Shown: positions 1-64,000 of the stretch, piece by piece | How positions within the stretch are numbered: the first letter of the stretch is position 1 | Layout of the letters: the number at the start of each line of letters is the position of its first letter | DNA from: Acidobacteriota bacterium | GTDB taxonomy: Bacteria; Acidobacteriota; Vicinamibacteria; Vicinamibacterales; SCN-69-37 | Length of the DNA: 64,000 nt | Assembly: GCA_039933635.1 (NCBI GenBank) | Contig: JBDTNQ010000002.1 | Location: 41,560 to 105,559 of the forward strand | Reading direction: 5' to 3' | Made by a program: the position numbers and the translations under genes | The notes under the pieces: model-generated | What the model was told of the DNA's origin: nothing | Databases searched by the model: none | What the model saw: the letters and a program-made list of their open reading frames with translations, nothing else

Positions 1-360
1 CGCCGCCAGCTTCGCGAGTTCCGACGGCTGCAGCGAGAAAAGCTTGAAGGACAGCCACCGCTGCGTGCCGTTGATCCGGGGACTGAGGAACACCAAGAGG
101 AGCGAGACCGTCGTCAGGCCGATGAGCGTCCAGATGATGGCCGGGTTGCGCAGACGGTGATAGTCGAAGCGCATCGTCGCAAACAGCGCGATGAACCCGA
201 TCACGGCCCACGCCAGCTGCTTGTAGAGGAAGTAGTACGGATTCTGATGACGGTTCATGGCCTGCACCGACGAGGCGCTGTAGACCATGACCACGCTCGC
301 GCCCACGAGCAGCAGTGTCAGCACGAACAGCGTGCGATCGGATTTCAGCGTTCGTGCCAT
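1..360 (-). CDS. ftsW: SEDS-family cell division protein FtsW (N-terminal part; C-terminus lies outside the window)
   Basis: My reverse-complement translation from the ATG at 360 gives MARTLKSDRTLFVLTLLLVGASVVMVYSASS...FSLQPSELAKLA. This is a typical FtsW/RodA N-terminus. It sits downstream of murD in dcw order. Confidence 0.8.
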   Translation of the reverse strand, partial: MARTLKSDRTLFVLTLLLVGASVVMVYSASSVQAMNRHQNPYYFLYKQLAWAVIGFIALFATMRFDYHRLRNPAIIWTLIGLTTVSLLLVFLSPRINGTQRWLSFKLFSLQPSELAKLAA

Positions 361-438
361 GGCCCTAAAGCTCCCCGCCGCCGAGACCGAAACTGTTGGG
401 CGACATCATCACCGGCACCGCGCGGAGCGAGGTCGTGC

Positions 439-562
439 ATGAGCGGTCAACAGTCATCAGTCGGACTTGGACCAGGACACCGGCCTCACAGGCAGATTGC
501 CTATGTTCCCAGCGGCAGGCTCCTCGCCGCCGATTCCGAGCTGATGACTGTTGACCGCTCAT
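439..562. repeat. 22-bp perfect inverted repeat (arms 439-460 and 541-562) around an 80-nt spacer, in the murD-ftsW intergenic region
   Basis: The left arm atgagcggtcaacagtcatcag is the exact reverse complement of the right arm ctgatgactgttgaccgctcat. After a 1-nt bulge, imperfect pairing continues inward (tcgga / tccga). Confidence 0.9.
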
Positions 563-626
563 ACGTTGATCGCCGGGGCCCACGCGCCCACGATGCGCCT
601 TTCGCACTGCTTCCAGTTCGCCGCGA

Positions 627-2042
627 CTACCCCTTGCGCTGGCGCCCAACCGCCGCCGCGCCGTCTTTCCCGGCCGCCGTCCGCGTGTGCTCGGCCGCCA
701 GCGCCTTCACCTCGTCCACGAACGCCCGTCCCCGCGCGGCGTAGTCCGTGAACATGTCGAAGCTCGAACACGCCGGCGCCAGCACCACCGTGCCGCCGGG
801 TGTCGCCAGGCCGAAGGCCCGTCGGACGGCGTCGCGCATCGAGCCTGCGCGCGCCACCGGCACGACATCCTTCACGGCCGTCTCGATGCGATCGGCCGCT
901 TCACCAATGGCGACGACCGCCGTCGCGTGCGCGCGGAGCACTTCGTGCAAATCCGCGAAGTCGCCACCCTTGTAACGCCCGCCCATAATCGGCACGACAC
1001 CCTGCCCGAGACTTTCGATGGCGCGACGAGCCGAGACGACGTTCGTGGCTTTCGAGTCGTTCACGAACTCGACGCCGCCGATCTCCACGACACGCTGAAG
1101 GGCGTGCTCGAGACCCTCGAAGGACTCGACGGCGGTGCGTATGGCCGCCGGGGCCACGCCTGCCAGGCGCGCCACGGCCGAGGCCGCCAGCACGTCGGCC
1201 AGCAGGTGTCGTCCTGGCAGCTTCACGGCCGACACCGGCATCAATTCCGTCGAGCCCGTGGCGCCACGTTCGACGATGGTTCCGTCCTGCACCGTGATGC
1301 CGTTCGGCACCGCCGCCTGAAGCGCGAAGTCGAAGCGCTGCGCGCGGATTCCGCGGGCAAGCGCCAGCGACGCCGGATCGTCCGCGTTGATCACGGCCCA
1401 GTCGTCGGGCGTCTGATTCGCGAAGATGCGCGCCTTCGCACCCGCGTACTCGTCGAACGTCGCGTGCCGGTCGAGGTGATCCGGCGACAGGTTCACCAGC
1501 ACTGAAATCCACGGATGGAAGCGATCCGTCGTCTCCAGTTGAAAACTGCTGACCTCGACCACGTGGATGGCCTCGACGCGCGACGCGGCCACCTGCGTGC
1601 TGAGCGGCGTCCCGAGGTTGCCGCCAGCCGTCACGTCCAGGCCGCCAGCGGCCAGCATCCTCGCGGTCAACGTCGTCGTCGTGGATTTGCCCTTCGTGCC
1701 GGTAATGGCAACGACGCGACCCGTCAGCCAGCGCGAGGCGAGTTCGATTTCGCCTATGACCGGGACCCCTTTGCGCCGCGCGGCCTGCAACGCCGGTTGG
1801 TCGGGCGGCACGCCGGGACTGAGCACCACGAGATCGGCCTCGAGGAGCAACGACTCCCGGTGCGGGCCCAGTTCCACGTCCACGCCCAGGTCGCGGAGGT
1901 GATCCGCGCCCTCGAAAGCATCGGTACGGCTGTCGGTGAGCGTGACGTGCGCGCCGCGCTCGTACAGCAGTTCAGCCGCGGCCACACCACTCCGCGCTCC
2001 GCCCACGACCACGACTTCCTGCCCCGCCACGCTGAAGCTCAC
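627..2042 (-). CDS. murD: UDP-N-acetylmuramoylalanine--D-glutamate ligase
   Basis: N-terminal Rossmann motif VVVVGGARSGVAAAELL and Mur ligase P-loop ITGTKGKSTTTT. dcw synteny. GTG start at 2042. Confidence 0.92.
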   Translation of the reverse strand: MSFSVAGQEVVVVGGARSGVAAAELLYERGAHVTLTDSRTDAFEGADHLRDLGVDVELGPHRESLLLEADLVVLSPGVPPDQPALQAARRKGVPVIGEIELASRWLTGRVVAITGTKGKSTTTTLTARMLAAGGLDVTAGGNLGTPLSTQVAASRVEAIHVVEVSSFQLETTDRFHPWISVLVNLSPDHLDRHATFDEYAGAKARIFANQTPDDWAVINADDPASLALARGIRAQRFDFALQAAVPNGITVQDGTIVERGATGSTELMPVSAVKLPGRHLLADVLAASAVARLAGVAPAAIRTAVESFEGLEHALQRVVEIGGVEFVNDSKATNVVSARRAIESLGQGVVPIMGGRYKGGDFADLHEVLRAHATAVVAIGEAADRIETAVKDVVPVARAGSMRDAVRRAFGLATPGGTVVLAPACSSFDMFTDYAARGRAFVDEVKALAAEHTRTAAGKDGAAAVGRQRKG

Positions 2043-2046
2043 GTCA

Positions 2047-3138
2047 TCACCTCAGTTTCAGCGTCGTCAGGCTGAACAGCGCGCAGATGATCGACAGGAT
2101 CAGGAACCGAGTGATGATCTTGGGTTCCTGCCAGCCGATCAACTCGAAGTGGTGATGGATGGGCGACATCTTGAAGACGCGCCGACCCGTGAGTTTGAAA
2201 GACACCACCTGGATGATCACGGAGGCGGCCTCCATCACGAAGACGCCGCCGACGATCGGCAGCAGCAGCTCCTGCTTGATCAGGATCGCAACCGTTCCCA
2301 GGGCGCCACCAAGGCCGAGCGAACCCACGTCCCCCATGAAGACTTCGGCCGGATGCGCGTTCCACCAGAGGAAGCCGAGGCTCGCCCCGACCAGAGCGCC
2401 ACAGAAGATCGTCAGCTCACCCACGGGCTCGAAGTGCACGAGGAGCAGGTAGTCGGCGAACACGCGATGTCCGGTGATGTACGTCAGTGCCGTGAACGTC
2501 GCCGCGGACACAGAGAACGTGCTGATGGCGAGGCCGTCCAGGCCGTCAGTCAGGTTGACGGCATTGGTCATGTTGACGAGCACGACGACAGCAAAGAGCA
2601 CGTAGTAGACACCGAGGTCTGGAATGTACCGCTTGAAGAATGGCGGGATCAGCCGCGTGGTGTAGAGCGGCGGATCGTGTGCGGCCAGCATGAGCAGGGC
2701 GACACCCACACCCAACGCGACAACGACCTGCGACGCGAGCTTGTAGCGCGCGAACAGTCCGTGGTGACTGTGGCGCGTGACCTTCAGGTAGTCGTCCACG
2801 AACCCGATGGCGCCGAAGAGCGCCGTCGCGATGACGGCGATCCAGATGTAGACATTGGTGAGGTCGGCCCACAGCAATGTGGGAATGAAGACCGCCGCCA
2901 GAATCAGCAACCCGCCCATCGTCGGCGTTCCGGCCTTCGGTTTGTGGCTGGCCGGGCCGTCCTGCCGGACAACCTGTCCGATCTGAAACGCGCGCAGCCG
3001 TCGAATGAACCACGGACCGAGCAGCAGACTCAACGCGAGTGCGGTCAGACTCGCGGCCGCCGTACGGAACGTGATGTAGCGGACGACGTTCAACCCCGGC
3101 ACACGATCCGCGAGCGGGAGGAGGAAGTAGTACAGCAC
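2047..3138 (-). CDS. mraY: phospho-N-acetylmuramoyl-pentapeptide transferase
   Basis: Motifs [13 protein letters not shown] and VDDYLK, with a multi-TM profile. I trimmed the ORF (2047-3387) to the GTG at 3138, which gives VLYYFLLPL... and overlaps the murF stop by 1 nt. Confidence 0.9.
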
Positions 3139-4541
3139 TACGCCACCTCCCGCAGCCGATCGGCAACGAGGTCGGTCCGCGTGCCTCGCGATCCTTTGAT
3201 CACGACGAGGTCGCCAGGTCGCACGAGGGCCGCCACAGCAGGCGCCGCGCTCACGCTGTCGGCAAAACGGTGAACCCGGTCCGGAGACAACCCGCGCTCG
3301 ATGGCGCCGCGGGCCGCGGCGTCCGCGTCGGCGCCGCCAATCGTGATCAGCAGGTCGATACCGGCGTCGGCAGCGGCCTCGCCGCACGCGCGGTGCAGGG
3401 TCTGCGACTGGCCGCCCAGTTCGAGCATGTCGCCGAGGACGAAGATGCGGCGGCCGTCCACCTGTGTGGCCGCGAGTGTCGCAATTGCCGCCAGCACGGC
3501 GGCGGGACTGGCGTTGTAGGAGTCGTCGACCACCCGTGTGCCGTTCGACAGCCGCACAGTCGCCCCGCGGCGTGCCACCGGCCTCAGACTCGCCACCCGC
3601 GATCGAATCAGCGCGCGATCGACATCGAGTTCCACCGCGACGGCGACGGCCGCAAGCACGTTCTGCAGGTGTGCGCGGCCCGGCAGTGGCACCTCGAGAT
3701 GCAACGGTCCGGCGGACGTCTCGACCTCGGCCGACGTGCCATCGAAACCGCGATCGATCACGTCGGTTGCGCGAACGTCCGCGTCCGGCGCCTCACCAAA
3801 CGTCCTGGCGCGCAGGGACGACGCGCGCACGTGGCGCATCACGAGGGGATCGTCGGCGTTGGCCACAACCACGGTGCCGGGCACCGGCAGTTCGAGGATC
3901 TCCGCCTTCGCGGCGGCCACGGCGTCGCGGGATCCGAAGTAGCCGATGTGCGCGTCCCCCACGTTGGTCCAGACCCGCACATTCGGTTCCGCAATCCCGA
4001 CGAGCGTGCGGATTTCACCGGCGTGGTTCATGCCCAGCTCGACCACCGCGACGTCCGGTCCGTGCCGCAACTCGATCAGCGAGAGCGGAAGGCCAATGTG
4101 ATTGTTGAGATTGCCCCGATTCCTGAAGACGCGATAGCGCGTCTCGAGCAGATCCGCGGTGACTTCCTTGGTGGTGGTCTTGCCCGCGCTGCCGGTGATC
4201 GCCACCACGCACGCGCCTGACGCGCGACGAATGGCACGAGCCAGCGCCTGCAGCGCCACGAGCGTGTCCGGTACGACAATGACCGTGGCGTGCGCGCCAT
4301 CCTCGGGCGCCTCACTCACGAGCAACCCCGCGACGCCACCGGCGAGTGCCTGCGGGAGAAACGCGTGGGCATCGAAGCGATCGCCTTTGAGCGCGACGAA
4401 CAAGGCTCCCGGGACCAGCGCGCGTGTGTCGGTCGAGACGCCGTCGAACACCGTCGTCAGATCGCCCGACACGAGTCGTCCTCCGGTCGCATTCACGACC
4501 AGGGCGGCAGTTACGGCGACGGGGGTCACGGGGGCCGTCAC
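3138..4541 (-). CDS. murF: UDP-N-acetylmuramoyl-tripeptide--D-alanyl-D-alanine ligase
   Basis: P-loop [13 protein letters not shown] and an N-terminal DTR motif ([12 protein letters not shown]). ATGA overlap with the murE stop. Confidence 0.9.
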
Positions 4542-6058
4542 ACTTTCGATGCTGCGCGGCGCTGACCGAGCGCGGTGCGCGCGACGTCAACGTCGCTGAA
4601 CGGCAACGTGCGATCGCCGATGACCTGATAGGTCTCGTGGCCCTTGCCGGCCAGCAGCACAAGGTCACCAGGCGTGGCGGAACGAATCGCGTGCTCGATC
4701 GCCCGGCGGCGATCCAGCTCCACGACAAATGGGGTCCCGTGGCGCTTCGGCGCGCCGGGCTCGGGTGTGGGCGACAGCCCGCGGATGATCTCGTCAGCGA
4801 TGCGCTTCGGATCCTCCGAACGGGGGTTGTCCGAGGTCAGCACCACCAGATCGCTGAGGCGGCCTGCCACCGCGCCCATCAAGGGGCGCTTCGATCGATC
4901 GCGATCGCCGCCGCAGCCAAACACCGTGATCAGCCGGCCGGCAACCAGCGGCCGCGCGGTTTCCAGCAGGTTCTTCAGTGCGTCGTCCGTATGCGCATAG
5001 TCCACGACCACACGCACGTCGTCCGCCGCGCTCGAGACGAGTTGGAAACGGCCCGGCACCTGTTCGAGCGCCGCAATGCCGCGTTCGATGGCGTCGGTTG
5101 GCAGGTCGAGGGCGACGCCCGTCGCGACGACGCCAAGAATATTGAAGACGTTGGGCCGGCCGACCAGCGAGGAGCGGATGGCCAGCACACCCCGTGGCGT
5201 CTCGATGCTGAACGCCAGGCCTTCCAGCGTGTAGTCGATGCGCGTTGCTCGGACGTCCGCTTTGCGATCGATGGCGAACGTGATCGCCCGCGGCAGGCTG
5301 GCCGCCAGTTCCACGCCACGCGGATCGTCCACGTTCACGATGGCGGGCGCCCCGGGTGGCAGCATCTCGAACAGTCGCCGCTTGGCGGCGAAGTACTGCT
5401 GCATGTCGCCGTGAAAATCGAGGTGGTCGCGGGTGAGGTTCGTGAAGATCGCCGCGGCGAACCTGAGGTAGTCCACCCGGTGCAGCGCCAGGGCGTGCGA
5501 CGAGACCTCCATCGCGCAGGCCTCGCAGCCCTTCGTGCGCATCTCCCGAAGCAGCCGTTGGACTTCCGACGCTTCGGGCGTCGTGTGAGAGGCGTCGCGT
5601 TCATCGGCCGCCGAAGGGCCGACGCGGAAGGTGACCGTGCCGAGCCGGCCGCACGGCATGCCCGCCGCATCGAACATGGCCGCCAGCAGATAGGTCGTGG
5701 TCGTCTTGCCGTTGGTGCCGGTCACCCCCACGAGCGTGAGCTCGCGACTCGGGTGGCCATGGTAGAGGGCCGCCAACTCGGCAAGCGCGACGCGGGCGTC
5801 AGCGGTGACGAGCCAGGGGACCTCCACGTCGGGCGGCGCGGCGGATTCCGAAACGATGGCCATCGCGCCGCGGGCGATGGCATCCGCGGCGAAGGCCGCC
5901 CCGTCCGCGCGTCGGCCCGGAATCGCCACGAACACGGCTCCGCGCGACACGGCGCGCGAGTCGTGCACCACACCCGTCACGGTGGCGCCGCCGTCGTCGA
6001 CGCGAAGCGCATCGGACGACACGGTGCGCGCGCCCGAGACGAGCTCTGTCAGCGTCAT
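4538..6058 (-). CDS. murE: UDP-N-acetylmuramoyl-L-alanyl-D-glutamate--2,6-diaminopimelate ligase
   Basis: VGVTGTNGKTTTTYLL, plus the DNPR motif (LTSDNPRSEDP) typical of meso-DAP-adding MurE. Start trimmed to the ATG at 6058, which forms an ATGA overlap with the ftsI stop. Confidence 0.9.
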   Translation of the reverse strand: MTLTELVSGARTVSSDALRVDDGGATVTGVVHDSRAVSRGAVFVAIPGRRADGAAFAADAIARGAMAIVSESAAPPDVEVPWLVTADARVALAELAALYHGHPSRELTLVGVTGTNGKTTTTYLLAAMFDAAGMPCGRLGTVTFRVGPSAADERDASHTTPEASEVQRLLREMRTKGCEACAMEVSSHALALHRVDYLRFAAAIFTNLTRDHLDFHGDMQQYFAAKRRLFEMLPPGAPAIVNVDDPRGVELAASLPRAITFAIDRKADVRATRIDYTLEGLAFSIETPRGVLAIRSSLVGRPNVFNILGVVATGVALDLPTDAIERGIAALEQVPGRFQLVSSAADDVRVVVDYAHTDDALKNLLETARPLVAGRLITVFGCGGDRDRSKRPLMGAVAGRLSDLVVLTSDNPRSEDPKRIADEIIRGLSPTPEPGAPKRHGTPFVVELDRRRAIEHAIRSATPGDLVLLAGKGHETYQVIGDRTLPFSDVDVARTALGQRRAASKV

Positions 6059-8202
6059 TGACGCGTCTCCGGCGGGGCGGCCGGCTGAACACGCTGCAGC
6101 TCGATCGACGCCCAACCGCCCGGTTCAACGGGCGTTCCGGGCTCCGGCGATTGGCGGACTACGACGCCTGAACCGTTGACGCGCGCGGTCAGGCCGACAC
6201 CGCTGATATCGCGCAGGGCCTGTCGGCTGCTGATACCGCGGAGGTCGGGCATGAGTGTTGGCCCGCTCGCCGGCACGACCTGCGCCGCGGGACCGTCGAA
6301 GCGCACAACTCTGATCGCGGGCGACATCGGCGTCGGCGCCGGCTCGCGTGGCACGAGGACGGGCGGCGTGGGATTCACCGGCGAGGGTACTCCCGCGTAC
6401 TGGAGGGCGCCTTCGGCAATGCGCTTGAAGATGGGCGCCGAAACGGTGCCCCCGTAGTAGGTGCCGGCGCGGGGCGTGTCGATGACCACGAGGATCGTGA
6501 ACTTCGGCCGGCGCGACGGGACAAAGCCGACGAACGACGCGTTGTAATCGGTCTGCGAGTAGTGACCGTCGACGATGCGGTGCGCCGTGCCCGTCTTGCC
6601 GGCCACCGGGTAGCCGGCGATCTGCGCCGGCGTCGCGGTTCCCCGATCGACGACGCCTTCCATCATGCTCACGAGCATCGCGGCGGTGTCCGCCTCGATG
6701 GCCCGGTTGAGCACCTTGGGCGCGACCACTTCACGCACGCCGTTCCGCACGAGCGCGCGAACGACGTGAGGTTGCATCAAAAGGCCGCCGTTGGCGACCG
6801 CGCTGACCGCCGTCGCCATCTGCAGCGGGGTCACGCTGACCTGATATCCCATCGACACCGACGCCAGTCCGCTTTCCGAGAGGTTGTTCGCGTTCCAGAG
6901 ACCGCGACTGCCTCCTGGCAGATCCGGTGCAAGCAACTGGCCAAAGCCAAACAGCTTCACGTAGCGCGTCATCCGCTCGGCGCCCGTGCGCAGGCCGACC
7001 TTCACTGCGCCAACATTGCTCGACTTGATGATCACATCTTCAAAGGGCAGCACCCCGTAGTGATGCGTGTCGAAAATCGGGCGGCTGCGGCCGTAGGGAC
7101 GGATGGAGCCGGGATTGGTGTCGATGAGCTCCCACGGCGTCACGATCTTGCCTTCGAGGGCCGCCGATGCGGTCACGATCTTGAACGTTGAGCCGGGTTC
7201 GTAGACGTCGGCAATCGCCCGATTCCGAAGCTGGTCGTCGGTGGCCCGTCCTACCGCGTTCGGATTGAACGTCGGATAGTTCGCCATGGCCAGGATCTCG
7301 CCGGTGTACGGGTCCATGACGATGGCGGTGCCGCCTCGGGCGCGATTGGCCTCGACGCCGGCCTTCAGTTCACGCTCAACGAGAAACTGGAGCTGTGTGT
7401 CGATGGTGAGTTCGAGCGTGGCGCCGACGACCGGCTCACGTTCGACGCGCGTCTCGAGACGCTGCCGCCGCGCATCGACCTGGATGTAGGCGAGCCCCTC
7501 CGCGCCCTTGACCGCTTCGTTGAACGAGTACTCGACGCCAGCCTGGCCGCTGTTGTCCTGTCCGACGTAGCCGAGCACGTGCACGCCAGTCTCGGCGTTC
7601 GGGTAGTACCGGCGTGTGTCGCTGTTCAGGTAGACGCCGGGCAGCTTCAAGGCGGTTACCCGGACGATCTGCTCGGGCACGAGGCTCCGGGAACGACGGA
7701 TGTAGGTGAACTGTCCCTTGCCGGACAGCTTCCGCTCGAGGTCCTGACGATCCTTCGGCGTGCAGTCGCGCAAAGCCGCACACAGCGCCGCCGCGGTCTT
7801 GGGCGCACTCTCGACGTGGCTCGGATCCGCCACAATGGAATCGGCCTGCACCGAATAGGCGAGAACCTTGCCATTGCGGTCGCGGATGTCTCCGCGCAAG
7901 GCTTCCAGCTTGATCTGGGACGACTGCTGAGCCACGGCCTCGGCCAGCAGCGCATCGTGTTGAAACACCTGGAGCCGCACCAAGCGAGCTTCGAGCACGG
8001 CGGCCCAGAGTCCGATGAGCGCCAGCGCACACAGCGCCCGCCTCTTCACGACCGCGCGCCACACGCCCTCGAATGCCAGATCTGACCGGTCGGCCGGGTC
8101 GAACAGATCGGAGATGCTGGACTGCAGCGCACGGAAGAGCGATATGAGCGTGGACGCACGCCGATGGTCACCGCGAGGACGAGGGCCCCAGAGCGTCGGC
8201 AT
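6055..8202 (-). CDS. ftsI: class B penicillin-binding protein / peptidoglycan D,D-transpeptidase FtsI, with a C-terminal PASTA-like domain
   Basis: Transpeptidase motifs STFK, SSN and KTGT. N-terminal TM segment LCALALIGLWAAVL. The C-terminal ~68 aa (PDLRGISSRQALRDISGVGLTARVNGSGVVVRQSPEPGTPV) looks like a PASTA domain. Confidence 0.9.
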   Translation of the reverse strand: MPTLWGPRPRGDHRRASTLISLFRALQSSISDLFDPADRSDLAFEGVWRAVVKRRALCALALIGLWAAVLEARLVRLQVFQHDALLAEAVAQQSSQIKLEALRGDIRDRNGKVLAYSVQADSIVADPSHVESAPKTAAALCAALRDCTPKDRQDLERKLSGKGQFTYIRRSRSLVPEQIVRVTALKLPGVYLNSDTRRYYPNAETGVHVLGYVGQDNSGQAGVEYSFNEAVKGAEGLAYIQVDARRQRLETRVEREPVVGATLELTIDTQLQFLVERELKAGVEANRARGGTAIVMDPYTGEILAMANYPTFNPNAVGRATDDQLRNRAIADVYEPGSTFKIVTASAALEGKIVTPWELIDTNPGSIRPYGRSRPIFDTHHYGVLPFEDVIIKSSNVGAVKVGLRTGAERMTRYVKLFGFGQLLAPDLPGGSRGLWNANNLSESGLASVSMGYQVSVTPLQMATAVSAVANGGLLMQPHVVRALVRNGVREVVAPKVLNRAIEADTAAMLVSMMEGVVDRGTATPAQIAGYPVAGKTGTAHRIVDGHYSQTDYNASFVGFVPSRRPKFTILVVIDTPRAGTYYGGTVSAPIFKRIAEGALQYAGVPSPVNPTPPVLVPREPAPTPMSPAIRVVRFDGPAAQVVPASGPTLMPDLRGISSRQALRDISGVGLTARVNGSGVVVRQSPEPGTPVEPGGWASIELQRVQPAAPPETRQ

Positions 8203-8211
8203 TGGTATCCC

Positions 8212-8598
8212 TTACTGCGCGCGGGCGACGAGCGCGCCTGACGGCGATGTCTCGTAGGCCCGCTCGATGATCAGTGTTTCCGCCAGCGTCGGCCGGCGCA
8301 GGCCCATCTGCAGCGCACGGCGCTCGATGACCTTCGAGGATTGCAGGGTGTCGACGTTCAGGCGCAGTTGCCGGTTCTTCGAGATCTCGTCCTCGCGCGA
8401 AGCACGCAGGCGCTCGATCTGATAGCCCGTCAGCTCGAGGTTGCTGCGCTGCCAGACCGAGAACAGCAGCATCGCAACCGTGACGATACCGAGGATGAGG
8501 GTGCGCCGGAGTTCGCGGCCATGGCGAGCGTCCGTTTCGCGGACGACCGGGTTGTTCCTGACATCCGTCCTGATGGCGTACTCAAGATCGATACTCAT
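8212..8598 (-). CDS. ftsL: cell division protein FtsL-like (single TM plus coiled coil)
   Basis: 128 aa from the ATG at 8598, which forms an ATGA overlap with the rsmH stop. TM segment LILGIVTVAMLLFSVW followed by a heptad-like region. Located between rsmH and ftsI. Confidence 0.7.
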   Translation of the reverse strand: MSIDLEYAIRTDVRNNPVVRETDARHGRELRRTLILGIVTVAMLLFSVWQRSNLELTGYQIERLRASREDEISKNRQLRLNVDTLQSSKVIERRALQMGLRRPTLAETLIIERAYETSPSGALVARAQ

Positions 8599-9497
8599 GC
8601 CACCCTCTCCAGCACACGTAGATGCGCGCTTCGCGCGCGCGGGTTCCTGGCGCTCTCGTCGTCGCCCGGCGACACCGGACGCTTGGTCAGCACGCGAAAT
8701 CGGCTCGCGTCCGTCCCGAGCGCACGGAACCGATGCTTCACCTGGCGATCTTCCAGCGAGTGAAACGCGATGACCGCCAGACGCCCCCCGGGAGCCAGAC
8801 ACGCCGGGGCGGTCTCGAGGAACGTTTCCAGACCGGCCAGCTCGTCGTTCACCCAGATCCGCAACGCCTGAAACGTGCGCGTGGCCGGATCGATCCGCTG
8901 CCACGTGCCACCGCCTGCCGCCCGTCGAACCACCGTCGCGAGCGATCCGGTATCCACCAGCTCGCCGCGATCCCTGGCGGCGACGATGGCGCGCGCGATA
9001 CGCCGCGAGTGCCGCTCGTCGCCAAACTTCCAGATGACGTCCGCCAGATCGCCGTCACCCACCTCGTCGAGCCGTTCCGCCAGCGTCTGGCCGCCCGTCC
9101 GGTCCATGCGCATGTCGAGCGGTCCGGCCTGCCGGAAACTGAACCCGCGCGACGGTTCGTCCAACTGCATCGACGACACACCCAGGTCGACGACCATGCC
9201 GTCGACAGCCTCGAACTGTTGTGCCGCGAGCACCGCCGCCACGTGGCGGTAGTCGTCGTGCACGAAGGTCACGCGGTCGGCGAGGCTCGAGAGCCGACGA
9301 CGCGCGTGCTCGAGCGCGTCCGCGTCGCGATCGATCGCCACGACCCGCCCAGCACCGGCCTCGAGTAACGCCGCCGTGTGCCCGCCGAGCCCGAGCGTTC
9401 CGTCGACGTAAACCCCGTCGTGCCGCGGCGCAAGCCACGAGACGACCTCCGCAGCCAGGACCGGCTCGTGAACAGGCTCAGATGCCAAAGTCCGCAA
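8595..9497 (-). CDS. rsmH: 16S rRNA (cytosine1402-N4)-methyltransferase
   Basis: HEPVLAAEV and DGTLGLGGH motifs. dcw position after mraZ. Confidence 0.92.
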   Translation of the reverse strand: MRTLASEPVHEPVLAAEVVSWLAPRHDGVYVDGTLGLGGHTAALLEAGAGRVVAIDRDADALEHARRRLSSLADRVTFVHDDYRHVAAVLAAQQFEAVDGMVVDLGVSSMQLDEPSRGFSFRQAGPLDMRMDRTGGQTLAERLDEVGDGDLADVIWKFGDERHSRRIARAIVAARDRGELVDTGSLATVVRRAAGGGTWQRIDPATRTFQALRIWVNDELAGLETFLETAPACLAPGGRLAVIAFHSLEDRQVKHRFRALGTDASRFRVLTKRPVSPGDDESARNPRARSAHLRVLERVA

Positions 9498-9918
9498 GCG
9501 CGCGGGCGTCGTCGTCGCTGAACGGTTCGCGCTGCAGCTTCGCCAGGAACCGGTCGTGATTCCACACTTCGAGAAAATCCACTTGCCCGAGCACGTCCAC
9601 GTCGCCGATCATTCCGGCAGACTCACGGAGCCGGGCCGGGATGAGCACGCGGCCCTGCGAGTCGAAGTCCAGGGCCTGGCCGTAGTAGTTGACGCGGTCG
9701 AGAAACTTGGTCCGGGCCGGATGCGAGCTGGGCATGCGGCTCAGCCGTTGTTCGACCCCGAGCCAGACGGGCATGGGATACACACGAACGGAGTCGCCGG
9801 AGATGCTGGTCAGGTACAGAGCCGCGCCATGCTGCTCTTCCACGAACGCTTTGAAGGCGGTCGGGAGCTTGAGCCGCCCTTTGTCATCAATCTTGGCGGG
9901 GTAGCTGCCGCGAAGCAC
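9478..9918 (-). CDS. mraZ: division/cell wall cluster transcriptional regulator MraZ
   Basis: 146 aa with two DxxxR SpoVT/AbrB-like repeats (DDKGRLKLP and DSQGRVLIP). GTG start at 9918 preceded by GGAG. Confidence 0.92.
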   Translation of the reverse strand: MLRGSYPAKIDDKGRLKLPTAFKAFVEEQHGAALYLTSISGDSVRVYPMPVWLGVEQRLSRMPSSHPARTKFLDRVNYYGQALDFDSQGRVLIPARLRESAGMIGDVDVLGQVDFLEVWNHDRFLAKLQREPFSDDDARALADFGI

Positions 9919-9953
9919 GTTTACTCCACTCTGGTCCAGAAAACTCCACCGCG

Positions 9954-9982
9954 ATGGTAGAGGTACCCTCGGGGACTGTCAA
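9954..9982 (-). promoter_or_regulatory. candidate sigma70-type promoter of the dcw operon (P_mraZ)
   Basis: On the minus strand: TTGACA (9982-9977), an exact 17-nt spacer, then TACCAT (9959-9954). Predicted TSS near 9947, about 29 nt upstream of the mraZ GTG. Confidence 0.5.
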
Positions 9983-10083
9983 TCGCAAACTGATGCAGGA
10001 GTTGAGGTTACGCTTTTACTTCGCCAGTAATTGTGAGCGAATATTTAGCGAAAATTAGAGCGTGGTACCATGCTCCGCTCGAC

Positions 10084-11130
10084 ATGCTTCCGCGCCGGAT
10101 CATCGTCTGCGAAGCGCAGGTGCCATTCGTGCGCGGCGGCGCCGAATCCCTCGTCCGGGAGCTCACCGGCCAGCTGCGGGATCGCGGGTTCGAGACTGAG
10201 CTCGTGAGCGTGCCCTTCAAGTGGTATCCGCGCGACGAACTGTTCACCCACGCCGCCGCCTGGCGCCTACTCGATCTGAGCGAGAGCAATGGCCGGCCCG
10301 TCGATCGCGTGATTGCCACCAAATTTCCGACGTATTGCGTGCGTCACCCGAACAAAGTGACCTGGCTCGTCCACCAGTACCGTGCCGCGTATGAGCTCAC
10401 CGGCACGATCTACAGCGAGTTCGAACACACGGAACCTGATGTCGCCGCGCGACGACGGCTGATCGATCTGGATACCACGATGCTCGGTGAATCACGCCAG
10501 ATCTACACCATCGCGAAGACGGTGACCGCTCGCCTCGCCCGCTATAACGGCCTCACGGCGGAAACGCTGTACCATCCGCCGCGTCTGGCCGCGCGGCTGC
10601 ACGGCGGCACCTCCGGTAACTACGTCCTGTCGATCGGCCGCCTCGAGTCGGTGAAGCGCGTGGACCTGATCATCCGCGCGCTCGCGCGCGTGCCCGACCC
10701 CGTGTCACTCGTCGTCGCCGGCACCGGCACGCAGCGGGCGGCATTCGAGCAGCTTGCCGAGTCGCTCGGCGTTGCCTCCCGCGTCCAGTTTCTGGGGGAA
10801 GTGAACGACGACGACCTCGTGGAGCTGTACGCGGGTGCGCTCGCCGTGGTCTATCCTCCGTTCGACGAGGATTTCGGTTACGTGACGCTCGAAGCTTTTC
10901 TTTCGAAGAAACCTGTCGTGACCACAACCGACGCGGGCGAGCCGTCGACCTTCGTGCTTGACGGCGTCAATGGCCACGTGACCGCGCCGGATCCCGAGGC
11001 GCTGGCGGCGGCGATCAGCGCGCTCTCGGCCAATCGGACCCGGGCGGCCGCCTACGGGCTTGCGGGTTACGAGTGGGCGCGACTGATCACATGGGACGAC
11101 ACTATCGATCGACTGGTCGCGGGCCTGTGA
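10084..11130 (+). CDS. GT4-family (GT-B) glycosyltransferase
   Basis: N-terminus MLPRRIIVCEAQVPFVRGGAES and a C-terminal EX7E-like motif EDFGYVTLEAFLSKKPVV. The longest ORF starts at GTG 10033 inside an AT-rich patch, so I prefer ATG 10084. Confidence 0.8.
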   Translation: MLPRRIIVCEAQVPFVRGGAESLVRELTGQLRDRGFETELVSVPFKWYPRDELFTHAAAWRLLDLSESNGRPVDRVIATKFPTYCVRHPNKVTWLVHQYRAAYELTGTIYSEFEHTEPDVAARRRLIDLDTTMLGESRQIYTIAKTVTARLARYNGLTAETLYHPPRLAARLHGGTSGNYVLSIGRLESVKRVDLIIRALARVPDPVSLVVAGTGTQRAAFEQLAESLGVASRVQFLGEVNDDDLVELYAGALAVVYPPFDEDFGYVTLEAFLSKKPVVTTTDAGEPSTFVLDGVNGHVTAPDPEALAAAISALSANRTRAAAYGLAGYEWARLITWDDTIDRLVAGL

Positions 11131-12101
11131 AACTCATCATCCAGATTCCCTGCCTGAATGAGGCCACAACGCTGCCGGCCACGCTGGCCGATTTGCCGAC
11201 GTCCGTACCGGGCATCGACACGATCGAGGTCGTGGTCGTGGACGATGGGTCCAAGGACAGCACGGCGGAGGTGGCGCGCGCGCACGGCGTGCAGCATGTG
11301 ATTCGGTTCCGACGGCGCAAGGGCCTGGCGGCGGCGTTCATGGCCGGCATCGATGCGAGTCTCCGCGCGGGCGCGGACTTCATCGTGAACACGGACGCGG
11401 ACAATCAGTACGCGGGCGCCGATATTGCCAAGCTCGTCCTGCCGCTGCTCTCCGGCGAGGCGGACATCGTGATTGGCGATCGCAACATCCGCGAGATCAG
11501 CCACATGTCCTGGCCAAAAAAGGTGCTGCAGCGGCTCGGCAGTTGGGTCGTGCGACAGATCTCCCGCACCGAGGTGCCCGATACGACGAGCGGATTCCGC
11601 GCGTATACCCGCGAGGCGGCGCTGCGTATGACGGTGGTGTCGGAATTCTCGTACACGCTCGAATCCATCATTCAGGCCGGCAAGAAGCGGATGGCCATCT
11701 CGCACGTCCCGGTGGCGACCAACGCCATTACCCGGCCCTCGCGGCTCTTCAACAGCATCTGGGCCTATCTGAAACAGTCCGGCGCCACCATCGTTCGCGT
11801 CTACACGATGTACGAGCCGTTGAAGGTGTTCTCGTATATCGGCTCGTTCATCTTTCTCATCGGGTTCGCGGTCGCCCTGCGCTTCCTCTACTACTACTGG
11901 TTCACGTACCAGTCGGAAGGCAAGATCCAGTCGCTGATCCTGTCCGCCGTGCTGATGATCGTCGGATTCCAGGTGATCTTGATCGGTCTCGTCGCTGACG
12001 TGCTCTCGGGCACGCGCAAGCTGCTCGAGGACCTGCTCTATCGCGTGCGCCGGATGGAGATCGACGACCACGACCGCGTCGAACGCGGGAACGATCACTG
12101 A
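11127..12101 (+). CDS. GT2 polyprenyl-phosphate glycosyltransferase (GtrB/Dpm1-like) with C-terminal TM helices
   Basis: IIQIPCLNEATTL, VVVDDGSKDST and NTDADNQ (DXD) motifs. Hydrophobic C-terminus FSYIGSFIFLIGFAVAL...SLILSAVLMIVGFQVILIGLV. GTGA overlap with the upstream stop. Confidence 0.8.
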   Translation: MKLIIQIPCLNEATTLPATLADLPTSVPGIDTIEVVVVDDGSKDSTAEVARAHGVQHVIRFRRRKGLAAAFMAGIDASLRAGADFIVNTDADNQYAGADIAKLVLPLLSGEADIVIGDRNIREISHMSWPKKVLQRLGSWVVRQISRTEVPDTTSGFRAYTREAALRMTVVSEFSYTLESIIQAGKKRMAISHVPVATNAITRPSRLFNSIWAYLKQSGATIVRVYTMYEPLKVFSYIGSFIFLIGFAVALRFLYYYWFTYQSEGKIQSLILSAVLMIVGFQVILIGLVADVLSGTRKLLEDLLYRVRRMEIDDHDRVERGNDH

Positions 12102-12103
12102 GC

Positions 12104-12964
12104 ATGGCCCACCCGTCCACCGTTTCCGTCGTCATTCCCTGCATGAACGAAGCAGGCGCTATCGGGACCGTCGTCCGCGATCTCGCGGCGGCCGGCGCGT
12201 GGCGGGAGATCCTGGTGATCGACGACGGCTCGACGGATGCGACCGCCGCCGAGGCCGAGGCCGCCGGCGCGCGCGTGGTGCGGCATCCCTACAACAAAGG
12301 CAACGGCGCGTCGGTCAAGACGGGCATCCGCACGGCAACCGGCGACTACATGCTCATCATCGACGGCGACGGCCAGCACAAGCCGTCCGACGCGGTGCGC
12401 CTGGTCAGCCGGCTTGGCGCGTTCGATCTCGTGGTCGGCGCGCGTTCGCCGTCGACCCAGGCGGGCGTGCGGCGACGGTTGGGCAACGCCGCCTTGAACG
12501 GACTGGCATCCTACCTCGCGCAATTCCCGATTCCCGATCTCACGTCCGGATTTCGCGCGGCGCGTCTCGACGCGCTGCGCGAGTTCATCACGATGCTGCC
12601 GAATGGGTTCTCGACGCCGACCACCACCACGCTGTGCTTCCTCCGCGCGGGGTACAACGTCGTTTTCGAGCCCATCGAGGCGCGCGTGCGGATCGGCCAG
12701 TCGAAGATTCGCCTCGCGCGTGACGGCCCGAAGTTCCTGCTCATCATGCTGCGCGTGATGACCATCTTCAGCCCGCTCCGCGTGTTCCTGCCGATTGCCG
12801 GCGCATCCTTTCTGATGGGCGCGGGCTACGCGGCGTGGACGATTGCCACACAGTCACACGTCACGAACTCGTCCGTGCTCCTCATCATGCTGGCCGTTGT
12901 GATCCTGCTCGTCGGGCTCGTGTCCGAGCAGGTGGCGGTACTTCGCGCCGATGGTCGCCGGTAG
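12104..12964 (+). CDS. GT2 polyprenyl-phosphate glycosyltransferase (GtrB-like) with C-terminal TM helices
   Basis: VSVVIPCMNEAGAIG, LVIDDGSTDAT and IIDGDGQH motifs. C-terminal TM segments IFSPLRVFLPIAGASFLMGAGY and VLLIMLAVVILLVGLV. Confidence 0.8.
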   Translation: MAHPSTVSVVIPCMNEAGAIGTVVRDLAAAGAWREILVIDDGSTDATAAEAEAAGARVVRHPYNKGNGASVKTGIRTATGDYMLIIDGDGQHKPSDAVRLVSRLGAFDLVVGARSPSTQAGVRRRLGNAALNGLASYLAQFPIPDLTSGFRAARLDALREFITMLPNGFSTPTTTTLCFLRAGYNVVFEPIEARVRIGQSKIRLARDGPKFLLIMLRVMTIFSPLRVFLPIAGASFLMGAGYAAWTIATQSHVTNSSVLLIMLAVVILLVGLVSEQVAVLRADGRR

Positions 12965-14192
12965 CCCGAACGGCTTTCCGCGCGCGTTCGTGGTCGGCGC
13001 GGTCCTCGTCGGACTCGTCGTTCGCCTCGCGTTCGGCTTGTGGTACTGGAACGGACAGGCGCTCACGCGCGACGAACTCGAGTACTTGTCACTGGCGCGG
13101 AGCCTGGCTGCCGGCCACGGCTTCGTCTACGACGAGGTGCTCCGCGCCGGATCGTTCACGCCGTTCGGACGCTCACCCGGATATCCGGCTTTCCTCGCGT
13201 TGATCGGCGCCGGCAGCCGGGTTTTCACGAGCGCGCCAACAGCTGTGAAGGTGGCGCAATCGTTCGTGGGTGCGATTGGCGTGTGGCTCGCGGCCATCGT
13301 GGCATTCCGCGTCGGGGGCACCCGGGCAGCCCGCGCGGGTGCCGCCATTGCGGCCGTCTATCCCCCGCTGGTCTGGATCGCGGCCTTTGTGTGGAGCGAA
13401 TCGATATTCTGGCCGCTTGGCCTGTTCATCGCCTGGCTCTTCGATCGCGCGGTCGCCCGCGGCGGTCGGGCGCTGGGCGGTTTCGTCTGCGGCGTCGTCG
13501 TTGGGCTGGCCATCATCACCAGACCTGCGATCATTCTCTTCCTGCCGCTCGCGGGGATCTATCTGATCTGGAAGCGGCACCCGCGTATGCTCGCGGCCAT
13601 GGCGGTCGGCGTCCTGCTCGTGTACCTGCCGTGGACGGCGCGGAACTACCTATTCCACGGCCGCGTCATGGTGGTGGCGTCTGACGGTGGCGTGACATTC
13701 TGGACCGGCAACCACCCGCTGGCGATCGGCGAAGGTGACATGGCGGCCAACAGCGCGCTGAAACTCGACAACCAGCGCCTGCGCGCCAAGCACCCGGGCT
13801 TGACCGAGGAAGAGATGGAGCACTTCTACTACGAGGAAGCGTTCAGCTGGATGCGAGCGCATCCCCTGGCGTGGATGACGCTCGAGTTGAAGAAGGCGTT
13901 CTATCTCGTCGTCCCCATCGGTCCGTCCTATACGCTCCACTCCGTAAGGTACTTCGTCACGTCCGTGGTGTCGTATGGCACGCTCCTCGGATTGGGCTTC
14001 GTTGCGATCGCGCGACGGCGCTTCAGGCTGGGCGACGCCGCGGGTGTGTGGCTGCTTGCGGGCTCGGCCGTCCTCGTCTGTCTCGTGTTCTTTCCACAGG
14101 AACGTTTCCGCATTCCCCTGATCGATCCGGCGCTCGTGGTGCTCGGCGGCCTTGGCATCGCGACGTTGTTCCCGAGTACCTCTCGCCCATGA
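12951..14192 (+). CDS. GT-C fold membrane glycosyltransferase (ArnT/PMT_2, GT39/GT83-like)
   Basis: Multi-TM protein. First-loop acidic motif TRDELEYLSLARSLAAGHGF, characteristic of ArnT/PMT-like enzymes. Confidence 0.7.
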   Translation: MVAGSPNGFPRAFVVGAVLVGLVVRLAFGLWYWNGQALTRDELEYLSLARSLAAGHGFVYDEVLRAGSFTPFGRSPGYPAFLALIGAGSRVFTSAPTAVKVAQSFVGAIGVWLAAIVAFRVGGTRAARAGAAIAAVYPPLVWIAAFVWSESIFWPLGLFIAWLFDRAVARGGRALGGFVCGVVVGLAIITRPAIILFLPLAGIYLIWKRHPRMLAAMAVGVLLVYLPWTARNYLFHGRVMVVASDGGVTFWTGNHPLAIGEGDMAANSALKLDNQRLRAKHPGLTEEEMEHFYYEEAFSWMRAHPLAWMTLELKKAFYLVVPIGPSYTLHSVRYFVTSVVSYGTLLGLGFVAIARRRFRLGDAAGVWLLAGSAVLVCLVFFPQERFRIPLIDPALVVLGGLGIATLFPSTSRP

Positions 14193-14914
14193 CCCTGCTT
14201 GTCGTCCTGCCCACCTACAACGAACGGCTCAACCTCGAGAAGGTCGCCGACGCCGTGATGCGTCACGACTTCACCCGCATGCTCGTCGTCGACGATGCCT
14301 CACCCGATGGCACGGGCGACCTGGCGGATGAACTGGCGCTGCGGTGGCCTGGTCGCATCCAGGTCATGCACCGCACAGGCCCGCGCGGATTGGGGCTCGC
14401 GTACATCGACGGTCTGCGCCGCGCGCTGGCGACCGACGCGGACGCCATCGGCCAGATGGATGCGGACCTGTCGCACGATCCTGTCTATCTGCCGAGTCTC
14501 GTGGCGGCACTGACCAGGCACGATATGGCGATCGGTTCGCGCTATATGCAGGGCGTCAGCGTGGTCAACTGGCCGCTGCACCGGCTGGTATTGAGCGCGT
14601 TCGCGAACCGCTACATCCGCGCGGTGACGGGACTCAGCCCGACCGACTGCACCAGCGGGTTTCGCGTGTGGCGCCGCGAAGCGCTGGCGCGCCTTCCGCT
14701 CGAGACGGCGCGCACGAGCGGTTACGCCTTCCTGACCGAAATGCTGTACGAGGCGGGACGCCTCCGCTTGCGCATCGGGGAGGTGCCGATCGTCTTCGTG
14801 GAGCGACAGGAAGGCTACTCGAAGGTGTCGCAGAAAGTCCTGCTCGAATCACTCCTGACGCCGTGGCGGCTCATCTTGCGCGGCGGGCGCTGCGGTCCGC
14901 CGTCGTCTCCCTGA
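14189..14914 (+). CDS. polyprenol-monophosphomannose synthase-like GT2 (Dpm1/Ppm1-like)
   Basis: MTLLVVLPTYNERLNL, LVVDDASPDGTG and QMDADLSHDP motifs. ATGA overlap with the upstream stop. The longer ORF (13871) is an N-terminal artefact. Confidence 0.8.
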   Translation: MTLLVVLPTYNERLNLEKVADAVMRHDFTRMLVVDDASPDGTGDLADELALRWPGRIQVMHRTGPRGLGLAYIDGLRRALATDADAIGQMDADLSHDPVYLPSLVAALTRHDMAIGSRYMQGVSVVNWPLHRLVLSAFANRYIRAVTGLSPTDCTSGFRVWRREALARLPLETARTSGYAFLTEMLYEAGRLRLRIGEVPIVFVERQEGYSKVSQKVLLESLLTPWRLILRGGRCGPPSSP

Positions 14915-14919
14915 CCCGT

Positions 14920-16131
14920 ATGCGCCACGTTGTCGTCATGGTTGCCACCTCGTATCCGAGGTTTCCGGGGGACGGCGTCGGCAGCTTCATGGAGCCCATC
15001 GCCAAGGGCATTGCGGCGCGTGGACACGAAGTCCACCTGGTCGCCCCATGGCACCCCGCCATTACGCGGGGCCGTGAAGACGAGGGCGTCTTCTTTCACT
15101 TCTTTCGATACGCGCCGATGCCGTCGCTGAACGTCTTCGGTTATGCCTCCGGCCTGCAGGCGGACACGCGCCTGAAGAACGCTGCCTGGATGGTGGCGCC
15201 GGCGGCTCTGGCGGCTGGCTGGTTCAAAGCGATGCGCGTCGCGCAGAAGCGACGCGCGACGGTCATGCACGCGCACTGGGTGATTCCCGGCGGGGTCATC
15301 GGCGCCATGGCGGCGCGCCGCCTGCCGCTCGTCGTCAGCCTGCATGGATCGGATGTCTTCGTCGCCGAGCGGCACGCGCTCGTGGGGCGCGTCGCGCGCT
15401 CGGTATTCGCGCGCGCGGCCTGGGTCACTGCGTGCAGTGACGACCTGCACCAACGCGCCTTGACCCTCGGCGCTGTTCCGGCCGCGACGGAGACCGTGCC
15501 GTACGGTGTCGATCTCCGCCGGTTCGCGCCCGACGCAACGTCGAGGACGGACGTCCGCGCCACATACGGCGTGGGCGATGCGCCATTGATCGTCAGCGCG
15601 GGACGGCTGGTGAGCAAGAAGGGCTTCGAAGTGCTGATCGACGCGGTTGTGCGCCTGCGGGAATCGGCGCCGACGACGCGTCTGCTCATCGCCGGGGACG
15701 GCGATCTGCGGGACGCGCTCACCGCGCGAGCCACGCGTCTCGATCAACCGGTGCTCATCGGTAACCAGTCACAGGACGCAATCGCGAAGCTCGCCGCGGC
15801 AGCCGACATCGTGGCGGTGCCGTCGGTGCACGACGAGGCGGGCAACGTCGATGGCCTGCCAAATTTCGCGCTCGAAGCCCTGGCCACAGGAACGCCGGTC
15901 GTGGCCAGCCGTGTCGGCGGTCTGCCGCAGGCGATCGAGCACGGCGTCACGGGGCTGCTCGTACCGGAGCGCGACGTCGCCGCGCTGGCCGGGGCCCTCG
16001 CGGCACTGCTCGTCGATCCTGGACGTCGGCGCGTCCTGGGCCAGGCCGCCAGAGAAGCCGTTGCACGGAATTTCTCGTGGCAGGCCGTGGCCGAGCGGCT
16101 CGAAGGAATCTACGACCACGTCGGCCGCTGA
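14920..16131 (+). CDS. GT4-family glycosyltransferase
   Basis: MRHVVVMVATSYPRFPGDGVGSF and DEAGNVDGLPNFALEALATGTPVVASRVGGLP. Trimmed from ORF 14344. Confidence 0.8.
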   Translation: MRHVVVMVATSYPRFPGDGVGSFMEPIAKGIAARGHEVHLVAPWHPAITRGREDEGVFFHFFRYAPMPSLNVFGYASGLQADTRLKNAAWMVAPAALAAGWFKAMRVAQKRRATVMHAHWVIPGGVIGAMAARRLPLVVSLHGSDVFVAERHALVGRVARSVFARAAWVTACSDDLHQRALTLGAVPAATETVPYGVDLRRFAPDATSRTDVRATYGVGDAPLIVSAGRLVSKKGFEVLIDAVVRLRESAPTTRLLIAGDGDLRDALTARATRLDQPVLIGNQSQDAIAKLAAAADIVAVPSVHDEAGNVDGLPNFALEALATGTPVVASRVGGLPQAIEHGVTGLLVPERDVAALAGALAALLVDPGRRRVLGQAAREAVARNFSWQAVAERLEGIYDHVGR

Positions 16132-16178
16132 GCGACTTGTCGAAGCCCGCGCGCGAGGATATTGTTGGCGCCTACGTC

Positions 16179-16955
16179 ATGCCAACTGATGTTCCAGAGC
16201 TCCCCCTCGGACTCAGCATCTTCTTCCCTGCCTACAACGACAGTGGAACGATCGCGAGTCTGGTCATTGCGGCTCGTCAGGCCGCCCAACGTGTCACACG
16301 CGATTTCGAGATTCTCATCATCAACGATGGAAGCGCGGACCGCACGGCCGAGATCGCCGACGAGCTCGCGCACACCTACCCGGAGGTGCGCGCGATCCAT
16401 CACGTCGTCAACCGCGGCTACGGTGGCGCCCTGCGCACCGGGTTCAGCGAATCGCGCAAGGACGTCATCTTCTACACCGATGGCGACGCGCAGTACGATC
16501 CCGCCGAACTCGTGGCCCTGTGGCCGCAGCTGACGCCCGGAATCGACCTGGTCAACGGCTACAAGATCAGCCGATCCGACCCGTGGCATCGCATCGTGAT
16601 CGGGCGTATCTATCACCACACGGTGAAGATTCTGTTCGGCCTTACCGTGCGCGACGTCGATTGTGATTTCCGGCTCATGCGGCGGTCGATCTTCAATCGC
16701 GTGCACCTCGAGCACAACAGCGGGGTGATCTGCCTCGAAATGATGAAGAAGATCACCGACGCGGGTTTCGGGATCGCCGAGGTGCCCGTGCACCACTACC
16801 ACCGCGCGTTCGGACGTTCGCAGTTCTTCAACTTCCGACGGCTCGCGCGCACCGTCGTCGACGTCGGCAACCTCTGGGTCACGCTCGTCGTCTTGAAGCG
16901 GCATCGGCGAACCGCGTCCAGTAACACCGAAGCCCTTCGGCGTCACCAGCCATGA
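16179..16955 (+). CDS. GT2 polyprenyl-phosphate glycosyltransferase (ArnC/Dpm1-like)
   Basis: LSIFFPAYNDSGTI, LIINDGSADRT and YTDGDAQYDP motifs. Trimmed from ORF 16077 to ATG 16179. Confidence 0.75.
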   Translation: MPTDVPELPLGLSIFFPAYNDSGTIASLVIAARQAAQRVTRDFEILIINDGSADRTAEIADELAHTYPEVRAIHHVVNRGYGGALRTGFSESRKDVIFYTDGDAQYDPAELVALWPQLTPGIDLVNGYKISRSDPWHRIVIGRIYHHTVKILFGLTVRDVDCDFRLMRRSIFNRVHLEHNSGVICLEMMKKITDAGFGIAEVPVHHYHRAFGRSQFFNFRRLARTVVDVGNLWVTLVVLKRHRRTASSNTEALRRHQP

Positions 16956-17977
16956 CGCCGGACTACCGCGAGTTCTATCGCGGTCGCCGCGTGCTCATCA
17001 CCGGCGGCCTCGGGTTCCTGGGATCCAACCTGGCGCGCGACCTCGTCGACCTGGGCGCGGACGTGCTGATCGTCGACTCGCTCCTGCCCGACTACGGAGG
17101 CAATCTTTTCAATCTCGACGGCTATGAATCGCGTCTCCGCGTGAACATCGCGGACATCCGTCAGGGCACGACCATGAACTACCTGGTGCGAGGGCGCGAG
17201 GTGATCTTCAACCTCGCGGGCCAGGTGAGTCACATCGACAGCATGCGGGATCCCCATACGGATCTGGAGATCAACTGCCGGTCGCAGTTGACGCTGCTCG
17301 AGGCGTGTCGCCAGCACAACCCGTCGACAAAGGTCGTCTACGCCGGCACGCGGCAGATCTATGGCAAGCCGGACAGACTGCCCGTCGACGAATCGCACCT
17401 CGTGCGGCCGACCGACATCAACGGCATCAACAAGGCCGCCGGGGAGCAGTACCACCTGGTCTACAACAACGTGTTCGGCGTGCGCGCCTGCTCGCTGCGC
17501 CTCACGAACATCTACGGCCCGCGCCAGCTCATTCGGCACAACCGCCAGGGCTTCATCGGATGGTTCATCCGGCTCGCGCTGGAGGGCCGCGAAATTCAGA
17601 TCTATGGCGACGGCTCGCAGGTCCGGGACTTCGTCTACGTCGACGACGCGTCGGACGCGTTCCTGCGGGCCGGCTACCACGACGCGTGCAACGGCGGCGT
17701 CTTCAACGTCGGCGGCAGCGAGCCGATCGCGCATCGCGACCTCGTCTCGATGCTGATCGCCGCAAGCGGACGGGGCACCTTGCGCTTCGTAGAATGGCCC
17801 GACGAGAAGCGCAAGATCGACATCGGATCGTTCTACTCCGACTCCACGCGCCTGACCGAGGCGACCGGGTGGACGCCGGAGGTGGACCTGCGCACGGGCC
17901 TCACCGCCACGTTGGCGTACTATCGTGAGTACTTCGGTCGCTACGTGGATCCGGCGGCCGACGCACAGCCAACATGA
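16952..17977 (+). CDS. extended-SDR NAD-dependent sugar epimerase/dehydratase family protein (atypical active-site motif)
   Basis: VLITGGLGFLGSNLARDLV Rossmann motif. Where YxxxK is expected the sequence reads NGINK (17420-17434). Confidence 0.75.
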   Translation: MTPDYREFYRGRRVLITGGLGFLGSNLARDLVDLGADVLIVDSLLPDYGGNLFNLDGYESRLRVNIADIRQGTTMNYLVRGREVIFNLAGQVSHIDSMRDPHTDLEINCRSQLTLLEACRQHNPSTKVVYAGTRQIYGKPDRLPVDESHLVRPTDINGINKAAGEQYHLVYNNVFGVRACSLRLTNIYGPRQLIRHNRQGFIGWFIRLALEGREIQIYGDGSQVRDFVYVDDASDAFLRAGYHDACNGGVFNVGGSEPIAHRDLVSMLIAASGRGTLRFVEWPDEKRKIDIGSFYSDSTRLTEATGWTPEVDLRTGLTATLAYYREYFGRYVDPAADAQPT

Positions 17978-19077
17978 CGATCCCTTTTATGACGCTCGAG
18001 CCCCGCGAGGACGCGCCCGCACTGCGGGAGGCCATCGATCGGGTGATCACCCGCGGCTGGTACGTTCTGGGACCCGAGCTCGACGCGTTCGAGCACGAGT
18101 TCGCCCGAGCCTCCGGTGCCGCCCACGCGATCGGCGTCGGCAACGGCACCGACGCCATCGCGCTCATCCTGCGCGCGCTCGGCATCGGGCCCGGCGACGA
18201 GGTCATCACGACACCGCTTTCCGCGGCGTTCTCCGCGCTGGCCATCATGATGGCGGGCGCCACGCCCGTGTTCGCCGACATCGATCCGGATCGGCTGACC
18301 ATCGACCCGCGCGCAGTCGAGGCGGTTCTCACTCCACGCACCAAGGCGATCCTGCCCGTGCATCTGTACGGGCAGCCGGCAGACCTGACGGCGCTCGAAG
18401 CCATCGCGACGCGTCACGCCCTCGCGCTCGTCGAGGACGCGTGCCAGGCACATCTGGCGACGAGCAACGGGCGGCCAGTCGGCTCTGTGGGCATCGCCGG
18501 GGCCTTCAGCTTCTATCCAACCAAGAATCTCGGCGCGCTCGGAGACGGCGGGGCCATCGTCACGTCCGACGCGGATCTCGCGGCGCGGCTTCGCAGTCTA
18601 CGAAACGGCGGCCAGTCCGATCGCTACCATCACCCGGATTTCGGAGTGAACAGCCGGCTCGACGAGCTTCAGGCGGCGATCCTGCGGGTGCGCCTCGAAC
18701 GACTGCCCGCCTGGACGACGCGACGCCGGGACCTGGCGTCGCGCTATCGCGCGGGCCTGGCCGGCGGCCCGGTCACCGTGCCTCCGGAATTCGACGCGGG
18801 GCACGTCTACCACCTCTTTCCCGTGCTGACGCCTCATCGGGCGTCGTTCATGGCGCACCTGAAAGAGCGCGGCATCGGATCGCTCATCCACTACCCGATC
18901 TCGATCGCCCGACAGCCCGGTATCGTCACGCCCCACCGCGATCGGTGCCCGGTGGCCGATCGGGTCTGCGACCAGGTCTGCTCCCTGCCGCTGCATCCGT
19001 TCCTGTCTGACGCTGACGCCGACCGCGTCGTCGCGGCGGTTCAGCAGTGGCAGCCGTCAGGCACACTATCCACCTGA
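17974..19077 (+). CDS. DegT/DnrJ/EryC1/StrS-family PLP-dependent sugar aminotransferase (ArnB/WecE-like)
   Basis: GVGNGTDAIALILRALG, plus the PLP-lysine context FSFYPTKNLGALGDGGAIVT. Confidence 0.85.
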   Translation: MTIPFMTLEPREDAPALREAIDRVITRGWYVLGPELDAFEHEFARASGAAHAIGVGNGTDAIALILRALGIGPGDEVITTPLSAAFSALAIMMAGATPVFADIDPDRLTIDPRAVEAVLTPRTKAILPVHLYGQPADLTALEAIATRHALALVEDACQAHLATSNGRPVGSVGIAGAFSFYPTKNLGALGDGGAIVTSDADLAARLRSLRNGGQSDRYHHPDFGVNSRLDELQAAILRVRLERLPAWTTRRRDLASRYRAGLAGGPVTVPPEFDAGHVYHLFPVLTPHRASFMAHLKERGIGSLIHYPISIARQPGIVTPHRDRCPVADRVCDQVCSLPLHPFLSDADADRVVAAVQQWQPSGTLST

Positions 19078-21611
19078 TGCTCCATCTCGTCCTTGCAGCG
19101 CTGATCGTCGGCTACCTGCCTGGTGCACTGATCTTCCGGCTGCCCGGGCGTTCGCGGCCGCTCCGCGTCTCGCTCTCATTCGAGGAGCGGACGTTCTGGG
19201 CGCTGCTGCTGAGCGCGCTCTGGTCCGTGATGCTCGTCCTCGCACTGGGCGCCCTGAACCGCTACACGTTCGCGCGCCTCCTCACCATCAATGTCGTCGG
19301 CGCCGTCATCCTCGTCGCCGGACTGCGCGGCCGCCTCAGGTATCGCGATCAGGTCACACGCGTTTCATGGACGGCGCTCGTGCCGTTGACCATCGTGGCC
19401 GCGGGCATCTGGCTGTACTCACCGACGTCCGAATACATCATCGGCGGCAAGGATCCGGGCACCTATATCAACGAAGGCGTTCAGATTGCGCAGCGCGGCC
19501 AGGTCGTCATCCGCGATCCCGATGTTGCGGTCGTGCCGGCCCCCTATCGCGATCTGTTCTTTCCGTCACATCAGCAGACCACGTACTACGGTCTGCGGTT
19601 CATGGGCTTCTTCATCCAGGATCCCGACGCGGGCCGCGTCGTCGGCCAGTTCCCGCACTTCTATCCAGCTTCGATCGCGCTGGGTTATGCCCTCAATGGG
19701 TTGAGCGGTGCGCGCCAGACCGTGGTGTTCTGGACGATTCTCGCGGTACTGGCGGTGTACTTCGCCGGCCGGCGGATGTTTGGCCACGCGGTCGCCGCCG
19801 CAGCGGCGGTCCTGCTCGCGTTGAACGTCGTCGAGGTCTGGTTCGGGCGCTACCCGAATAGCGAAATGACGATGCAGGCGCTCATCTTCGCGGCGCTGCT
19901 GGCCGCGGGACGCGCGCGCGACGGCGGACGGGTCTTCTTCGGTGTCGTCGCAGGCGTCGTGCTGGGACTGTCGCTGTTTCTGCGCTACGAAATCCTGCTC
20001 GCATTTGCCGCGTTCGCCGCGGCCGGCGTGATGGCACCCGTGAGCGGCCGTCGACTCGGCGCGCCTTTTCAGGGGGCACTGGCCGTCACATCGCTCGCGG
20101 GCCTCTGGTACCTGGCCGGGCCCATGCGCGCCTACTTCGCCTATCCGCTCGACTTCGTGCATCAGCGCGGCGGCGTCCTGCTGGCCGTTGTCGGACTCGT
20201 GACGTCCGTCGCCGCACATTGGCTGCTGCGGCGTCCGACCGTGAACACCGCGGTGCGGCGCCTGCTCCCTGCGGCGCTGGCCATCGCGCTCGCCGCCTTG
20301 GCGGTGTACGCCTACTTCTTCAGGCAGATGGAAGGTCGCACGGCGCTCGGGGATGCCATGGCGTTCCGAACCTTCGGGTGGTATCTCACGCCGTGGGTCC
20401 TGGCGATCGCTGTTGCGGGCGCGGTCGTGATGATCGCCACGCGCTTCTGGCGCGATCCCGAGTTCTACCTGACCGTGGCCACGTTCAGCGTTTTCTTCTT
20501 CTACAAGACGCGGATCGTCGCCGAACACTTCTGGACGGCTCGTCGATTTCTCGGCGTGGCATTACCCAGCGCGCTGCTGCTCGCCATGGCCGGGATTCGA
20601 TGGGCATCGGGCGGCACCGCGACCACACAACCTGCTGATGCGTCTGCCGCACGAGATGCGAGATCACGACCTCGGTGGCGCGAAGTGACGAGTCTCACGG
20701 TCGTGACCATCGTCGCGATTGGCATCGGTGTGTCGTTCTGGCGCGCCGCGACGCCTGTGCGTCGTCACGTCGAGTACGCGGGTCTGATTCCGAAGCTCGA
20801 ACAACTCGCGGCCCGCGTGGGCGATCGCGATCTAGTGCTCGTGGAATCGCGAAATGCTGGATCCGATCTTCACGTGCTCGCCATGCCGCTCGCGTACATC
20901 TACAGCCGTCACGTCTTGGTGCTCGACTCGGTCGTGCCGGCGCGCGCGCCCTTCGAGGGCTTCATCGCATGGGCAACGACGAAATACGAACACGTGTATT
21001 TTCTGGGCGGCGGCGGCACCGACCTGCTCACGAAGGACATCAGCGCCCTGCCCGTGGCGGGCGATCGCTTCCAGGTCGATGAATACGACGCACCGATGAA
21101 TGCGTATCCGTCGGGTGCGCGTCGCAAGGAATTCGAGTACGGCCTCTACGAATTGATGCCGGCCCGCCAGGTCACGCCGGCGACGATTGACCTGCAGATC
21201 GGCGGGCTCGACGATCTCAACGTCGTGCGCTTCCACGCGCGCGAACGGCGCGCCGACACCGGGCTGAAATACCGCTGGAGCGGCGGTCAGTCGTTCGTGA
21301 TTCTGCTGGGCTTGCCGGCGGATGCCCGGGAACTCATCGTCTGGATGAGCTCGGGCGGACGCCCGGCGCAGGCGCCGCCGCCCGTGGTGCAGTTCGCCCT
21401 CGATGATGAGGACATCGGTCAGGCGACGGCCGGCGAGGACGTCCAGCCCCACGTGCTGACGCTGCCAGCCGGACTGGCGGCACGGCTGGCCGCGAAGAAC
21501 GATTCGACGCGACTGCGACTGCGTGTGCCCACCTGGAACCCTGGCGCGCTGCTCGGCGTGAACGACACACGCGACCTCGGGGTCATCGTGACGCGCGTCC
21601 AAGTCCGGTAA
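19077..21611 (+). CDS. large GT-C-like membrane glycosyltransferase with a C-terminal soluble (periplasmic) domain
   Basis: About 844 aa. N-terminal two-thirds are multi-TM, with loop motif IIGGKDPGTYINEGVQIAQRG. The C-terminal ~280 aa are hydrophilic. TGATG coupling to the aminotransferase gene. Confidence 0.6.
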   Translation: MLHLVLAALIVGYLPGALIFRLPGRSRPLRVSLSFEERTFWALLLSALWSVMLVLALGALNRYTFARLLTINVVGAVILVAGLRGRLRYRDQVTRVSWTALVPLTIVAAGIWLYSPTSEYIIGGKDPGTYINEGVQIAQRGQVVIRDPDVAVVPAPYRDLFFPSHQQTTYYGLRFMGFFIQDPDAGRVVGQFPHFYPASIALGYALNGLSGARQTVVFWTILAVLAVYFAGRRMFGHAVAAAAAVLLALNVVEVWFGRYPNSEMTMQALIFAALLAAGRARDGGRVFFGVVAGVVLGLSLFLRYEILLAFAAFAAAGVMAPVSGRRLGAPFQGALAVTSLAGLWYLAGPMRAYFAYPLDFVHQRGGVLLAVVGLVTSVAAHWLLRRPTVNTAVRRLLPAALAIALAALAVYAYFFRQMEGRTALGDAMAFRTFGWYLTPWVLAIAVAGAVVMIATRFWRDPEFYLTVATFSVFFFYKTRIVAEHFWTARRFLGVALPSALLLAMAGIRWASGGTATTQPADASAARDARSRPRWREVTSLTVVTIVAIGIGVSFWRAATPVRRHVEYAGLIPKLEQLAARVGDRDLVLVESRNAGSDLHVLAMPLAYIYSRHVLVLDSVVPARAPFEGFIAWATTKYEHVYFLGGGGTDLLTKDISALPVAGDRFQVDEYDAPMNAYPSGARRKEFEYGLYELMPARQVTPATIDLQIGGLDDLNVVRFHARERRADTGLKYRWSGGQSFVILLGLPADARELIVWMSSGGRPAQAPPPVVQFALDDEDIGQATAGEDVQPHVLTLPAGLAARLAAKNDSTRLRLRVPTWNPGALLGVNDTRDLGVIVTRVQVR

Positions 21612-21630
21612 CATCCGGACTGGCCGAGCG

Positions 21631-22983
21631 ATGATCCGATCCCTGCTTTCCCTCCGCGTGGACCGCGCCATCATGGTCGTGGGCGCCTGCCTCGTGGTGG
21701 CGTACCTCGCCGCGATGACGGTGATGCGCAAACCCGATGGCCGTGTCGTGTTCGGTGATGCGACGCATCATTTCGTCCAGTTGCGATCGATCGTGTTCGA
21801 TCGCGATCTCGACTTCCGAAACGAATACATCCGCCTCTACGGTCTACAAGGCGAGGTGCCGGGGACGGAATGGATCTACACGGACCTTACGAGCACCGGG
21901 CATGTGCGGAACTACATGCCTGTCGGACCCGCATTGCTGTGGGCGCCGCTCTACATCCTGGTGGCGGCGATCCAGACGATGCTCAGCTGGGTCGGGGTTG
22001 CAGCGAAGCCGGATGGCTTCGATCGCGCGCTGCAACTGGTCCCCGGCATTACGGGCATTCTCGCGGCCACGATGGCGGCCTGGCTCGCATGGCGCATCGC
22101 GCTCAGCCGGACGAGTTCGCGAGCGGCGGGCACAGCCGTCTTCGGCGTCTGGCTCGGATCGCACGCGCTCTACTACTCGCTGGCGTCCCCGTCTTACTCG
22201 CACACGGCGTCCATGCTCATGACGTCGATCTTTCTGGCCAGCTGGCTCTCGACGCGTGGCAACGTCAGCATCGCGCGTCTGGCCTGGTGGGGCGCGCTCT
22301 GTGGTTTCGCGGCCCTGATGCGCTGGCAGGATGCATTGTTCATGGCCGTTCCGCTTATCGAAGCGGCACGCTGGACGGCGCCTCTGGGGAGGCGAGTCGC
22401 CGGAGCGATGGCGGCGGGCGTGGGTTTCGTGCTCGCGTTTTCGCCGCAAATGGTCGTATGGACCGTGCTGTACGGACAGCCGCTGGCGCTGCCCCAGGGG
22501 CCATCATTCATGCACTGGACGGACCCGCATCCGTTTCTGCTGCTGTTCTCAGATAGTCACGGCCTCTTCACCTGGGCGCCGATTCTCGTGCCTGCTGCGA
22601 TCGGCCTGATCGTGTGGCTCCGGCGCGAACCGGCCGTCGCGCTGCCCATCACGGTCGTCCTGCTGGCGTCCTGGTACACCAACGCGGCCGTGGCCGACTG
22701 GTGGGCTGGCGAGGCCTTCGGCGCGCGCCGCTTCCTGTCGTTGTTTCCACTGTTCGTCGTCGGATTGGCGGTCTGGCTGCAGCCGCGCGCCTCGGAGGGC
22801 GTCCGATCGTGGCGGTTGGCCGTGGTGGGCGTTCTCGGCGTGATGAATGCGTTGCTGCTGCTACAGTACGAACTCGTCATGAAAGGGTTGTTGCGGATCG
22901 CGCCGTACCCCTACGGCTGGTACGACATGTGGTTCGCGCGCTTCGCGGTGCCCATCCGCCTCCTCCGGGAGTGGCTGTCGTGA
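21631..22983 (+). CDS. multi-pass membrane protein, GT-C-like
   Basis: 450 aa and strongly hydrophobic. First-loop motif FGDATHHFVQLRSIVFDRDLDFRNEY. Confidence 0.5.
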   Translation: MIRSLLSLRVDRAIMVVGACLVVAYLAAMTVMRKPDGRVVFGDATHHFVQLRSIVFDRDLDFRNEYIRLYGLQGEVPGTEWIYTDLTSTGHVRNYMPVGPALLWAPLYILVAAIQTMLSWVGVAAKPDGFDRALQLVPGITGILAATMAAWLAWRIALSRTSSRAAGTAVFGVWLGSHALYYSLASPSYSHTASMLMTSIFLASWLSTRGNVSIARLAWWGALCGFAALMRWQDALFMAVPLIEAARWTAPLGRRVAGAMAAGVGFVLAFSPQMVVWTVLYGQPLALPQGPSFMHWTDPHPFLLLFSDSHGLFTWAPILVPAAIGLIVWLRREPAVALPITVVLLASWYTNAAVADWWAGEAFGARRFLSLFPLFVVGLAVWLQPRASEGVRSWRLAVVGVLGVMNALLLLQYELVMKGLLRIAPYPYGWYDMWFARFAVPIRLLREWLS

Positions 22984-24161
22984 GCGGACTCCAGATCTAC
23001 GAACCTCGTGAGCGCGCTGCCGTGCGGTTGGCCGATTTGCTGATTGCACCGCTACGGTTCGCGCCACGACGACCGCGACGCGACCGCGACGAGCGCGTGC
23101 TGTTGCTTCGTCTCGAACGCATCGGCGATTTGCTCATGACGCTGGAAGCCATTCGCGATGCGCGCCGCGCCTGGCCAGATGCCCAGATCGATCTGGCCGT
23201 CGGAACGTGGAACGAACCGCTGGCCAGGCTGATTGGCGACGTCACCTCCGTGGTCGTGGCCGACGGACCCTGGCTCGCGCGTGGCGATCGATCCGCGACC
23301 TGGCCACGACTCGTGGCCGCGGCCCGCGGCTGGCGCAACCGGCGCTACGACGTCGTCGTCAACATCGAGCCGGACATCCGCAGTAACTGGCTGGCCTGGA
23401 TGACTGGGGCGCCGGTCCGGGTCGGATATCGGACCGGTGGCGGCGGCGCGTTCCTGACCGACGCAACCGACTACGATCCATCCCGCCACGTCTCCGAGAA
23501 CGCGCGCGAAATCGTGGCACGCGCTGCGGGACGCGCGGTGCCGGTCGCTGAGACGGACCGACCGCGTCTCATCGTTCCCGCGGACGCGGTGGCGCGCGCA
23601 AAAACCATTCTCGAAGGCGCCGACGGGCCGGTCGTCGGCATCCACGCCGCCGGCGGCCGTCAGTCGAAGCAGTGGCATCTGGATCGCTTCGCCGAGGTGG
23701 GCCGCACGCTCATCGACTCACGCGGGGCGACGATCGTGCTGACGGGCGGCTCGAATGACGCCGACCAGGTTGAAGAGGTCGCGCGCCGCATCGGCCGCCC
23801 TGGCGTGGTACGCGCTGACGACGCGCTGGATCTCCCGACAACGGCCGCCCTGCTGACGTCGCTGGATCTGTTCATCTCCAGCGACACCGGCCCGATGCAC
23901 CTGGCGGCCGCGGTCGGCACCCCGGTGGTCGCGCTCTTCGGGCCCTCGGAACCGAAGCGATACGGTCCGCGGGCCGTCACGGAGCACATCCTGCGCGTGG
24001 ATCTCCCGTGCAGTCCGTGCGGGCAGGTCCGCCTCCCGCCAGTGAGATGCCGTGGGCACGTGCCGGACTGCATGGACGGCATTACCGCCGCGGCCGTGAT
24101 CGCGCGCGCGCTCGACGTCATCGACGCGCACCTCCACATCGTCCGGCCAGAGCCCGCATGA
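22980..24161 (+). CDS. GT9-family glycosyltransferase (heptosyltransferase-like)
   Basis: RVLLLRLERIGDLLMTLEAIRDARRAWP, DTGPMHLAAAVGTPVVALFGPS and a Cys-rich CSPCG...C...PDCM motif. GTGA overlap start; trimmed from ORF 22614. Confidence 0.8.
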   Translation: MSGLQIYEPRERAAVRLADLLIAPLRFAPRRPRRDRDERVLLLRLERIGDLLMTLEAIRDARRAWPDAQIDLAVGTWNEPLARLIGDVTSVVVADGPWLARGDRSATWPRLVAAARGWRNRRYDVVVNIEPDIRSNWLAWMTGAPVRVGYRTGGGGAFLTDATDYDPSRHVSENAREIVARAAGRAVPVAETDRPRLIVPADAVARAKTILEGADGPVVGIHAAGGRQSKQWHLDRFAEVGRTLIDSRGATIVLTGGSNDADQVEEVARRIGRPGVVRADDALDLPTTAALLTSLDLFISSDTGPMHLAAAVGTPVVALFGPSEPKRYGPRAVTEHILRVDLPCSPCGQVRLPPVRCRGHVPDCMDGITAAAVIARALDVIDAHLHIVRPEPA

Positions 24162-25960
24162 TGGACGGGGCGCTGACGTGCGTCGGCATCTCTGGCGCCA
24201 CGGAACGGTCGTTACTGGCGGACTGGCTCTCGCCAGCGCTCCGCGAGCAGGTCCGTGAGGACGCCTACGCCTTCATCAAGCGCCTGCGGCACGTTACCGT
24301 CGACGGGATGCCGATGCGCGCGCGGTTCACGTTTCGCGACGACTCGCTTTGGTGGTTCACGGAGATCTACCTCCACAAGATGCGGCGCATCGAGACGGCG
24401 ATCGCCACGTTGCTCGCCCTTGACGCGGCGTGCCGGCACCACGATCCGGCGCGGCTGTCCGTCACGACGACCGACGCAACGGTCGGCGTTGCCGCGCGGG
24501 CCTTTGCGGCCGCGGCGCGGCAGCCTATCGACATCGTGGCGTCGCCCACCGCGCGCTCTCGTCCGCGCTGGACGTCGTTCCTGATCGGCGCGACCGCTCA
24601 GGCGTCGCGCCTGCGTCCGCAGCGGCACGTCACCGTGCCGGCGCACACCCGCGTCGCGGCCTTCGTCCACACGGCGTTTTGGCGCCGGCGGTCGGCGCCG
24701 GATCTGATTGGAGAGGAGCACTACATCGGCCCCGTGCTTCACGCGCTCGCCGCGAAGACCGCCGCCGGCGTGACGTGCGTCGGCGTCGGCCCGCGCCGAA
24801 CCTTTCGCGCCAGACGATGGTGGGACACGCTGACTCCCGGCGAGCCAACCGTGTTGCCCATCGAGCACCTGGCGCCGCGCCATGCGATCCGTGACGCGCT
24901 CGCGTTCTGGCGACGGCGCGAGCAGTACGCGCGCGAGGTTGTCGCAGGCGACGCGGTGCGCGCGGCAGGCCTCTACGGCCAGTGGGACCTGTGGCCTATT
25001 CTGCGCGCGGAGCTCGAGGAGACTGCCCGCGTGCAGTGGCCCTGGTCGGTGCGCGCGATGGACGAAGCCGGCGCCGCGCTCGACACGCTGAAACCCGGTG
25101 TCGTCGTGACCTATGCCGAAGCCGGTGGGGGCGGCCGCGCGCTCATGCTGGAAGCCCGGCGCCGCCACATCCCCTCAGTGGGACTGCAACACGGGTTCAT
25201 CTACCGGCACTGGCTGAACTACCGCCATGAGCGGGACGAGATGTCGGCGTCGGGGTCTGACTGCGGGTTTCCTCGACCAGACCTCACCTTGCTCTTCGAC
25301 GGGTACGCGGCTGCGCATCTCCGGTCAGCGGGCGCGTTTCCACCCGAGTCCCTGGCCATCACTGGTAGTCCGCGGCTCGACGAACTCGCGGAGCGCGTGA
25401 GTTCGGCCGTGCCGGATCGGGCCCAGATGAGAACAGAGGCCGCGGTTGGGCCCGAAGGCAAGCTCATCGTGTTCGCCGCGAAGTTCACCGAGATCGGCGA
25501 CCAGCTCGGGGCCTTCTTCGATGCCGCGCTCTCATGCCCCGACGTCGTCGTAGTGGTCAAGCCCCATCCGGCGGATCGCGCGGAGGACTACGCGCGCGTG
25601 GCCGCCGGCCGCGCGGGCATTCGCGTCGCCGCGCCCGACGCGGACCTCGGCCGGTTGCTGGCCGCCGCCGATGCGGTCGCGACGATGAACTCCACCGTGG
25701 CGCTCGATGCGATGGTGCTGGGGGTACCGGCCGTCGTCATCGGTCTGCCGAACAACCTCACGCCGTTCGTCGAGGCCGGAGTCATGTTCGGCGCCGATCG
25801 CACCTCCCTCGGGGCAGTCCTGCGAGCACTCCTATATGATCGGCGGGCGCGCGACGACTGGCGTCAGCGGGCTCGGGACTACGCGGCACGGTACGACATG
25901 CGCGCGGACGGCCAGGCCGCGGCGCGGGCGGCGGACGCCATATTGAGGGTGAGTCGATGA
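24158..25960 (+). CDS. hypothetical 600-aa protein. The C-terminal half may be GT-B-like (capsule-synthesis or glycerophosphotransferase-like), unverified.
   Basis: ATGA coupling on both sides. The C-terminal pattern VVVKPHP...AVATMNSTVALDAMVLGVPAVVIG resembles the nucleotide-sugar-binding half of GT-B enzymes. No firm family recognised. Confidence 0.4.
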   Translation: MMDGALTCVGISGATERSLLADWLSPALREQVREDAYAFIKRLRHVTVDGMPMRARFTFRDDSLWWFTEIYLHKMRRIETAIATLLALDAACRHHDPARLSVTTTDATVGVAARAFAAAARQPIDIVASPTARSRPRWTSFLIGATAQASRLRPQRHVTVPAHTRVAAFVHTAFWRRRSAPDLIGEEHYIGPVLHALAAKTAAGVTCVGVGPRRTFRARRWWDTLTPGEPTVLPIEHLAPRHAIRDALAFWRRREQYAREVVAGDAVRAAGLYGQWDLWPILRAELEETARVQWPWSVRAMDEAGAALDTLKPGVVVTYAEAGGGGRALMLEARRRHIPSVGLQHGFIYRHWLNYRHERDEMSASGSDCGFPRPDLTLLFDGYAAAHLRSAGAFPPESLAITGSPRLDELAERVSSAVPDRAQMRTEAAVGPEGKLIVFAAKFTEIGDQLGAFFDAALSCPDVVVVVKPHPADRAEDYARVAAGRAGIRVAAPDADLGRLLAAADAVATMNSTVALDAMVLGVPAVVIGLPNNLTPFVEAGVMFGADRTSLGAVLRALLYDRRARDDWRQRARDYAARYDMRADGQAAARAADAILRVSR

Positions 25961-26940
25961 GAGTTCTGTTGACCGGCGGCGCGGGGTTCGTCGGGGGCCA
26001 CCTGGCCGAGCGATTGCTGGATCTCGGTCACGAGGTCATGGTGATCGACGATCTCTCGACCGGATCGATGGACAATATTGTCCACCTCAAGACGCGCGCC
26101 GGATTCGAGTACGTGATCGATTCGATCATGAACGACCGGCTCACCGCCGAATTGGTCGATCGCGCGGACGTCATCTTCCATCTCGCCGCCGCCGTCGGCG
26201 TGAAGCTCATCGTGGAAGCACCGGTGCGCACGATCGAGACGAATGTGCACGGCACGGAGATCGTCCTGACGCACGCGAGCAAGAAGGGCAAGCTCGTCGT
26301 GATCTTCTCGACGTCGGAGGTCTACGGCAAGAGCACCGACGTGCCCTTCCGCGAAGACTCCGACCTCGTGATGGGACCGACGTTCAAGCATCGATGGGCG
26401 TACGCGTGCAGCAAGGCGCTCGACGAGTTCCTGGCGCTCGCCTATTACCGCGAGCGCGACCTGCCCGTCATCGTCCTGCGACTGTTCAACACCGTCGGTC
26501 CGCGCCAGACAGGACGATACGGGATGGTCATCCCGACATTCGTCCGGCAGGCCCTGACCGGACAGCCCATCACGGTGTACGGCGACGGCCAACAGAGACG
26601 GTCCTTCACGTATGTTGGGGACGTCGTCGAAGCCATCACGAGGCTGGTGGTCGAACCGGCGGCGATTGGGCAGGTGTTCAACATCGGGAACGTCGAGGAA
26701 ATCTCCATCCTCGCGCTCGCCGAACGCATTCGATCGATGGCGGGCAGCCGTTCGGAGATCGTGCTCGTGCCCTACGAGGAAGCCTACGACGCGGGATTCG
26801 AGGACATGCCCCGCCGCGTGCCGTCGCTCGACAAGATTCACCGGCTGGTCGGGTACCGGCCTACCGTCGATCTCGAGGAAATCCTCGCCCGGGTCATTGC
26901 CCACGAACGGGCGGGCGCGGCCCTGGCGAATCGGGGATAA
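25957..26940 (+). CDS. extended-SDR NAD-dependent epimerase/dehydratase (UDP-glucuronate decarboxylase/UXS-like)
   Basis: VLLTGGAGFVGGHLAERLL, and canonical YxxxK in WAYACSKALDE. Confidence 0.8.
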   Translation: MRVLLTGGAGFVGGHLAERLLDLGHEVMVIDDLSTGSMDNIVHLKTRAGFEYVIDSIMNDRLTAELVDRADVIFHLAAAVGVKLIVEAPVRTIETNVHGTEIVLTHASKKGKLVVIFSTSEVYGKSTDVPFREDSDLVMGPTFKHRWAYACSKALDEFLALAYYRERDLPVIVLRLFNTVGPRQTGRYGMVIPTFVRQALTGQPITVYGDGQQRRSFTYVGDVVEAITRLVVEPAAIGQVFNIGNVEEISILALAERIRSMAGSRSEIVLVPYEEAYDAGFEDMPRRVPSLDKIHRLVGYRPTVDLEEILARVIAHERAGAALANRG

Positions 26941-26952
26941 TCAGAACTACCT

Positions 26953-27900
26953 GTGGCTGTTACCAGGCACGCCCGGCGGGTCGCTGAGCGGCTTCTCTCC
27001 AGCAATGCCAAGTCGGTTCGACGACTGATGCTCGCGACGGGACGCGAACGCGCCACCCGTCTGCCCGACATCGTCCAGATCGAGAGCACCAACCTCTGCA
27101 ACGCCAAGTGCGTGTTCTGTCCGCGCGACGAAATGCACCGGCGGCAGGGGGTGATGGACTTCGATCTGTTCCGCAAGATCGTCGATGAGTGCGCCGCACT
27201 GGGCATCACCCACGTGCGTGTCCACAATTACGGCGAGCCGTTTCTCGACAAGCAGCTCGTGGACAAGGTGCGCTACGCGAAGTCGAAAGGCATCGCCGAA
27301 GTCGGGATGATCAGCAACGGATCCCTCATCACCGAGGAGATCGCGCGCGGCATGGTCGAGGCTGGCCTGGACGCCATCAACATCAGCGTGGATGCCGCGG
27401 GCAAAGAGGTCTTCGAGCGGACGCGGCTCAATCTCGAGTACGACACGGTGATCGGCAACGTCCGAAATCTGGTGCGCATCCGCGCGGAACTGGGGCGCAC
27501 GCGTCCGCGGCTGATTCTGTCGTTCGTGCGGCAGGACAACTCGGCTGACGAACAGGCCTTCATCCACGAGTGGTCCAAGGTCGCCGACAAGATCCACATT
27601 ACCGACCTGCACAACTGGGCTGGGACCTTGAACACGCAATCGGACGTGCGGTACCCCTGTTACCGGCTCTGGCAGACGTTTACGGTCCTGTGGGATGGAC
27701 GAGTGTCGCTGTGCTGTGCGGACTTCGACGGCCGCAACGTGCTCGGGGACCTCCGGACCTCCACCATCGCCCAGGTCTGGAATTCGAAGCCCTACCTGGC
27801 CGTCCGGCGCCAGCACCTCGAGAGCGGTGGCCCGGAGATCTGCCGATCGTGCGATTTGCCCAAGAAAGACTCTCCTCTCTGGGTTACAAGACTGATCTGA
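26953..27900 (+). CDS. radical SAM protein with a C-terminal Cys-rich SPASM/twitch-like domain
   Basis: CxxxCxxC motif in ESTNLCNAKCVFCPRD. C-terminal cysteines VSLCCADFDG...EICRSCDL. Confidence 0.8.
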   Translation: MAVTRHARRVAERLLSSNAKSVRRLMLATGRERATRLPDIVQIESTNLCNAKCVFCPRDEMHRRQGVMDFDLFRKIVDECAALGITHVRVHNYGEPFLDKQLVDKVRYAKSKGIAEVGMISNGSLITEEIARGMVEAGLDAINISVDAAGKEVFERTRLNLEYDTVIGNVRNLVRIRAELGRTRPRLILSFVRQDNSADEQAFIHEWSKVADKIHITDLHNWAGTLNTQSDVRYPCYRLWQTFTVLWDGRVSLCCADFDGRNVLGDLRTSTIAQVWNSKPYLAVRRQHLESGGPEICRSCDLPKKDSPLWVTRLI

Positions 27901-27941
27901 AAGGTCAGTCGTCCTACCCGCTATACTCAAGAGTCCCTGCG

Positions 27942-28682
27942 ATGCGTACGAGCTTCCTCACCCTCGCCTTGCTGACCGCCCTGGCAGGCGTCGCCGCGCC
28001 CGCGCAGGCGCAGGTCCCTGATACGAGCCGGGTGTTGAACCTGAGCTTCGACCAGGACGGCCGGGTGACCCTGTCGGCCAGGAACGTCACCGTCCGGGAG
28101 ATTCTCGGCGAGTGGGCGCGCCAGTGCGGGTGCTACGTCGTGAACGGCGACAAGCTGCCGGGCGCCCCGTTGTCCATTCCGCTGCTCTACGAACACGAAA
28201 CGCAGGCCAAGGTGCTCGAATCCCTGCTTCGGCAGGCGTCGGGCTACGTACTGACGCCCCAGCGTGCGGGCGCCGTGAGCAAGTCCAACTTCGAGACGAT
28301 CTATATCCTGGCGACGAGTAGTGCCGTCGCGGCCTCGGCGGGTTACCCCACCGTCGCGACACCGAATCCGTACGCCAACCCGACGACCGGCGCTCCTGAC
28401 GACGAGCTCCCGCCGATCCTGCCGCCGGGCGCCCCACGGCCGATGCCGCCTTCGCCGTCCTCGGCTCCACCGCCGCCGGGATCAGAGTATCCGGGCGCCG
28501 GCAGCGCGATTCCGGGCCAGAGTCCGAACTCATTGCCGACGTCGAGGCCGGCGGGCGTCTCGACCACGTTCGTACCGATTCGGCCCGTGGATTCCTCTCA
28601 GTCGACGACGCCGCAGACGATGCCGCCGGGATCACCATCGCCGGCGGCGCCCCCGATACCCACAGGCACACCGGGCCGCTAG
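27942..28682 (+). CDS. secreted protein: signal peptide, STN-like domain and a Pro/Ser/Thr-rich tail
   Basis: Signal peptide MRTSFLTLALLTALAGVAAPAQA. The region NVTVREILGEWARQCGCYVV...AKVLESLLRQASGYVL resembles an STN (secretin/TonB N-terminal) domain. By my count the last 116 aa hold about 34 Pro and 27 Ser/Thr. Confidence 0.65.
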   Translation: MRTSFLTLALLTALAGVAAPAQAQVPDTSRVLNLSFDQDGRVTLSARNVTVREILGEWARQCGCYVVNGDKLPGAPLSIPLLYEHETQAKVLESLLRQASGYVLTPQRAGAVSKSNFETIYILATSSAVAASAGYPTVATPNPYANPTTGAPDDELPPILPPGAPRPMPPSPSSAPPPPGSEYPGAGSAIPGQSPNSLPTSRPAGVSTTFVPIRPVDSSQSTTPQTMPPGSPSPAAPPIPTGTPGR

Positions 28683-28733
28683 CAGCTTCGCCGCCCGCGC
28701 CAGCGGGTCCGAGTCGTGGCGTACAATCCCGAT

Positions 28734-29444
28734 ATGCATCCCCCCTCTTCCGTCTCACGGACGGGAGAATACGCGGCGCGCGGCGACTACCATCGCGAGC
28801 TGTCTCCGGACTGGGAGTTCTACCCGACCTATCTCGCGAAGATGGAGGCCGTCCGGGCCTATTTGAATCGGTTGCCGGCCCCGGCGCGCGTGCTGGACGC
28901 GGGCTGCGGCGAGGGCGTCCTCGTAGAGGAATTCCGGAGTCGCCTCCGGATCGAAGGACTCGATCCCAACTACCAGTCGGCGCACGTCACGCAGGGCTCG
29001 CTCGTCAACCTGCCCTATGCAGACAGCACGTTCGACCGGGCGTTGTGCCTGGATGTGCTGGAGCATCTATCGTTCGACGACCAGGCGCGGGCGCTCGCCG
29101 AGCTCCATCGCGTGATCGTTCCGGGCGGTGAGCTGCTCGTGACGGTCCCAAACCTCGCGCACCTGCAGTCACGCGTCCATTTTCTGCTGATGGGACGGCT
29201 CATCCGGACCGCGAACCCGGCCAAGCATCCCGGGGATCGTCCGATCGGTGAGTACCTCGAGCTCGCCCGCCGCGCGGGGTTCACGCTGCGGGATCGCCGG
29301 GGCATTTTTCCGACCATTCCGGTCATCACGCGGTTCATCCGGCGTCATCCGGCGCGTCTCCGGCCTCTGCACCGGGCGCTGACGCGACTGGTGCCCATCC
29401 CGGGCTGGTGCTTCCTGAACGTGCTGCGCTTCACGCGTCCCTGA
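28734..29444 (+). CDS. class I SAM-dependent methyltransferase
   Basis: Motif I VLDAGCGEGVLVEEF and post-I LCLDVLEHLSFDD. ATG 28734 preferred over GTG 28716. Confidence 0.8.
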   Translation: MHPPSSVSRTGEYAARGDYHRELSPDWEFYPTYLAKMEAVRAYLNRLPAPARVLDAGCGEGVLVEEFRSRLRIEGLDPNYQSAHVTQGSLVNLPYADSTFDRALCLDVLEHLSFDDQARALAELHRVIVPGGELLVTVPNLAHLQSRVHFLLMGRLIRTANPAKHPGDRPIGEYLELARRAGFTLRDRRGIFPTIPVITRFIRRHPARLRPLHRALTRLVPIPGWCFLNVLRFTRP

Positions 29445-29451
29445 CATCCTC

Positions 29452-30945
29452 GTGCGCGATCGTCTCAAGCACCTCGGCACCGGCGTGGCGATCTACGGCG
29501 CCGGCGACGCCGTCATCCAAATCGTCAACTTCTTCCTGCTGCCGGTCTACGTCCGGTTCGCGTTCCTCACTACCGCCGATTTCGGCGCCCTCGCGCTCAT
29601 CGGCGCGATCGAGGCTTTCTCGAAGGTCATCAACCGCTGGGGGCTCGATGGCGCATTCATGCGGTACTACCATGAGCGCGACGAGGGCAGACACCGCCAG
29701 GTGATGACCAGCACCATCATCTGGTTCATGGTGGTCGCCAATGGCACGCTGCTGGCGATCACGCTCCTGGCGAGCGGCCGCCTCGCCAGGATGATGTCGC
29801 TCGGCCCCGAGTACCTGCCGGCCTTACGCTTGATGCTGGTCAACATCGCGCTCGTGGCTTTCACCTTCGTGCCGTTTCATGTCATGCGACTGCGGCACGA
29901 AGCAGCGGTGTTCAGTATGTTCACCTTCGCGCGCAGCGTCGGCACCGTCGTCCTGCGCATCCTGTTCGTCATCGGCCTGCGCTACGGCGTCGCGGGCGTG
30001 TACCTGTCCGACCTGCTTCTCACGCTGGTCCTGTTGCCGCTGATGTGGCCCCGCTGCCGCACGCTCGTGGCGGCGGCGTTTTCGACGCGGGAGTTGCGCA
30101 CCGTCCTCAGGTTCGGTCTGCCGAGGCTGCCCCATGGTCTCGCCTCCCAAACGCTCGACGGCTATCCGAAGCTGCTCCTCGGCAGGAGCGTGTCACCGTC
30201 GATGGTCGGCGTGTATCAGAACGGTGCGACGCTCGGCACAGGCGTTGCGTTCTTCAAGAATGCTTTCGAGACCGCATTCGCGCCGTTCTACTACGCAACG
30301 GCCCGTCAGCCAGACGCCCGAGAGGTGTTCGCGAAGATGGCCACGTACGGCGTGGCGGTCTTCGTCCTGCTCGTCGCGGGAACGACGTCTGTCGCGCGGG
30401 ATCTGATTCTGCTGCTGCTCAAGCCGGACTACCTCGCGGCGCTGCCCGTGGTGCCGCTCATCGCATGCGCGTTCGCCATTCAGGGCGTGTATCAGTTGAC
30501 GTCGATCGGTCTCAATCTCACCAGCCGCACCGAGTTCTATCCGGTTTCGACCATTGCGGCCGCGCTCGTCAGCGTGGCGCTTGGCCTCTGGCTGATTCCT
30601 GCGCACGGGCTCGTCGGGGCGGCCGTGACCGTCCTGTTGTCGTACGCGACGCAGGCAATCGTGGCGTTCGTGCTGGCTCAGCGCGTCTACCACGTGCGCT
30701 ACGAGCACTCCAGGCTGGCACGCGTCATCGCGGCCGGCGTGCTCGCGTCGATCGCCGGGCTCGTCCTGCCGTCCATGCCGCCGCTGGCCGGATTGGCGGC
30801 GAGGGGACTGACCACCGTCGTCGTGTTCGTGGGCGTCCTGTGGATGTCGGGCTTCCTGCGGGGGTCCGAACGCGCATTCGTGCGGGAGGTCTGGACACGC
30901 GTGCGACGCCGACGGCCATTGGGACCTGTGCGCGATGCCGACTAA
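29452..30945 (+). CDS. MOP-superfamily oligosaccharide flippase (Wzx-like polysaccharide biosynthesis protein)
   Basis: 497 aa, multi-TM throughout. N-terminus GTGVAIYGAGDAVIQIVNFFLLPVYVRFL, typical of the Polysacc_synt family. Confidence 0.7.
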   Translation: MRDRLKHLGTGVAIYGAGDAVIQIVNFFLLPVYVRFAFLTTADFGALALIGAIEAFSKVINRWGLDGAFMRYYHERDEGRHRQVMTSTIIWFMVVANGTLLAITLLASGRLARMMSLGPEYLPALRLMLVNIALVAFTFVPFHVMRLRHEAAVFSMFTFARSVGTVVLRILFVIGLRYGVAGVYLSDLLLTLVLLPLMWPRCRTLVAAAFSTRELRTVLRFGLPRLPHGLASQTLDGYPKLLLGRSVSPSMVGVYQNGATLGTGVAFFKNAFETAFAPFYYATARQPDAREVFAKMATYGVAVFVLLVAGTTSVARDLILLLLKPDYLAALPVVPLIACAFAIQGVYQLTSIGLNLTSRTEFYPVSTIAAALVSVALGLWLIPAHGLVGAAVTVLLSYATQAIVAFVLAQRVYHVRYEHSRLARVIAAGVLASIAGLVLPSMPPLAGLAARGLTTVVVFVGVLWMSGFLRGSERAFVREVWTRVRRRRPLGPVRDAD

Positions 30946-32662
30946 CGGGAGCGGGCATCGTCCGATCTGGGGCTGGCTCGCCGCCGCGATGATTGGCGGC
31001 GCGATCCTCCGGCTCATCGGCGTCGCGTACGGACTGCCCGCCGTGTACAACCCGGATGAGGTCGCGATCATGAATCGCGCGATCGGCCTCGGCCAGAACG
31101 GGTTCAATCCCCACAACTTCCTCTATCCGTCGCTGTATTTCTATGCGCTCTTCGCCTGGGAAGGGGCGTGGTTCGTGATCGGGCGCGCGACGGGCGTCTT
31201 CGCGTCTCTTGCGGCCTTCGAGCGCGCGTTCTTCACGGACCCGAGCTCGATCTACATCGCCGGCCGCGTGCTGACGGCGCTGTGTGGCGTCCTCACGATC
31301 TGGGCGACGTGGCGGATGGGCAGGCGGCTGGGCGGCCGCGCCGCGGGCGTCATCGCGGCGGCCCTCCTCGCCGTTTCACCGCTGGCCGTGCGAGATGCGC
31401 ACTACGTGAAACACGACGTCCCGGTCACCTGGCTCATTGTGCTGGCGCACGTGCTGATGGCCGCGGAGGTCCAGCAGCCGTTGGCCCGGCGACGCTGGAT
31501 CTGGCCGGCCTTCGTCGCGGGCCTCGCGATGTCGATGCACTACTACGCGATCTTCCTGGCCTTGCCGTTGACACTCCTGATCCTCTTTCCTCCCACCCCC
31601 TGGTCAGGATTCCGTGAGCGCCTGAAGGACCTCATGGTCGCCGCTGCGGCGGCGGCGCTCGCGTTCGTTCTCACGTCGCCGTTTCTCGCCCTGGAGCCGG
31701 GCACCGCCATCCGTGACGTGCTTGCCAACCGGCAGATCGTCGTCGATCGCGCCACGGCCAGCGCGGGGCTGTTTGCGTCCCTTGGCTACTATCTCTCCTG
31801 GCTCGCGCGCGACGGCATCGGCTGGATGAGCGCCAGCCTGGCCATCGTCGGCCTGTGGCTGGCGGTCAAGCGCGGACGCACGTTCGCCGTACTGACGCTG
31901 GCCTTCCCGGTCCCGTTCCTGCTGTTCATCGCCAACACGGTGCCCGCCAGCCGCTATCTCAATCCCGTGGTGCCGTTCGTGTGCGTGCTCGCGGCCATTG
32001 CCGCGGCTGATCTCATGGAACGGTCGAACAGCGGACGGGCGGTCGCGGCGCTCATCGTCATCGGCGGACTGGCGCAGGGTCTCACCGACAGCGTCGCGAC
32101 GGACCTCTTCTTCAGGCAGGCTGACACACGGACGATGGCACTCGGCTGGATTGCACAGCACGTCCCGCCCAACTCCTCGATCCTCGTGCAGCCGTACAGC
32201 GTGCCGCTGCGCCAGTCTCCCGCGGCCCTGCGGGAGGCGCTCACCCGGCACCTCGGATCGGCGGATCGGGCCTCGGTGAAGTACCAGCGTCAACTGGCGC
32301 TCGATCCCATCCCGTCGCCAGCGTATCGCCCGATCTTCCTTGGGGCAGGCGGGCTCGACGTGGACAAGATTTACGTGGCTCCGTCGAGCTTCGACGAGGG
32401 TATCGGGCTGGCGCCCCTTCGTGCGTTGGCGGTGACGCACGTCGTCCTGAAACGGTACAATGTGGAGGATCCGTCCATGGCAGCGCTGAGCGCGGCCCTG
32501 CGCCGGGAAGGCCGGCTGGTCGCCACGTTTTCTCCGTACCGATCCGATCTTGATGCCGCGGAGATGACCCGAACCTCGCCCTTCCTTCACAACGGTGACG
32601 CGCGGATTGTTCCGGCCCTCGAGCGGCCGGGACCGATCATCGAGATCTGGACGATCGACTGA
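30935..32662 (+). CDS. GT-C fold membrane glycosyltransferase (ArnT/PMT_2-like) with a C-terminal periplasmic domain
   Basis: Multi-TM protein. First-loop motif YNPDEVAIMNRAIGLGQNG. Hydrophilic C-terminal ~200 aa. Confidence 0.7.
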   Translation: MPTNGSGHRPIWGWLAAAMIGGAILRLIGVAYGLPAVYNPDEVAIMNRAIGLGQNGFNPHNFLYPSLYFYALFAWEGAWFVIGRATGVFASLAAFERAFFTDPSSIYIAGRVLTALCGVLTIWATWRMGRRLGGRAAGVIAAALLAVSPLAVRDAHYVKHDVPVTWLIVLAHVLMAAEVQQPLARRRWIWPAFVAGLAMSMHYYAIFLALPLTLLILFPPTPWSGFRERLKDLMVAAAAAALAFVLTSPFLALEPGTAIRDVLANRQIVVDRATASAGLFASLGYYLSWLARDGIGWMSASLAIVGLWLAVKRGRTFAVLTLAFPVPFLLFIANTVPASRYLNPVVPFVCVLAAIAAADLMERSNSGRAVAALIVIGGLAQGLTDSVATDLFFRQADTRTMALGWIAQHVPPNSSILVQPYSVPLRQSPAALREALTRHLGSADRASVKYQRQLALDPIPSPAYRPIFLGAGGLDVDKIYVAPSSFDEGIGLAPLRALAVTHVVLKRYNVEDPSMAALSAALRREGRLVATFSPYRSDLDAAEMTRTSPFLHNGDARIVPALERPGPIIEIWTID

Positions 32663-33885
32663 TGCAATTGTCCCCAAGGCTGCGAGAAGCTGTGGCGCGC
32701 CGCGTACGCGGCGTTCCGCTGTTCACGAGCCTCCTCGCCCGCTACCGCCGCGGACGCTACGAACGCCGGATCGAGGGCTTCCTTCACGACAAGGATGGCC
32801 GGGCCGGGCGCCTCCCCGCGGGTGTCGTCTATGAGGCGACGATGCGGTGCAATCTGCACTGCGAGTTCTGCTACGTCGGGACGCTGCTCAACATCGAGGG
32901 CGAATGGCGGCAGGAACTGCCGCTCGATACGCTGCGGCGCGCGTTTCCCGATCAGGATGGCCTCCAGGTCAGCCTCACCGGCGGCGAGATCTTCATGCGG
33001 AAGGACATCCTGGGCGTCATGGATGTGTTCCGCGACAAGGGCTACGTCTGCGGGTACCTCACGACGAACGGGACGATCATCACCGACGAACGCGCGGACG
33101 CGCTGGCGCAGCTCGCGAGCGCGGGCTTCCTCAAGCACATCAGCGTGTCGATTGATGGGCCGAACGAGCTGCACGACAAGGCGCGCGGCGTCGCAGGCAC
33201 CTTCGTCAGAACCGCCGCCGGCCTGAAACGCCTGCAGGAGGCCGCCCGCCGGCGACACGCGCCCCTCCGGGTCAGCGTGAACACGACCGTCGCTCACGAG
33301 ACGTTGGAAGCGTTGGACTCCATGGTCGACGTGGCGGCCGAGCTTGGCGTGGACGCCATCGGCCTCAACCATCTGATGTTCAGCACGCCCGGAGAGGTGG
33401 CTGAAACGGTGCGGCTCCTGGGCGAAGGCGATGCCAGCGCCATCTCGACGTTCGTGACGACCGATCCCGGACTCGATCCGGCGCGCGTCAGCGCGCAGGT
33501 TGAGTCGCTCGCGGCGCGATGCCGCGAGCGGGGGATCCGCTTCGACATGCGTCCCAAGGTCAAGCCCGGGCTCGTCGAGCCGTACTACACGCCCGGCACG
33601 CCGCTCGAGGGGCGATGCCTCTACCCGTTTCTCTACGCGCGCGTATCGTTCAGCGGCAAGGCGTACTTCTGTCCGTTCATCCGCATTGAAGTGGGCGACC
33701 TCACCGAACAGACGCTGGAAGAGGTGTGGACGGGCGAGCACTACGTGTCCTTGCGGCAGCGGCTCGTCCAGAATGGTATCTTTCCGGTCTGCCGGCGGTG
33801 CTGCAAGGTGGAGTTGAGCCCGGCAACGACCGGTGCGTTCGACGCAGTGGCCGAAGAGCCGCTGGCCGCGGCCGAAACGGCCTGA
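32662..33885 (+). CDS. radical SAM protein with a SPASM/twitch-like C-terminal domain
   Basis: EATMRCNLHCEFCYVG. C-terminal cysteines CLYPF...YFCPF...VCRRCCKVE. TGATG coupling to the upstream GT-C. Confidence 0.8.
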   Translation: MQLSPRLREAVARRVRGVPLFTSLLARYRRGRYERRIEGFLHDKDGRAGRLPAGVVYEATMRCNLHCEFCYVGTLLNIEGEWRQELPLDTLRRAFPDQDGLQVSLTGGEIFMRKDILGVMDVFRDKGYVCGYLTTNGTIITDERADALAQLASAGFLKHISVSIDGPNELHDKARGVAGTFVRTAAGLKRLQEAARRRHAPLRVSVNTTVAHETLEALDSMVDVAAELGVDAIGLNHLMFSTPGEVAETVRLLGEGDASAISTFVTTDPGLDPARVSAQVESLAARCRERGIRFDMRPKVKPGLVEPYYTPGTPLEGRCLYPFLYARVSFSGKAYFCPFIRIEVGDLTEQTLEEVWTGEHYVSLRQRLVQNGIFPVCRRCCKVELSPATTGAFDAVAEEPLAAAETA

Positions 33886-33898
33886 TCCGAGACGACTG

Positions 33899-35371
33899 AT
33901 GCTTGGTGCGAAAACACTGTTCGTGAATCCTCCCCTCGTCGGCGGGCTCGCCTTTACACGGCAGGGGCGCTGTCAGGAACGGGAGGAGGTGCTCGGGACG
34001 ACCAAGCCTCCCTACACGCTGGCGCTCTGTGCGGCGCTCCTGCGGGAGCAGGGCTGTGACGTGCGTCTGGTCGATTTGACCGCGACGCGCAAGTCCATCG
34101 CGGATCTCGTTGCCGAGCTCGACGCGGAAGGTTTCGAGCCGACATTGATCGTGTTCCCCAGCACGACGCCGACCGTCGTCGCGGACGACGCGGCGATGGC
34201 GCAACTCAAGACGCGCTACGGCGCGCCCCTCGTCTCGTTCGGTCCCCATGTGTCCACGGCGCCCGTCGAATCGATGCAACGGGCGGCGTCGGTCGACGCG
34301 ATGCTCGTCGGCGAGCCGGAGGACGGCCTGCTCGCGCTCGCGGCACTGTCATCCGCCGCGGCGTTCGGCGACGTGCCCAACGTCACGTTCCGCCGGAATG
34401 GCGAAATCGTGCCGCACCGCGCGCACGGCACGTTCACGGGCTTTCTTTCCGCGCCGTATCCGGCGTGGGACCTGCTCGATCTCTCGGTCTACAGCCTGCC
34501 GGTCGTGAACAAGTCCTATGTGCTCGTCGAGACGTCACGGGGGTGTCCCTACTCGTGCGACTTCTGCGTGGCGCCGATTCATCAGGGACACAAATTCCGC
34601 GAGAAGAGCGCCAAGGCGCTCGTCGACGAGATCGAGCGCGGGTACCGCAAGTTTGGCCTGACGTTCTTCTATCTCTGGGGCGACACCGTCACGCTCAACG
34701 TCAAGTCGTTCAGCGCGTTCTGCGAAGAACTGATCGCGCGCCAGCTCCCGATCCAGTGGTTCGGTAACGCGCGCGCGGACAACCTGACCGATCCGGAGTT
34801 CGTGAAACGGCTGCGCCAGGCCGGGTGCTGGATGCTCGCTCTCGGCATCGAGACGGAGTCCGAGGAGACGCGCAAGGACATGATGAAGCGGCTCGAGGGC
34901 GCGAAGATCCGCGCCGCGCTCACCAACATGCGCGCCGCGGGCATCCGGTCGTTCGCCTTCTTCATCATGGGCTATCCGGGCGACACGCCCGCCTCGCTCG
35001 ATCGGACCGTCGACTACGCGATCGGACTGGATCCCGATTTCGCCAACTTCTACCCGGCCGTCCCCTATCCAGGCACCGAGCTCTACGCCAAGGCCAAACG
35101 TGACGGCCTGCTCGTCGCGGACGACTGGACGCGCATGGAATACTCGTACTACCTGCTGTCCGGCAACGGGCTGGACGAACCGACCGTGATGGCGGCCATC
35201 AACCGCGCCAAACGGCGGTTCTACCTCCGTCCGCAGTACCTCGTTCGACACGCCGGCGACGTCGCGCGCCTCGCGCTCACCAAATGGGGCGTGGTGAGCC
35301 ACGTGGCGTCGCGAGCGATCTTCCGTACGCCGGTCACCACGCCGGATCTCGCCAGGTCCACCGCCGACTGA
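33899..35371 (+). CDS. B12-binding-domain radical SAM protein (class B, methylase-like)
   Basis: N-terminal Rossmann-like B12-binding region (LVDLTATRKSIADLVAELDAEGFEPTLIVF). Radical SAM motif ETSRGCPYSCDFCVAP. Confidence 0.8.
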   Translation: MLGAKTLFVNPPLVGGLAFTRQGRCQEREEVLGTTKPPYTLALCAALLREQGCDVRLVDLTATRKSIADLVAELDAEGFEPTLIVFPSTTPTVVADDAAMAQLKTRYGAPLVSFGPHVSTAPVESMQRAASVDAMLVGEPEDGLLALAALSSAAAFGDVPNVTFRRNGEIVPHRAHGTFTGFLSAPYPAWDLLDLSVYSLPVVNKSYVLVETSRGCPYSCDFCVAPIHQGHKFREKSAKALVDEIERGYRKFGLTFFYLWGDTVTLNVKSFSAFCEELIARQLPIQWFGNARADNLTDPEFVKRLRQAGCWMLALGIETESEETRKDMMKRLEGAKIRAALTNMRAAGIRSFAFFIMGYPGDTPASLDRTVDYAIGLDPDFANFYPAVPYPGTELYAKAKRDGLLVADDWTRMEYSYYLLSGNGLDEPTVMAAINRAKRRFYLRPQYLVRHAGDVARLALTKWGVVSHVASRAIFRTPVTTPDLARSTAD

Positions 35372-35374
35372 TCG

Positions 35375-37348
35375 GTGACATCAGGAACCAGTCGCCGCGT
35401 GACGACACCTGAACGTCCGCGTCAGTACGTGGCCCTGGTGCTGATCGCCATCGTCAGCGGCGCGGTCGCCGCGCTGCTGCTGCTCGGCGCCACGCACTGG
35501 GCTTCGACACATGAGCTTCGCGGTCCGGTGGCGGACGGCGGCTGGACCGGCCGAACCCGTGGCTGGCTTGCCGCCCGTGGCTTCTTTCCGATTGAAGTCG
35601 ACGCCCGCACGGGCGCCCGCTACAGCTGGACCGGTGAAACCGCCCGCATCTCGATTCCGAACATCAACCGCGGCCAGGCGCACGCGTTCACCCTGGTCCT
35701 GTCCGGCGGCCGGCCTGGCAATCAGCCCAATCCACTCGTCACACTGACCGTCGACGGAGCACCGGCCGCGTCCTGCCTGGTCACCAACGAGCCGTCGCGC
35801 TGCGTGGCGGCCATCCCGGCGGGGGCGACCGATCGGGCGGTCATCGGCCTGCAGGTCTCGCCGGCGTACGTCCCTGGCGCTCCCGACACGCGTACGCTCG
35901 GTGTCATCGCCCACGAACTCGCGCTCACGCCCGCGTCCGGACACTTCGTGCCGACCTGGCCGGTGCTCGGGGCCGTCGGCTCAGCGGTCGCCTTTGCTGT
36001 TCTCGGCGTCCTGCTCTGTGGAGTGTCCGGAGCCGTCTCGACCATCGCCGTGGCCGGAATCACGTCGGCATTCGTGTGGCTTTTACTGCAGGACGGCGCC
36101 TACATCGGCGGATATGCCGACTCGTTGCTGAACGTGGGACTTGCCGCCGGGATGTGTGGCGCGCTCGCGGCGGCAGTGCGCCGGCGATGGCCGGTCGTGG
36201 CCGGCGTGCCGGACTGGTCCATGGCGCTTGGACTTCTGCTGGCGGCCACGGTCGTGAAGCTCGGCTTCTTCAACCACCCGCTGGCGACCATTGGTGACGG
36301 CATCTTCCAGCTGCACCGGGCCCAGATGGTGCGCGCGGGATCGTATTTCTTCACGTCCATCACACCCAGGCCGTTCTTCGAGTTCCCGTACGCCATCGGG
36401 TTGTACGTTGCCGCGCTGCCGTTCTGGTCTCACTTCCCGTCCGACATCGATCAGGTTCATCTGCTCCGTGGTGTCGCGGTAGGCGCGGACGCGCTCGTCG
36501 GCATGGCCTGGTACTTCGCTGTGTGTCGCCAGTGGAGCGACCGGCGCGCCGCGCTGCTCGTGGCTGGCCTCTGGCCATTTGCGCGCGCGCCGCTCGAAGC
36601 CCTGTGCAATTCGAATCTCACGAACGTGTTCGCGCAGGCACTGTTCGGCGTGGCGATGGCGGGCATCGCGTGGATGGCGGCGGGCGTCTCGGTGCCGGCG
36701 GCCGCGATCACGCTCGCGTTTCTCACGGCCGGCTACCTGTCGCACTTCAGCACGTTTTCCGTCGGCGTGCCACTCGTCGGGGTCGTGGCCTGCGTCCTCA
36801 TCGCGTTCGGCCGCACGCAGGCGCGGCGCGCCGGCTGGTGGGTACTGGCACTTGGCGTCGTCGCCGTCGGGTTGGCCTACGCGGTGTACTACTCGCACTT
36901 CACCGAGGTCTACCGCGCGACGTGGGCCCGCATCGCCTCGCACGAGACGGTCGACGCGACTGGATCCAGCATCGCCGCCACGCCGATCACGAAGCTCCAA
37001 CGATGGGCCAGCGGGACCTCCGACGACTATGGCCTACCGGGGCTCGTGCTCGCCGCAGCGGCCGCCATCGGGGCCCTCGAGTTGGCGCGGCGTCGTCTCC
37101 GGGACGGCGTCACGCTCGTGCTCGGCGGGTGGCTGGCGATCTGGATGGCCTTCACGGTGCTGGGCATTGTCTCGGCCGTGCAGATGCGCGTGAACCTCGC
37201 GGCGGCGCCGCTGTTCGTGTGCCTCGGCGCTTGTGGGTTGACCGCGCTCGGCGCGCGGTCCCGAACCGGGCTTCTCATTGCGGGCGTCGCCACCGTCGCC
37301 ATCGTCGTCAACGGCGCGCGGCTGTGGTTGATGTGTATCGGGCGGTAG
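35375..37348 (+). CDS. large polytopic membrane protein with an N-terminal extracytoplasmic domain (GT-C-like or polymerase-like, unassigned)
   Basis: One N-terminal TM, a ~170-aa hydrophilic domain, then many TM segments. Loop motif IGDGIFQLHRAQMVRAGSYFF. Confidence 0.5.
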   Translation: MTSGTSRRVTTPERPRQYVALVLIAIVSGAVAALLLLGATHWASTHELRGPVADGGWTGRTRGWLAARGFFPIEVDARTGARYSWTGETARISIPNINRGQAHAFTLVLSGGRPGNQPNPLVTLTVDGAPAASCLVTNEPSRCVAAIPAGATDRAVIGLQVSPAYVPGAPDTRTLGVIAHELALTPASGHFVPTWPVLGAVGSAVAFAVLGVLLCGVSGAVSTIAVAGITSAFVWLLLQDGAYIGGYADSLLNVGLAAGMCGALAAAVRRRWPVVAGVPDWSMALGLLLAATVVKLGFFNHPLATIGDGIFQLHRAQMVRAGSYFFTSITPRPFFEFPYAIGLYVAALPFWSHFPSDIDQVHLLRGVAVGADALVGMAWYFAVCRQWSDRRAALLVAGLWPFARAPLEALCNSNLTNVFAQALFGVAMAGIAWMAAGVSVPAAAITLAFLTAGYLSHFSTFSVGVPLVGVVACVLIAFGRTQARRAGWWVLALGVVAVGLAYAVYYSHFTEVYRATWARIASHETVDATGSSIAATPITKLQRWASGTSDDYGLPGLVLAAAAAIGALELARRRLRDGVTLVLGGWLAIWMAFTVLGIVSAVQMRVNLAAAPLFVCLGACGLTALGARSRTGLLIAGVATVAIVVNGARLWLMCIGR

Positions 37349-37387
37349 CGCGGCAAGAAGACTCGATTTCCTGCAGCCGCGAACGCG

Positions 37388-38218
37388 TCAATGAGGCCGG
37401 GTCTCCGCCAGGAGGCCGGACGCCCGATCTCTTGAAATGGCCTCCACTTCGGCCGCGGTGAGGCGACGATAGCTCGGCGCGGCGCGTCTGGATGCTCGCC
37501 ACTTGAGGGCGTACAGATCCCGGAGCTGGTAGAGGTAACCCGAGGCCTCGCGCATGCTCATCTTGCTCTCGCCGAGCTCGCGATCGTCGAATCGGTAGGG
37601 CAGCTCCACGAGGGTGTGCGGCGCGCCGCGTACGATGAGTTCGAGGCAGATCTTGAAACCGCCAGCCTTGATGGCCACGCCACGGGCGATGCTCCGGCGG
37701 ATGAGAAAAAATCCCGACGCGGCGTCGCGAATGGGCGAGAGACCTCGCGCCAGCACACACCCGAGCCGCGAAAGAAGTCGACGCTTGAAAGGCCAGTCGG
37801 GTGTGCTGCCACCAGGCACGTAGCGGCTGGCCACCAGCACATCGGCATCGGTCGCGCGAAAGGCCGCGAGCATCTTCGGGACCAGCGAGGGCGGATGGGA
37901 GAAGTCCGCGTCCATGACTCCGAACGTCTCCGCCGACGCCACGCCGAACCCCGCCACGACCGCGGTACCCAGGCCGAGCTTGCCGGAGCGGTGCACGATC
38001 GTCATCCGGTGCGTGCGCGCCAATTCGTCGGCCAGTGCGCCGGTACCATCGGGCGAATTGTCGTCGACGATCACGACTTCGAGATCGATCGCCGCGGCCG
38101 ACGCCGCACCGAACAGCGCCTGCATCAGCTCAGCCAGTCGATCGCGCTCGTTGTATGTCGGAATGACGATCGACACGTCTGGCGCCGGTCTGTCTGCCAC
38201 GTGAGCACTATAATTCAT
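37388..38218 (-). CDS. GT2 polyprenyl-phosphate glycosyltransferase (Dpm1-like); the only minus-strand gene in the cluster
   Basis: VSIVIPTYNERDRLAEL, VIVDDNSPDGTG and VMDADFSHPP motifs. An alternative GTG start lies at 38199. Confidence 0.8.
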   Translation of the reverse strand: MNYSAHVADRPAPDVSIVIPTYNERDRLAELMQALFGAASAAAIDLEVVIVDDNSPDGTGALADELARTHRMTIVHRSGKLGLGTAVVAGFGVASAETFGVMDADFSHPPSLVPKMLAAFRATDADVLVASRYVPGGSTPDWPFKRRLLSRLGCVLARGLSPIRDAASGFFLIRRSIARGVAIKAGGFKICLELIVRGAPHTLVELPYRFDDRELGESKMSMREASGYLYQLRDLYALKWRASRRAAPSYRRLTAAEVEAISRDRASGLLAETRPH

Positions 38219-38237
38219 GCGTCATGCGCATCCCCGT

Positions 38238-39860
38238 ATGAGCCGGTCTGTCGCAACGGGTTCGGCGCGTGCCGCGCCGTACTGGGGTCTGGTCGTCCTT
38301 GTCCTGCTCGGACTCCGACTGCCGGCCATCGTCGAACCCGCGGGCAACGATCAGAGCCTCTACATGTACGTCGCGGACCAGGTGCGCCACGGCGGCGTGC
38401 CGTACGTGGACGCGTGGGATCAGAAACCGCCGGCCATCTTCTTTCTGTACGCGGCGGTGCGATCCGTCTGGGCCCACCAGTCTGCGGTCGCCATTGCGGA
38501 CGTTCTGGCCGCGGGGGCGATCGCGGCGCTGTTGTTCGTCGTCGGACGCCGGACGATCGGCGGACACGGCGGCGGTGTGGCGGCAGCCGTCTTTACGCTC
38601 TTCAGTCATCCCTCGTTGGGGCGGCTCAGCGGCGTGTACCTGCGCGGCCAGTGCGAGGTCTTCATCGCGCTGGCAGTGACGACGGCCTTGGCGCTGAGTT
38701 GGCGTCGGAATCACCGCGCGGCGGATCTTGTCCTGGCAGGCGTGGCGCTGGGCGTGGCCTTCTGGTTGAAATACAACGCGCTCGCGTACGCCGTGCCGCT
38801 GTTGTTCGTGCTCATGATGCGGGACGAACGGGGCCCCGGACGGTGGCCAGGGATCGTGAGACATATCGGATGGGTCGCAGGCGGCGCGCTGACGGTTAGT
38901 GCGATCGTACTGTTTTTTTTCGCCGCGCACGGCGCGCTCGGGGCGTTGTGGCTCGCCACGATCGACTACAACCTGCGGTATTCCAGCGAAACGTACACCT
39001 CGGGTGCGGGCGGGGCGCTCCGCTATGCGATCGGGCTGCCACTCGAGCGCGGCGGAGCCGACATGCTCTGGTTTCTGGGTCTCACGGGCGCCATGTGCCT
39101 GGCCGTGGTCGGCTGGCGGCGTCATCGCGCGCTCACGGTCGTAGTGCTCGCGTGGCTGGCGGCGTCCCTCCTCTCGATTCTCGTGAACGGCGCGCGCAAT
39201 CTTCCTCAGTACTTCGTGCAGGCCGCACCAGCCCTGGCGCTGGCGTGCGCGGCCGGTCTCACGCTGATGTGGCGTCGTGGACGTCTGGGCCAGGCGATCG
39301 TGGCGATCATCGTGGTGGCTGGCCTGTGGCGTGTGGGCGTGGATCCGCCGTCGGCGGCTGGATTTCGCTGGGCCGAGCTCCCCCAACTCGCCGACAACAT
39401 CGCCTTCGACGTGAGCTACCTCAGGGGGCGCATCGACAAGACCACGTTTCTGGCCCGGTTCAAAGGGGCCCAGAAATATGACGCCACCGCGGTCGATGCC
39501 CTCGCCAGTTACGTCGTCCAGACCACGAAAGATGATGACCGGATCCTGGTGTTTGGTTTCGCGCCGGCGGTCTATCTTCAGAGTCATCGCTCGAGCGCAT
39601 CGCGATTTTTTTGGAGCCGGCCGGTCGTCGTCGAATTCGCGTCGGATGATGAAGGCTACGGATCGCGCGGCCTGTTGGCCGATCTGACCCGGACGCGCCC
39701 GGCCGTCATCGCCCTGCAGAAACAGGACTGGGGTCCGATGGATCCCAATTCGGAGGCGTTCTTCCTTGGCCATGCGGCTCTTCACGCATGGCTCGTGGCG
39801 GAGTACGAACTCGATCGGGACACGCCGATCTTCTCCGTGTGGCGACGGCGGTCCTCATGA
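38238..39860 (+). CDS. GT-C fold membrane glycosyltransferase (ArnT-like)
   Basis: Motif AGNDQSLYMYVADQVRHGGVPYVDAWDQKPP, multi-TM. The longest ORF begins at 38217, overlapping the divergent start codon, so ATG 38238 is preferred. The start remains uncertain. Confidence 0.65.
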   Translation: MSRSVATGSARAAPYWGLVVLVLLGLRLPAIVEPAGNDQSLYMYVADQVRHGGVPYVDAWDQKPPAIFFLYAAVRSVWAHQSAVAIADVLAAGAIAALLFVVGRRTIGGHGGGVAAAVFTLFSHPSLGRLSGVYLRGQCEVFIALAVTTALALSWRRNHRAADLVLAGVALGVAFWLKYNALAYAVPLLFVLMMRDERGPGRWPGIVRHIGWVAGGALTVSAIVLFFFAAHGALGALWLATIDYNLRYSSETYTSGAGGALRYAIGLPLERGGADMLWFLGLTGAMCLAVVGWRRHRALTVVVLAWLAASLLSILVNGARNLPQYFVQAAPALALACAAGLTLMWRRGRLGQAIVAIIVVAGLWRVGVDPPSAAGFRWAELPQLADNIAFDVSYLRGRIDKTTFLARFKGAQKYDATAVDALASYVVQTTKDDDRILVFGFAPAVYLQSHRSSASRFFWSRPVVVEFASDDEGYGSRGLLADLTRTRPAVIALQKQDWGPMDPNSEAFFLGHAALHAWLVAEYELDRDTPIFSVWRRRSS

Positions 39861-41581
39861 CGCGACGGACCTTTGCGGCGGTCCTCCTCGCCATCTTCGC
39901 GATCGCGTCCCTCATGCGTATCGCGTGGCTGCGCGCGGATCCGCCTACGCTGGATGCCGTCGGCATCGTCTGGCACGATGAGGGCGCGTGGGTCCACAAC
40001 GCGCGCAATCGCGCGCTGTGGGGCACGTGGCGGACCGACAACTGGAATCCGGTGTTCATCGCACCGGTGTTCACCGCACTCGAGTACGGATCGTTCCGCG
40101 CGTTCGGCGTGGGGACCTGGCAGGCGCGGGTGGTCCCGGTCGCGTCCGGCCTGCTGGCCATCTTCGCCCTCATCGCGGGCCTCGTGACGCTCGTCGAGCG
40201 CCGAGCAGCCCTGCTTGGCGGCGCGCTCCTCGCGACCAACTACGCGTTCGTCATGTGGAATCGCGCGGCGCTCATGGAATCCACGATGACCGCCTGCATC
40301 GTCGTGGCGTGGGCGGCCTACGCATCGAGCGCGCGAAAGCCGTCAATAGCCGCCGTGGCCGGCGTCGCGGCCGTGGCCGCGTGGTTCACCAAGGCATCGG
40401 CCGCGTTCTTCGTCGCGGCACTCGCACTCGATGCCACCGTCACGCTCGTGCGAGGGTGGCAATCACGCGGACACCCCGATCCCGGCCTCGACAGGCGCGC
40501 GGCCTGGTGGACACTGGCTGGCCTCACCGCCGCATTCGCCATCGTCGGCGCCCTATTCGTCGCCCCCCATTGGACGGACTACCAGTTCTACAACTGGCAG
40601 ATGACGGTGACGCGCAAGCCGTCGTACTCGCTCCACGACCTGGCGGTTCGCGCCTCGTGGCTGCCATTCGTCCAGGGCATCTTCAGCCGCATGTGGTTCG
40701 TCCTCCTGCTGGCAGCCGTCGGGATCGTCGGGGTCGTCACGCGATGGACGTCCGCTCGCCCGGCCGAACGTCTGCTCGTGTTCTGGGTCTTCATTGGACT
40801 GGCCGAACTCGTCGTCCACGACTCGGGCAACGAGCGGCGGTACGTCATGTTCATTCCGGCCTTCACGGCCTTGGCGTCGATGGTCGTGAGCTGGGCGATG
40901 GCCGCAGGTCCCACGACGCGTCGTCTCCTGCGGTCGCCGGCGCTTGTGGCGGTCGTCGTCCTACCGCTGGCGTTCCTCGTGATCGGCAGCGCCGTGCGGA
41001 CGGTGTTGATCCATCAAATCGAAGCGAACGATTTCAAGCTTGCCGTAAGGCTCTCGGCCGCTCTCGCCGTGGTGACGGCGGCCCTCGCGGCCTGGCTGGC
41101 CTCTCGCGACCGCCTGGCCGTGCGGCCGTTGCCGGTCCATGCGCTCAGCACGGCCTGCTGCCTGCTGGCGCTGGGCTGGAACACGTTCGAGTACGGCAGA
41201 TGGGTCTCCCATCGCACGCAGGAAAACTCCGACGCCTCGCGGGCGCTCGGTCAGCTGCTGCCTGCCGGAACCGTCGTGCAGGGCAAGCTCGCAAATGGCA
41301 TGTCGCTCGAAAACCGGATCCGTCCGATCTTCGTGGGGAACGGCTTCGGTAACTACGACGACCGCCTCCGCCGCGACGATGCGCGCTATATACTGACCTA
41401 CGATTTGCCCCAGATCGGCTACGAAAGCTCCGTCAACTCAGGTTTGATCCAGGGCATTCTCGACCACTATCCTCGACGCCGGGTGATTGCCACCTTCGTC
41501 GTGGACGAAACACCGGGCCCCGATCGGGCGGTGCTCATCGACAAGGAACCTGACGGCCTGCCGGCGCATGCGCGAGATTAG
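39857..41581 (+). CDS. GT-C fold membrane glycosyltransferase (PMT_2-like)
   Basis: ATGA-coupled start MTRRTFAAVLLAIFAIASLMRIAW. First-loop motif VWHDEGAWVHNARNRALWG. Multi-TM with a hydrophilic C-terminus. Confidence 0.65.
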   Translation: MTRRTFAAVLLAIFAIASLMRIAWLRADPPTLDAVGIVWHDEGAWVHNARNRALWGTWRTDNWNPVFIAPVFTALEYGSFRAFGVGTWQARVVPVASGLLAIFALIAGLVTLVERRAALLGGALLATNYAFVMWNRAALMESTMTACIVVAWAAYASSARKPSIAAVAGVAAVAAWFTKASAAFFVAALALDATVTLVRGWQSRGHPDPGLDRRAAWWTLAGLTAAFAIVGALFVAPHWTDYQFYNWQMTVTRKPSYSLHDLAVRASWLPFVQGIFSRMWFVLLLAAVGIVGVVTRWTSARPAERLLVFWVFIGLAELVVHDSGNERRYVMFIPAFTALASMVVSWAMAAGPTTRRLLRSPALVAVVVLPLAFLVIGSAVRTVLIHQIEANDFKLAVRLSAALAVVTAALAAWLASRDRLAVRPLPVHALSTACCLLALGWNTFEYGRWVSHRTQENSDASRALGQLLPAGTVVQGKLANGMSLENRIRPIFVGNGFGNYDDRLRRDDARYILTYDLPQIGYESSVNSGLIQGILDHYPRRRVIATFVVDETPGPDRAVLIDKEPDGLPAHARD

Positions 41582-42404
41582 AGACGACCTCATCAAGGCT
41601 CACGCCGACCGGCGGTTCCGATCCGAATATGACTACGCGTTGTTCGAGTACTACCGCAGCGCCAAGGTCATCAAGTTTCTCGATCGCGCAGGGGTCAATA
41701 TTGGCGGGCGTGTGCTCGATGCGGGCTGCGGCGGTGGCGGCATGCCGTTGTCCCTCGCGGAACATGCGCAGGAGGTGGTGGGCATCGATCCCTTCAACCG
41801 GTTCGGCGAGGCCGGCGTGCGGCTGGCGCGCGAACGCGGCGTGCACTCGCTCCATTTTGCGCTCGCGGATGGCATGGCCCTCCCGTTTGCCGATGGCGCG
41901 TTCGACCTCGTGCTCTCGCACGCCGTCATCGAGCACGTCGCCGACGCCCCCTTGTATCTGCGCGAGTGTCGGCGCGTGCTGGCGCCCGGAGGCCGCTTCT
42001 ATTTGTCGACGGCGCCGTATCTGTCGTTTGCCGGCGCCCACCTGCCACGGCTGAAGGTGCCAGTGCCATTGCATTTGATCGCCGGCCGCGCCATCGCGTT
42101 TCGCACCTTCCGTGTGCTCGCGCGCCGTGCGCCCTGGATGCTGCGGGAGCCGGCGCACGAGAACTCGTTCATCCGCGACGCGCGGCTGGGCATCGACAAG
42201 CACGATGACCTGCTCGAGAAGGTCCGGGTGACACGCTTGCGCCGACAAATCGCGTCGGCGGGCCTCCAGGTCGTCCGCGAGGAACTGCACGTCACGTCCA
42301 CGGTGCGCCGGATGCCGGCGCCAATCGCGCGGTGGATTCGTGACAGCCCGCTGACGCAGGACGCGCTGATCAGTAATATCGAGTACGTGCTCGGCGCGGC
42401 CTGA
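41568..42404 (+). CDS. class I SAM-dependent methyltransferase
   Basis: VLDAGCGGGGMPLSLAE and LVLSHAVIEHVAD. Trimmed from ORF 41487. Confidence 0.75.
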   Translation: MREIRDDLIKAHADRRFRSEYDYALFEYYRSAKVIKFLDRAGVNIGGRVLDAGCGGGGMPLSLAEHAQEVVGIDPFNRFGEAGVRLARERGVHSLHFALADGMALPFADGAFDLVLSHAVIEHVADAPLYLRECRRVLAPGGRFYLSTAPYLSFAGAHLPRLKVPVPLHLIAGRAIAFRTFRVLARRAPWMLREPAHENSFIRDARLGIDKHDDLLEKVRVTRLRRQIASAGLQVVREELHVTSTVRRMPAPIARWIRDSPLTQDALISNIEYVLGAA

Positions 42405-42427
42405 CGGCCGCACCCAGCCATCGCCTC

Positions 42428-43471
42428 ATGGCAGACATCGACCGCTATCGTTCGGAGGATCGACGACAACTCGAAGCGCTGTACCGGCGCGTCTTCGGCC
42501 CGGATGCGGCCGAAGCCAGCCGGCTGCGCTGGGAATGGCAGTACCGGCGCAATCCGAACGTGCCGCTCGCCGGTCCGCAGATCTGGATTGCGCGCGAAGG
42601 CAGCACGATCATCGGGCAATACGCCACGATGCCCGTAAAACTCTCCGTCAAGGGCCTCGACATCGAGGCGTCGTGGGGCATGGATGTCATGGTCACCCCC
42701 GAGCGCCAGCGCCAGGGCCTCGGCGATGGGTTGTTCAGGACCTGGGATCGCCACACCGGTGCCGCGCTGGGACTGGGCCTCTCCGAGTCGTCGTATCGCC
42801 TCTTTCAGAAGATGCAGTGGCCGGACGTCGGCCCGGTGCCATGTCTGGTGAAGCCCCTGAGCCGGCGCGCGTTTCGTAGACCCACATGGCCGGTTGCGGT
42901 GAACCGCCTCGTGTCCTACGTCACGCTGCCGGTCGTCCGCCTCGTCTCGCGCGCGAAGCCCCTGCAGGGCGAAGTGCAGGTCATCCGACATTTCGGCGAC
43001 GGCTTCACACGGTTGTGGGATCGGATTGCGCCGAAGTTCGGGGTCGCCGTTCGTCGCGATGCCGCATACCTGAACTGGAAGTACATCCAGACGCCTCACG
43101 TGCGTTACGCCGTGGTGGCGCTGATGCGTGACGGCGAGCCCCAGGGCTACGCCGTCTACCGCCACCTGCAGGAACCGCGCGGGCGCGTGACGTTGCTCGT
43201 GGATTTCCTCACGGACCCCGACGACGAGGCGGGTCTGCTGACGTTGCTCCGCTGGGTCGATCGTGAAGCGAGGGCGGCCGATTCCGACAAGATCCGCGCG
43301 TTCGTCCTGCACGACGGGTTCCGCAAGCTCCTGAGGAAATCCGGATACTTCCAGGTGAAGTCCACGATGGACTTCGTCGCGAAGATCAACGCCGTCGTCG
43401 TGCCGGACGCGTTCTACAAGACGACGGCCGACTGGCACGTCACGCTGGGCGATTCCGACCAGGATCGATGA
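42428..43471 (+). CDS. GNAT-family acetyltransferase (two-domain type)
   Basis: Acetyl-CoA-binding-like motif VTPERQRQGLGDGLF in an N-terminal GNAT fold. 347 aa. Confidence 0.6.
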   Translation: MADIDRYRSEDRRQLEALYRRVFGPDAAEASRLRWEWQYRRNPNVPLAGPQIWIAREGSTIIGQYATMPVKLSVKGLDIEASWGMDVMVTPERQRQGLGDGLFRTWDRHTGAALGLGLSESSYRLFQKMQWPDVGPVPCLVKPLSRRAFRRPTWPVAVNRLVSYVTLPVVRLVSRAKPLQGEVQVIRHFGDGFTRLWDRIAPKFGVAVRRDAAYLNWKYIQTPHVRYAVVALMRDGEPQGYAVYRHLQEPRGRVTLLVDFLTDPDDEAGLLTLLRWVDREARAADSDKIRAFVLHDGFRKLLRKSGYFQVKSTMDFVAKINAVVVPDAFYKTTADWHVTLGDSDQDR

Positions 43472-44469
43472 CGGGTCACGAGCCCCCCGCGCTGCTCGTC
43501 GCCATCGACACCGAAGGCGACAACCAGTGGGACCGCGAGGCGCGGCGGCATCAGACGTTCGCCAACACCCGCGCCCTGGAACGATTGCACGAGTTCTTCG
43601 TTCGGCACCGCATCCGCCCGACGTACGTCGTGACCTATCCCGTCGTGCGTGACGCGGAGTCGGCGGCGGCGCTTCGGCGGATCCTGGCGCACGGAGACGC
43701 CGAGATCGGCGCGCACCACCACGCCTGGGAAACGCCGCCATGCGAGCCGGCCGATGTCGACAGGCACACCTACGCGCTGGCGCTGTCACTCGCGCAGTTC
43801 GATGCGCAACTTGCGGCACTCACAGGGGCCATCACCGACGCCGTGGGCGTCGCGCCCGTCTCGTATCGCTCGGGCCGTTTCGGCTTTGCGGCCGAGCACG
43901 TATCGTCGCTGGAGCGTCACGGTTACCGGATCGATTCGAGCGTCACGCCGCTCTTCTACGAGGCGCACAAGGGTGGCCCGGACTTCGTCGGCGCGCCGCT
44001 CGAGCCGTATTACCTGTCGTACGATTCGGCGACGCGTGCCGGATCGAGCCGCATCCTGGAATTGCCCGTGTCGGCGGCGCTCAATCGTCGCGTGCCTGCG
44101 TGGGTCGAGGCCGTCTACGGCCGCCTCCCGTGGCCGTACACGACCAAACGGATCCTGCGCCTTTCACGGATGGCCACCGTGCGATCGCTCCGACCGTCCT
44201 ACACATCCGCGGATGACATGATCGCGCTCGCGCGCGATCTCGTGCGGCGGCGCGTGCCGCTCCTGAATCTGCTCTTCCACTCGAGCGAAGTGATCGCGGG
44301 CGGCAGCCCCTACAATCGCACCGAGAAAGACGTCACGGCCTTTTACGAGCGGCTCGCGCTGTTCTTCACGACGACGATCGACGCGCTCGGCGCCGTGCCG
44401 ATGACGTTCCGCGAGTTCGGCAACCGCCATGGCGCCACGGCCGTTGCCGACCAGCGCCTGGCCGTCTGA
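43468..44469 (+). CDS. polysaccharide deacetylase-like (CE4/WalW-like) protein
   Basis: LLVAIDTEGDNQW and the His cluster EIGAHHHAWE suggest the glycoside hydrolase/deacetylase beta/alpha-barrel superfamily. ATGA coupling. Confidence 0.5.
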   Translation: MTGHEPPALLVAIDTEGDNQWDREARRHQTFANTRALERLHEFFVRHRIRPTYVVTYPVVRDAESAAALRRILAHGDAEIGAHHHAWETPPCEPADVDRHTYALALSLAQFDAQLAALTGAITDAVGVAPVSYRSGRFGFAAEHVSSLERHGYRIDSSVTPLFYEAHKGGPDFVGAPLEPYYLSYDSATRAGSSRILELPVSAALNRRVPAWVEAVYGRLPWPYTTKRILRLSRMATVRSLRPSYTSADDMIALARDLVRRRVPLLNLLFHSSEVIAGGSPYNRTEKDVTAFYERLALFFTTTIDALGAVPMTFREFGNRHGATAVADQRLAV

Positions 44470-44479
44470 TCGCGCCCGC

Positions 44480-45628
44480 ATGCGCATCTGTCACGTCTCG
44501 CCGCACCTGCCGCCGGATCAGGCCGCCAATGCACTCCTCCCTGCACAGCTGGGGACCTGGAGTCACACCGCCGGCGCGGACGTCTCGTTCATCACCCAGC
44601 CGCCGAGTCAGGGCCGCGGCACGAGCGAACCCCTGCCAGGACCGGTCCGACGAGTCGTCACGCGATCAGGCTCCCGGCTGCAGCATCTGCTCCGGATCGA
44701 CACGCTCCGGCGAAGCCGCTCGACGATCAGCGCGTTGCGTGAGCTCGCGGCGGATGCCGATCTGCTTCACCTGCACAGCAACGGTCTGATCATCGAGGTC
44801 GCCGCAGCGTGGGCGCGACGACGCGGCGTGCCGTACGTGCTGACGCTGTACGGCACGGAGATCTGGCACTACCGCCGGCGATGGCCGATCGACCCTTTCA
44901 CGAAGGCGTACCACGGTGCGGCAGAGGTCACGTTCTACAGCGATCGCCTGATGAACCGCGCGCATGACCTCGGGCTGTCGCGTCCTGGCTTGTCCGTGGT
45001 CTATCCAGCGGTATCTCCTTCGTTCGTTGGCGTCGATGGGATCACGCGCGACGCGTGGCGCACCGAACTCGGCATTGCCGAACCGCACGTGCTGCTCAAC
45101 GTGAAGCGTCTTCACCCGCTGGCGGGCCAGTCGGTGCTCATCGATGCGTTTGCGCGCGTCGCGCGCGGACGATCCGACGTCCGGCTCGTCATCTGCGGCA
45201 CTGGCCCGCTGCGCGGCGACCTCGAGGCTCAGGCCGTGCGACTGGGTGTCGCCTCCCGGATCACCTTTGCCGGCCTCGTGCCGAACACCGAGGTCGCGCG
45301 CTACGCCGCCATCGCCGATGTGTTCGTCCTCCCGTCGCTGCTCGAAGCGTTGCCGACCGTAGCCGTCGAGGCCCTGGCCGCCGGTACACCTGTCGTCTCC
45401 GCCGATCATCCCGGCGGTCAGGAACTCCACGCGCTGTTCGGCGATGATGTGGAGGTCGTGCCGAAGCAGAATGCGGATCTCCTCGCGGAGGCATTGACCG
45501 CTCGACTGCAGGCCCCGCGCCGGACTCACGCTGATACCGCCCGCATCGTCCGCGAACGTTTCAGCCCTGAAGCGGTGAGGGAGGCCTACGACGAGGTGTA
45601 TCAGCGGGTCAGGGGCGACGCGGTCTAG
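44480..45628 (+). CDS. GT4-family glycosyltransferase
   Basis: MRICHVSPHLPPDQAANA and SLLEALPTVAVEALAAGTPVVSADHPGG. Trimmed from ORF 44429. Confidence 0.8.
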   Translation: MRICHVSPHLPPDQAANALLPAQLGTWSHTAGADVSFITQPPSQGRGTSEPLPGPVRRVVTRSGSRLQHLLRIDTLRRSRSTISALRELAADADLLHLHSNGLIIEVAAAWARRRGVPYVLTLYGTEIWHYRRRWPIDPFTKAYHGAAEVTFYSDRLMNRAHDLGLSRPGLSVVYPAVSPSFVGVDGITRDAWRTELGIAEPHVLLNVKRLHPLAGQSVLIDAFARVARGRSDVRLVICGTGPLRGDLEAQAVRLGVASRITFAGLVPNTEVARYAAIADVFVLPSLLEALPTVAVEALAAGTPVVSADHPGGQELHALFGDDVEVVPKQNADLLAEALTARLQAPRRTHADTARIVRERFSPEAVREAYDEVYQRVRGDAV

Positions 45629-45705
45629 GGGCTGGCTCCCAACGCCGGTGTTGAAGCGCGACACCGGTGTCGTTCGGCCTTCGTGTTTGCCGCTATCCTT
45701 GTCCT

Positions 45706-46158
45706 ATGCCCTCACTCCTTGAACAGATCACCCACGCCATTGGCGACGCCATGAAAAAGAAGGACCAGGTGTCGCTCGGACCGCTGCGCATGCTCAAAGC
45801 GGCCTTAATGAACAAGGAGCTCGAGAAGGGGCGGGCGCTGGACGCGGGGGAATCCATCCAGGTCGTGAACGCGCTCGTGAAGCAGCGCCGGGACGCGGTG
45901 GAACAGTTCCGTGCGGGCAACCGGCCGGAGCTGGCGGACAAGGAGCAGGCGGAGATCGTATTCCTGCAGCAGTACCTGCCCCCGGCGGCCGACGACCAGG
46001 CCATTGCCGCCGCTATCGAGGCGGCTGTTCAGGAAACCGCCGCCGCGGGCCCCAAGGACATGGGCAAAGTGATGAAGGCCGTGACGGGCAAGCTGGCCGG
46101 CCAGACGGTCGATGGCAAGGCCCTGAGCGAGGCCGTGAAGAATCGTCTGGCGCGCTGA
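45706..46158 (+). CDS. yqeY: GatB/YqeY domain-containing protein
   Basis: MPSLLEQITHAIGDAMKKKDQVSLGPLRMLKAALMNKE...RPELADKEQAEI, typical of the YqeY family. Confidence 0.8.
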   Translation: MPSLLEQITHAIGDAMKKKDQVSLGPLRMLKAALMNKELEKGRALDAGESIQVVNALVKQRRDAVEQFRAGNRPELADKEQAEIVFLQQYLPPAADDQAIAAAIEAAVQETAAAGPKDMGKVMKAVTGKLAGQTVDGKALSEAVKNRLAR

Positions 46159-46241
46159 ACGAGCCGGCAAACTTTCTCCCACATCTCGCGTCTAAGACTG
46201 ATGAAAGGCACGTAACGCCTCTCATCCATCCTCCGGGCCGG

Positions 46242-46280
46242 GGCCCTCAATCGCAGGGGATTGAGGGCCTCGTTTAATTT
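46242..46280 (+). terminator. candidate Rho-independent terminator downstream of yqeY
   Basis: 11-bp perfect stem ggccctcaatc / gattgagggcc with a 6-nt loop, followed by the T-rich tract tcgtttaattt. Confidence 0.5.
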
Positions 46281-46402
46281 CAGGCCGCACGCCAGTGCCG
46301 TCGGTCGGCACGACCAAGCGTCAACCTTCATTCCAAAGAACCTGTGGCTGCCGGCCACGGCGGCCTGCAGACTGCAGCCCGCAGCCTGTACCATGTCGCT
46401 GA

Positions 46403-47989
46403 ATGTCCCTTGAGTCGCCGCAGCAGACGGCGAGAACCCGACTGTCGGTGTCGGCCGCGCTCGTCGCGGCGGGCATCATGTTCAGCCGCATTTCCGGGTT
46501 CATCAGAATCACTCTGTTTTCTTATGTGTTCGGTTTGCGGTCGGATGCGGGAGACGCGTTTCAGGCGGCACTCCGGATCCCCAACTTCCTCCAGAACCTG
46601 CTTGGCGAGGGGGTGCTCTCCGCCTCGTTGATTCCGATCTACTCGGCTCTGATGGTCGAGGACCGCGATCGCGCCGATCGCATGGCGCGGGCTGTGCTGG
46701 CCATTCTTGCGGTTATCACGTCGGTATTCGTGCTGATCGGGATCGCCGCGACCCCGTTCGTCGTCCCCCTGATCGCTGGTGGGTATACCGGCGAGAAGCT
46801 GGCGCTGACGGTCAACCTGGTCCGGATACTGTTTCCGGGTATCGGCCTGTTGGTAATGTCCGCGTGGTGCCTCGCAATACTCAACAGCCACCACCGGTTC
46901 TTCCTCTCCTACGCCGCACCGGTCTGCTGGAACGCGGCCATCATTGCCTGCCTCTGGATTTTCCGGCACGACGAGCTGTCCCAGTTGGCCATCCGGCTCG
47001 CCTGGGCCACGCTCGCCGGCGCAGGCCTTCAGCTCGCGATTCAGGTCCCGGTGGTCTGGCGGCTGATGTCAGGCCAATGGTCTCGCCTGCACGCGGACGT
47101 GGCCGAACCCGTGAAGAAGGTCCTCCGTTCGGCTGTGCCGGTCGTGTTCACCCGCGGCGTCGTGCAGGTGAGTGCGTACGTCGACAGTTCCATCGCCACG
47201 TGGCTCGGAACCGGCGCGGTGTCCGCCGTGACGAACGCGCAACAGCTCAACCAGTTGCCCATTGCGTTGTTCGGTATGGCGTTCTCGTCGGCGTCGTTGC
47301 CCAGCATGTCGACCGCTGCGGCCGCAAACCTGCCAGACGCCTTGCGTACCAGGATCATTGCTGGACAGGAAATGATCACGGCGCTGGTCGTGCCATCGAT
47401 GGTCGCCTTTCTCGCATGCGGCGACGTGATGGTCGCGATGTTGCTCGAGCACGGAAAATTCACGCACAGCGACACCCTCTACGTGTGGGGTGTGCTCGCG
47501 GGCTCCGCTGTCGGGTTGCTGGCGACCACGGTGAGTCGCCTGTACGTCTCCGCGTTCTACGCGGTCGGCGACACCACGACGCCGACCCGGTTTGCCCTTC
47601 TGCGCGTGGCACTGGTCGGCGGCCTTGGATATCTGCTCGCCCTCCCGCTGCCGCGCCTGATCGGCGTCTCGCCGTCGTGGGGCGCCGCCGGCCTCACGGC
47701 CTCGGCCGGTCTCGCAGGCTGGGTCGAGTTTCTGCTGCTTCGCCGCGCCCTTCAGCGCCGAATCGGCCCCGTGACGATCGGGCCCAAGCTCGCCGCTCGT
47801 GCCTGGATGGTCGCCCTGGGGGCCGCCGCGATCGCGAGCCTCTTCCGACTGACCATCCCGCCAACCTGGCATGTCGCCCGCGGACTCGTCATCCTTGGCG
47901 TCTTTGGCGCGCTCTACCTGGCCGGAGCGCAGGCCACCGGCCTGCTCGACAGTAATTCCATTGTGAGAAGGGTGCTGCGAAGACGCTGA
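46403..47989 (+). CDS. murJ: lipid II flippase MurJ (MviN)
   Basis: FSRISGFIRITLFSYVFG, DAFQAALRIPNFLQNLLGEGVLSASLIPIYS. 528 aa, multi-TM. Confidence 0.88.
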   Translation: MSLESPQQTARTRLSVSAALVAAGIMFSRISGFIRITLFSYVFGLRSDAGDAFQAALRIPNFLQNLLGEGVLSASLIPIYSALMVEDRDRADRMARAVLAILAVITSVFVLIGIAATPFVVPLIAGGYTGEKLALTVNLVRILFPGIGLLVMSAWCLAILNSHHRFFLSYAAPVCWNAAIIACLWIFRHDELSQLAIRLAWATLAGAGLQLAIQVPVVWRLMSGQWSRLHADVAEPVKKVLRSAVPVVFTRGVVQVSAYVDSSIATWLGTGAVSAVTNAQQLNQLPIALFGMAFSSASLPSMSTAAAANLPDALRTRIIAGQEMITALVVPSMVAFLACGDVMVAMLLEHGKFTHSDTLYVWGVLAGSAVGLLATTVSRLYVSAFYAVGDTTTPTRFALLRVALVGGLGYLLALPLPRLIGVSPSWGAAGLTASAGLAGWVEFLLLRRALQRRIGPVTIGPKLAARAWMVALGAAAIASLFRLTIPPTWHVARGLVILGVFGALYLAGAQATGLLDSNSIVRRVLRRR

Positions 47990-48100
47990 AGCCCCGGACC
48001 TGAAGGTTCGGGGCCCAAGGCTCCACAGAAGGCCCGGGCTGCACGGATCTCGGGGTCCCCGGGCACGGGTGCTGAGCCCTGAGCCGTCTTTGCTACCATC

Positions 48101-48865
48101 GTGGCCGTGCGCCGCATGCCTCCGTCCGCCATGGCGTCATCGTTCGGCCCGGGACCGATCACGCCCGCCGTACGGGCGTTGATCATCGCGAACGTCGTCG
48201 TCTACCTGGCAATGCTCGTGACGCCGGCGCGCGTAGCGGTGGTGATCCTCGACCTGTTCGCCCTGACGCCCATCGAGGTCATGCGTAACGGCCGGCTGTG
48301 GCAGGTGGTGACCTACCTCTTCCTGCACTCGCCGACATCCTTCAGCCATCTCCTGTTCAACATGCTCGCGTTGTGGATGTTCGGCGTCGAGCTCGAGCGG
48401 CGATGGGGTACGACGTTCTTCACGAAGTACTACTTCGTGTGCGGCGTCGGCGCGGGCCTGTGCACGGTGGCGGTGTCACTGCTGCCGTTCGAGGCAACGG
48501 CCATGTCGTACGTCATCCCGACGATTGGCGCGTCGGGCGCGATCTACGGCCTGTTGATGGCCTGGGCGCTGGTGTTCCCGAACCGGCGGATTCTGTTCAT
48601 GTTCATCTTTCCGCTGAGCGCCCGCGTGTTCGTGCTGATCATCGGCGCCATCGCGTTCATCTCCGCGCTCCAGGCCACGAGCGGGCCCGTGGCCAACGTC
48701 GCGCATCTCAGCGGGCTCGTCATCGGCTGGCTCTACCTGCGTGGCCCGAAGGACCTCCAGCTCGCCTGGAAATACCGGCTGACGCGTTGGAAGATGGATC
48801 GGATGCGACGCCGCTTCAACGTCCATCAGGGCGGCCGCCCTCCCTGGAACGACCGCGTCCACTGA
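48101..48865 (+). CDS. rhomboid-family intramembrane serine protease
   Basis: Catalytic Ser motif IGASGAIYGLLMA and His motif VAHLSGLVIGWLY. HxxxN-type motif HLLFNMLALWMFG. Start uncertain (GTG 48101/48107, or ATG 48116/48131). Confidence 0.85.
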   Translation: MAVRRMPPSAMASSFGPGPITPAVRALIIANVVVYLAMLVTPARVAVVILDLFALTPIEVMRNGRLWQVVTYLFLHSPTSFSHLLFNMLALWMFGVELERRWGTTFFTKYYFVCGVGAGLCTVAVSLLPFEATAMSYVIPTIGASGAIYGLLMAWALVFPNRRILFMFIFPLSARVFVLIIGAIAFISALQATSGPVANVAHLSGLVIGWLYLRGPKDLQLAWKYRLTRWKMDRMRRRFNVHQGGRPPWNDRVH

Positions 48866-50166
48866 TGCCGTCCCGACGCGTCCTGGCCGCCGCACTGGTC
48901 ACCGGACTGCTCATTCGGCTCCTCGCTCTGCCGCTTCCCGGAACGGGCGACGTCGTGATCTGGAAGGTCTGGAGCTTCGCCGGCAGCCACGACCTGACGT
49001 CGATGTACGGCATCGGCGGCTCGCCACCCGAGCGGCGCGCACTGCATTGGCGCGGCGAGGCCATGACGGTGGACTATCCGCCCGTGGCGCTCGCAGAGTT
49101 GTCCCTGGCGGGCCGGCTGTATCGCCTCTGGGATCCGGCGTTCGATGATTCCCGCATGTTGAACGTCGCCGTGAAGCTGCCGGGGCTCGCTGCGGAAGTC
49201 ACCTTTCTTCTCTGGGTCCTGTGGCGTGGACGCGCAATCGTCGGTGACACGGCCGCGTGGTGGATGGCCATCGCGATCTGGCTGAATCCGGCGCTTCTCC
49301 TCGACAACAGTGTGCTCGGCTACCTGGATATGCAGATGGCCGTGCCGCTGACGATGGCCGTGATCGCCGCTTGGCGCGGGCGCTCCGTGGCCGCGGGATG
49401 TCTGCTCATGCTTGCCGTCCTGACGAAAGCGCAGGCGATTTTCGTTGCACCGGTCGTCGTCATCGCGGCGTTGCGCCAGAGCATTTCACGAACCACGGCG
49501 CTCGCGGAGATGACCGCGGCGGGCGCCGTGACCGCCGCGGTGGCATTCGTCCCGTTCATCGCGCGAGGCGCGTGGAGCAACCTGACGCAGGCCCTGAGCC
49601 GGCTGGCGGCGCACGACATGCTTTCCGCGCAGGCAGCAAACGTCTGGTGGATCTTCACCTGGATGCTGCGTGTGCTCGACGTCGGACCCGAGTGGGGCTG
49701 GCAACGATCCCTCACGCAGGAGGTCCGCATACTGGCGATCACCCGGGCTGTCGACCTCGGGTATCCAAACGCGCGCGTGGTCGGCTTGGTCGTCTTCGCG
49801 GCCCTGGCGGCCTGGGGCCTTGTCGCGTTGTGGCGACGCCCGTCGCTGGTACGCGTGACGGCGACGGCGGCGTGGACCATGTACGCGTATGCGATGTTCG
49901 CGGCGCAGGTGCACGAGAACCACCTCGCGCCGGCGGTAGTCCTGCTTGCACCGGCCGCGGCGCTCGAACCGAGGCTGCGCTGGATCTTCTGGGCGCTCAC
50001 CGGCGTCGTCACGTTCAACTTGTATCTGTTCTACGGATTCGGCGAGGGATGGCCCGCGCTGTTCTCGCGGCAGATCACCTACGTCGACGCGTCGGTCCTG
50101 TTGGCCGTGGCGAGCCTGGGAACCTTCGCGTGGTTCACGCGGGCGCTGGCACGCGTGCCACGGTGA
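48865..50166 (+). CDS. GT-C-like membrane glycosyltransferase (DUF2029/ALG-like)
   Basis: TGATG coupling to the rhomboid gene. MPSRRVLAAALVTGLLIRLLAL. Loop motif MTVDYPPVALAELSLAGRLY. Multi-TM. Trimmed from ORF 48298. Confidence 0.6.
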   Translation: MPSRRVLAAALVTGLLIRLLALPLPGTGDVVIWKVWSFAGSHDLTSMYGIGGSPPERRALHWRGEAMTVDYPPVALAELSLAGRLYRLWDPAFDDSRMLNVAVKLPGLAAEVTFLLWVLWRGRAIVGDTAAWWMAIAIWLNPALLLDNSVLGYLDMQMAVPLTMAVIAAWRGRSVAAGCLLMLAVLTKAQAIFVAPVVVIAALRQSISRTTALAEMTAAGAVTAAVAFVPFIARGAWSNLTQALSRLAAHDMLSAQAANVWWIFTWMLRVLDVGPEWGWQRSLTQEVRILAITRAVDLGYPNARVVGLVVFAALAAWGLVALWRRPSLVRVTATAAWTMYAYAMFAAQVHENHLAPAVVLLAPAAALEPRLRWIFWALTGVVTFNLYLFYGFGEGWPALFSRQITYVDASVLLAVASLGTFAWFTRALARVPR

Positions 50167-50461
50167 GCACGAACGTGTCGTCGAGGCTCTCGGCCTGGTG
50201 GGCGACGTCAGCCGGTACGACGAGAACGTCGCCCTCGCGGACAGTCACGTCGGTCGCCCCCACGTGCGCCCGCAGCGCGCCCTGCAGGACGTAGATCAGG
50301 CGCTCACCGTCGTGACGATGGAGGGGCACGACGGCCCCCTTCTTGAAATAGGCTTGTGTCAGGGTCAGATCGGCCCCGGAAACCGTCTTGCGGGCCACCA
50401 TTTCGGTGACCTTGTCCAGGGCCAGTTCATCCCATCGGAAGAGCGTGACATCAAGCATCAT
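50135..50461 (-). CDS. cupin domain protein
   Basis: 108 aa from ATGATG at 50461. VPLHRHDGERLIYVLQGAL...GDVLVVPADVAHQAES. The rest of ORF 50135-52084 is antisense to the E1 gene. Confidence 0.7.
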   Translation of the reverse strand: MMLDVTLFRWDELALDKVTEMVARKTVSGADLTLTQAYFKKGAVVPLHRHDGERLIYVLQGALRAHVGATDVTVREGDVLVVPADVAHQAESLDDTFVLTVARVPAPA

Positions 50462-50533
50462 TTGCCAAGTTGTCGAGGAGTATAATCGAGCGGTTGCCCG
50501 GGCGACGGACCACGCGGGAAAGGGTTTCGCCGG

Positions 50534-52654
50534 ATGAAGAGCAGCACGACCGAAGCACCTCTCTCGTTTGCCGAAGATCTCACCGCCGACGATCTGGTCC
50601 GCATCTATCGCCTGATGCTGACCTCGCGCCGGATCGACGACAAAGAGATTCAACTCAAGAATCAGAGTCAACTGTTCTTCCAGATCAGCTGTGCGGGGCA
50701 TGAGGCCATCCTCGTGGCCGCCGGCTGCGTGCTGCGTGCCGGGCACGACTGGTTCTATCCCTACTATCGCGATCGGGCCCTGTGCCTCACGCTCGGCATG
50801 ACACCGCGGGAGATGTTCCTGGCCGGCGTCGGTTCCTCTGAGGATCCGACGAGCGGCGGCCGCCAGATGCCCTCGCACTGGGGCGATCCCAGGCTGCACA
50901 TCGTGTCGCAGTCGAGCGCCACGGGCACGCAGTGCCTCCAGGCAGTCGGCTGCGCGGAAGCCGGGCTGCTGTTCGATCGGTTGACGAACATTCCCGATCG
51001 GTCGTCGCACTACAAGAGCGACGAAGTCACGTACGTGTCGGTCGGCGACGGCGCGACGAGCGAAGGCGAGTTCTGGGAATCCTTGAACGTCGCGTGTCTG
51101 CGGCAACTGCCGGTGCTCTTTCTCGTCGAGGACAACGGCTACGCGATCTCGGTGCCGGTGAGCGCGCAGACCCCGGGCGGGAGCATTTCGCAGCTCGTCG
51201 AGAACTTCCCCCATCTCCAGGTCACGCGCTGCGACGGAACGGACGTGCTCGACAGCTATCGCGCGATGTCGCGCGCCGCACTCTGGTGCCGGGAGCGGCG
51301 TGGTCCCGCGCTCGTTCATGCCACGGTGACGCGGCCCTACTCGCACTCGCACTCGGATGATGAGCGCTGGTACCGAACGGCCGAGGAGCGCGCCGAGGAA
51401 GCGACGCGTGATCCGGTCACCAAATTCGCCGCGTTTCTCCGCGACCATCGCATCCTCTCCGACGACGACCTGGCGAACCTTGCGCGGAGCATCGATCGCG
51501 ACATCAGCGAAGCAGTCGAGTCTGCATTGAAGGCGCCGAAGCCTCTGCCGGAAACAGCAGGTTTGTACGTGTACTCCCCGACGGTCGATCCAACCGGTCC
51601 AGAGTTCCGGACGACGGCTGACCCGGATGGCAAGCCGGACACGATGGTCGCCGCGATCAACCACACGCTGCGGGACGAGATGGCGGCCGATTCGCGCATC
51701 ATCGTCTTCGGCGAGGACATCGCAGACGCGACAAACGATGCCGCGCTCGCCGAGTGCACGGGCAAGGGCGGCGTGTTCAAGGTGACCCTCAATCTTCAGC
51801 GCGCGTTTGGATCCGACCGGGTGTTCAACTCGACGCTCGCCGAGGCGGCCATCGTCGGTCGCGCCTGTGGCATGGGCACGCGGGGGCTGAAGCCGGTCGT
51901 CGAGATCCAGTTCTTCGACTACATCTGGCCGGCCATGATGCAGTTGCGCGACGAAATCTCGATGTTGCGCTACCGCTCGAACAACGCGTTCGCCTGTCCG
52001 ATGGTCGTGCGGGTCGCCATCGGCGGCTACTTGCGCGGCGGATCGATTTACCACAGCCAGTCCGGCGAAAGTATCTTCGCGCACTGCCCCGGCCTGCGCG
52101 TCGTGTATCCCTCAACCGCGCAGGACGCGGCCGGTTTGCTGCGGACCGCGATCCGGTGCGACGATCCGGTGCTGTTCCTCGAGCACAAGCACCTCTATCG
52201 CCAGACGTACAACAAGGGCGAATATCCGGGCGCGAACTACATGGTGCCGTTCGGCAAGGCCGCCACGCGCCGCGAAGGGACGGATGTCACCGTCGTCACC
52301 TGGGGCGCGCTCGTGCAACGCTCGCTCGTGGCCGCGCAGCAGGCGGAAAAGGACGGCATCAGCGTGAAAGTCATCGACCTTCGGACGATCATGCCGTTCG
52401 ACTGGGACGCCATTGCGGCCGCCGTGCGCCAGACCAACCGCGTCGTCATCGCGCATGAAGATCAGTTGACCTGCGGATTCGGCGCGGAACTCGCCGCGCG
52501 CGTCGCGTCCGACCTCTTCGGTGATCTCGACGCGCCGGTGAAACGCGTCGGGGCGATGGACACACCGGTGGCCTACCATCCCGACCTCGAGGAAGTCATC
52601 CTGCCGGGCACGCCGCACGTGCTCGCGGCCATTCTCGAAACGGCCCGCTACTGA
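50534..52654 (+). CDS. fused E1 alpha/beta thiamine-diphosphate-dependent 2-oxoacid dehydrogenase component
   Basis: The alpha part carries the TPP motif [17 protein letters not shown]. The beta part carries FGEDIAD...GGVFKVT and a transketolase C-terminal-like end. 706 aa as a single ORF. Confidence 0.85.
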
Positions 52655-52680
52655 CGACTCCAGAATCGGCCTCGGCCATC

Positions 52681-53820
52681 GTGGTGGGCGCCGGAATCGG
52701 CGGCCTCGCGGCGGCGCTGTCGCTCCGGCGGGCGGGCTGGCAGGTCACGGTCTTCGAACAGGCTGCCGCGCCACGCGAGCTTGGCTTCGCCTTGCTTCTT
52801 GCGCCAAACGCCATGCACGCACTTCGAGCAATCGGCATGGCGGATGCCATGCACGCGGGCGGTGCGGTCTTGAAGCGCGTCGAGATTCGACGGCCCGACG
52901 GTCGGGTGCTGCGGCGACTCGATACGTCGGCCGTGAGCCGGGCGCTGGGTGAGGATTCCGTCTGCGCGCTGCGGCCGGTACTCCATGGCGCGCTGCTCGA
53001 CGCGGTCGGCCAGGCGGATCTGAGGCTCGGACAGCCCGTCACCTCGTTTCGCCAGGACGGCGACGTCGTGGTCGTCGAGGGCGCGCTCGGTGCCCTCGGC
53101 GCGGCGCGCCTCGTGGTCGGCGCCGACGGCGTGGGATCGGTGCTACGGCGTCAGCTTCATCCCGCCGCACCCCCACCAAGGCCGAGCGGGCTGCTGGCGA
53201 TGCGAGGCGTGGCGTGGGATGCCGTCGCACACCTGGAAGGCGTGAGCGGAGCGCAGTACCTGGGCCGCGGACTCGAAGCCGGACTCGCTCGAGCCAGCGA
53301 TCGGGCGGTGTACTGGTATCTCTCGCTGCGCGACGACCACGTGGCGCGCGCCGGCGGCACGTCCGACCCGCTGGCCCTGCTCCGCCGCATTGCCGAACCG
53401 TTCCACCCGGCGTTCAACGCCATCGTCGGAGCGACCCGGCCGGAGGACTTGCGTCTGGATGCATTGATCACGCGCGCGCCGTTGCGCTCGTGGGGGACCG
53501 GATCGGTGACGCTCCTCGGCGATGCCGCGCATCCGATGCTGCCTCACGCCGGTCAGGGTGCCGCGCAGGCGCTGGAGGATGCCGTCGCGCTCGGACAGAT
53601 CGTCCGGCCAGAACGCCCGGTGCCAGAGGCGCTCAGACGGTATGAGGACATCCGTCAGCGCCGGACGTCGAAGGTGGTGGCACAGGCGCAGCGCAACGCA
53701 CGGATGGGATCGATCGACAGCCGACTGGGATGCGCGCTGCGCGACCTGGCGATCCGGACGGCGCCGGCCGCGCTCATCCTGAAGGCGCAAGTCGCGCTCG
53801 GACGGCCACCCGTTGACTGA
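52681..53820 (+). CDS. FAD-dependent aromatic-ring monooxygenase (salicylate hydroxylase/UbiH-like)
   Basis: VVGAGIGGLAAALSL (GxGxxG) and LLGDAAHPMLPHAGQGAAQALEDA. The N-terminus looks truncated at GTG 52681, so the true start may be a non-canonical codon upstream. Confidence 0.8.
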   Translation: MVGAGIGGLAAALSLRRAGWQVTVFEQAAAPRELGFALLLAPNAMHALRAIGMADAMHAGGAVLKRVEIRRPDGRVLRRLDTSAVSRALGEDSVCALRPVLHGALLDAVGQADLRLGQPVTSFRQDGDVVVVEGALGALGAARLVVGADGVGSVLRRQLHPAAPPPRPSGLLAMRGVAWDAVAHLEGVSGAQYLGRGLEAGLARASDRAVYWYLSLRDDHVARAGGTSDPLALLRRIAEPFHPAFNAIVGATRPEDLRLDALITRAPLRSWGTGSVTLLGDAAHPMLPHAGQGAAQALEDAVALGQIVRPERPVPEALRRYEDIRQRRTSKVVAQAQRNARMGSIDSRLGCALRDLAIRTAPAALILKAQVALGRPPVD

Positions 53821-53859
53821 GTAGGGCTCGCCGAGGCGAAGCCGCAAAGCGCTGCGCCG

Positions 53860-56631
53860 TCAGGGCACGATCAACCAGCTTCCCGTGGCTCCGCGGTACA
53901 GGGCGATTTCGGCCGCGCTACTGCCTTCATAGTTGCCTGGAAGTTGGACGTCGCCAGATCCGACCCGCTTCACAAGCGTCCCGCCGCCCGACTTCAGCAC
54001 GTACCAGTCACCTGTCGCCGCTCGAGCGATGGCGATATCGGCCTTGCCGTCGCCATCGTAGTCGGCCGGCACGGGTGTGTCGCCAAGGCCGTATACCGCC
54101 GGCGCCCCCCAGCCCACTCCGGCGGTCGAGCCGCCGCCTGACAGGGCGCGATACCAGATGCCCGTGGAGCTGCGGTACACCGCGAGGTCTGTGCGGCCGT
54201 CGCCGTCGTAGTCGGCCGGCACCGGGATATCACCGAGGCTCGGGGCACCCCACGAGAATGCACCGGAGCCGCCACGCGAGTAAGCGATGTACCACATGCC
54301 TGTCGACATCCGGTAAACCGCGACATCCGCACGCCCGTCCCCATCGTAGTCGCGCGGTACGGGCACATCACCCACAGGCGGGTAGCCCCAGCTCATCGTC
54401 GTCGACCCACCCGTTGATCTCAGAATGAACCACTGCCCCGTGGACGTCCGGAAGACCGCGATGTCGGTCTTGCCGTCACCGTCGTAGTCGGCCGGTACCG
54501 GCACGTCTCCGACCGAAAACGCGCCCCAGGGCGTCTGCCTGTAGCCGGTGGACGACCCGAGGATGTACCACATGCCTGTGGTGCTACGGTACACGGCCAA
54601 GTCGCGCTTGCCGTCACCGTCGAAATCTCCCGCGACCGGCGTATCCGTCGGAATGCCCCAGGCGATGGCGACTCGGACCCCAGCCGTCACCGCGCCGGCC
54701 GGCCCGCCCGTGCTGGTCAGTGAGTAGGCCGTTGTCGAGGCCGGGCTCACTGCCACAGTGCCGGTATCGCCCGAGAACGGCGAGAGCGTCGAGATCGTCA
54801 CATTCGACGCGCGCGCGACGCTCCAGCTCAACACGGCAGGAGCGAGATCGGGCGTCGCCAGGAACGCGACGAAACTTGGCGCCGTCGACGTGTTGCCGGA
54901 CGAACGCATGCTGGGCGAGGCGTTCAGCCCGGCGATGGTCGACGTGGCGCCTCCACAGCCCGAAAAATACAGGTCTGGCGCGGCGGAGCGCGGCGTGATG
55001 TTGTTGTTCACGTAGGCGAGGATCGTCCGCACGACCGGACCGCATGCCTGCTCGTAGATTTGGTACATCGCGTTGTCCGCGATGATTGAGCTTTGCACTG
55101 AGCCCGAGGCCGTCCCGCCCACGAACAGGCCGCCACCGTTGGCCGCGGTGTTGGCATACACGCGCGACCCACTCATGGTGAGGCTCGCTGCGGTATCGAG
55201 ATAGATGCCGCCGCCATAGTCGACGGCCGAATTCCTGGCTATCGTCGTCGATGTGATCGTCGCAGCGGTGAGCGTCGCCAGAACCAGTCCGCCGCCGTCC
55301 GACAATCCGGACGTGTTCACGATATTCCGGAGGATGTGGCTGCCCGTGATCGTGAGATCGACACGGTCGGCGAGGACACCTCCCCCGTAGACTGCCGCCA
55401 CGTTGTCCGAGATCAATGAATCGGTAATCTGCGCCGAGGCGCGCGCGGCGCCCGACGTGCACGGCGAGCCGCCGCAGTACTGATCGCCCGAGATCATCAT
55501 TCCGGCGCCGCGACGCGCATCGTTGTTCCTGACGACGGTGTCCACGAGCGACAGGCTTCCGGCCGGCCGAAAGGGGCTCGAGACGTTGTTGGACGTGATG
55601 TCGATGCCCCCGCCAAATCCGCCAACCGCTTGCGGATCCTGTGCGTGGTTACCATCGATGATCGAACCCGTGATCTCGAATCGAGCCCGGTAGGAGCTCA
55701 GGCCGCCGCCGGTGTTTGCCGTGTTGTTGCGGATCGTCGCGCGCACGAGATATGCCGTGGCGTTGTCTTCGATGTGCACGCCGCCGCCTTCGGCGGGATT
55801 CTCGGCTGGACTGAACCGTTCGGCGATGTTGTTCGAGACTTCCGTGTCCTCGAGCAGCATCGCCGCGGCACCATACGTCGACGTATAGGTGCCGATCAGG
55901 ATGATGCCACCTGCGGCGAACTTCGATCGATTGCCTGTGATCAGGCAGCCTCTGAAGCTCGGGGAAGCATCATTGATGTGCACGCCGCCGCCCATCCCGA
56001 TGTTGCCCGTGCCCGCGCCGCCCGCCCCGGACACGTTGTCACGAATCCGGCAGTCCGAAAAAGAGGGGCGCGAACCCGTGATGATGAGGAGGCCGCCACC
56101 GAAACGATCGGCGGTGTTGTTCCTAATCTCGCAGTGAGCAAATCTCGGGCTCGACTTGAAGATGACACCGCCACCGCCATCCATCGCCCGGCTGTTCTCG
56201 AAAACCACGTCAACCAGATCGGGCGAGGACTCCTGAAACGTGAACCCGCCGCCGGTGCCGGGCCCGCCGACGCCTCCCCGGAACGTGAATCCCTCGAAGC
56301 GCACGGCGCCGGACGCAATGTACAACCGGAGCGCCGGCAGATTCGCCAGCGAGGCATCAACGATGGTGGAGCCGGAGCCGGACAGTCCGCGCACGGTGAT
56401 CGACTTGCCGCTCCCGGCGATGATTGGGGCCTCGTAGTACACGCCGGGCTGAACCTCGACGATGGACCCATCCGGCGCGGCGCCGGACAACACCGCGTTG
56501 ATCGCGGCTTGAATGCTGGAATAGTCGGCGGGGACGCGCAGCGTCGCGGCAAACGCGGGAGCGGCCAGGAGTGTCTGAATCAGGGCCGTCGTCAGGGAGA
56601 CCCGGATGCGCCGTGAGAAGCGGGAGAACAT
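53860..56631 (-). CDS. secreted right-handed beta-helix (PbH1) protein with C-terminal VCBS/FG-GAP-like repeats
   Basis: Signal peptide MFSRFSRRIRVSLTTALIQTLLAAPAFA. Many repeats of the type NN.A..GGG. in the central region. Six C-terminal DYDGDGK.D.AVYR.STG.W repeats. Confidence 0.75.
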   Translation of the reverse strand: MFSRFSRRIRVSLTTALIQTLLAAPAFAATLRVPADYSSIQAAINAVLSGAAPDGSIVEVQPGVYYEAPIIAGSGKSITVRGLSGSGSTIVDASLANLPALRLYIASGAVRFEGFTFRGGVGGPGTGGGFTFQESSPDLVDVVFENSRAMDGGGGVIFKSSPRFAHCEIRNNTADRFGGGLLIITGSRPSFSDCRIRDNVSGAGGAGTGNIGMGGGVHINDASPSFRGCLITGNRSKFAAGGIILIGTYTSTYGAAAMLLEDTEVSNNIAERFSPAENPAEGGGVHIEDNATAYLVRATIRNNTANTGGGLSSYRARFEITGSIIDGNHAQDPQAVGGFGGGIDITSNNVSSPFRPAGSLSLVDTVVRNNDARRGAGMMISGDQYCGGSPCTSGAARASAQITDSLISDNVAAVYGGGVLADRVDLTITGSHILRNIVNTSGLSDGGGLVLATLTAATITSTTIARNSAVDYGGGIYLDTAASLTMSGSRVYANTAANGGGLFVGGTASGSVQSSIIADNAMYQIYEQACGPVVRTILAYVNNNITPRSAAPDLYFSGCGGATSTIAGLNASPSMRSSGNTSTAPSFVAFLATPDLAPAVLSWSVARASNVTISTLSPFSGDTGTVAVSPASTTAYSLTSTGGPAGAVTAGVRVAIAWGIPTDTPVAGDFDGDGKRDLAVYRSTTGMWYILGSSTGYRQTPWGAFSVGDVPVPADYDGDGKTDIAVFRTSTGQWFILRSTGGSTTMSWGYPPVGDVPVPRDYDGDGRADVAVYRMSTGMWYIAYSRGGSGAFSWGAPSLGDIPVPADYDGDGRTDLAVYRSSTGIWYRALSGGGSTAGVGWGAPAVYGLGDTPVPADYDGDGKADIAIARAATGDWYVLKSGGGTLVKRVGSGDVQLPGNYEGSSAAEIALYRGATGSWLIVP
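53863..54630 (-). repeat. tandem coding repeats (~46 aa / ~138 nt, six units) of VCBS/FG-GAP type
   Basis: Repeated (G/A)DYDGDG(K/R)xDxAVYRxSTGxWYxxxSxGG....WGxxxxGDxPVPA units in the translated C-terminus. Confidence 0.8.
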
Positions 56632-56760
56632 GGTTGTACGTCGCAGCAAGATTCGTTCCGCGCCGGCAATTGGGGGCACCCTCACGGATGCACCGCGTCC
56701 AGCCTGAAACTGCACGTGAGGCGACGGTATTCGTGCGAAGCTGCTGTCGAGGTTCCGTCT

Positions 56761-57675
56761 ATGCGCCGTTGCCGCCCCCTCGTCGTGACCTGTCTGTTGA
56801 GTCTGATGTCCGTTGGCCTGCTGGCGCAGCAGCCACCCCCCGCGCCCGTTCCTGGCGCGGGTCCCCGCGGACGCGGCCCCTTGGGCGGCGCGCAGGCCGG
56901 ATTCGTCCTGGCCCCGTCATTCGACACCACGCCGCCGACGTTGCCGAACGATTTGAAGTCGGGCGGCGTGCTGATCTTCTCGAAGACGAACGGCTACCGC
57001 GACGAGGCCTCGATGCGTGCCTCCGACGCGGCTCTGGTCGCCATCGCCGCCGTGCGCGGCTGGCCCGTGTTCGTGACGGAGAACGGCGCGGTCATGAACG
57101 ACACCCAGCTCGCCAGGTTCAACCTCGTGGTGTGGAACAACTCGAGCGGTGACGTGCTCACCGCCGAGCAGCGGGCGGCGTTCCGCGCCTGGGTCGAACG
57201 CGGCGGATCGTACCTGGGCATTCATGGCGCCGGCGGCGATCCGGTGATCAGCCAGGGCCACACATCCCTGGCGGACTGGAAGTGGTACGTGGACACGCTG
57301 GTGGGTGCGCAGTTCGTGGTGCACTCCTCAATCATGCCGGGTGACATTCACATCGAGGATCCGAAGAGCCCGATCACCAAGGGCCTGCCCGCGACATGGC
57401 ATCGCGCCGAGGAGTGGTACGCGTTCGAGAAGAGCCCGCGCGCCCTGCCGAGTGTCCGCATCCTCGCCACGGTGGACGAGAAGAGCTACACGCCTGGGCG
57501 CGCGACGATGGGCGGCGACCATCCGTTGGTGTGGTGGCACTGCGTAGACAAGGGGCACGCGGTCTACTCGGCGCTGGGCCATGCCGGCGAGATGTACGCG
57601 GAACCATTGATGATTCGGCTCCTCGACAACGCGATGGGCTGGCTCGTCGATGCGAGCGGAAAGCCCTGCAAATAG
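56761..57675 (+). CDS. ThuA-like (type 1 glutamine amidotransferase-fold) secreted protein
   Basis: Signal-like N-terminus MRRCRPLVVTCLLSLMSVGLLAQQ. GVLIFSKTNGYRDEAS...LVVWNNSSGDVLT...GGSYLGIHGAG resembles a ThuA domain. Confidence 0.6.
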   Translation: MRRCRPLVVTCLLSLMSVGLLAQQPPPAPVPGAGPRGRGPLGGAQAGFVLAPSFDTTPPTLPNDLKSGGVLIFSKTNGYRDEASMRASDAALVAIAAVRGWPVFVTENGAVMNDTQLARFNLVVWNNSSGDVLTAEQRAAFRAWVERGGSYLGIHGAGGDPVISQGHTSLADWKWYVDTLVGAQFVVHSSIMPGDIHIEDPKSPITKGLPATWHRAEEWYAFEKSPRALPSVRILATVDEKSYTPGRATMGGDHPLVWWHCVDKGHAVYSALGHAGEMYAEPLMIRLLDNAMGWLVDASGKPCK

Positions 57676-57722
57676 GGGTCACGGCCCCACACGAGATCCA
57701 GCCAAGGGCCCCGCGAACCCTA

Positions 57723-57728
57723 TATACT
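57723..57728 (+). promoter_or_regulatory. candidate -10 hexamer TATACT, 6 nt upstream of the typA ATG (possible leaderless transcript)
   Basis: TATACT at 57723-57728 matches TAnnnT. The A of the ATG at 57735 lies 7 nt after the hexamer, and there is no Shine-Dalgarno in between. Confidence 0.3.
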
Positions 57729-57734
57729 GATTAG

Positions 57735-59573
<1,839 letters not shown>

Positions 59574-59635
59574 GACTATTGCGGCGTTCGCGTGGGTATG
59601 ACCCGGCTGTTCGTCCACCGGTCGTTCGGGTCGCT

Positions 59636-60169
59636 CTATCCACCGAAGCGGTACACGGCACCGAACGTCCCACGCCAGAACGGAAACGTGTCGCCATCGA
59701 GCATCTGCCACCGTCCGCCCGTTTCGGCGCGAAACGCCCATCGGTCGGACAAGGTGAGATCGAGACCGATGCCGGTTTGGAGCGCACGCCCGGTGAAGAT
59801 GTCACCGTCGTAGTTCGAACGGTCCACTCCCGCAAGGAACTGGAAGTAGAGGGTTCCCGATGACCACGACCAACCTGCGCGGCCGCCTCCGAGCACGGCG
59901 GTTTCCGACACCGAAAACCCGTTGACCGTCTTGTAGTTGCCTCCAACGTCCGCGACTACGCTGAACCAGCGGTTCAGGTGGACGGCGGGCGACACCATCC
60001 AGCCCCACGTGGATGTTTGCTGGGCGGTATGGTCGCGAAGAATCGTGTAGCCCACTGCGACTTCGGCAGTGGGACGTTCCTGCGCCAACGCCGGAGCGGC
60101 GGTGACGATCACAGCAGTAGCAGCCACACACGCGCGCACGAAGTGCATGAGAGAGACTCCTGGGTTCAT
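59636..60169 (-). CDS. small outer-membrane beta-barrel protein (OmpW/OmpA-beta-barrel-like)
   Basis: Signal peptide ...AATAVIVTAAPALAQE. Alternating hydrophobic beta-strand pattern. C-terminal GAVYRFGG. Start may be ATG 60148. Confidence 0.55.
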   Translation of the reverse strand: MNPGVSLMHFVRACVAATAVIVTAAPALAQERPTAEVAVGYTILRDHTAQQTSTWGWMVSPAVHLNRWFSVVADVGGNYKTVNGFSVSETAVLGGGRAGWSWSSGTLYFQFLAGVDRSNYDGDIFTGRALQTGIGLDLTLSDRWAFRAETGGRWQMLDGDTFPFWRGTFGAVYRFGG

Positions 60170-61800
60170 TTCGTTGTCATCACACTGAGATGCGTCTTGG
60201 CCAGCGCATTCCGGCCGTCGACCTCGCTCAGCAGTTCGATCCGATTGCGGGCTTTCATGAAGCCCATGGTGATCTTCTGTTGGACGTAGTAGATATGTCC
60301 CGCCTCAACGCGCAGCGAGAGCACACTCGTGTTCTCGGCCGTCGAGCAGATCGCATGTTCGCCAGGCGAGACGGTTACGAAGAAGTAGTTGTTCCCTCGA
60401 TTCACCCCGACCCACTGCCCGTCGATGGCGAGCTTCGTCTGAATCTTGTTGCCGATCATCGTGGGCCGCACGACGTAGAGGACCCCCATTCCCGGCGGGG
60501 GTTCAGGTGTTGGGTGGCGTGTCTTGTCCGTGTCAGCTTCGTGTTTGGCGTTACCGGGCCCGCATCCGCGTGAATCAAAATCGACGGCGCCCGGCGTCGA
60601 CGGCGTCGTGGCGGCTGCGCTCGTGTCGGGATCCTGTCTCGCGGGCGCGGCCGTTGACGGAGCCGCGGACGCCGCGCCGGTGACGGGAGATGTCTGGACC
60701 GGGGCGGGCGCCGACACTGGTGCGGCCGCCGACACAGGGACCGCTGTCGCGCGCCGGGTAAAGTGCCAGCGGTACTCGCCGCGATTGTCCTTTCCGCTGC
60801 CGCTAATCGTCTGGCCGTCATCAGACAGCGTCCCGGTGCCCCGCCCGAGACTCCACGACTTCGCGGCTCCGCGGGCGATCACGGCTGTCTCCGACAACTC
60901 GATCCGCGTGCCGATCAACTGTCCGGCAACGTCCAGCTCGGAGTCGGCTCTTCCCGCCTGGGTCGTCACTGCAAGCGTGCCGGTAAAGCCCCGGACGTCC
61001 TGTCTCGCAATGTGCAGACGAGCCGGTGAGTCAGCGTATGTGCCAACCCATATCCCAACCAGACCACTGTCAGCCTGCGCGGCGCCGGCGACGGCGGGCG
61101 GGTCGGATGGCGACGTGGTGAGGTTCGTCGATCCGCCCATTGGCGTCGTGGGCGGGCCCGCGACGTTGTCCACGCTCAACGCAAGGCTGAGAGTCTCACC
61201 CGAACGCACGATGAGCGGCTGGTCCCATCGGTACGCGCGGCCCTGGAAATCGACCGTGCGTTCCGATGTCAGCGTGTACGTGCCCGCCGGTACGGTCGCA
61301 TCCAGCTGCCCATCGAAGCCCGTGACGAGCCGCAGCGGACCGCCGGATGCGGACGCGGACGTGAGCACGAGAACATGCCGAGGCACCGGCCTGATGTTCA
61401 ATTGGTCGTCTACCAGCGCCACCGATACGTGCACGCTTCCCGGCGGCCCCATCGCCTGCGCCGGTACCGCCTCGACCAGCAGGTTGTGCACAAAGCCTTC
61501 CCGGCCCGAGGAAACCACGCGCACCAGCACCCAGGCGCCCGCGTGGTCGACGACCTGCAATTCCTGTCCTTTGGTGAGTTCGGCCACGGCGGCCGCGTCA
61601 GCGGAGGCTTTCTCGCGCAGCGTGGCTCTCTCCGCAGACACGCGCATCACCCCTGGCGGCGACGAAGACTGCGCACCTGCCCTGACGGCGGTCGGATCGC
61701 CCCCCAGCAGGGCGATCAGACCGACGTGCGCGCAGGCCTTCGCCCACCGAGGCCACATGCCTCGGGCGCGGCGATGGGGTCGCGATGAAATAGAGCTCAT
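60166..61800 (-). CDS. secreted multidomain protein: SH3b-like, CarboxypepD_reg-like, Ala/Pro/Ser/Thr linker, DUF2846-like C-terminus
   Basis: SH3b-like region VSAERATLREKASADAAAVAELTKGQELQVVDHAGAWVLVRV. Low-complexity linker AAPVSAPAPVQTSPVTGAASAAPSTAAPA. C-terminus GVLYVVRPTMIGNKIQTKLAIDGQWVGVNRGNNYFFVTVSPGEH. Confidence 0.55.
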   Translation of the reverse strand: MSSISSRPHRRARGMWPRWAKACAHVGLIALLGGDPTAVRAGAQSSSPPGVMRVSAERATLREKASADAAAVAELTKGQELQVVDHAGAWVLVRVVSSGREGFVHNLLVEAVPAQAMGPPGSVHVSVALVDDQLNIRPVPRHVLVLTSASASGGPLRLVTGFDGQLDATVPAGTYTLTSERTVDFQGRAYRWDQPLIVRSGETLSLALSVDNVAGPPTTPMGGSTNLTTSPSDPPAVAGAAQADSGLVGIWVGTYADSPARLHIARQDVRGFTGTLAVTTQAGRADSELDVAGQLIGTRIELSETAVIARGAAKSWSLGRGTGTLSDDGQTISGSGKDNRGEYRWHFTRRATAVPVSAAAPVSAPAPVQTSPVTGAASAAPSTAAPARQDPDTSAAATTPSTPGAVDFDSRGCGPGNAKHEADTDKTRHPTPEPPPGMGVLYVVRPTMIGNKIQTKLAIDGQWVGVNRGNNYFFVTVSPGEHAICSTAENTSVLSLRVEAGHIYYVQQKITMGFMKARNRIELLSEVDGRNALAKTHLSVMTTK

Positions 61801-61809
61801 GAGATCACC

Positions 61810-63027
61810 TCATTCATAACGAACGGCTTCGACCGGTTCGAGTGCCGACGCCTGCACGGCCGGATACAACCCGAACGTCACACCGACCCCAGCCGACACG
61901 ACGAACGCGATCGCGACAGACGTGGCCGAGACGAGCGTGTGCCATCCGGCGTAGGCCGAGATGGCCCGTGCGGCGCCCGCGCCGAGCAGAATCCCCACCG
62001 CGCCGCCCGCCACGGTCATCACCAGGCTTTCGATCAGGAACTGGGCGCGGATGTGCCGGCGCGTAGCGCCCACGGTCCGGCGGATGCCAATCTCCGAGGT
62101 CCGCTCCATGACGGACGTGAGCATCACGTTCATGATCCCGATGCCCCCAACGAGGAGCGCCATCACCGCCACGCTGCCCACGACAACGGCGAACGTGCGG
62201 CGCGTACGGTCGTGCTGCGCAAGGAGGTGCCGCGGCACGACCACATCGAGGTCCGCCACGCCTCTCAGGTCCGTCAACGTCCGCGTCAGGATGCCCGCGA
62301 CGGCGTCGACGCGGCGGCCCTCCGCCACCTGCACCCACAGCTCGTCGACCGGCAGGGTCGGCGTGATCGCGAGACGTCGACCAGACAAGGACTCGATTGG
62401 CATCAGCACCACCTCGTCCATATCGCGCGCGGTCAAGGTACTCGGCGATTCAGCTGACGTCCGTTCGCCCGCGAGCACGCCAATCACCGTGAACATGTCG
62501 GCGCCGACCTGCACGCTCAGACCGACTGCCGATCGACCGCCGAACACCTGGCGCGCGATGGACGCGCCCAGCACGCAGACGCGCGGCGCCTTTTGATCGT
62601 CGATCGCCGCCAGCAGGCGTCCCTCGGTGACGGCGAGGCGCACGATGTGCTGGTAGTCCGCCCGCACGCCCAGTACGCGCACGGGCCTGGCCCCATCGAC
62701 GCCGGGGACGGTCATGACACGCTCAATCAGTGGAGTGATGACCGTGGCTTCTGGAATGAGTGCCCGTAGACGATCGGCGTCACCAGCCTCAAGCGGTCGA
62801 GCGGGGCGGCCGGCCCTTACGCTCTGCGCGCGCACGATCACGTTGTCGAGGCCGAGCCGTTCCACCTGGGCGAGCACGTCCTGTCGCGCGCCGCTGCTCA
62901 CCGAGGTCATCGCCACCACGCCGGCAACTCCGAACACCACGCCGAGAACGCTCAGCGCCGTGCGAAGCTTGTAACGGCCAAGCGCCTCGACAGCTTGGGC
63001 GACCTGACTCGCGTCAACGAGGCGCAA
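61810..63027 (-). CDS. ABC transporter permease, FtsX/MacB-type (no fused ATPase)
   Basis: N-terminal TM, a large periplasmic domain, then the FtsX motif IGIRRTVGATRRHIRAQFLIESLVMTVAGG. 405 aa. Confidence 0.8.
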   Translation of the reverse strand: MRLVDASQVAQAVEALGRYKLRTALSVLGVVFGVAGVVAMTSVSSGARQDVLAQVERLGLDNVIVRAQSVRAGRPARPLEAGDADRLRALIPEATVITPLIERVMTVPGVDGARPVRVLGVRADYQHIVRLAVTEGRLLAAIDDQKAPRVCVLGASIARQVFGGRSAVGLSVQVGADMFTVIGVLAGERTSAESPSTLTARDMDEVVLMPIESLSGRRLAITPTLPVDELWVQVAEGRRVDAVAGILTRTLTDLRGVADLDVVVPRHLLAQHDRTRRTFAVVVGSVAVMALLVGGIGIMNVMLTSVMERTSEIGIRRTVGATRRHIRAQFLIESLVMTVAGGAVGILLGAGAARAISAYAGWHTLVSATSVAIAFVVSAGVGVTFGLYPAVQASALEPVEAVRYE

Positions 63028-64000
63028 GGTCGCTCCCTCCGCGCAACGAGTCCGCGAGCTTCCGCAGTGGAGGGCCGACGGGCGGATGTGTCGCTCGCCC
63101 GGAGCGGGTGGGAAGATCCATCAGCGACACACGTTCGCCTTCGACCAGCCCGGCGATCACCTCGACGAACTGCGCGCTCGACTCGCCCACCGTCACGCTT
63201 CGCGCCTCAATGCCACCGCTGGCGACCACGTGACAAACGGATGCGCCGTCGCGCACGAAGACGGCGTTGACCGGAACGACCACGACCTGCCTCTTGGCCG
63301 CCAGCCGCACGTCGACACGCGCGGTCATCTCAGGGCGCAGATCGGCCCCGTCCACGGGATCGACGTCCACCACGACGTCGAAACGCTTCTCCTCTGATGA
63401 CCCGGACGAGACCTGGCGCGCGAGCGTGCCGACGCGAGCGACACGGCCGGTGAACGTCAGCGCCGGATACGCTTCGAGGCGGATTGTCGCGCCCTGGCCC
63501 AAGGCCAGCCGGTGCATGTCCCGCTCACTCGCCGACGTTTCCACGACCATGCGCGCGACCTCCGGAATCGTCACGATCCCCTGGCTCGCCGTCACCCGAT
63601 CACCCAGTCGTACCTTTCGCGGCGTACTGGCCGCGACGAAGGCCTCGTGCACGACGAGACCGGGCCGTTTCGCAAACAGACTGCTGGCCTCGACCTGCTG
63701 GTCGATCAGGGCGCCCCGTCCCTGGATGTCGGTGATGCGCGCGCGTACGTTCTCGCGTTGCGCCTGCTTCTGCGCCAGCTGGAGGTTCGCCTGTTCCAGC
63801 TCGCGGGGACGGGTCTTCGTCGTCAGCACCTCCGCCCGGCGGCTCGCCAAAGTCAGCTCTTCTTCGGCCTGATCGAGCGCCTCCGCCGTTCGGTCGAACT
63901 CGTCCCGAGTCAGAAAGCCTTTGGCCATCAAGGGCTCGAGCTCGGTCACTTCCTGACGCAGGCGATCGCGCTTGCGACGCGCGCGGTCGAGACGCGACTG
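63014..64000 (-). CDS. HlyD/MacA-family periplasmic adaptor subunit (N-terminus outside the window)
   Basis: The reading frame is open to the window edge. Coiled-coil region (QAEEELTLASRRAEVLTTKTRPRELEQANLQLAQKQAQ) followed by beta-barrel/MP domain VVVPVNAVFVRDGASVCHVV. Confidence 0.8.
   Translation of the reverse strand, partial: QSRLDRARRKRDRLRQEVTELEPLMAKGFLTRDEFDRTAEALDQAEEELTLASRRAEVLTTKTRPRELEQANLQLAQKQAQRENVRARITDIQGRGALIDQQVEASSLFAKRPGLVVHEAFVAASTPRKVRLGDRVTASQGIVTIPEVARMVVETSASERDMHRLALGQGATIRLEAYPALTFTGRVARVGTLARQVSSGSSEEKRFDVVVDVDPVDGADLRPEMTARVDVRLAAKRQVVVVPVNAVFVRDGASVCHVVASGGIEARSVTVGESSAQFVEVIAGLVEGERVSLMDLPTRSGRATHPPVGPPLRKLADSLRGGSDLAPR

Follow-up and report, generated by a model that had tools for sequence, protein, structure and literature searches.

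A four-gene cassette in an Acidobacteriota glycan island as a possible delivery system for a polyprenyl-phosphate-linked amino sugar, Arn-like in logic

Four co-directional open reading frames on the plus strand of a soil Acidobacteriota genome (positions 16179–21611) raise the question of whether they encode a counterpart of the Arn (polymyxin-resistance) pathway, as an earlier note had proposed, or a system of similar logic built from different enzymes. The window is the whole stretch of 64,000 nucleotides that was analysed. We consider it somewhat probable that the cassette is a system delivering a polyprenyl-phosphate-linked amino sugar, Arn-like in logic, within a variable glycan island. 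The set includes a widespread and unstudied dehydrogenase-like protein without the usual catalytic tyrosine.

The genes, coordinates and overlaps reported previously were exact in the sequence (Table 1). The junctions read ccATGAcg for GT2 and SDR, acATGAcg for SDR and aminotransferase, and ccTGATGct for aminotransferase and GT-C, and GC3 in the four called frames was 0.78–0.88. The assigned enzyme classes agreed with Pfam, with scores of 88 bits for Glycos_transf_2, 160 bits for Epimerase (extended SDR), 374 bits for DegT_DnrJ_EryC1 and 28 bits, barely over the cut-off, for PMT_2. That the four genes are so closely coupled in translation speaks for one lipid-linked amino-sugar system.

Table 1 Features of the cassette and its surroundings in window coordinates
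Feature	Position	Strand	Size	Details or basis
GT2	16179–16955	+	258 aa	Pfam Glycos_transf_2
Extended SDR without catalytic Tyr	16952–17977	+	341 aa	Pfam Epimerase
DegT-family PLP sugar aminotransferase	17974–19077	+	367 aa	Pfam DegT_DnrJ_EryC1
GT-C fold glycosyltransferase	19077–21611	+	844 aa	Pfam PMT_2, AlphaFold model
C-terminal domain of GT-C (predicted)	20754–21611	+	~285 aa	Residues 560–844; domain model pLDDT 90
Polytopic membrane protein	21631–22983	+	450 aa	19 nt after GT-C; ~7 hydrophobic helices
UXS/ArnA-C-type UDP-glucuronate decarboxylase-like SDR	25957–26940	+	327 aa	Motifs, PDB matches
Single-strand glycan island containing the cassette	10033–45628	+	36 kb	Pfam/NCBIfam scans

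The aminotransferase had been described as ArnB-like. Its best PDB scores were 353 bits for 7b0d, 327 for DesV (2oga), 297 for QdtB (3frk) and 275 for WbpE, whereas ArnB structures scored well below these at 188–202 bits; ArnB was the top NCBIfam model, but its 235 bits failed the cut-off of 631. The enzyme is ~50% identical to DesV/QdtB-type C-3 aminotransferases, which use dTDP-sugars, and its PLP lysine lies within an SFYPTKNLG motif. By these comparisons it falls with the DesV/QdtB/WbpE C-3 aminotransferases, and membership of the ArnB clade was rejected.

The SDR encoded at 16952 had been equated with the decarboxylase domain of ArnA (ArnA-C). The ArnA HMM gave only 31 bits and the active site reads TRQ/NxxxK (T133-R134-Q135 and N157-x3-K161) rather than TSE/YxxxK, so that an ArnA-C/UXS-type decarboxylase was rejected for this gene. 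In HMMER alignments with 7ys8, 4zrm and 1orr, N157 aligns with the tyrosine of YxxxK; the GGxGFxG NAD-binding motif and D42 are kept. The best match among solved structures reached only 132 bits, and Asn occupies the catalytic-Tyr position in 114 of the ~150 best cluster representatives related to this SDR, which belongs to a large, uncharacterised and widespread clade. We know of no established mechanism for an SDR that lacks both the catalytic Tyr and the Asp/Glu of the dehydratases, and the protein could be non-redox or inactive. In an alignment of 50 sequences, however, N157, R134, H94, D104, N108, D155, R183, R225 and the NAD-binding glycines were invariant, and N186 and K161 were conserved in at least 90%. 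R183, N186 and R225 presumably correspond to NDP-contacting residues in GalE and RmlB structures. Identity to the orthologs in locus L003 is 83% for the SDR versus 53% for the GT-C, which together with the invariant residues indicates strong constraint on the SDR; this constraint and the conserved NDP-contact residues argue for an active, nucleotide-sugar-binding enzyme. Other sugar SDRs are active although they lack the Tyr, namely PglF and WbpM, whose motif is TDK...Mx3K (PMC8987622).

The GT2 is a putative polyprenyl-phosphate sugar synthase of an ArnC/GtrB/DPMS-like subfamily without C-terminal transmembrane helices. Its best NCBIfam match was ArnC (87.6 bits over residues 12–228; cut-off 529), followed at full length by PgfS, Dol-P-hexose transferase, AglJ and PpgS; all of these full-length matches are polyprenyl-phosphate glycosyl synthases, and the protein scores far below every curated cut-off. 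The closest solved structures were ArnC (9hwj, 9bhc and 8vxh; E values of 1e-24 to 5e-21) and then Pyrococcus DPMS. Its earlier description as ArnC-like holds for best match and structure, but not for family score or topology: ArnC and GtrB have transmembrane helices, whereas no transmembrane segment was predicted in this GT2. Its C-terminal motif, HHYHRAFGRSQFF, is shared with orthologs in loci L080 and L089, and GT2 proteins adjoining the Tyr-less SDR/aminotransferase pair in distant loci also matched ArnC best (52–114 bits). In locus L086 a 101-aa tail with two transmembrane segments comes after the GT2 and ends in GEYLGR..., which we take to be the ArnC/GtrB C-terminal motif. An apparent GT2–SDR fusion, P0443, could be an artefact of a frameshift, its linker being junk-like.

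The GT-C fold of the terminal protein, on which the earlier note had made its proposal depend, was confirmed in a structure model obtained with AlphaFold2 (pLDDT of 89, pTM of 0.89), as was the large C-terminal domain of this ~844-aa protein. The model comprises a polytopic membrane domain (approximately residues 1–557, with ~13 hydrophobic helices predicted in the protein) and a C-terminal extracytoplasmic domain. Top Foldseek matches in the PDB were AglB, ArnT, STT3, ALG12/9, PglB, DPY19 and AftA (E values of 1e-6 to 7e-4), with a target-normalised TM score of 0.53 for ArnT (5f15). In the model of the C-terminal domain, a small alpha/beta subdomain comes first; the beta-sandwich after it resembles a lectin or carbohydrate-binding module, the matches being weak (CBM51, CBM6, CBM35, the BcsB carbohydrate-binding domain and Cry toxin beta-sandwich domains; E values of 4e-4 to 2e-3, target-normalised TM of at most 0.57). 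We found 963 full-length homologs of the GT-C, mainly in Acidobacteriota/Vicinamibacterales.

Comparison of 80 related loci, with 76, 77 or 67 of them as denominators for individual adjacencies, confirmed that the order GT2–SDR–aminotransferase is kept well beyond chance. The aminotransferase gene lies directly 3' of the Tyr-less SDR gene in 71 of 76 loci and the GT2 gene directly 5' of it in 60 of 77; these three genes form the conserved unit, often with a UXS-like SDR next. The SDR is also fused to DegT in many independent clusters, archaeal ones included (~650–760 aa), and the SDR domain of every fused protein is Tyr-less. Because of this adjacency and fusion, we regard SDR and aminotransferase as a functional pair. 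In distant lineages, GT2s of this subfamily, Tyr-less SDRs and DesV-like aminotransferases adjoin GT-C genes of other families as well: PMT_2 in L085 (PMT_2, MT, GT2~SDR, DegT, MT) and L086 (PMT_2, MT, GT2, SDR-DegT, MT), YfhO in L089 (GT2, SDR-DegT, MT, YfhO) and STT3 in an archaeal locus.

The cassette stands in an island flanked by mraZ/rsmH (dcw cluster, minus strand) and yqeY-murJ. The island encodes four ArnC/AglJ/PpgS-like GT2s, five PMT_2 GT-Cs and further polytopic proteins, three GT4s, a GT9, a Wzx-like flippase, three radical-SAM enzymes, two methyltransferases and a GNAT. In relatives the same slot ranges from the SDR and aminotransferase genes with a few others (L008, L053) to a full island (L003). 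The GT9, the GT4s, the Wzx-like flippase and several additional GT2/GT-C pairs mark it as a variable locus for envelope-glycoconjugate assembly, and the four genes are best read as one module of this island, in an Acidobacteriota genome of Vicinamibacterales type.

Most likely, an amino sugar is built, loaded onto a membrane lipid carrier and attached, outside the cytoplasm, to a glycan of the cell surface. In what follows we infer all substrates, the sequence of reactions, the carbon that receives the amino group, the acceptor and the activity of the Tyr-less SDR. In the cytoplasm, the SDR and aminotransferase would turn a nucleotide sugar first into a keto sugar and then into an amino sugar, with the amino group most likely on C-3 and less likely on C-4; in this lineage the precursor may come from UDP-glucuronate through the UXS-like SDR encoded at 25957. 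The GT2, as a membrane-peripheral enzyme, would move the sugar to polyprenyl phosphate, and the lipid-linked product would be flipped across the membrane, with the Wzx-like protein encoded at 29452 or the product of an unlinked gene as candidate flippase. At the periplasmic face the GT-C would transfer the amino sugar to a glycan, its lectin-like domain helping to bind this acceptor, which is more likely a polysaccharide or LPS core/O-chain than lipid A phosphates. The earlier suggestion of a polyprenyl-phosphate amino sugar with periplasmic transfer, perhaps not to lipid A but to some other acceptor, is in this respect supported by the comparative loci, the fusions and the modelled beta-sandwich, but its mapping onto Arn homologs holds only in part.

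A rather unlikely alternative is that repeat units of an O-antigen or EPS are assembled in the cytoplasm in the ordinary way. The trio would then supply a nucleotide amino sugar, the GT2 would be a conventional glycosyltransferase acting on an Und-PP-oligosaccharide, and the GT-C would be functionally unrelated: it might, for example, be a polymerase or a ligase-like enzyme, or it might transfer a different Pol-P-sugar made by one of the three other GT2s. The GT-C is indeed the least constant member of the cassette: 17 of the 80 related loci have it no more than 8 kb from the trio and the other 63 lack it in that range, and its ortholog stands alone in another kind of locus (L001/L002), in L001 away from any sugar genes. 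Only a minority of genomes thus show the adjacency on which the pairing of this GT-C with this GT2 rests. SDR–DegT fusions are also found in two distant loci without a nearby GT-C, L087 (a cluster with GT2/GT4/GT11 and acyltransferases) and an ABC-transporter (Wzm/Wzt) locus; the lack of transmembrane helices in the GT2 fits cytoplasmic assembly too, and the three other AglJ/PpgS-like GT2s of the island could serve its GT-Cs. Against this, the family matches of the GT2 all point to polyprenyl-phosphate substrates and its subfamily travels with the SDR/aminotransferase pair across phyla; the GT2/SDR/aminotransferase set is contiguous with a GT-C, with little else around, in three independent distant loci (L085, L086 and L089); and in all 17 loci that carry the 844-aa GT-C it directly follows the aminotransferase, here with an overlap.

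We consider it improbable that the cassette is a diverged true Arn pathway, in which the SDR at 25957 would convert UDP-GlcA to UDP-4-keto-pentose, the aminotransferase as ArnB would yield UDP-L-Ara4N, and the GT2 as ArnC and GT-C as ArnT would place Ara4N on lipid A phosphates for cationic-peptide resistance. The SDR at 25957, overlooked in the earlier note, is the candidate Arn-like decarboxylase of the region: it carries the motifs FSTSEVYG, YACSK and RLFNTVGPRQ, its best PDB matches are human UXS1 (184 bits) and the ArnA C-terminal domain (~120 bits), and its NCBIfam matches, UDP-4-keto-pentose/UDP-xylose synthase (164 bits) and ArnA (131 bits), are both below cut-off. Such an SDR (STSEVYG/YxxxK) directly follows the aminotransferase in 31 of 67 related loci and lies 4.3 kb downstream here. 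The rankings of ArnC, ArnB and ArnT among the matches described above also favor an Arn pathway, and the GT9 implies LPS synthesis. The aminotransferase scores, however, point elsewhere, the strongly conserved Tyr-less SDR would be left without a role, and the trio occurs without a UXS-like gene in an Anaerolineae locus and in L085, L086 and L089. The GT-C has no NCBIfam ArnT match, has three N-terminal helices more than ArnT, and carries a beta-sandwich domain of a type that to our knowledge no ArnT structure contains. As noted previously, neither a formyltransferase nor an adjacent deformylase was found: no formyltransferase, polysaccharide deacetylase or ArnD was present among the ~50 large window ORFs scanned, and no ArnE/F- or GtrA-type flippase was found in the island, a gap that also counts against the reading we prefer. 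The gene at 43468, formerly listed as deacetylase-like, had no Pfam, NCBIfam or PDB sequence match. The aminotransferase and SDR appear to fall in clades that handle other sugars, an outcome which the earlier note had named as part of a refutation and which weakens the Arn label; our reading retains polyprenyl-linked intermediates, to which both the GT2 and the GT-C findings point.

We give little credence to modification at the lipid stage, proposed by analogy to the action of DprE1/DprE2 on decaprenyl-phosphoryl-ribose, in which the GT2 would first make a polyprenyl-phosphate sugar for oxidation by the SDR and transamination by the aminotransferase, both at the membrane, and then for use by the GT-C: the nearly invariant gene order, the occurrence of the trio without another sugar-nucleotide gene nearby and an active site that could mean an unusual, non-nucleotide substrate are in keeping with it, but the SDR retains its presumed NDP-contact residues, the aminotransferase resembles dTDP-sugar enzymes, both proteins lack a membrane-binding segment, and SDR–DegT fusions also occur in loci without an adjacent ArnC-like GT2.

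The protein encoded immediately downstream of the GT-C, at 21631, had no Pfam match and a single weak family match, the NCBIfam LA_3751/LA_3752 putative glycosyltransferase (27 bits). It is possibly another GT-C-like enzyme, and a gene of this type also follows the GT-C in L003/L004 and L005.

The reading frames of the cassette were taken as coding because their GC3 values were 0.78–0.88, in a window with a GC content of 67%. The earlier note had described four tightly coupled genes of the Arn enzyme classes; the junctions indeed read ATGA, ATGA, and TGATG, and the Pfam classes agreed. Its statement that a formyltransferase domain and an adjacent ArnD are missing also held, with no Formyl_trans or polysaccharide deacetylase domain being detected in the window ORFs scanned. 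The label "deacetylase-like" for the gene at 43468 is unsupported, with searches of Pfam, NCBIfam, and PDB sequences yielding no match for this gene.

Features of the cassette, the glycan island, and their surroundings (single positions are gene starts)
Feature	Position	Strand	Length	Remarks
FtsI-type PBP of dcw cluster	6055-8202	-		C-terminal PASTA domain
mraZ to yqeY slot	9918-45667			contains the island
Glycan island	~10033-45628	+	36 kb	all genes on + strand
GT2	11127-12101	+
GT2	12104-12964	+
GT-C	12951-14192	+		PMT_2
GT2	14189-14914	+	241 aa	start overlaps stop of preceding GT-C
Cassette GT2	16179-16955	+	258 aa	Glycos_transf_2
Cassette SDR	16952-17977	+	341 aa	Epimerase (extended SDR)
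Cassette aminotransferase (AT)	17974-19077	+	367 aa	DegT_DnrJ_EryC1
Cassette GT-C	19077-21611	+	844 aa	PMT_2, marginal match (28 bits)
Polytopic protein	21631	+
UXS-like SDR	25957-26940	+
Radical-SAM enzyme	26953-27900	+
Wzx-like flippase	29452-30945	+	497 aa
GT-C	30935	+		PMT_2
Radical-SAM enzyme	32662-33885	+
Radical-SAM enzyme	33833-35371	+
Polytopic protein	35375	+
GT-C	38217	+		PMT_2
GT-C	39788	+		PMT_2
Double-GNAT-like protein	42428-43471	+	347 aa
Gene with no detectable family	43468-44469	+	333 aa	overlaps end of GNAT-like gene
Rhomboid protease	48101-48865
ALG6/ALG8-family ORF	48298-50166			GT-C match
Beta-helix/FG-GAP protein	53860-56715	-	951 aa

The SDR of the cassette (16952; the Tyr-less SDR) retains the fold and the NAD-binding motif of its family but not the Ser/Thr-Tyr-Lys triad. 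In HMMER alignments, Asn157 takes the position of the Tyr in YxxxK, with T133, N157, and K161 at the triad positions; upstream, Thr133-Arg134-Gln135 stands in place of the T-D-E of dehydratases and the T-S-E of decarboxylases. The proposal of an Arn-like SDR at this position was correct with regard to an extended SDR but not with regard to the ArnA-C type, given a score of 31 bits on the ArnA model and the TRQ/NxxxK signature. The nearest solved structures were GalE-like 4-epimerases, CDP-tyvelose 2-epimerase, and RmlB, at only 107–132 bits. A role as a 4,6-dehydratase was rejected, even though RmlB was the top NCBIfam match, given that the protein has neither the Asp-Glu or Asp-Lys pair nor the Tyr. 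Among nucleotide-sugar SDRs, PglF acts directly upstream of a DegT aminotransferase. Motifs described for the dehydratases among these enzymes include [ST]DE...Yx3K and TDK...Mx3K, the latter in PglF/WbpM, which function in the absence of the Tyr; TRQ...Nx3K is not in the motif table of the review concerned (PMC8987622). PglF/WbpM and CapE resemble the Tyr-less SDR as nucleotide-sugar SDRs that are active with the catalytic Tyr replaced (PMC8987622), whereas they belong to another subfamily, Polysacc_synt_2 4,6-dehydratases that use Thr/Asp/Lys, and the cassette SDR clade has Thr-Arg-Gln together with Asn-x3-Lys. A limited literature search yielded no description of a sugar SDR with Asn in place of Tyr or of a TRQ...NxxxK clade.

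Among the best 150 cluster representatives at 50% identity, the Tyr column contained Asn in 114 aligned domains and Tyr in 38. Residues N157, R134, H94, D104, N108, D155, R183, and R225 as well as the NAD-binding glycines were invariant in a 50-sequence alignment of the SDR, and the protein is 83% identical to its ortholog in a locus whose GT-C is only 53% identical. The idea of a decaying pseudoenzyme was rejected because no other cassette protein is as strongly conserved as the SDR. Possible roles are oxidation at C-3 or C-4 with another base, NAD-mediated 3,4-keto isomerization of a 4-keto sugar from a UXS-like or RmlB-like enzyme, and some other chemistry. The clade has hundreds of matches in GTDB species representatives and, with Tyr-bearing relatives included, approximately 2,000 clusters at E ≤ 1e-30.

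When GTDB species representatives were scanned using a 12-sequence alignment of the Tyr-less SDR, at least 596 confirmed relatives were obtained among at least 600 matched stretches. We obtained 80 loci, nearly all from Vicinamibacterales or other Acidobacteriota MAGs and a few labelled Anaerolineae or Chloroflexota. The AT gene was located directly 3' of the SDR gene in 71 of 76 loci and a GT2 gene directly 5' of it in 60 of 77. A gene for a UXS-like SDR followed the AT gene directly in 31 of 67 loci, and the 844-aa GT-C was encoded within 8 kb in 17 of the 80, always immediately 3' of the AT gene where present. An ortholog of the GT-C (56% identity) was also found alone at an unrelated locus of another MAG. 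On the basis of these counts and the lone ortholog, the constant unit comprises the GT2, the Tyr-less SDR, and the AT, often together with the UXS-like SDR, and the GT-C is an accessory in a subset of loci.

Distant contexts were drawn from SDR fusion proteins instead of these 80 loci. The Tyr-less SDR was found fused to a DegT aminotransferase, in proteins of approximately 650–760 aa, in many independent clusters. All of the fused SDR domains were without the Tyr, with the archaeal ones having Gln instead of Asn. Given both adjacency and fusion, the SDR and AT are a functional pair. It is usually accompanied by an ArnC-class GT2 and, in repeated instances, by a GT-C, the family of which varies. 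The gene order is PMT_2 GT-C, SAM methyltransferase, GT2~SDR, DegT, and SAM methyltransferase in locus L085; PMT_2 GT-C, SAM methyltransferase, GT2 with a 101-aa two-TM tail, SDR-DegT, and SAM methyltransferase in L086; and GT2, SDR-DegT, SAM methyltransferase, and YfhO-family GT-C in L089. The GT2-SDR-AT trio stands alone among housekeeping genes in L080 (Anaerolineae), an SDR-DegT fusion lies beside STT3/AglB and a Wzx-like flippase in the archaeal locus L088, and L087 and a Wzm/Wzt locus are polysaccharide clusters with no GT-C. ArnC was the best NCBIfam match for each of the GT2s of L080, L085, L086, and L089, and the C-terminal motif of the window GT2 is common to those of L080 and L089. 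L085 is possibly from a planctomycete, as judged only from a DUF1559/SBP_bac_10 gene. Its apparent GT2-SDR fusion protein, P0443, was demoted from Rosetta-stone evidence to adjacency, with the linker being junk-like and resembling frameshifted sequence. Five other proteins (P0490, P0491, P0498, P0500, and P0260) combine a Tyr-less SDR with an NH2-terminal region of approximately 320–370 aa that has no Pfam match; the one context seen for such a protein was beside a Methyltransf_21 protein, DegT, and a Wzm/Wzt ABC transporter.

The AT, described in the earlier note as ArnB-like, turned out to be nearer to DesV, QdtB, and WbpE. Over its full length it is roughly 50% identical to PDB 7b0d, 48% to DesV, and 42% to QdtB, with WbpE being next. 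PDB scores were 275–353 bits for these four proteins versus 188–202 bits for ArnB entries, and the score on the ArnB equivalog was 235 bits versus a cutoff of 631. K184, in SFYPTKNLG, aligned with the PLP lysine of 7b0d, DesV, and QdtB. By sequence similarity, the AT belongs with the C-3 aminotransferases (DesV/QdtB/WbpE), and it retains their PLP lysine; its own amination would most likely be at C-3. Nothing specific on PDB 7B0D was found in a limited literature search.

A UXS/ArnA-C-type SDR encoded downstream of the cassette, at 25957, had been overlooked in the earlier note. It contains the motifs FSTSEVYG, YACSK, and RLFNTVGPRQ and scored 184 bits with human UDP-glucuronate decarboxylase, 164 bits on the UDP-4-keto-pentose/UDP-xylose synthase model, and approximately 120–131 bits with ArnA-C. 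The protein scores nearer to UXS than to ArnA, falls under all cutoffs, and is linked to the module in relatives. As judged from these motifs and scores, it is this protein, not that at 16952, that is the putative Arn-like decarboxylase-type SDR. The adjoining radical-SAM gene is next to the UXS-like SDR gene in locus L003 as well.

For the GT2, the ArnC likeness proposed earlier was borne out in part: ArnC was the best match in both NCBIfam (88 bits) and PDB (E of 1e-24), but the curated cutoff is 529 bits and no transmembrane helix was predicted. The scores were far under every other curated cutoff as well. The protein aligned with ArnC structures across residues 12–231, with DGD at residues 101–103, and the other full-length NCBIfam matches (PgfS, Dol-P-hexose transferase, AglJ, and PpgS) are all polyprenyl-phosphate glycosyl synthases. 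On this evidence, the GT2 fits the GtrB/ArnC/DPMS class at the superfamily level as a putative polyprenyl-phosphate sugar synthase, and appears ArnC-like in class rather than an ArnC ortholog.

We obtained a structure model of the GT-C with AlphaFold, using 46 homologs as input (pLDDT of 89, pTM of 0.89). Foldseek matches in PDB were AglB, ArnT (target-normalised TM of 0.53), STT3, ALG12/ALG9, PglB, DPY19, and AftA, and a GT-C fold was assigned because these are GT-C enzymes. The comparison with ArnT suggested in the earlier note thus yielded ArnT among the top structural matches; NCBIfam gave no ArnT family match, with PMT_2 (28 bits, Pfam) and LA_3751/2 (38 bits) being the only family matches. 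The large extra COOH-terminal domain that had been noticed was modeled as a folded domain (residues 560–844, pLDDT of 90) predicted to consist of an alpha/beta subdomain and a beta-sandwich. Weak structural neighbors of the sandwich (E of 4e-4 to 2e-3) were CBM51, CBM6, CBM35, the BcsB carbohydrate-binding domain, and Cry-toxin sandwich domains, and the domain looks lectin-like in the model. E119, D126, E133, and D147 in the first large loop are invariant, as is a K477/R479/H484/R489/R490 motif. The model combines a GT-C fold with conserved acidic residues in a predicted extracytoplasmic loop, and these residues are putatively catalytic. The lone 844-aa GT-C ortholog overlaps a conserved 237-aa protein of no known family (L001 12514-13227; L002 5371-6084), which has no counterpart in the window.

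We consider the simplest model to be somewhat better than an even bet: the SDR and AT would act on nucleotide sugars to make an amino sugar, which the GT2 would load onto polyprenyl phosphate and the GT-C would then transfer outside the membrane. Judged from the lectin-like domain of the GT-C and from the surrounding GT9, GT4, and Wzx genes, the acceptor in the window is more likely a glycan (LPS core, O-chain, or other polysaccharide) than the lipid A phosphates. Frequent methylation or acylation of the amine is suggested by the flanking methyltransferases of distant loci and by the GNAT of the islands in Vicinamibacterales. Loci that contain the trio and no GT-C would also accommodate a purely cytoplasmic role for the trio, with the GT-C as an unrelated neighbor; the fixed position of the GT-C gene after that for the AT and the recurrence of other GT-Cs in distant loci argue against it, and we regard this alternative as unlikely.

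A genuine but diverged Arn pathway was also considered. Arn likewise proceeds from a nucleotide sugar through a keto sugar to an amino sugar (by a DegT aminotransferase), followed by a GT2 acting on undecaprenyl phosphate and a periplasmic GT-C. ArnC is the closest solved structure to the GT2, ArnT is one of the best structural matches for the GT-C, and the module has a linked SDR of the UXS/ArnA-C type. In contrast to Arn, the module has an extra, strongly conserved Tyr-less SDR without an Arn counterpart, a GT2 without transmembrane helices (ArnC has two at the COOH-terminus), and a GT-C that is 300 aa longer and carries the beta-sandwich. The cassette fails as an Arn member because the formyltransferase domain, ArnD, and ArnE/F are missing from the regions scanned, the AT is in the neighborhood of DesV/QdtB/WbpE rather than of ArnB, the cassette SDR is not of the decarboxylase type, and the scores on the ArnA, ArnB, and ArnC models are all far under the curated equivalog cutoffs. 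A diverged Arn pathway is therefore improbable. A limited literature search revealed nothing specific on lipid A modification in Acidobacteria.

In its logic, the cassette is a transmembrane glycosylation system of the Arn, Gtr, CsbB-YfhO, or PpgS-Rv3779 type. In multicomponent systems of this kind (PMC8035078), the Pol-P-monosaccharide is the product of a GtrB/ArnC-type GT2 and serves a GT-C that decorates an existing polymer at the outer face of the membrane. GtrA/GtrB/Gtr*, CsbB/GtcA/YfhO, PpgS/Rv3779, LgmABC, and FlmF2/NaxD/FlmK share this general scheme with the cassette, and the partner GT-C in L089 is of the YfhO family. PpgS, like the cassette GT2, is a short GT2 without transmembrane helices. 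As far as is known, systems of the Gtr, CsbB, PpgS, Lgm, and Flm types load a common sugar (Glc, GlcNAc, or GalNAc), with an amine, if needed, arising by later deacetylation. Unlike the Gtr/CsbB/PpgS-type systems, the cassette has a built-in SDR and aminotransferase pair and no linked flippase gene, and this dedicated pair implies that the sugar loaded would be an amino sugar synthesized for that purpose. No small multi-TM ORF of the GtrA/GtcA/ArnE-F type was found in the region of 9.9–46.5 kb, the Wzx-like protein being the only flippase candidate there.

With regard to sugar chemistry, the cassette resembles the dTDP-3-amino-3,6-dideoxyhexose and desosamine/mycaminose pathways, with an AT that is approximately 42–50% identical to DesV, QdtB, and 7b0d. 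The SAM methyltransferases flanking SDR-DegT genes in distant loci recall the N-methylation of 3-amino sugars by DesVI/TylM1. Unlike these pathways, the cassette is without a cupin-type 3,4-ketoisomerase (Tyl1a/QdtA/FdtA type) and without RmlA/RmlB, and the Tyr-less SDR occupies the place expected for the keto-sugar supplier. Its product appears bound for a lipid carrier and a GT-C rather than for a GT-B that glycosylates the aglycone of a natural product. Synthesis at the nucleotide-sugar level is favored because the AT is approximately 50% identical to dTDP-sugar enzymes and the SDR keeps Arg and Asn residues that in GalE and RmlB contact the NDP moiety; modification of the sugar at the lipid-linked stage is improbable. 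The mycobacterial Emb/Aft enzymes are large GT-Cs with a polyprenyl-phosphate monosaccharide donor, a COOH-terminal extracytoplasmic carbohydrate-binding-like domain, and a polysaccharide acceptor. AftA was among the structural matches of the GT-C, whereas at the sequence level no similarity is detectable. The donor also differs, and the host of the cassette is a diderm of the Acidobacteriota.

More tentatively, the TRQ...NxxxK SDR might represent a new catalytic class, such as a C-3 oxidase that depends on NAD or, in place of the cupin ketoisomerases, an intramolecular 3,4-keto-isomerase, and might, together with a DesV-like AT and an ArnC-like GT2, define a widespread route for 3-amino sugars, often N-methylated or N-acylated, via polyprenyl phosphate to extracytoplasmic GT-Cs. 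Such a route would extend across Acidobacteriota, Chloroflexota, and further bacteria, with Gln-variant relatives beside AglB in archaea. No description of a GT2/Tyr-less SDR/DesV-like AT/GT-C module was found in a limited literature search. The cassette idea itself is unsurprising for glycobiology; a strongly conserved SDR clade with recurrent fusion to an AT, and yet without a residue considered essential for SDR catalysis, poses a concrete question and a worthwhile lead for enzymology. Should the proposed function of the module be correct, it would extend periplasmic decoration of the Arn/Gtr type to glycan acceptors and to an amino sugar made specifically for this use, and cationic amino-sugar decoration of surface glycans would bear on resistance to cationic peptides and adhesion to soil particles.

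Acidobacteriota, including Vicinamibacteria, rank among the most abundant bacteria in soil, and, to our knowledge, almost nothing is known of their envelope glycans. The hypervariable island between the dcw cluster and murJ, with the amino-sugar module at its core, offers a first handle on those of Vicinamibacteria. The island is flanked on the left by mraZ/rsmH and the dcw genes for FtsI, MurE, MurF, MraY, and MurD on the minus strand and on the right by yqeY and murJ. In Vicinamibacterales, the slot from mraZ to yqeY ranges from a few genes to the 36-kb form described here. Its constant element is the SDR-AT pair. The smallest versions contain this pair and a few genes including a GNAT (L008, L053), a common version reads GT4-GT2-GT2-GT2-SDR-AT-UXS(-GNAT) (L012, L015, L027), and the window and L003 are fully expanded. 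For the four GT2s of the island, the best full-length matches were polyprenyl-phosphate sugar synthases (ArnC/AglJ/PpgS-like). Five GT-C proteins were recognized as PMT_2 with Pfam/NCBIfam, and three GT4s, a GT9, two SAM methyltransferases, and a GNAT are also encoded. The presence of four GT2s and at least five PMT_2 GT-Cs suggests several parallel pairs of Pol-P-sugar donor and GT-C, an arrangement in a diderm acidobacterium that is reminiscent of mycobacterial cell-wall assembly.

An ORF at 14344-16131 that could be read as a single GT4 is misleading: comparison with L003 resolved this region into the 241-aa GT2 followed by a GT4 that begins near 14920. Two of the three radical-SAM enzymes have SPASM domains and one has a B12-binding domain. 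In many relatives, the right end of the island likewise encodes the double-GNAT-like protein, possibly an N-acyltransferase for the amino sugar. To the left of the island, the PASTA domain of the FtsI-type PBP is unusual outside Gram-positive lineages. To the right, the ALG6/ALG8-family ORF follows the rhomboid protease gene and probably begins only after position 48865. The 951-aa protein, with a right-handed beta-helix and FG-GAP repeats, is unrelated to the cassette and is probably a secreted or surface protein.
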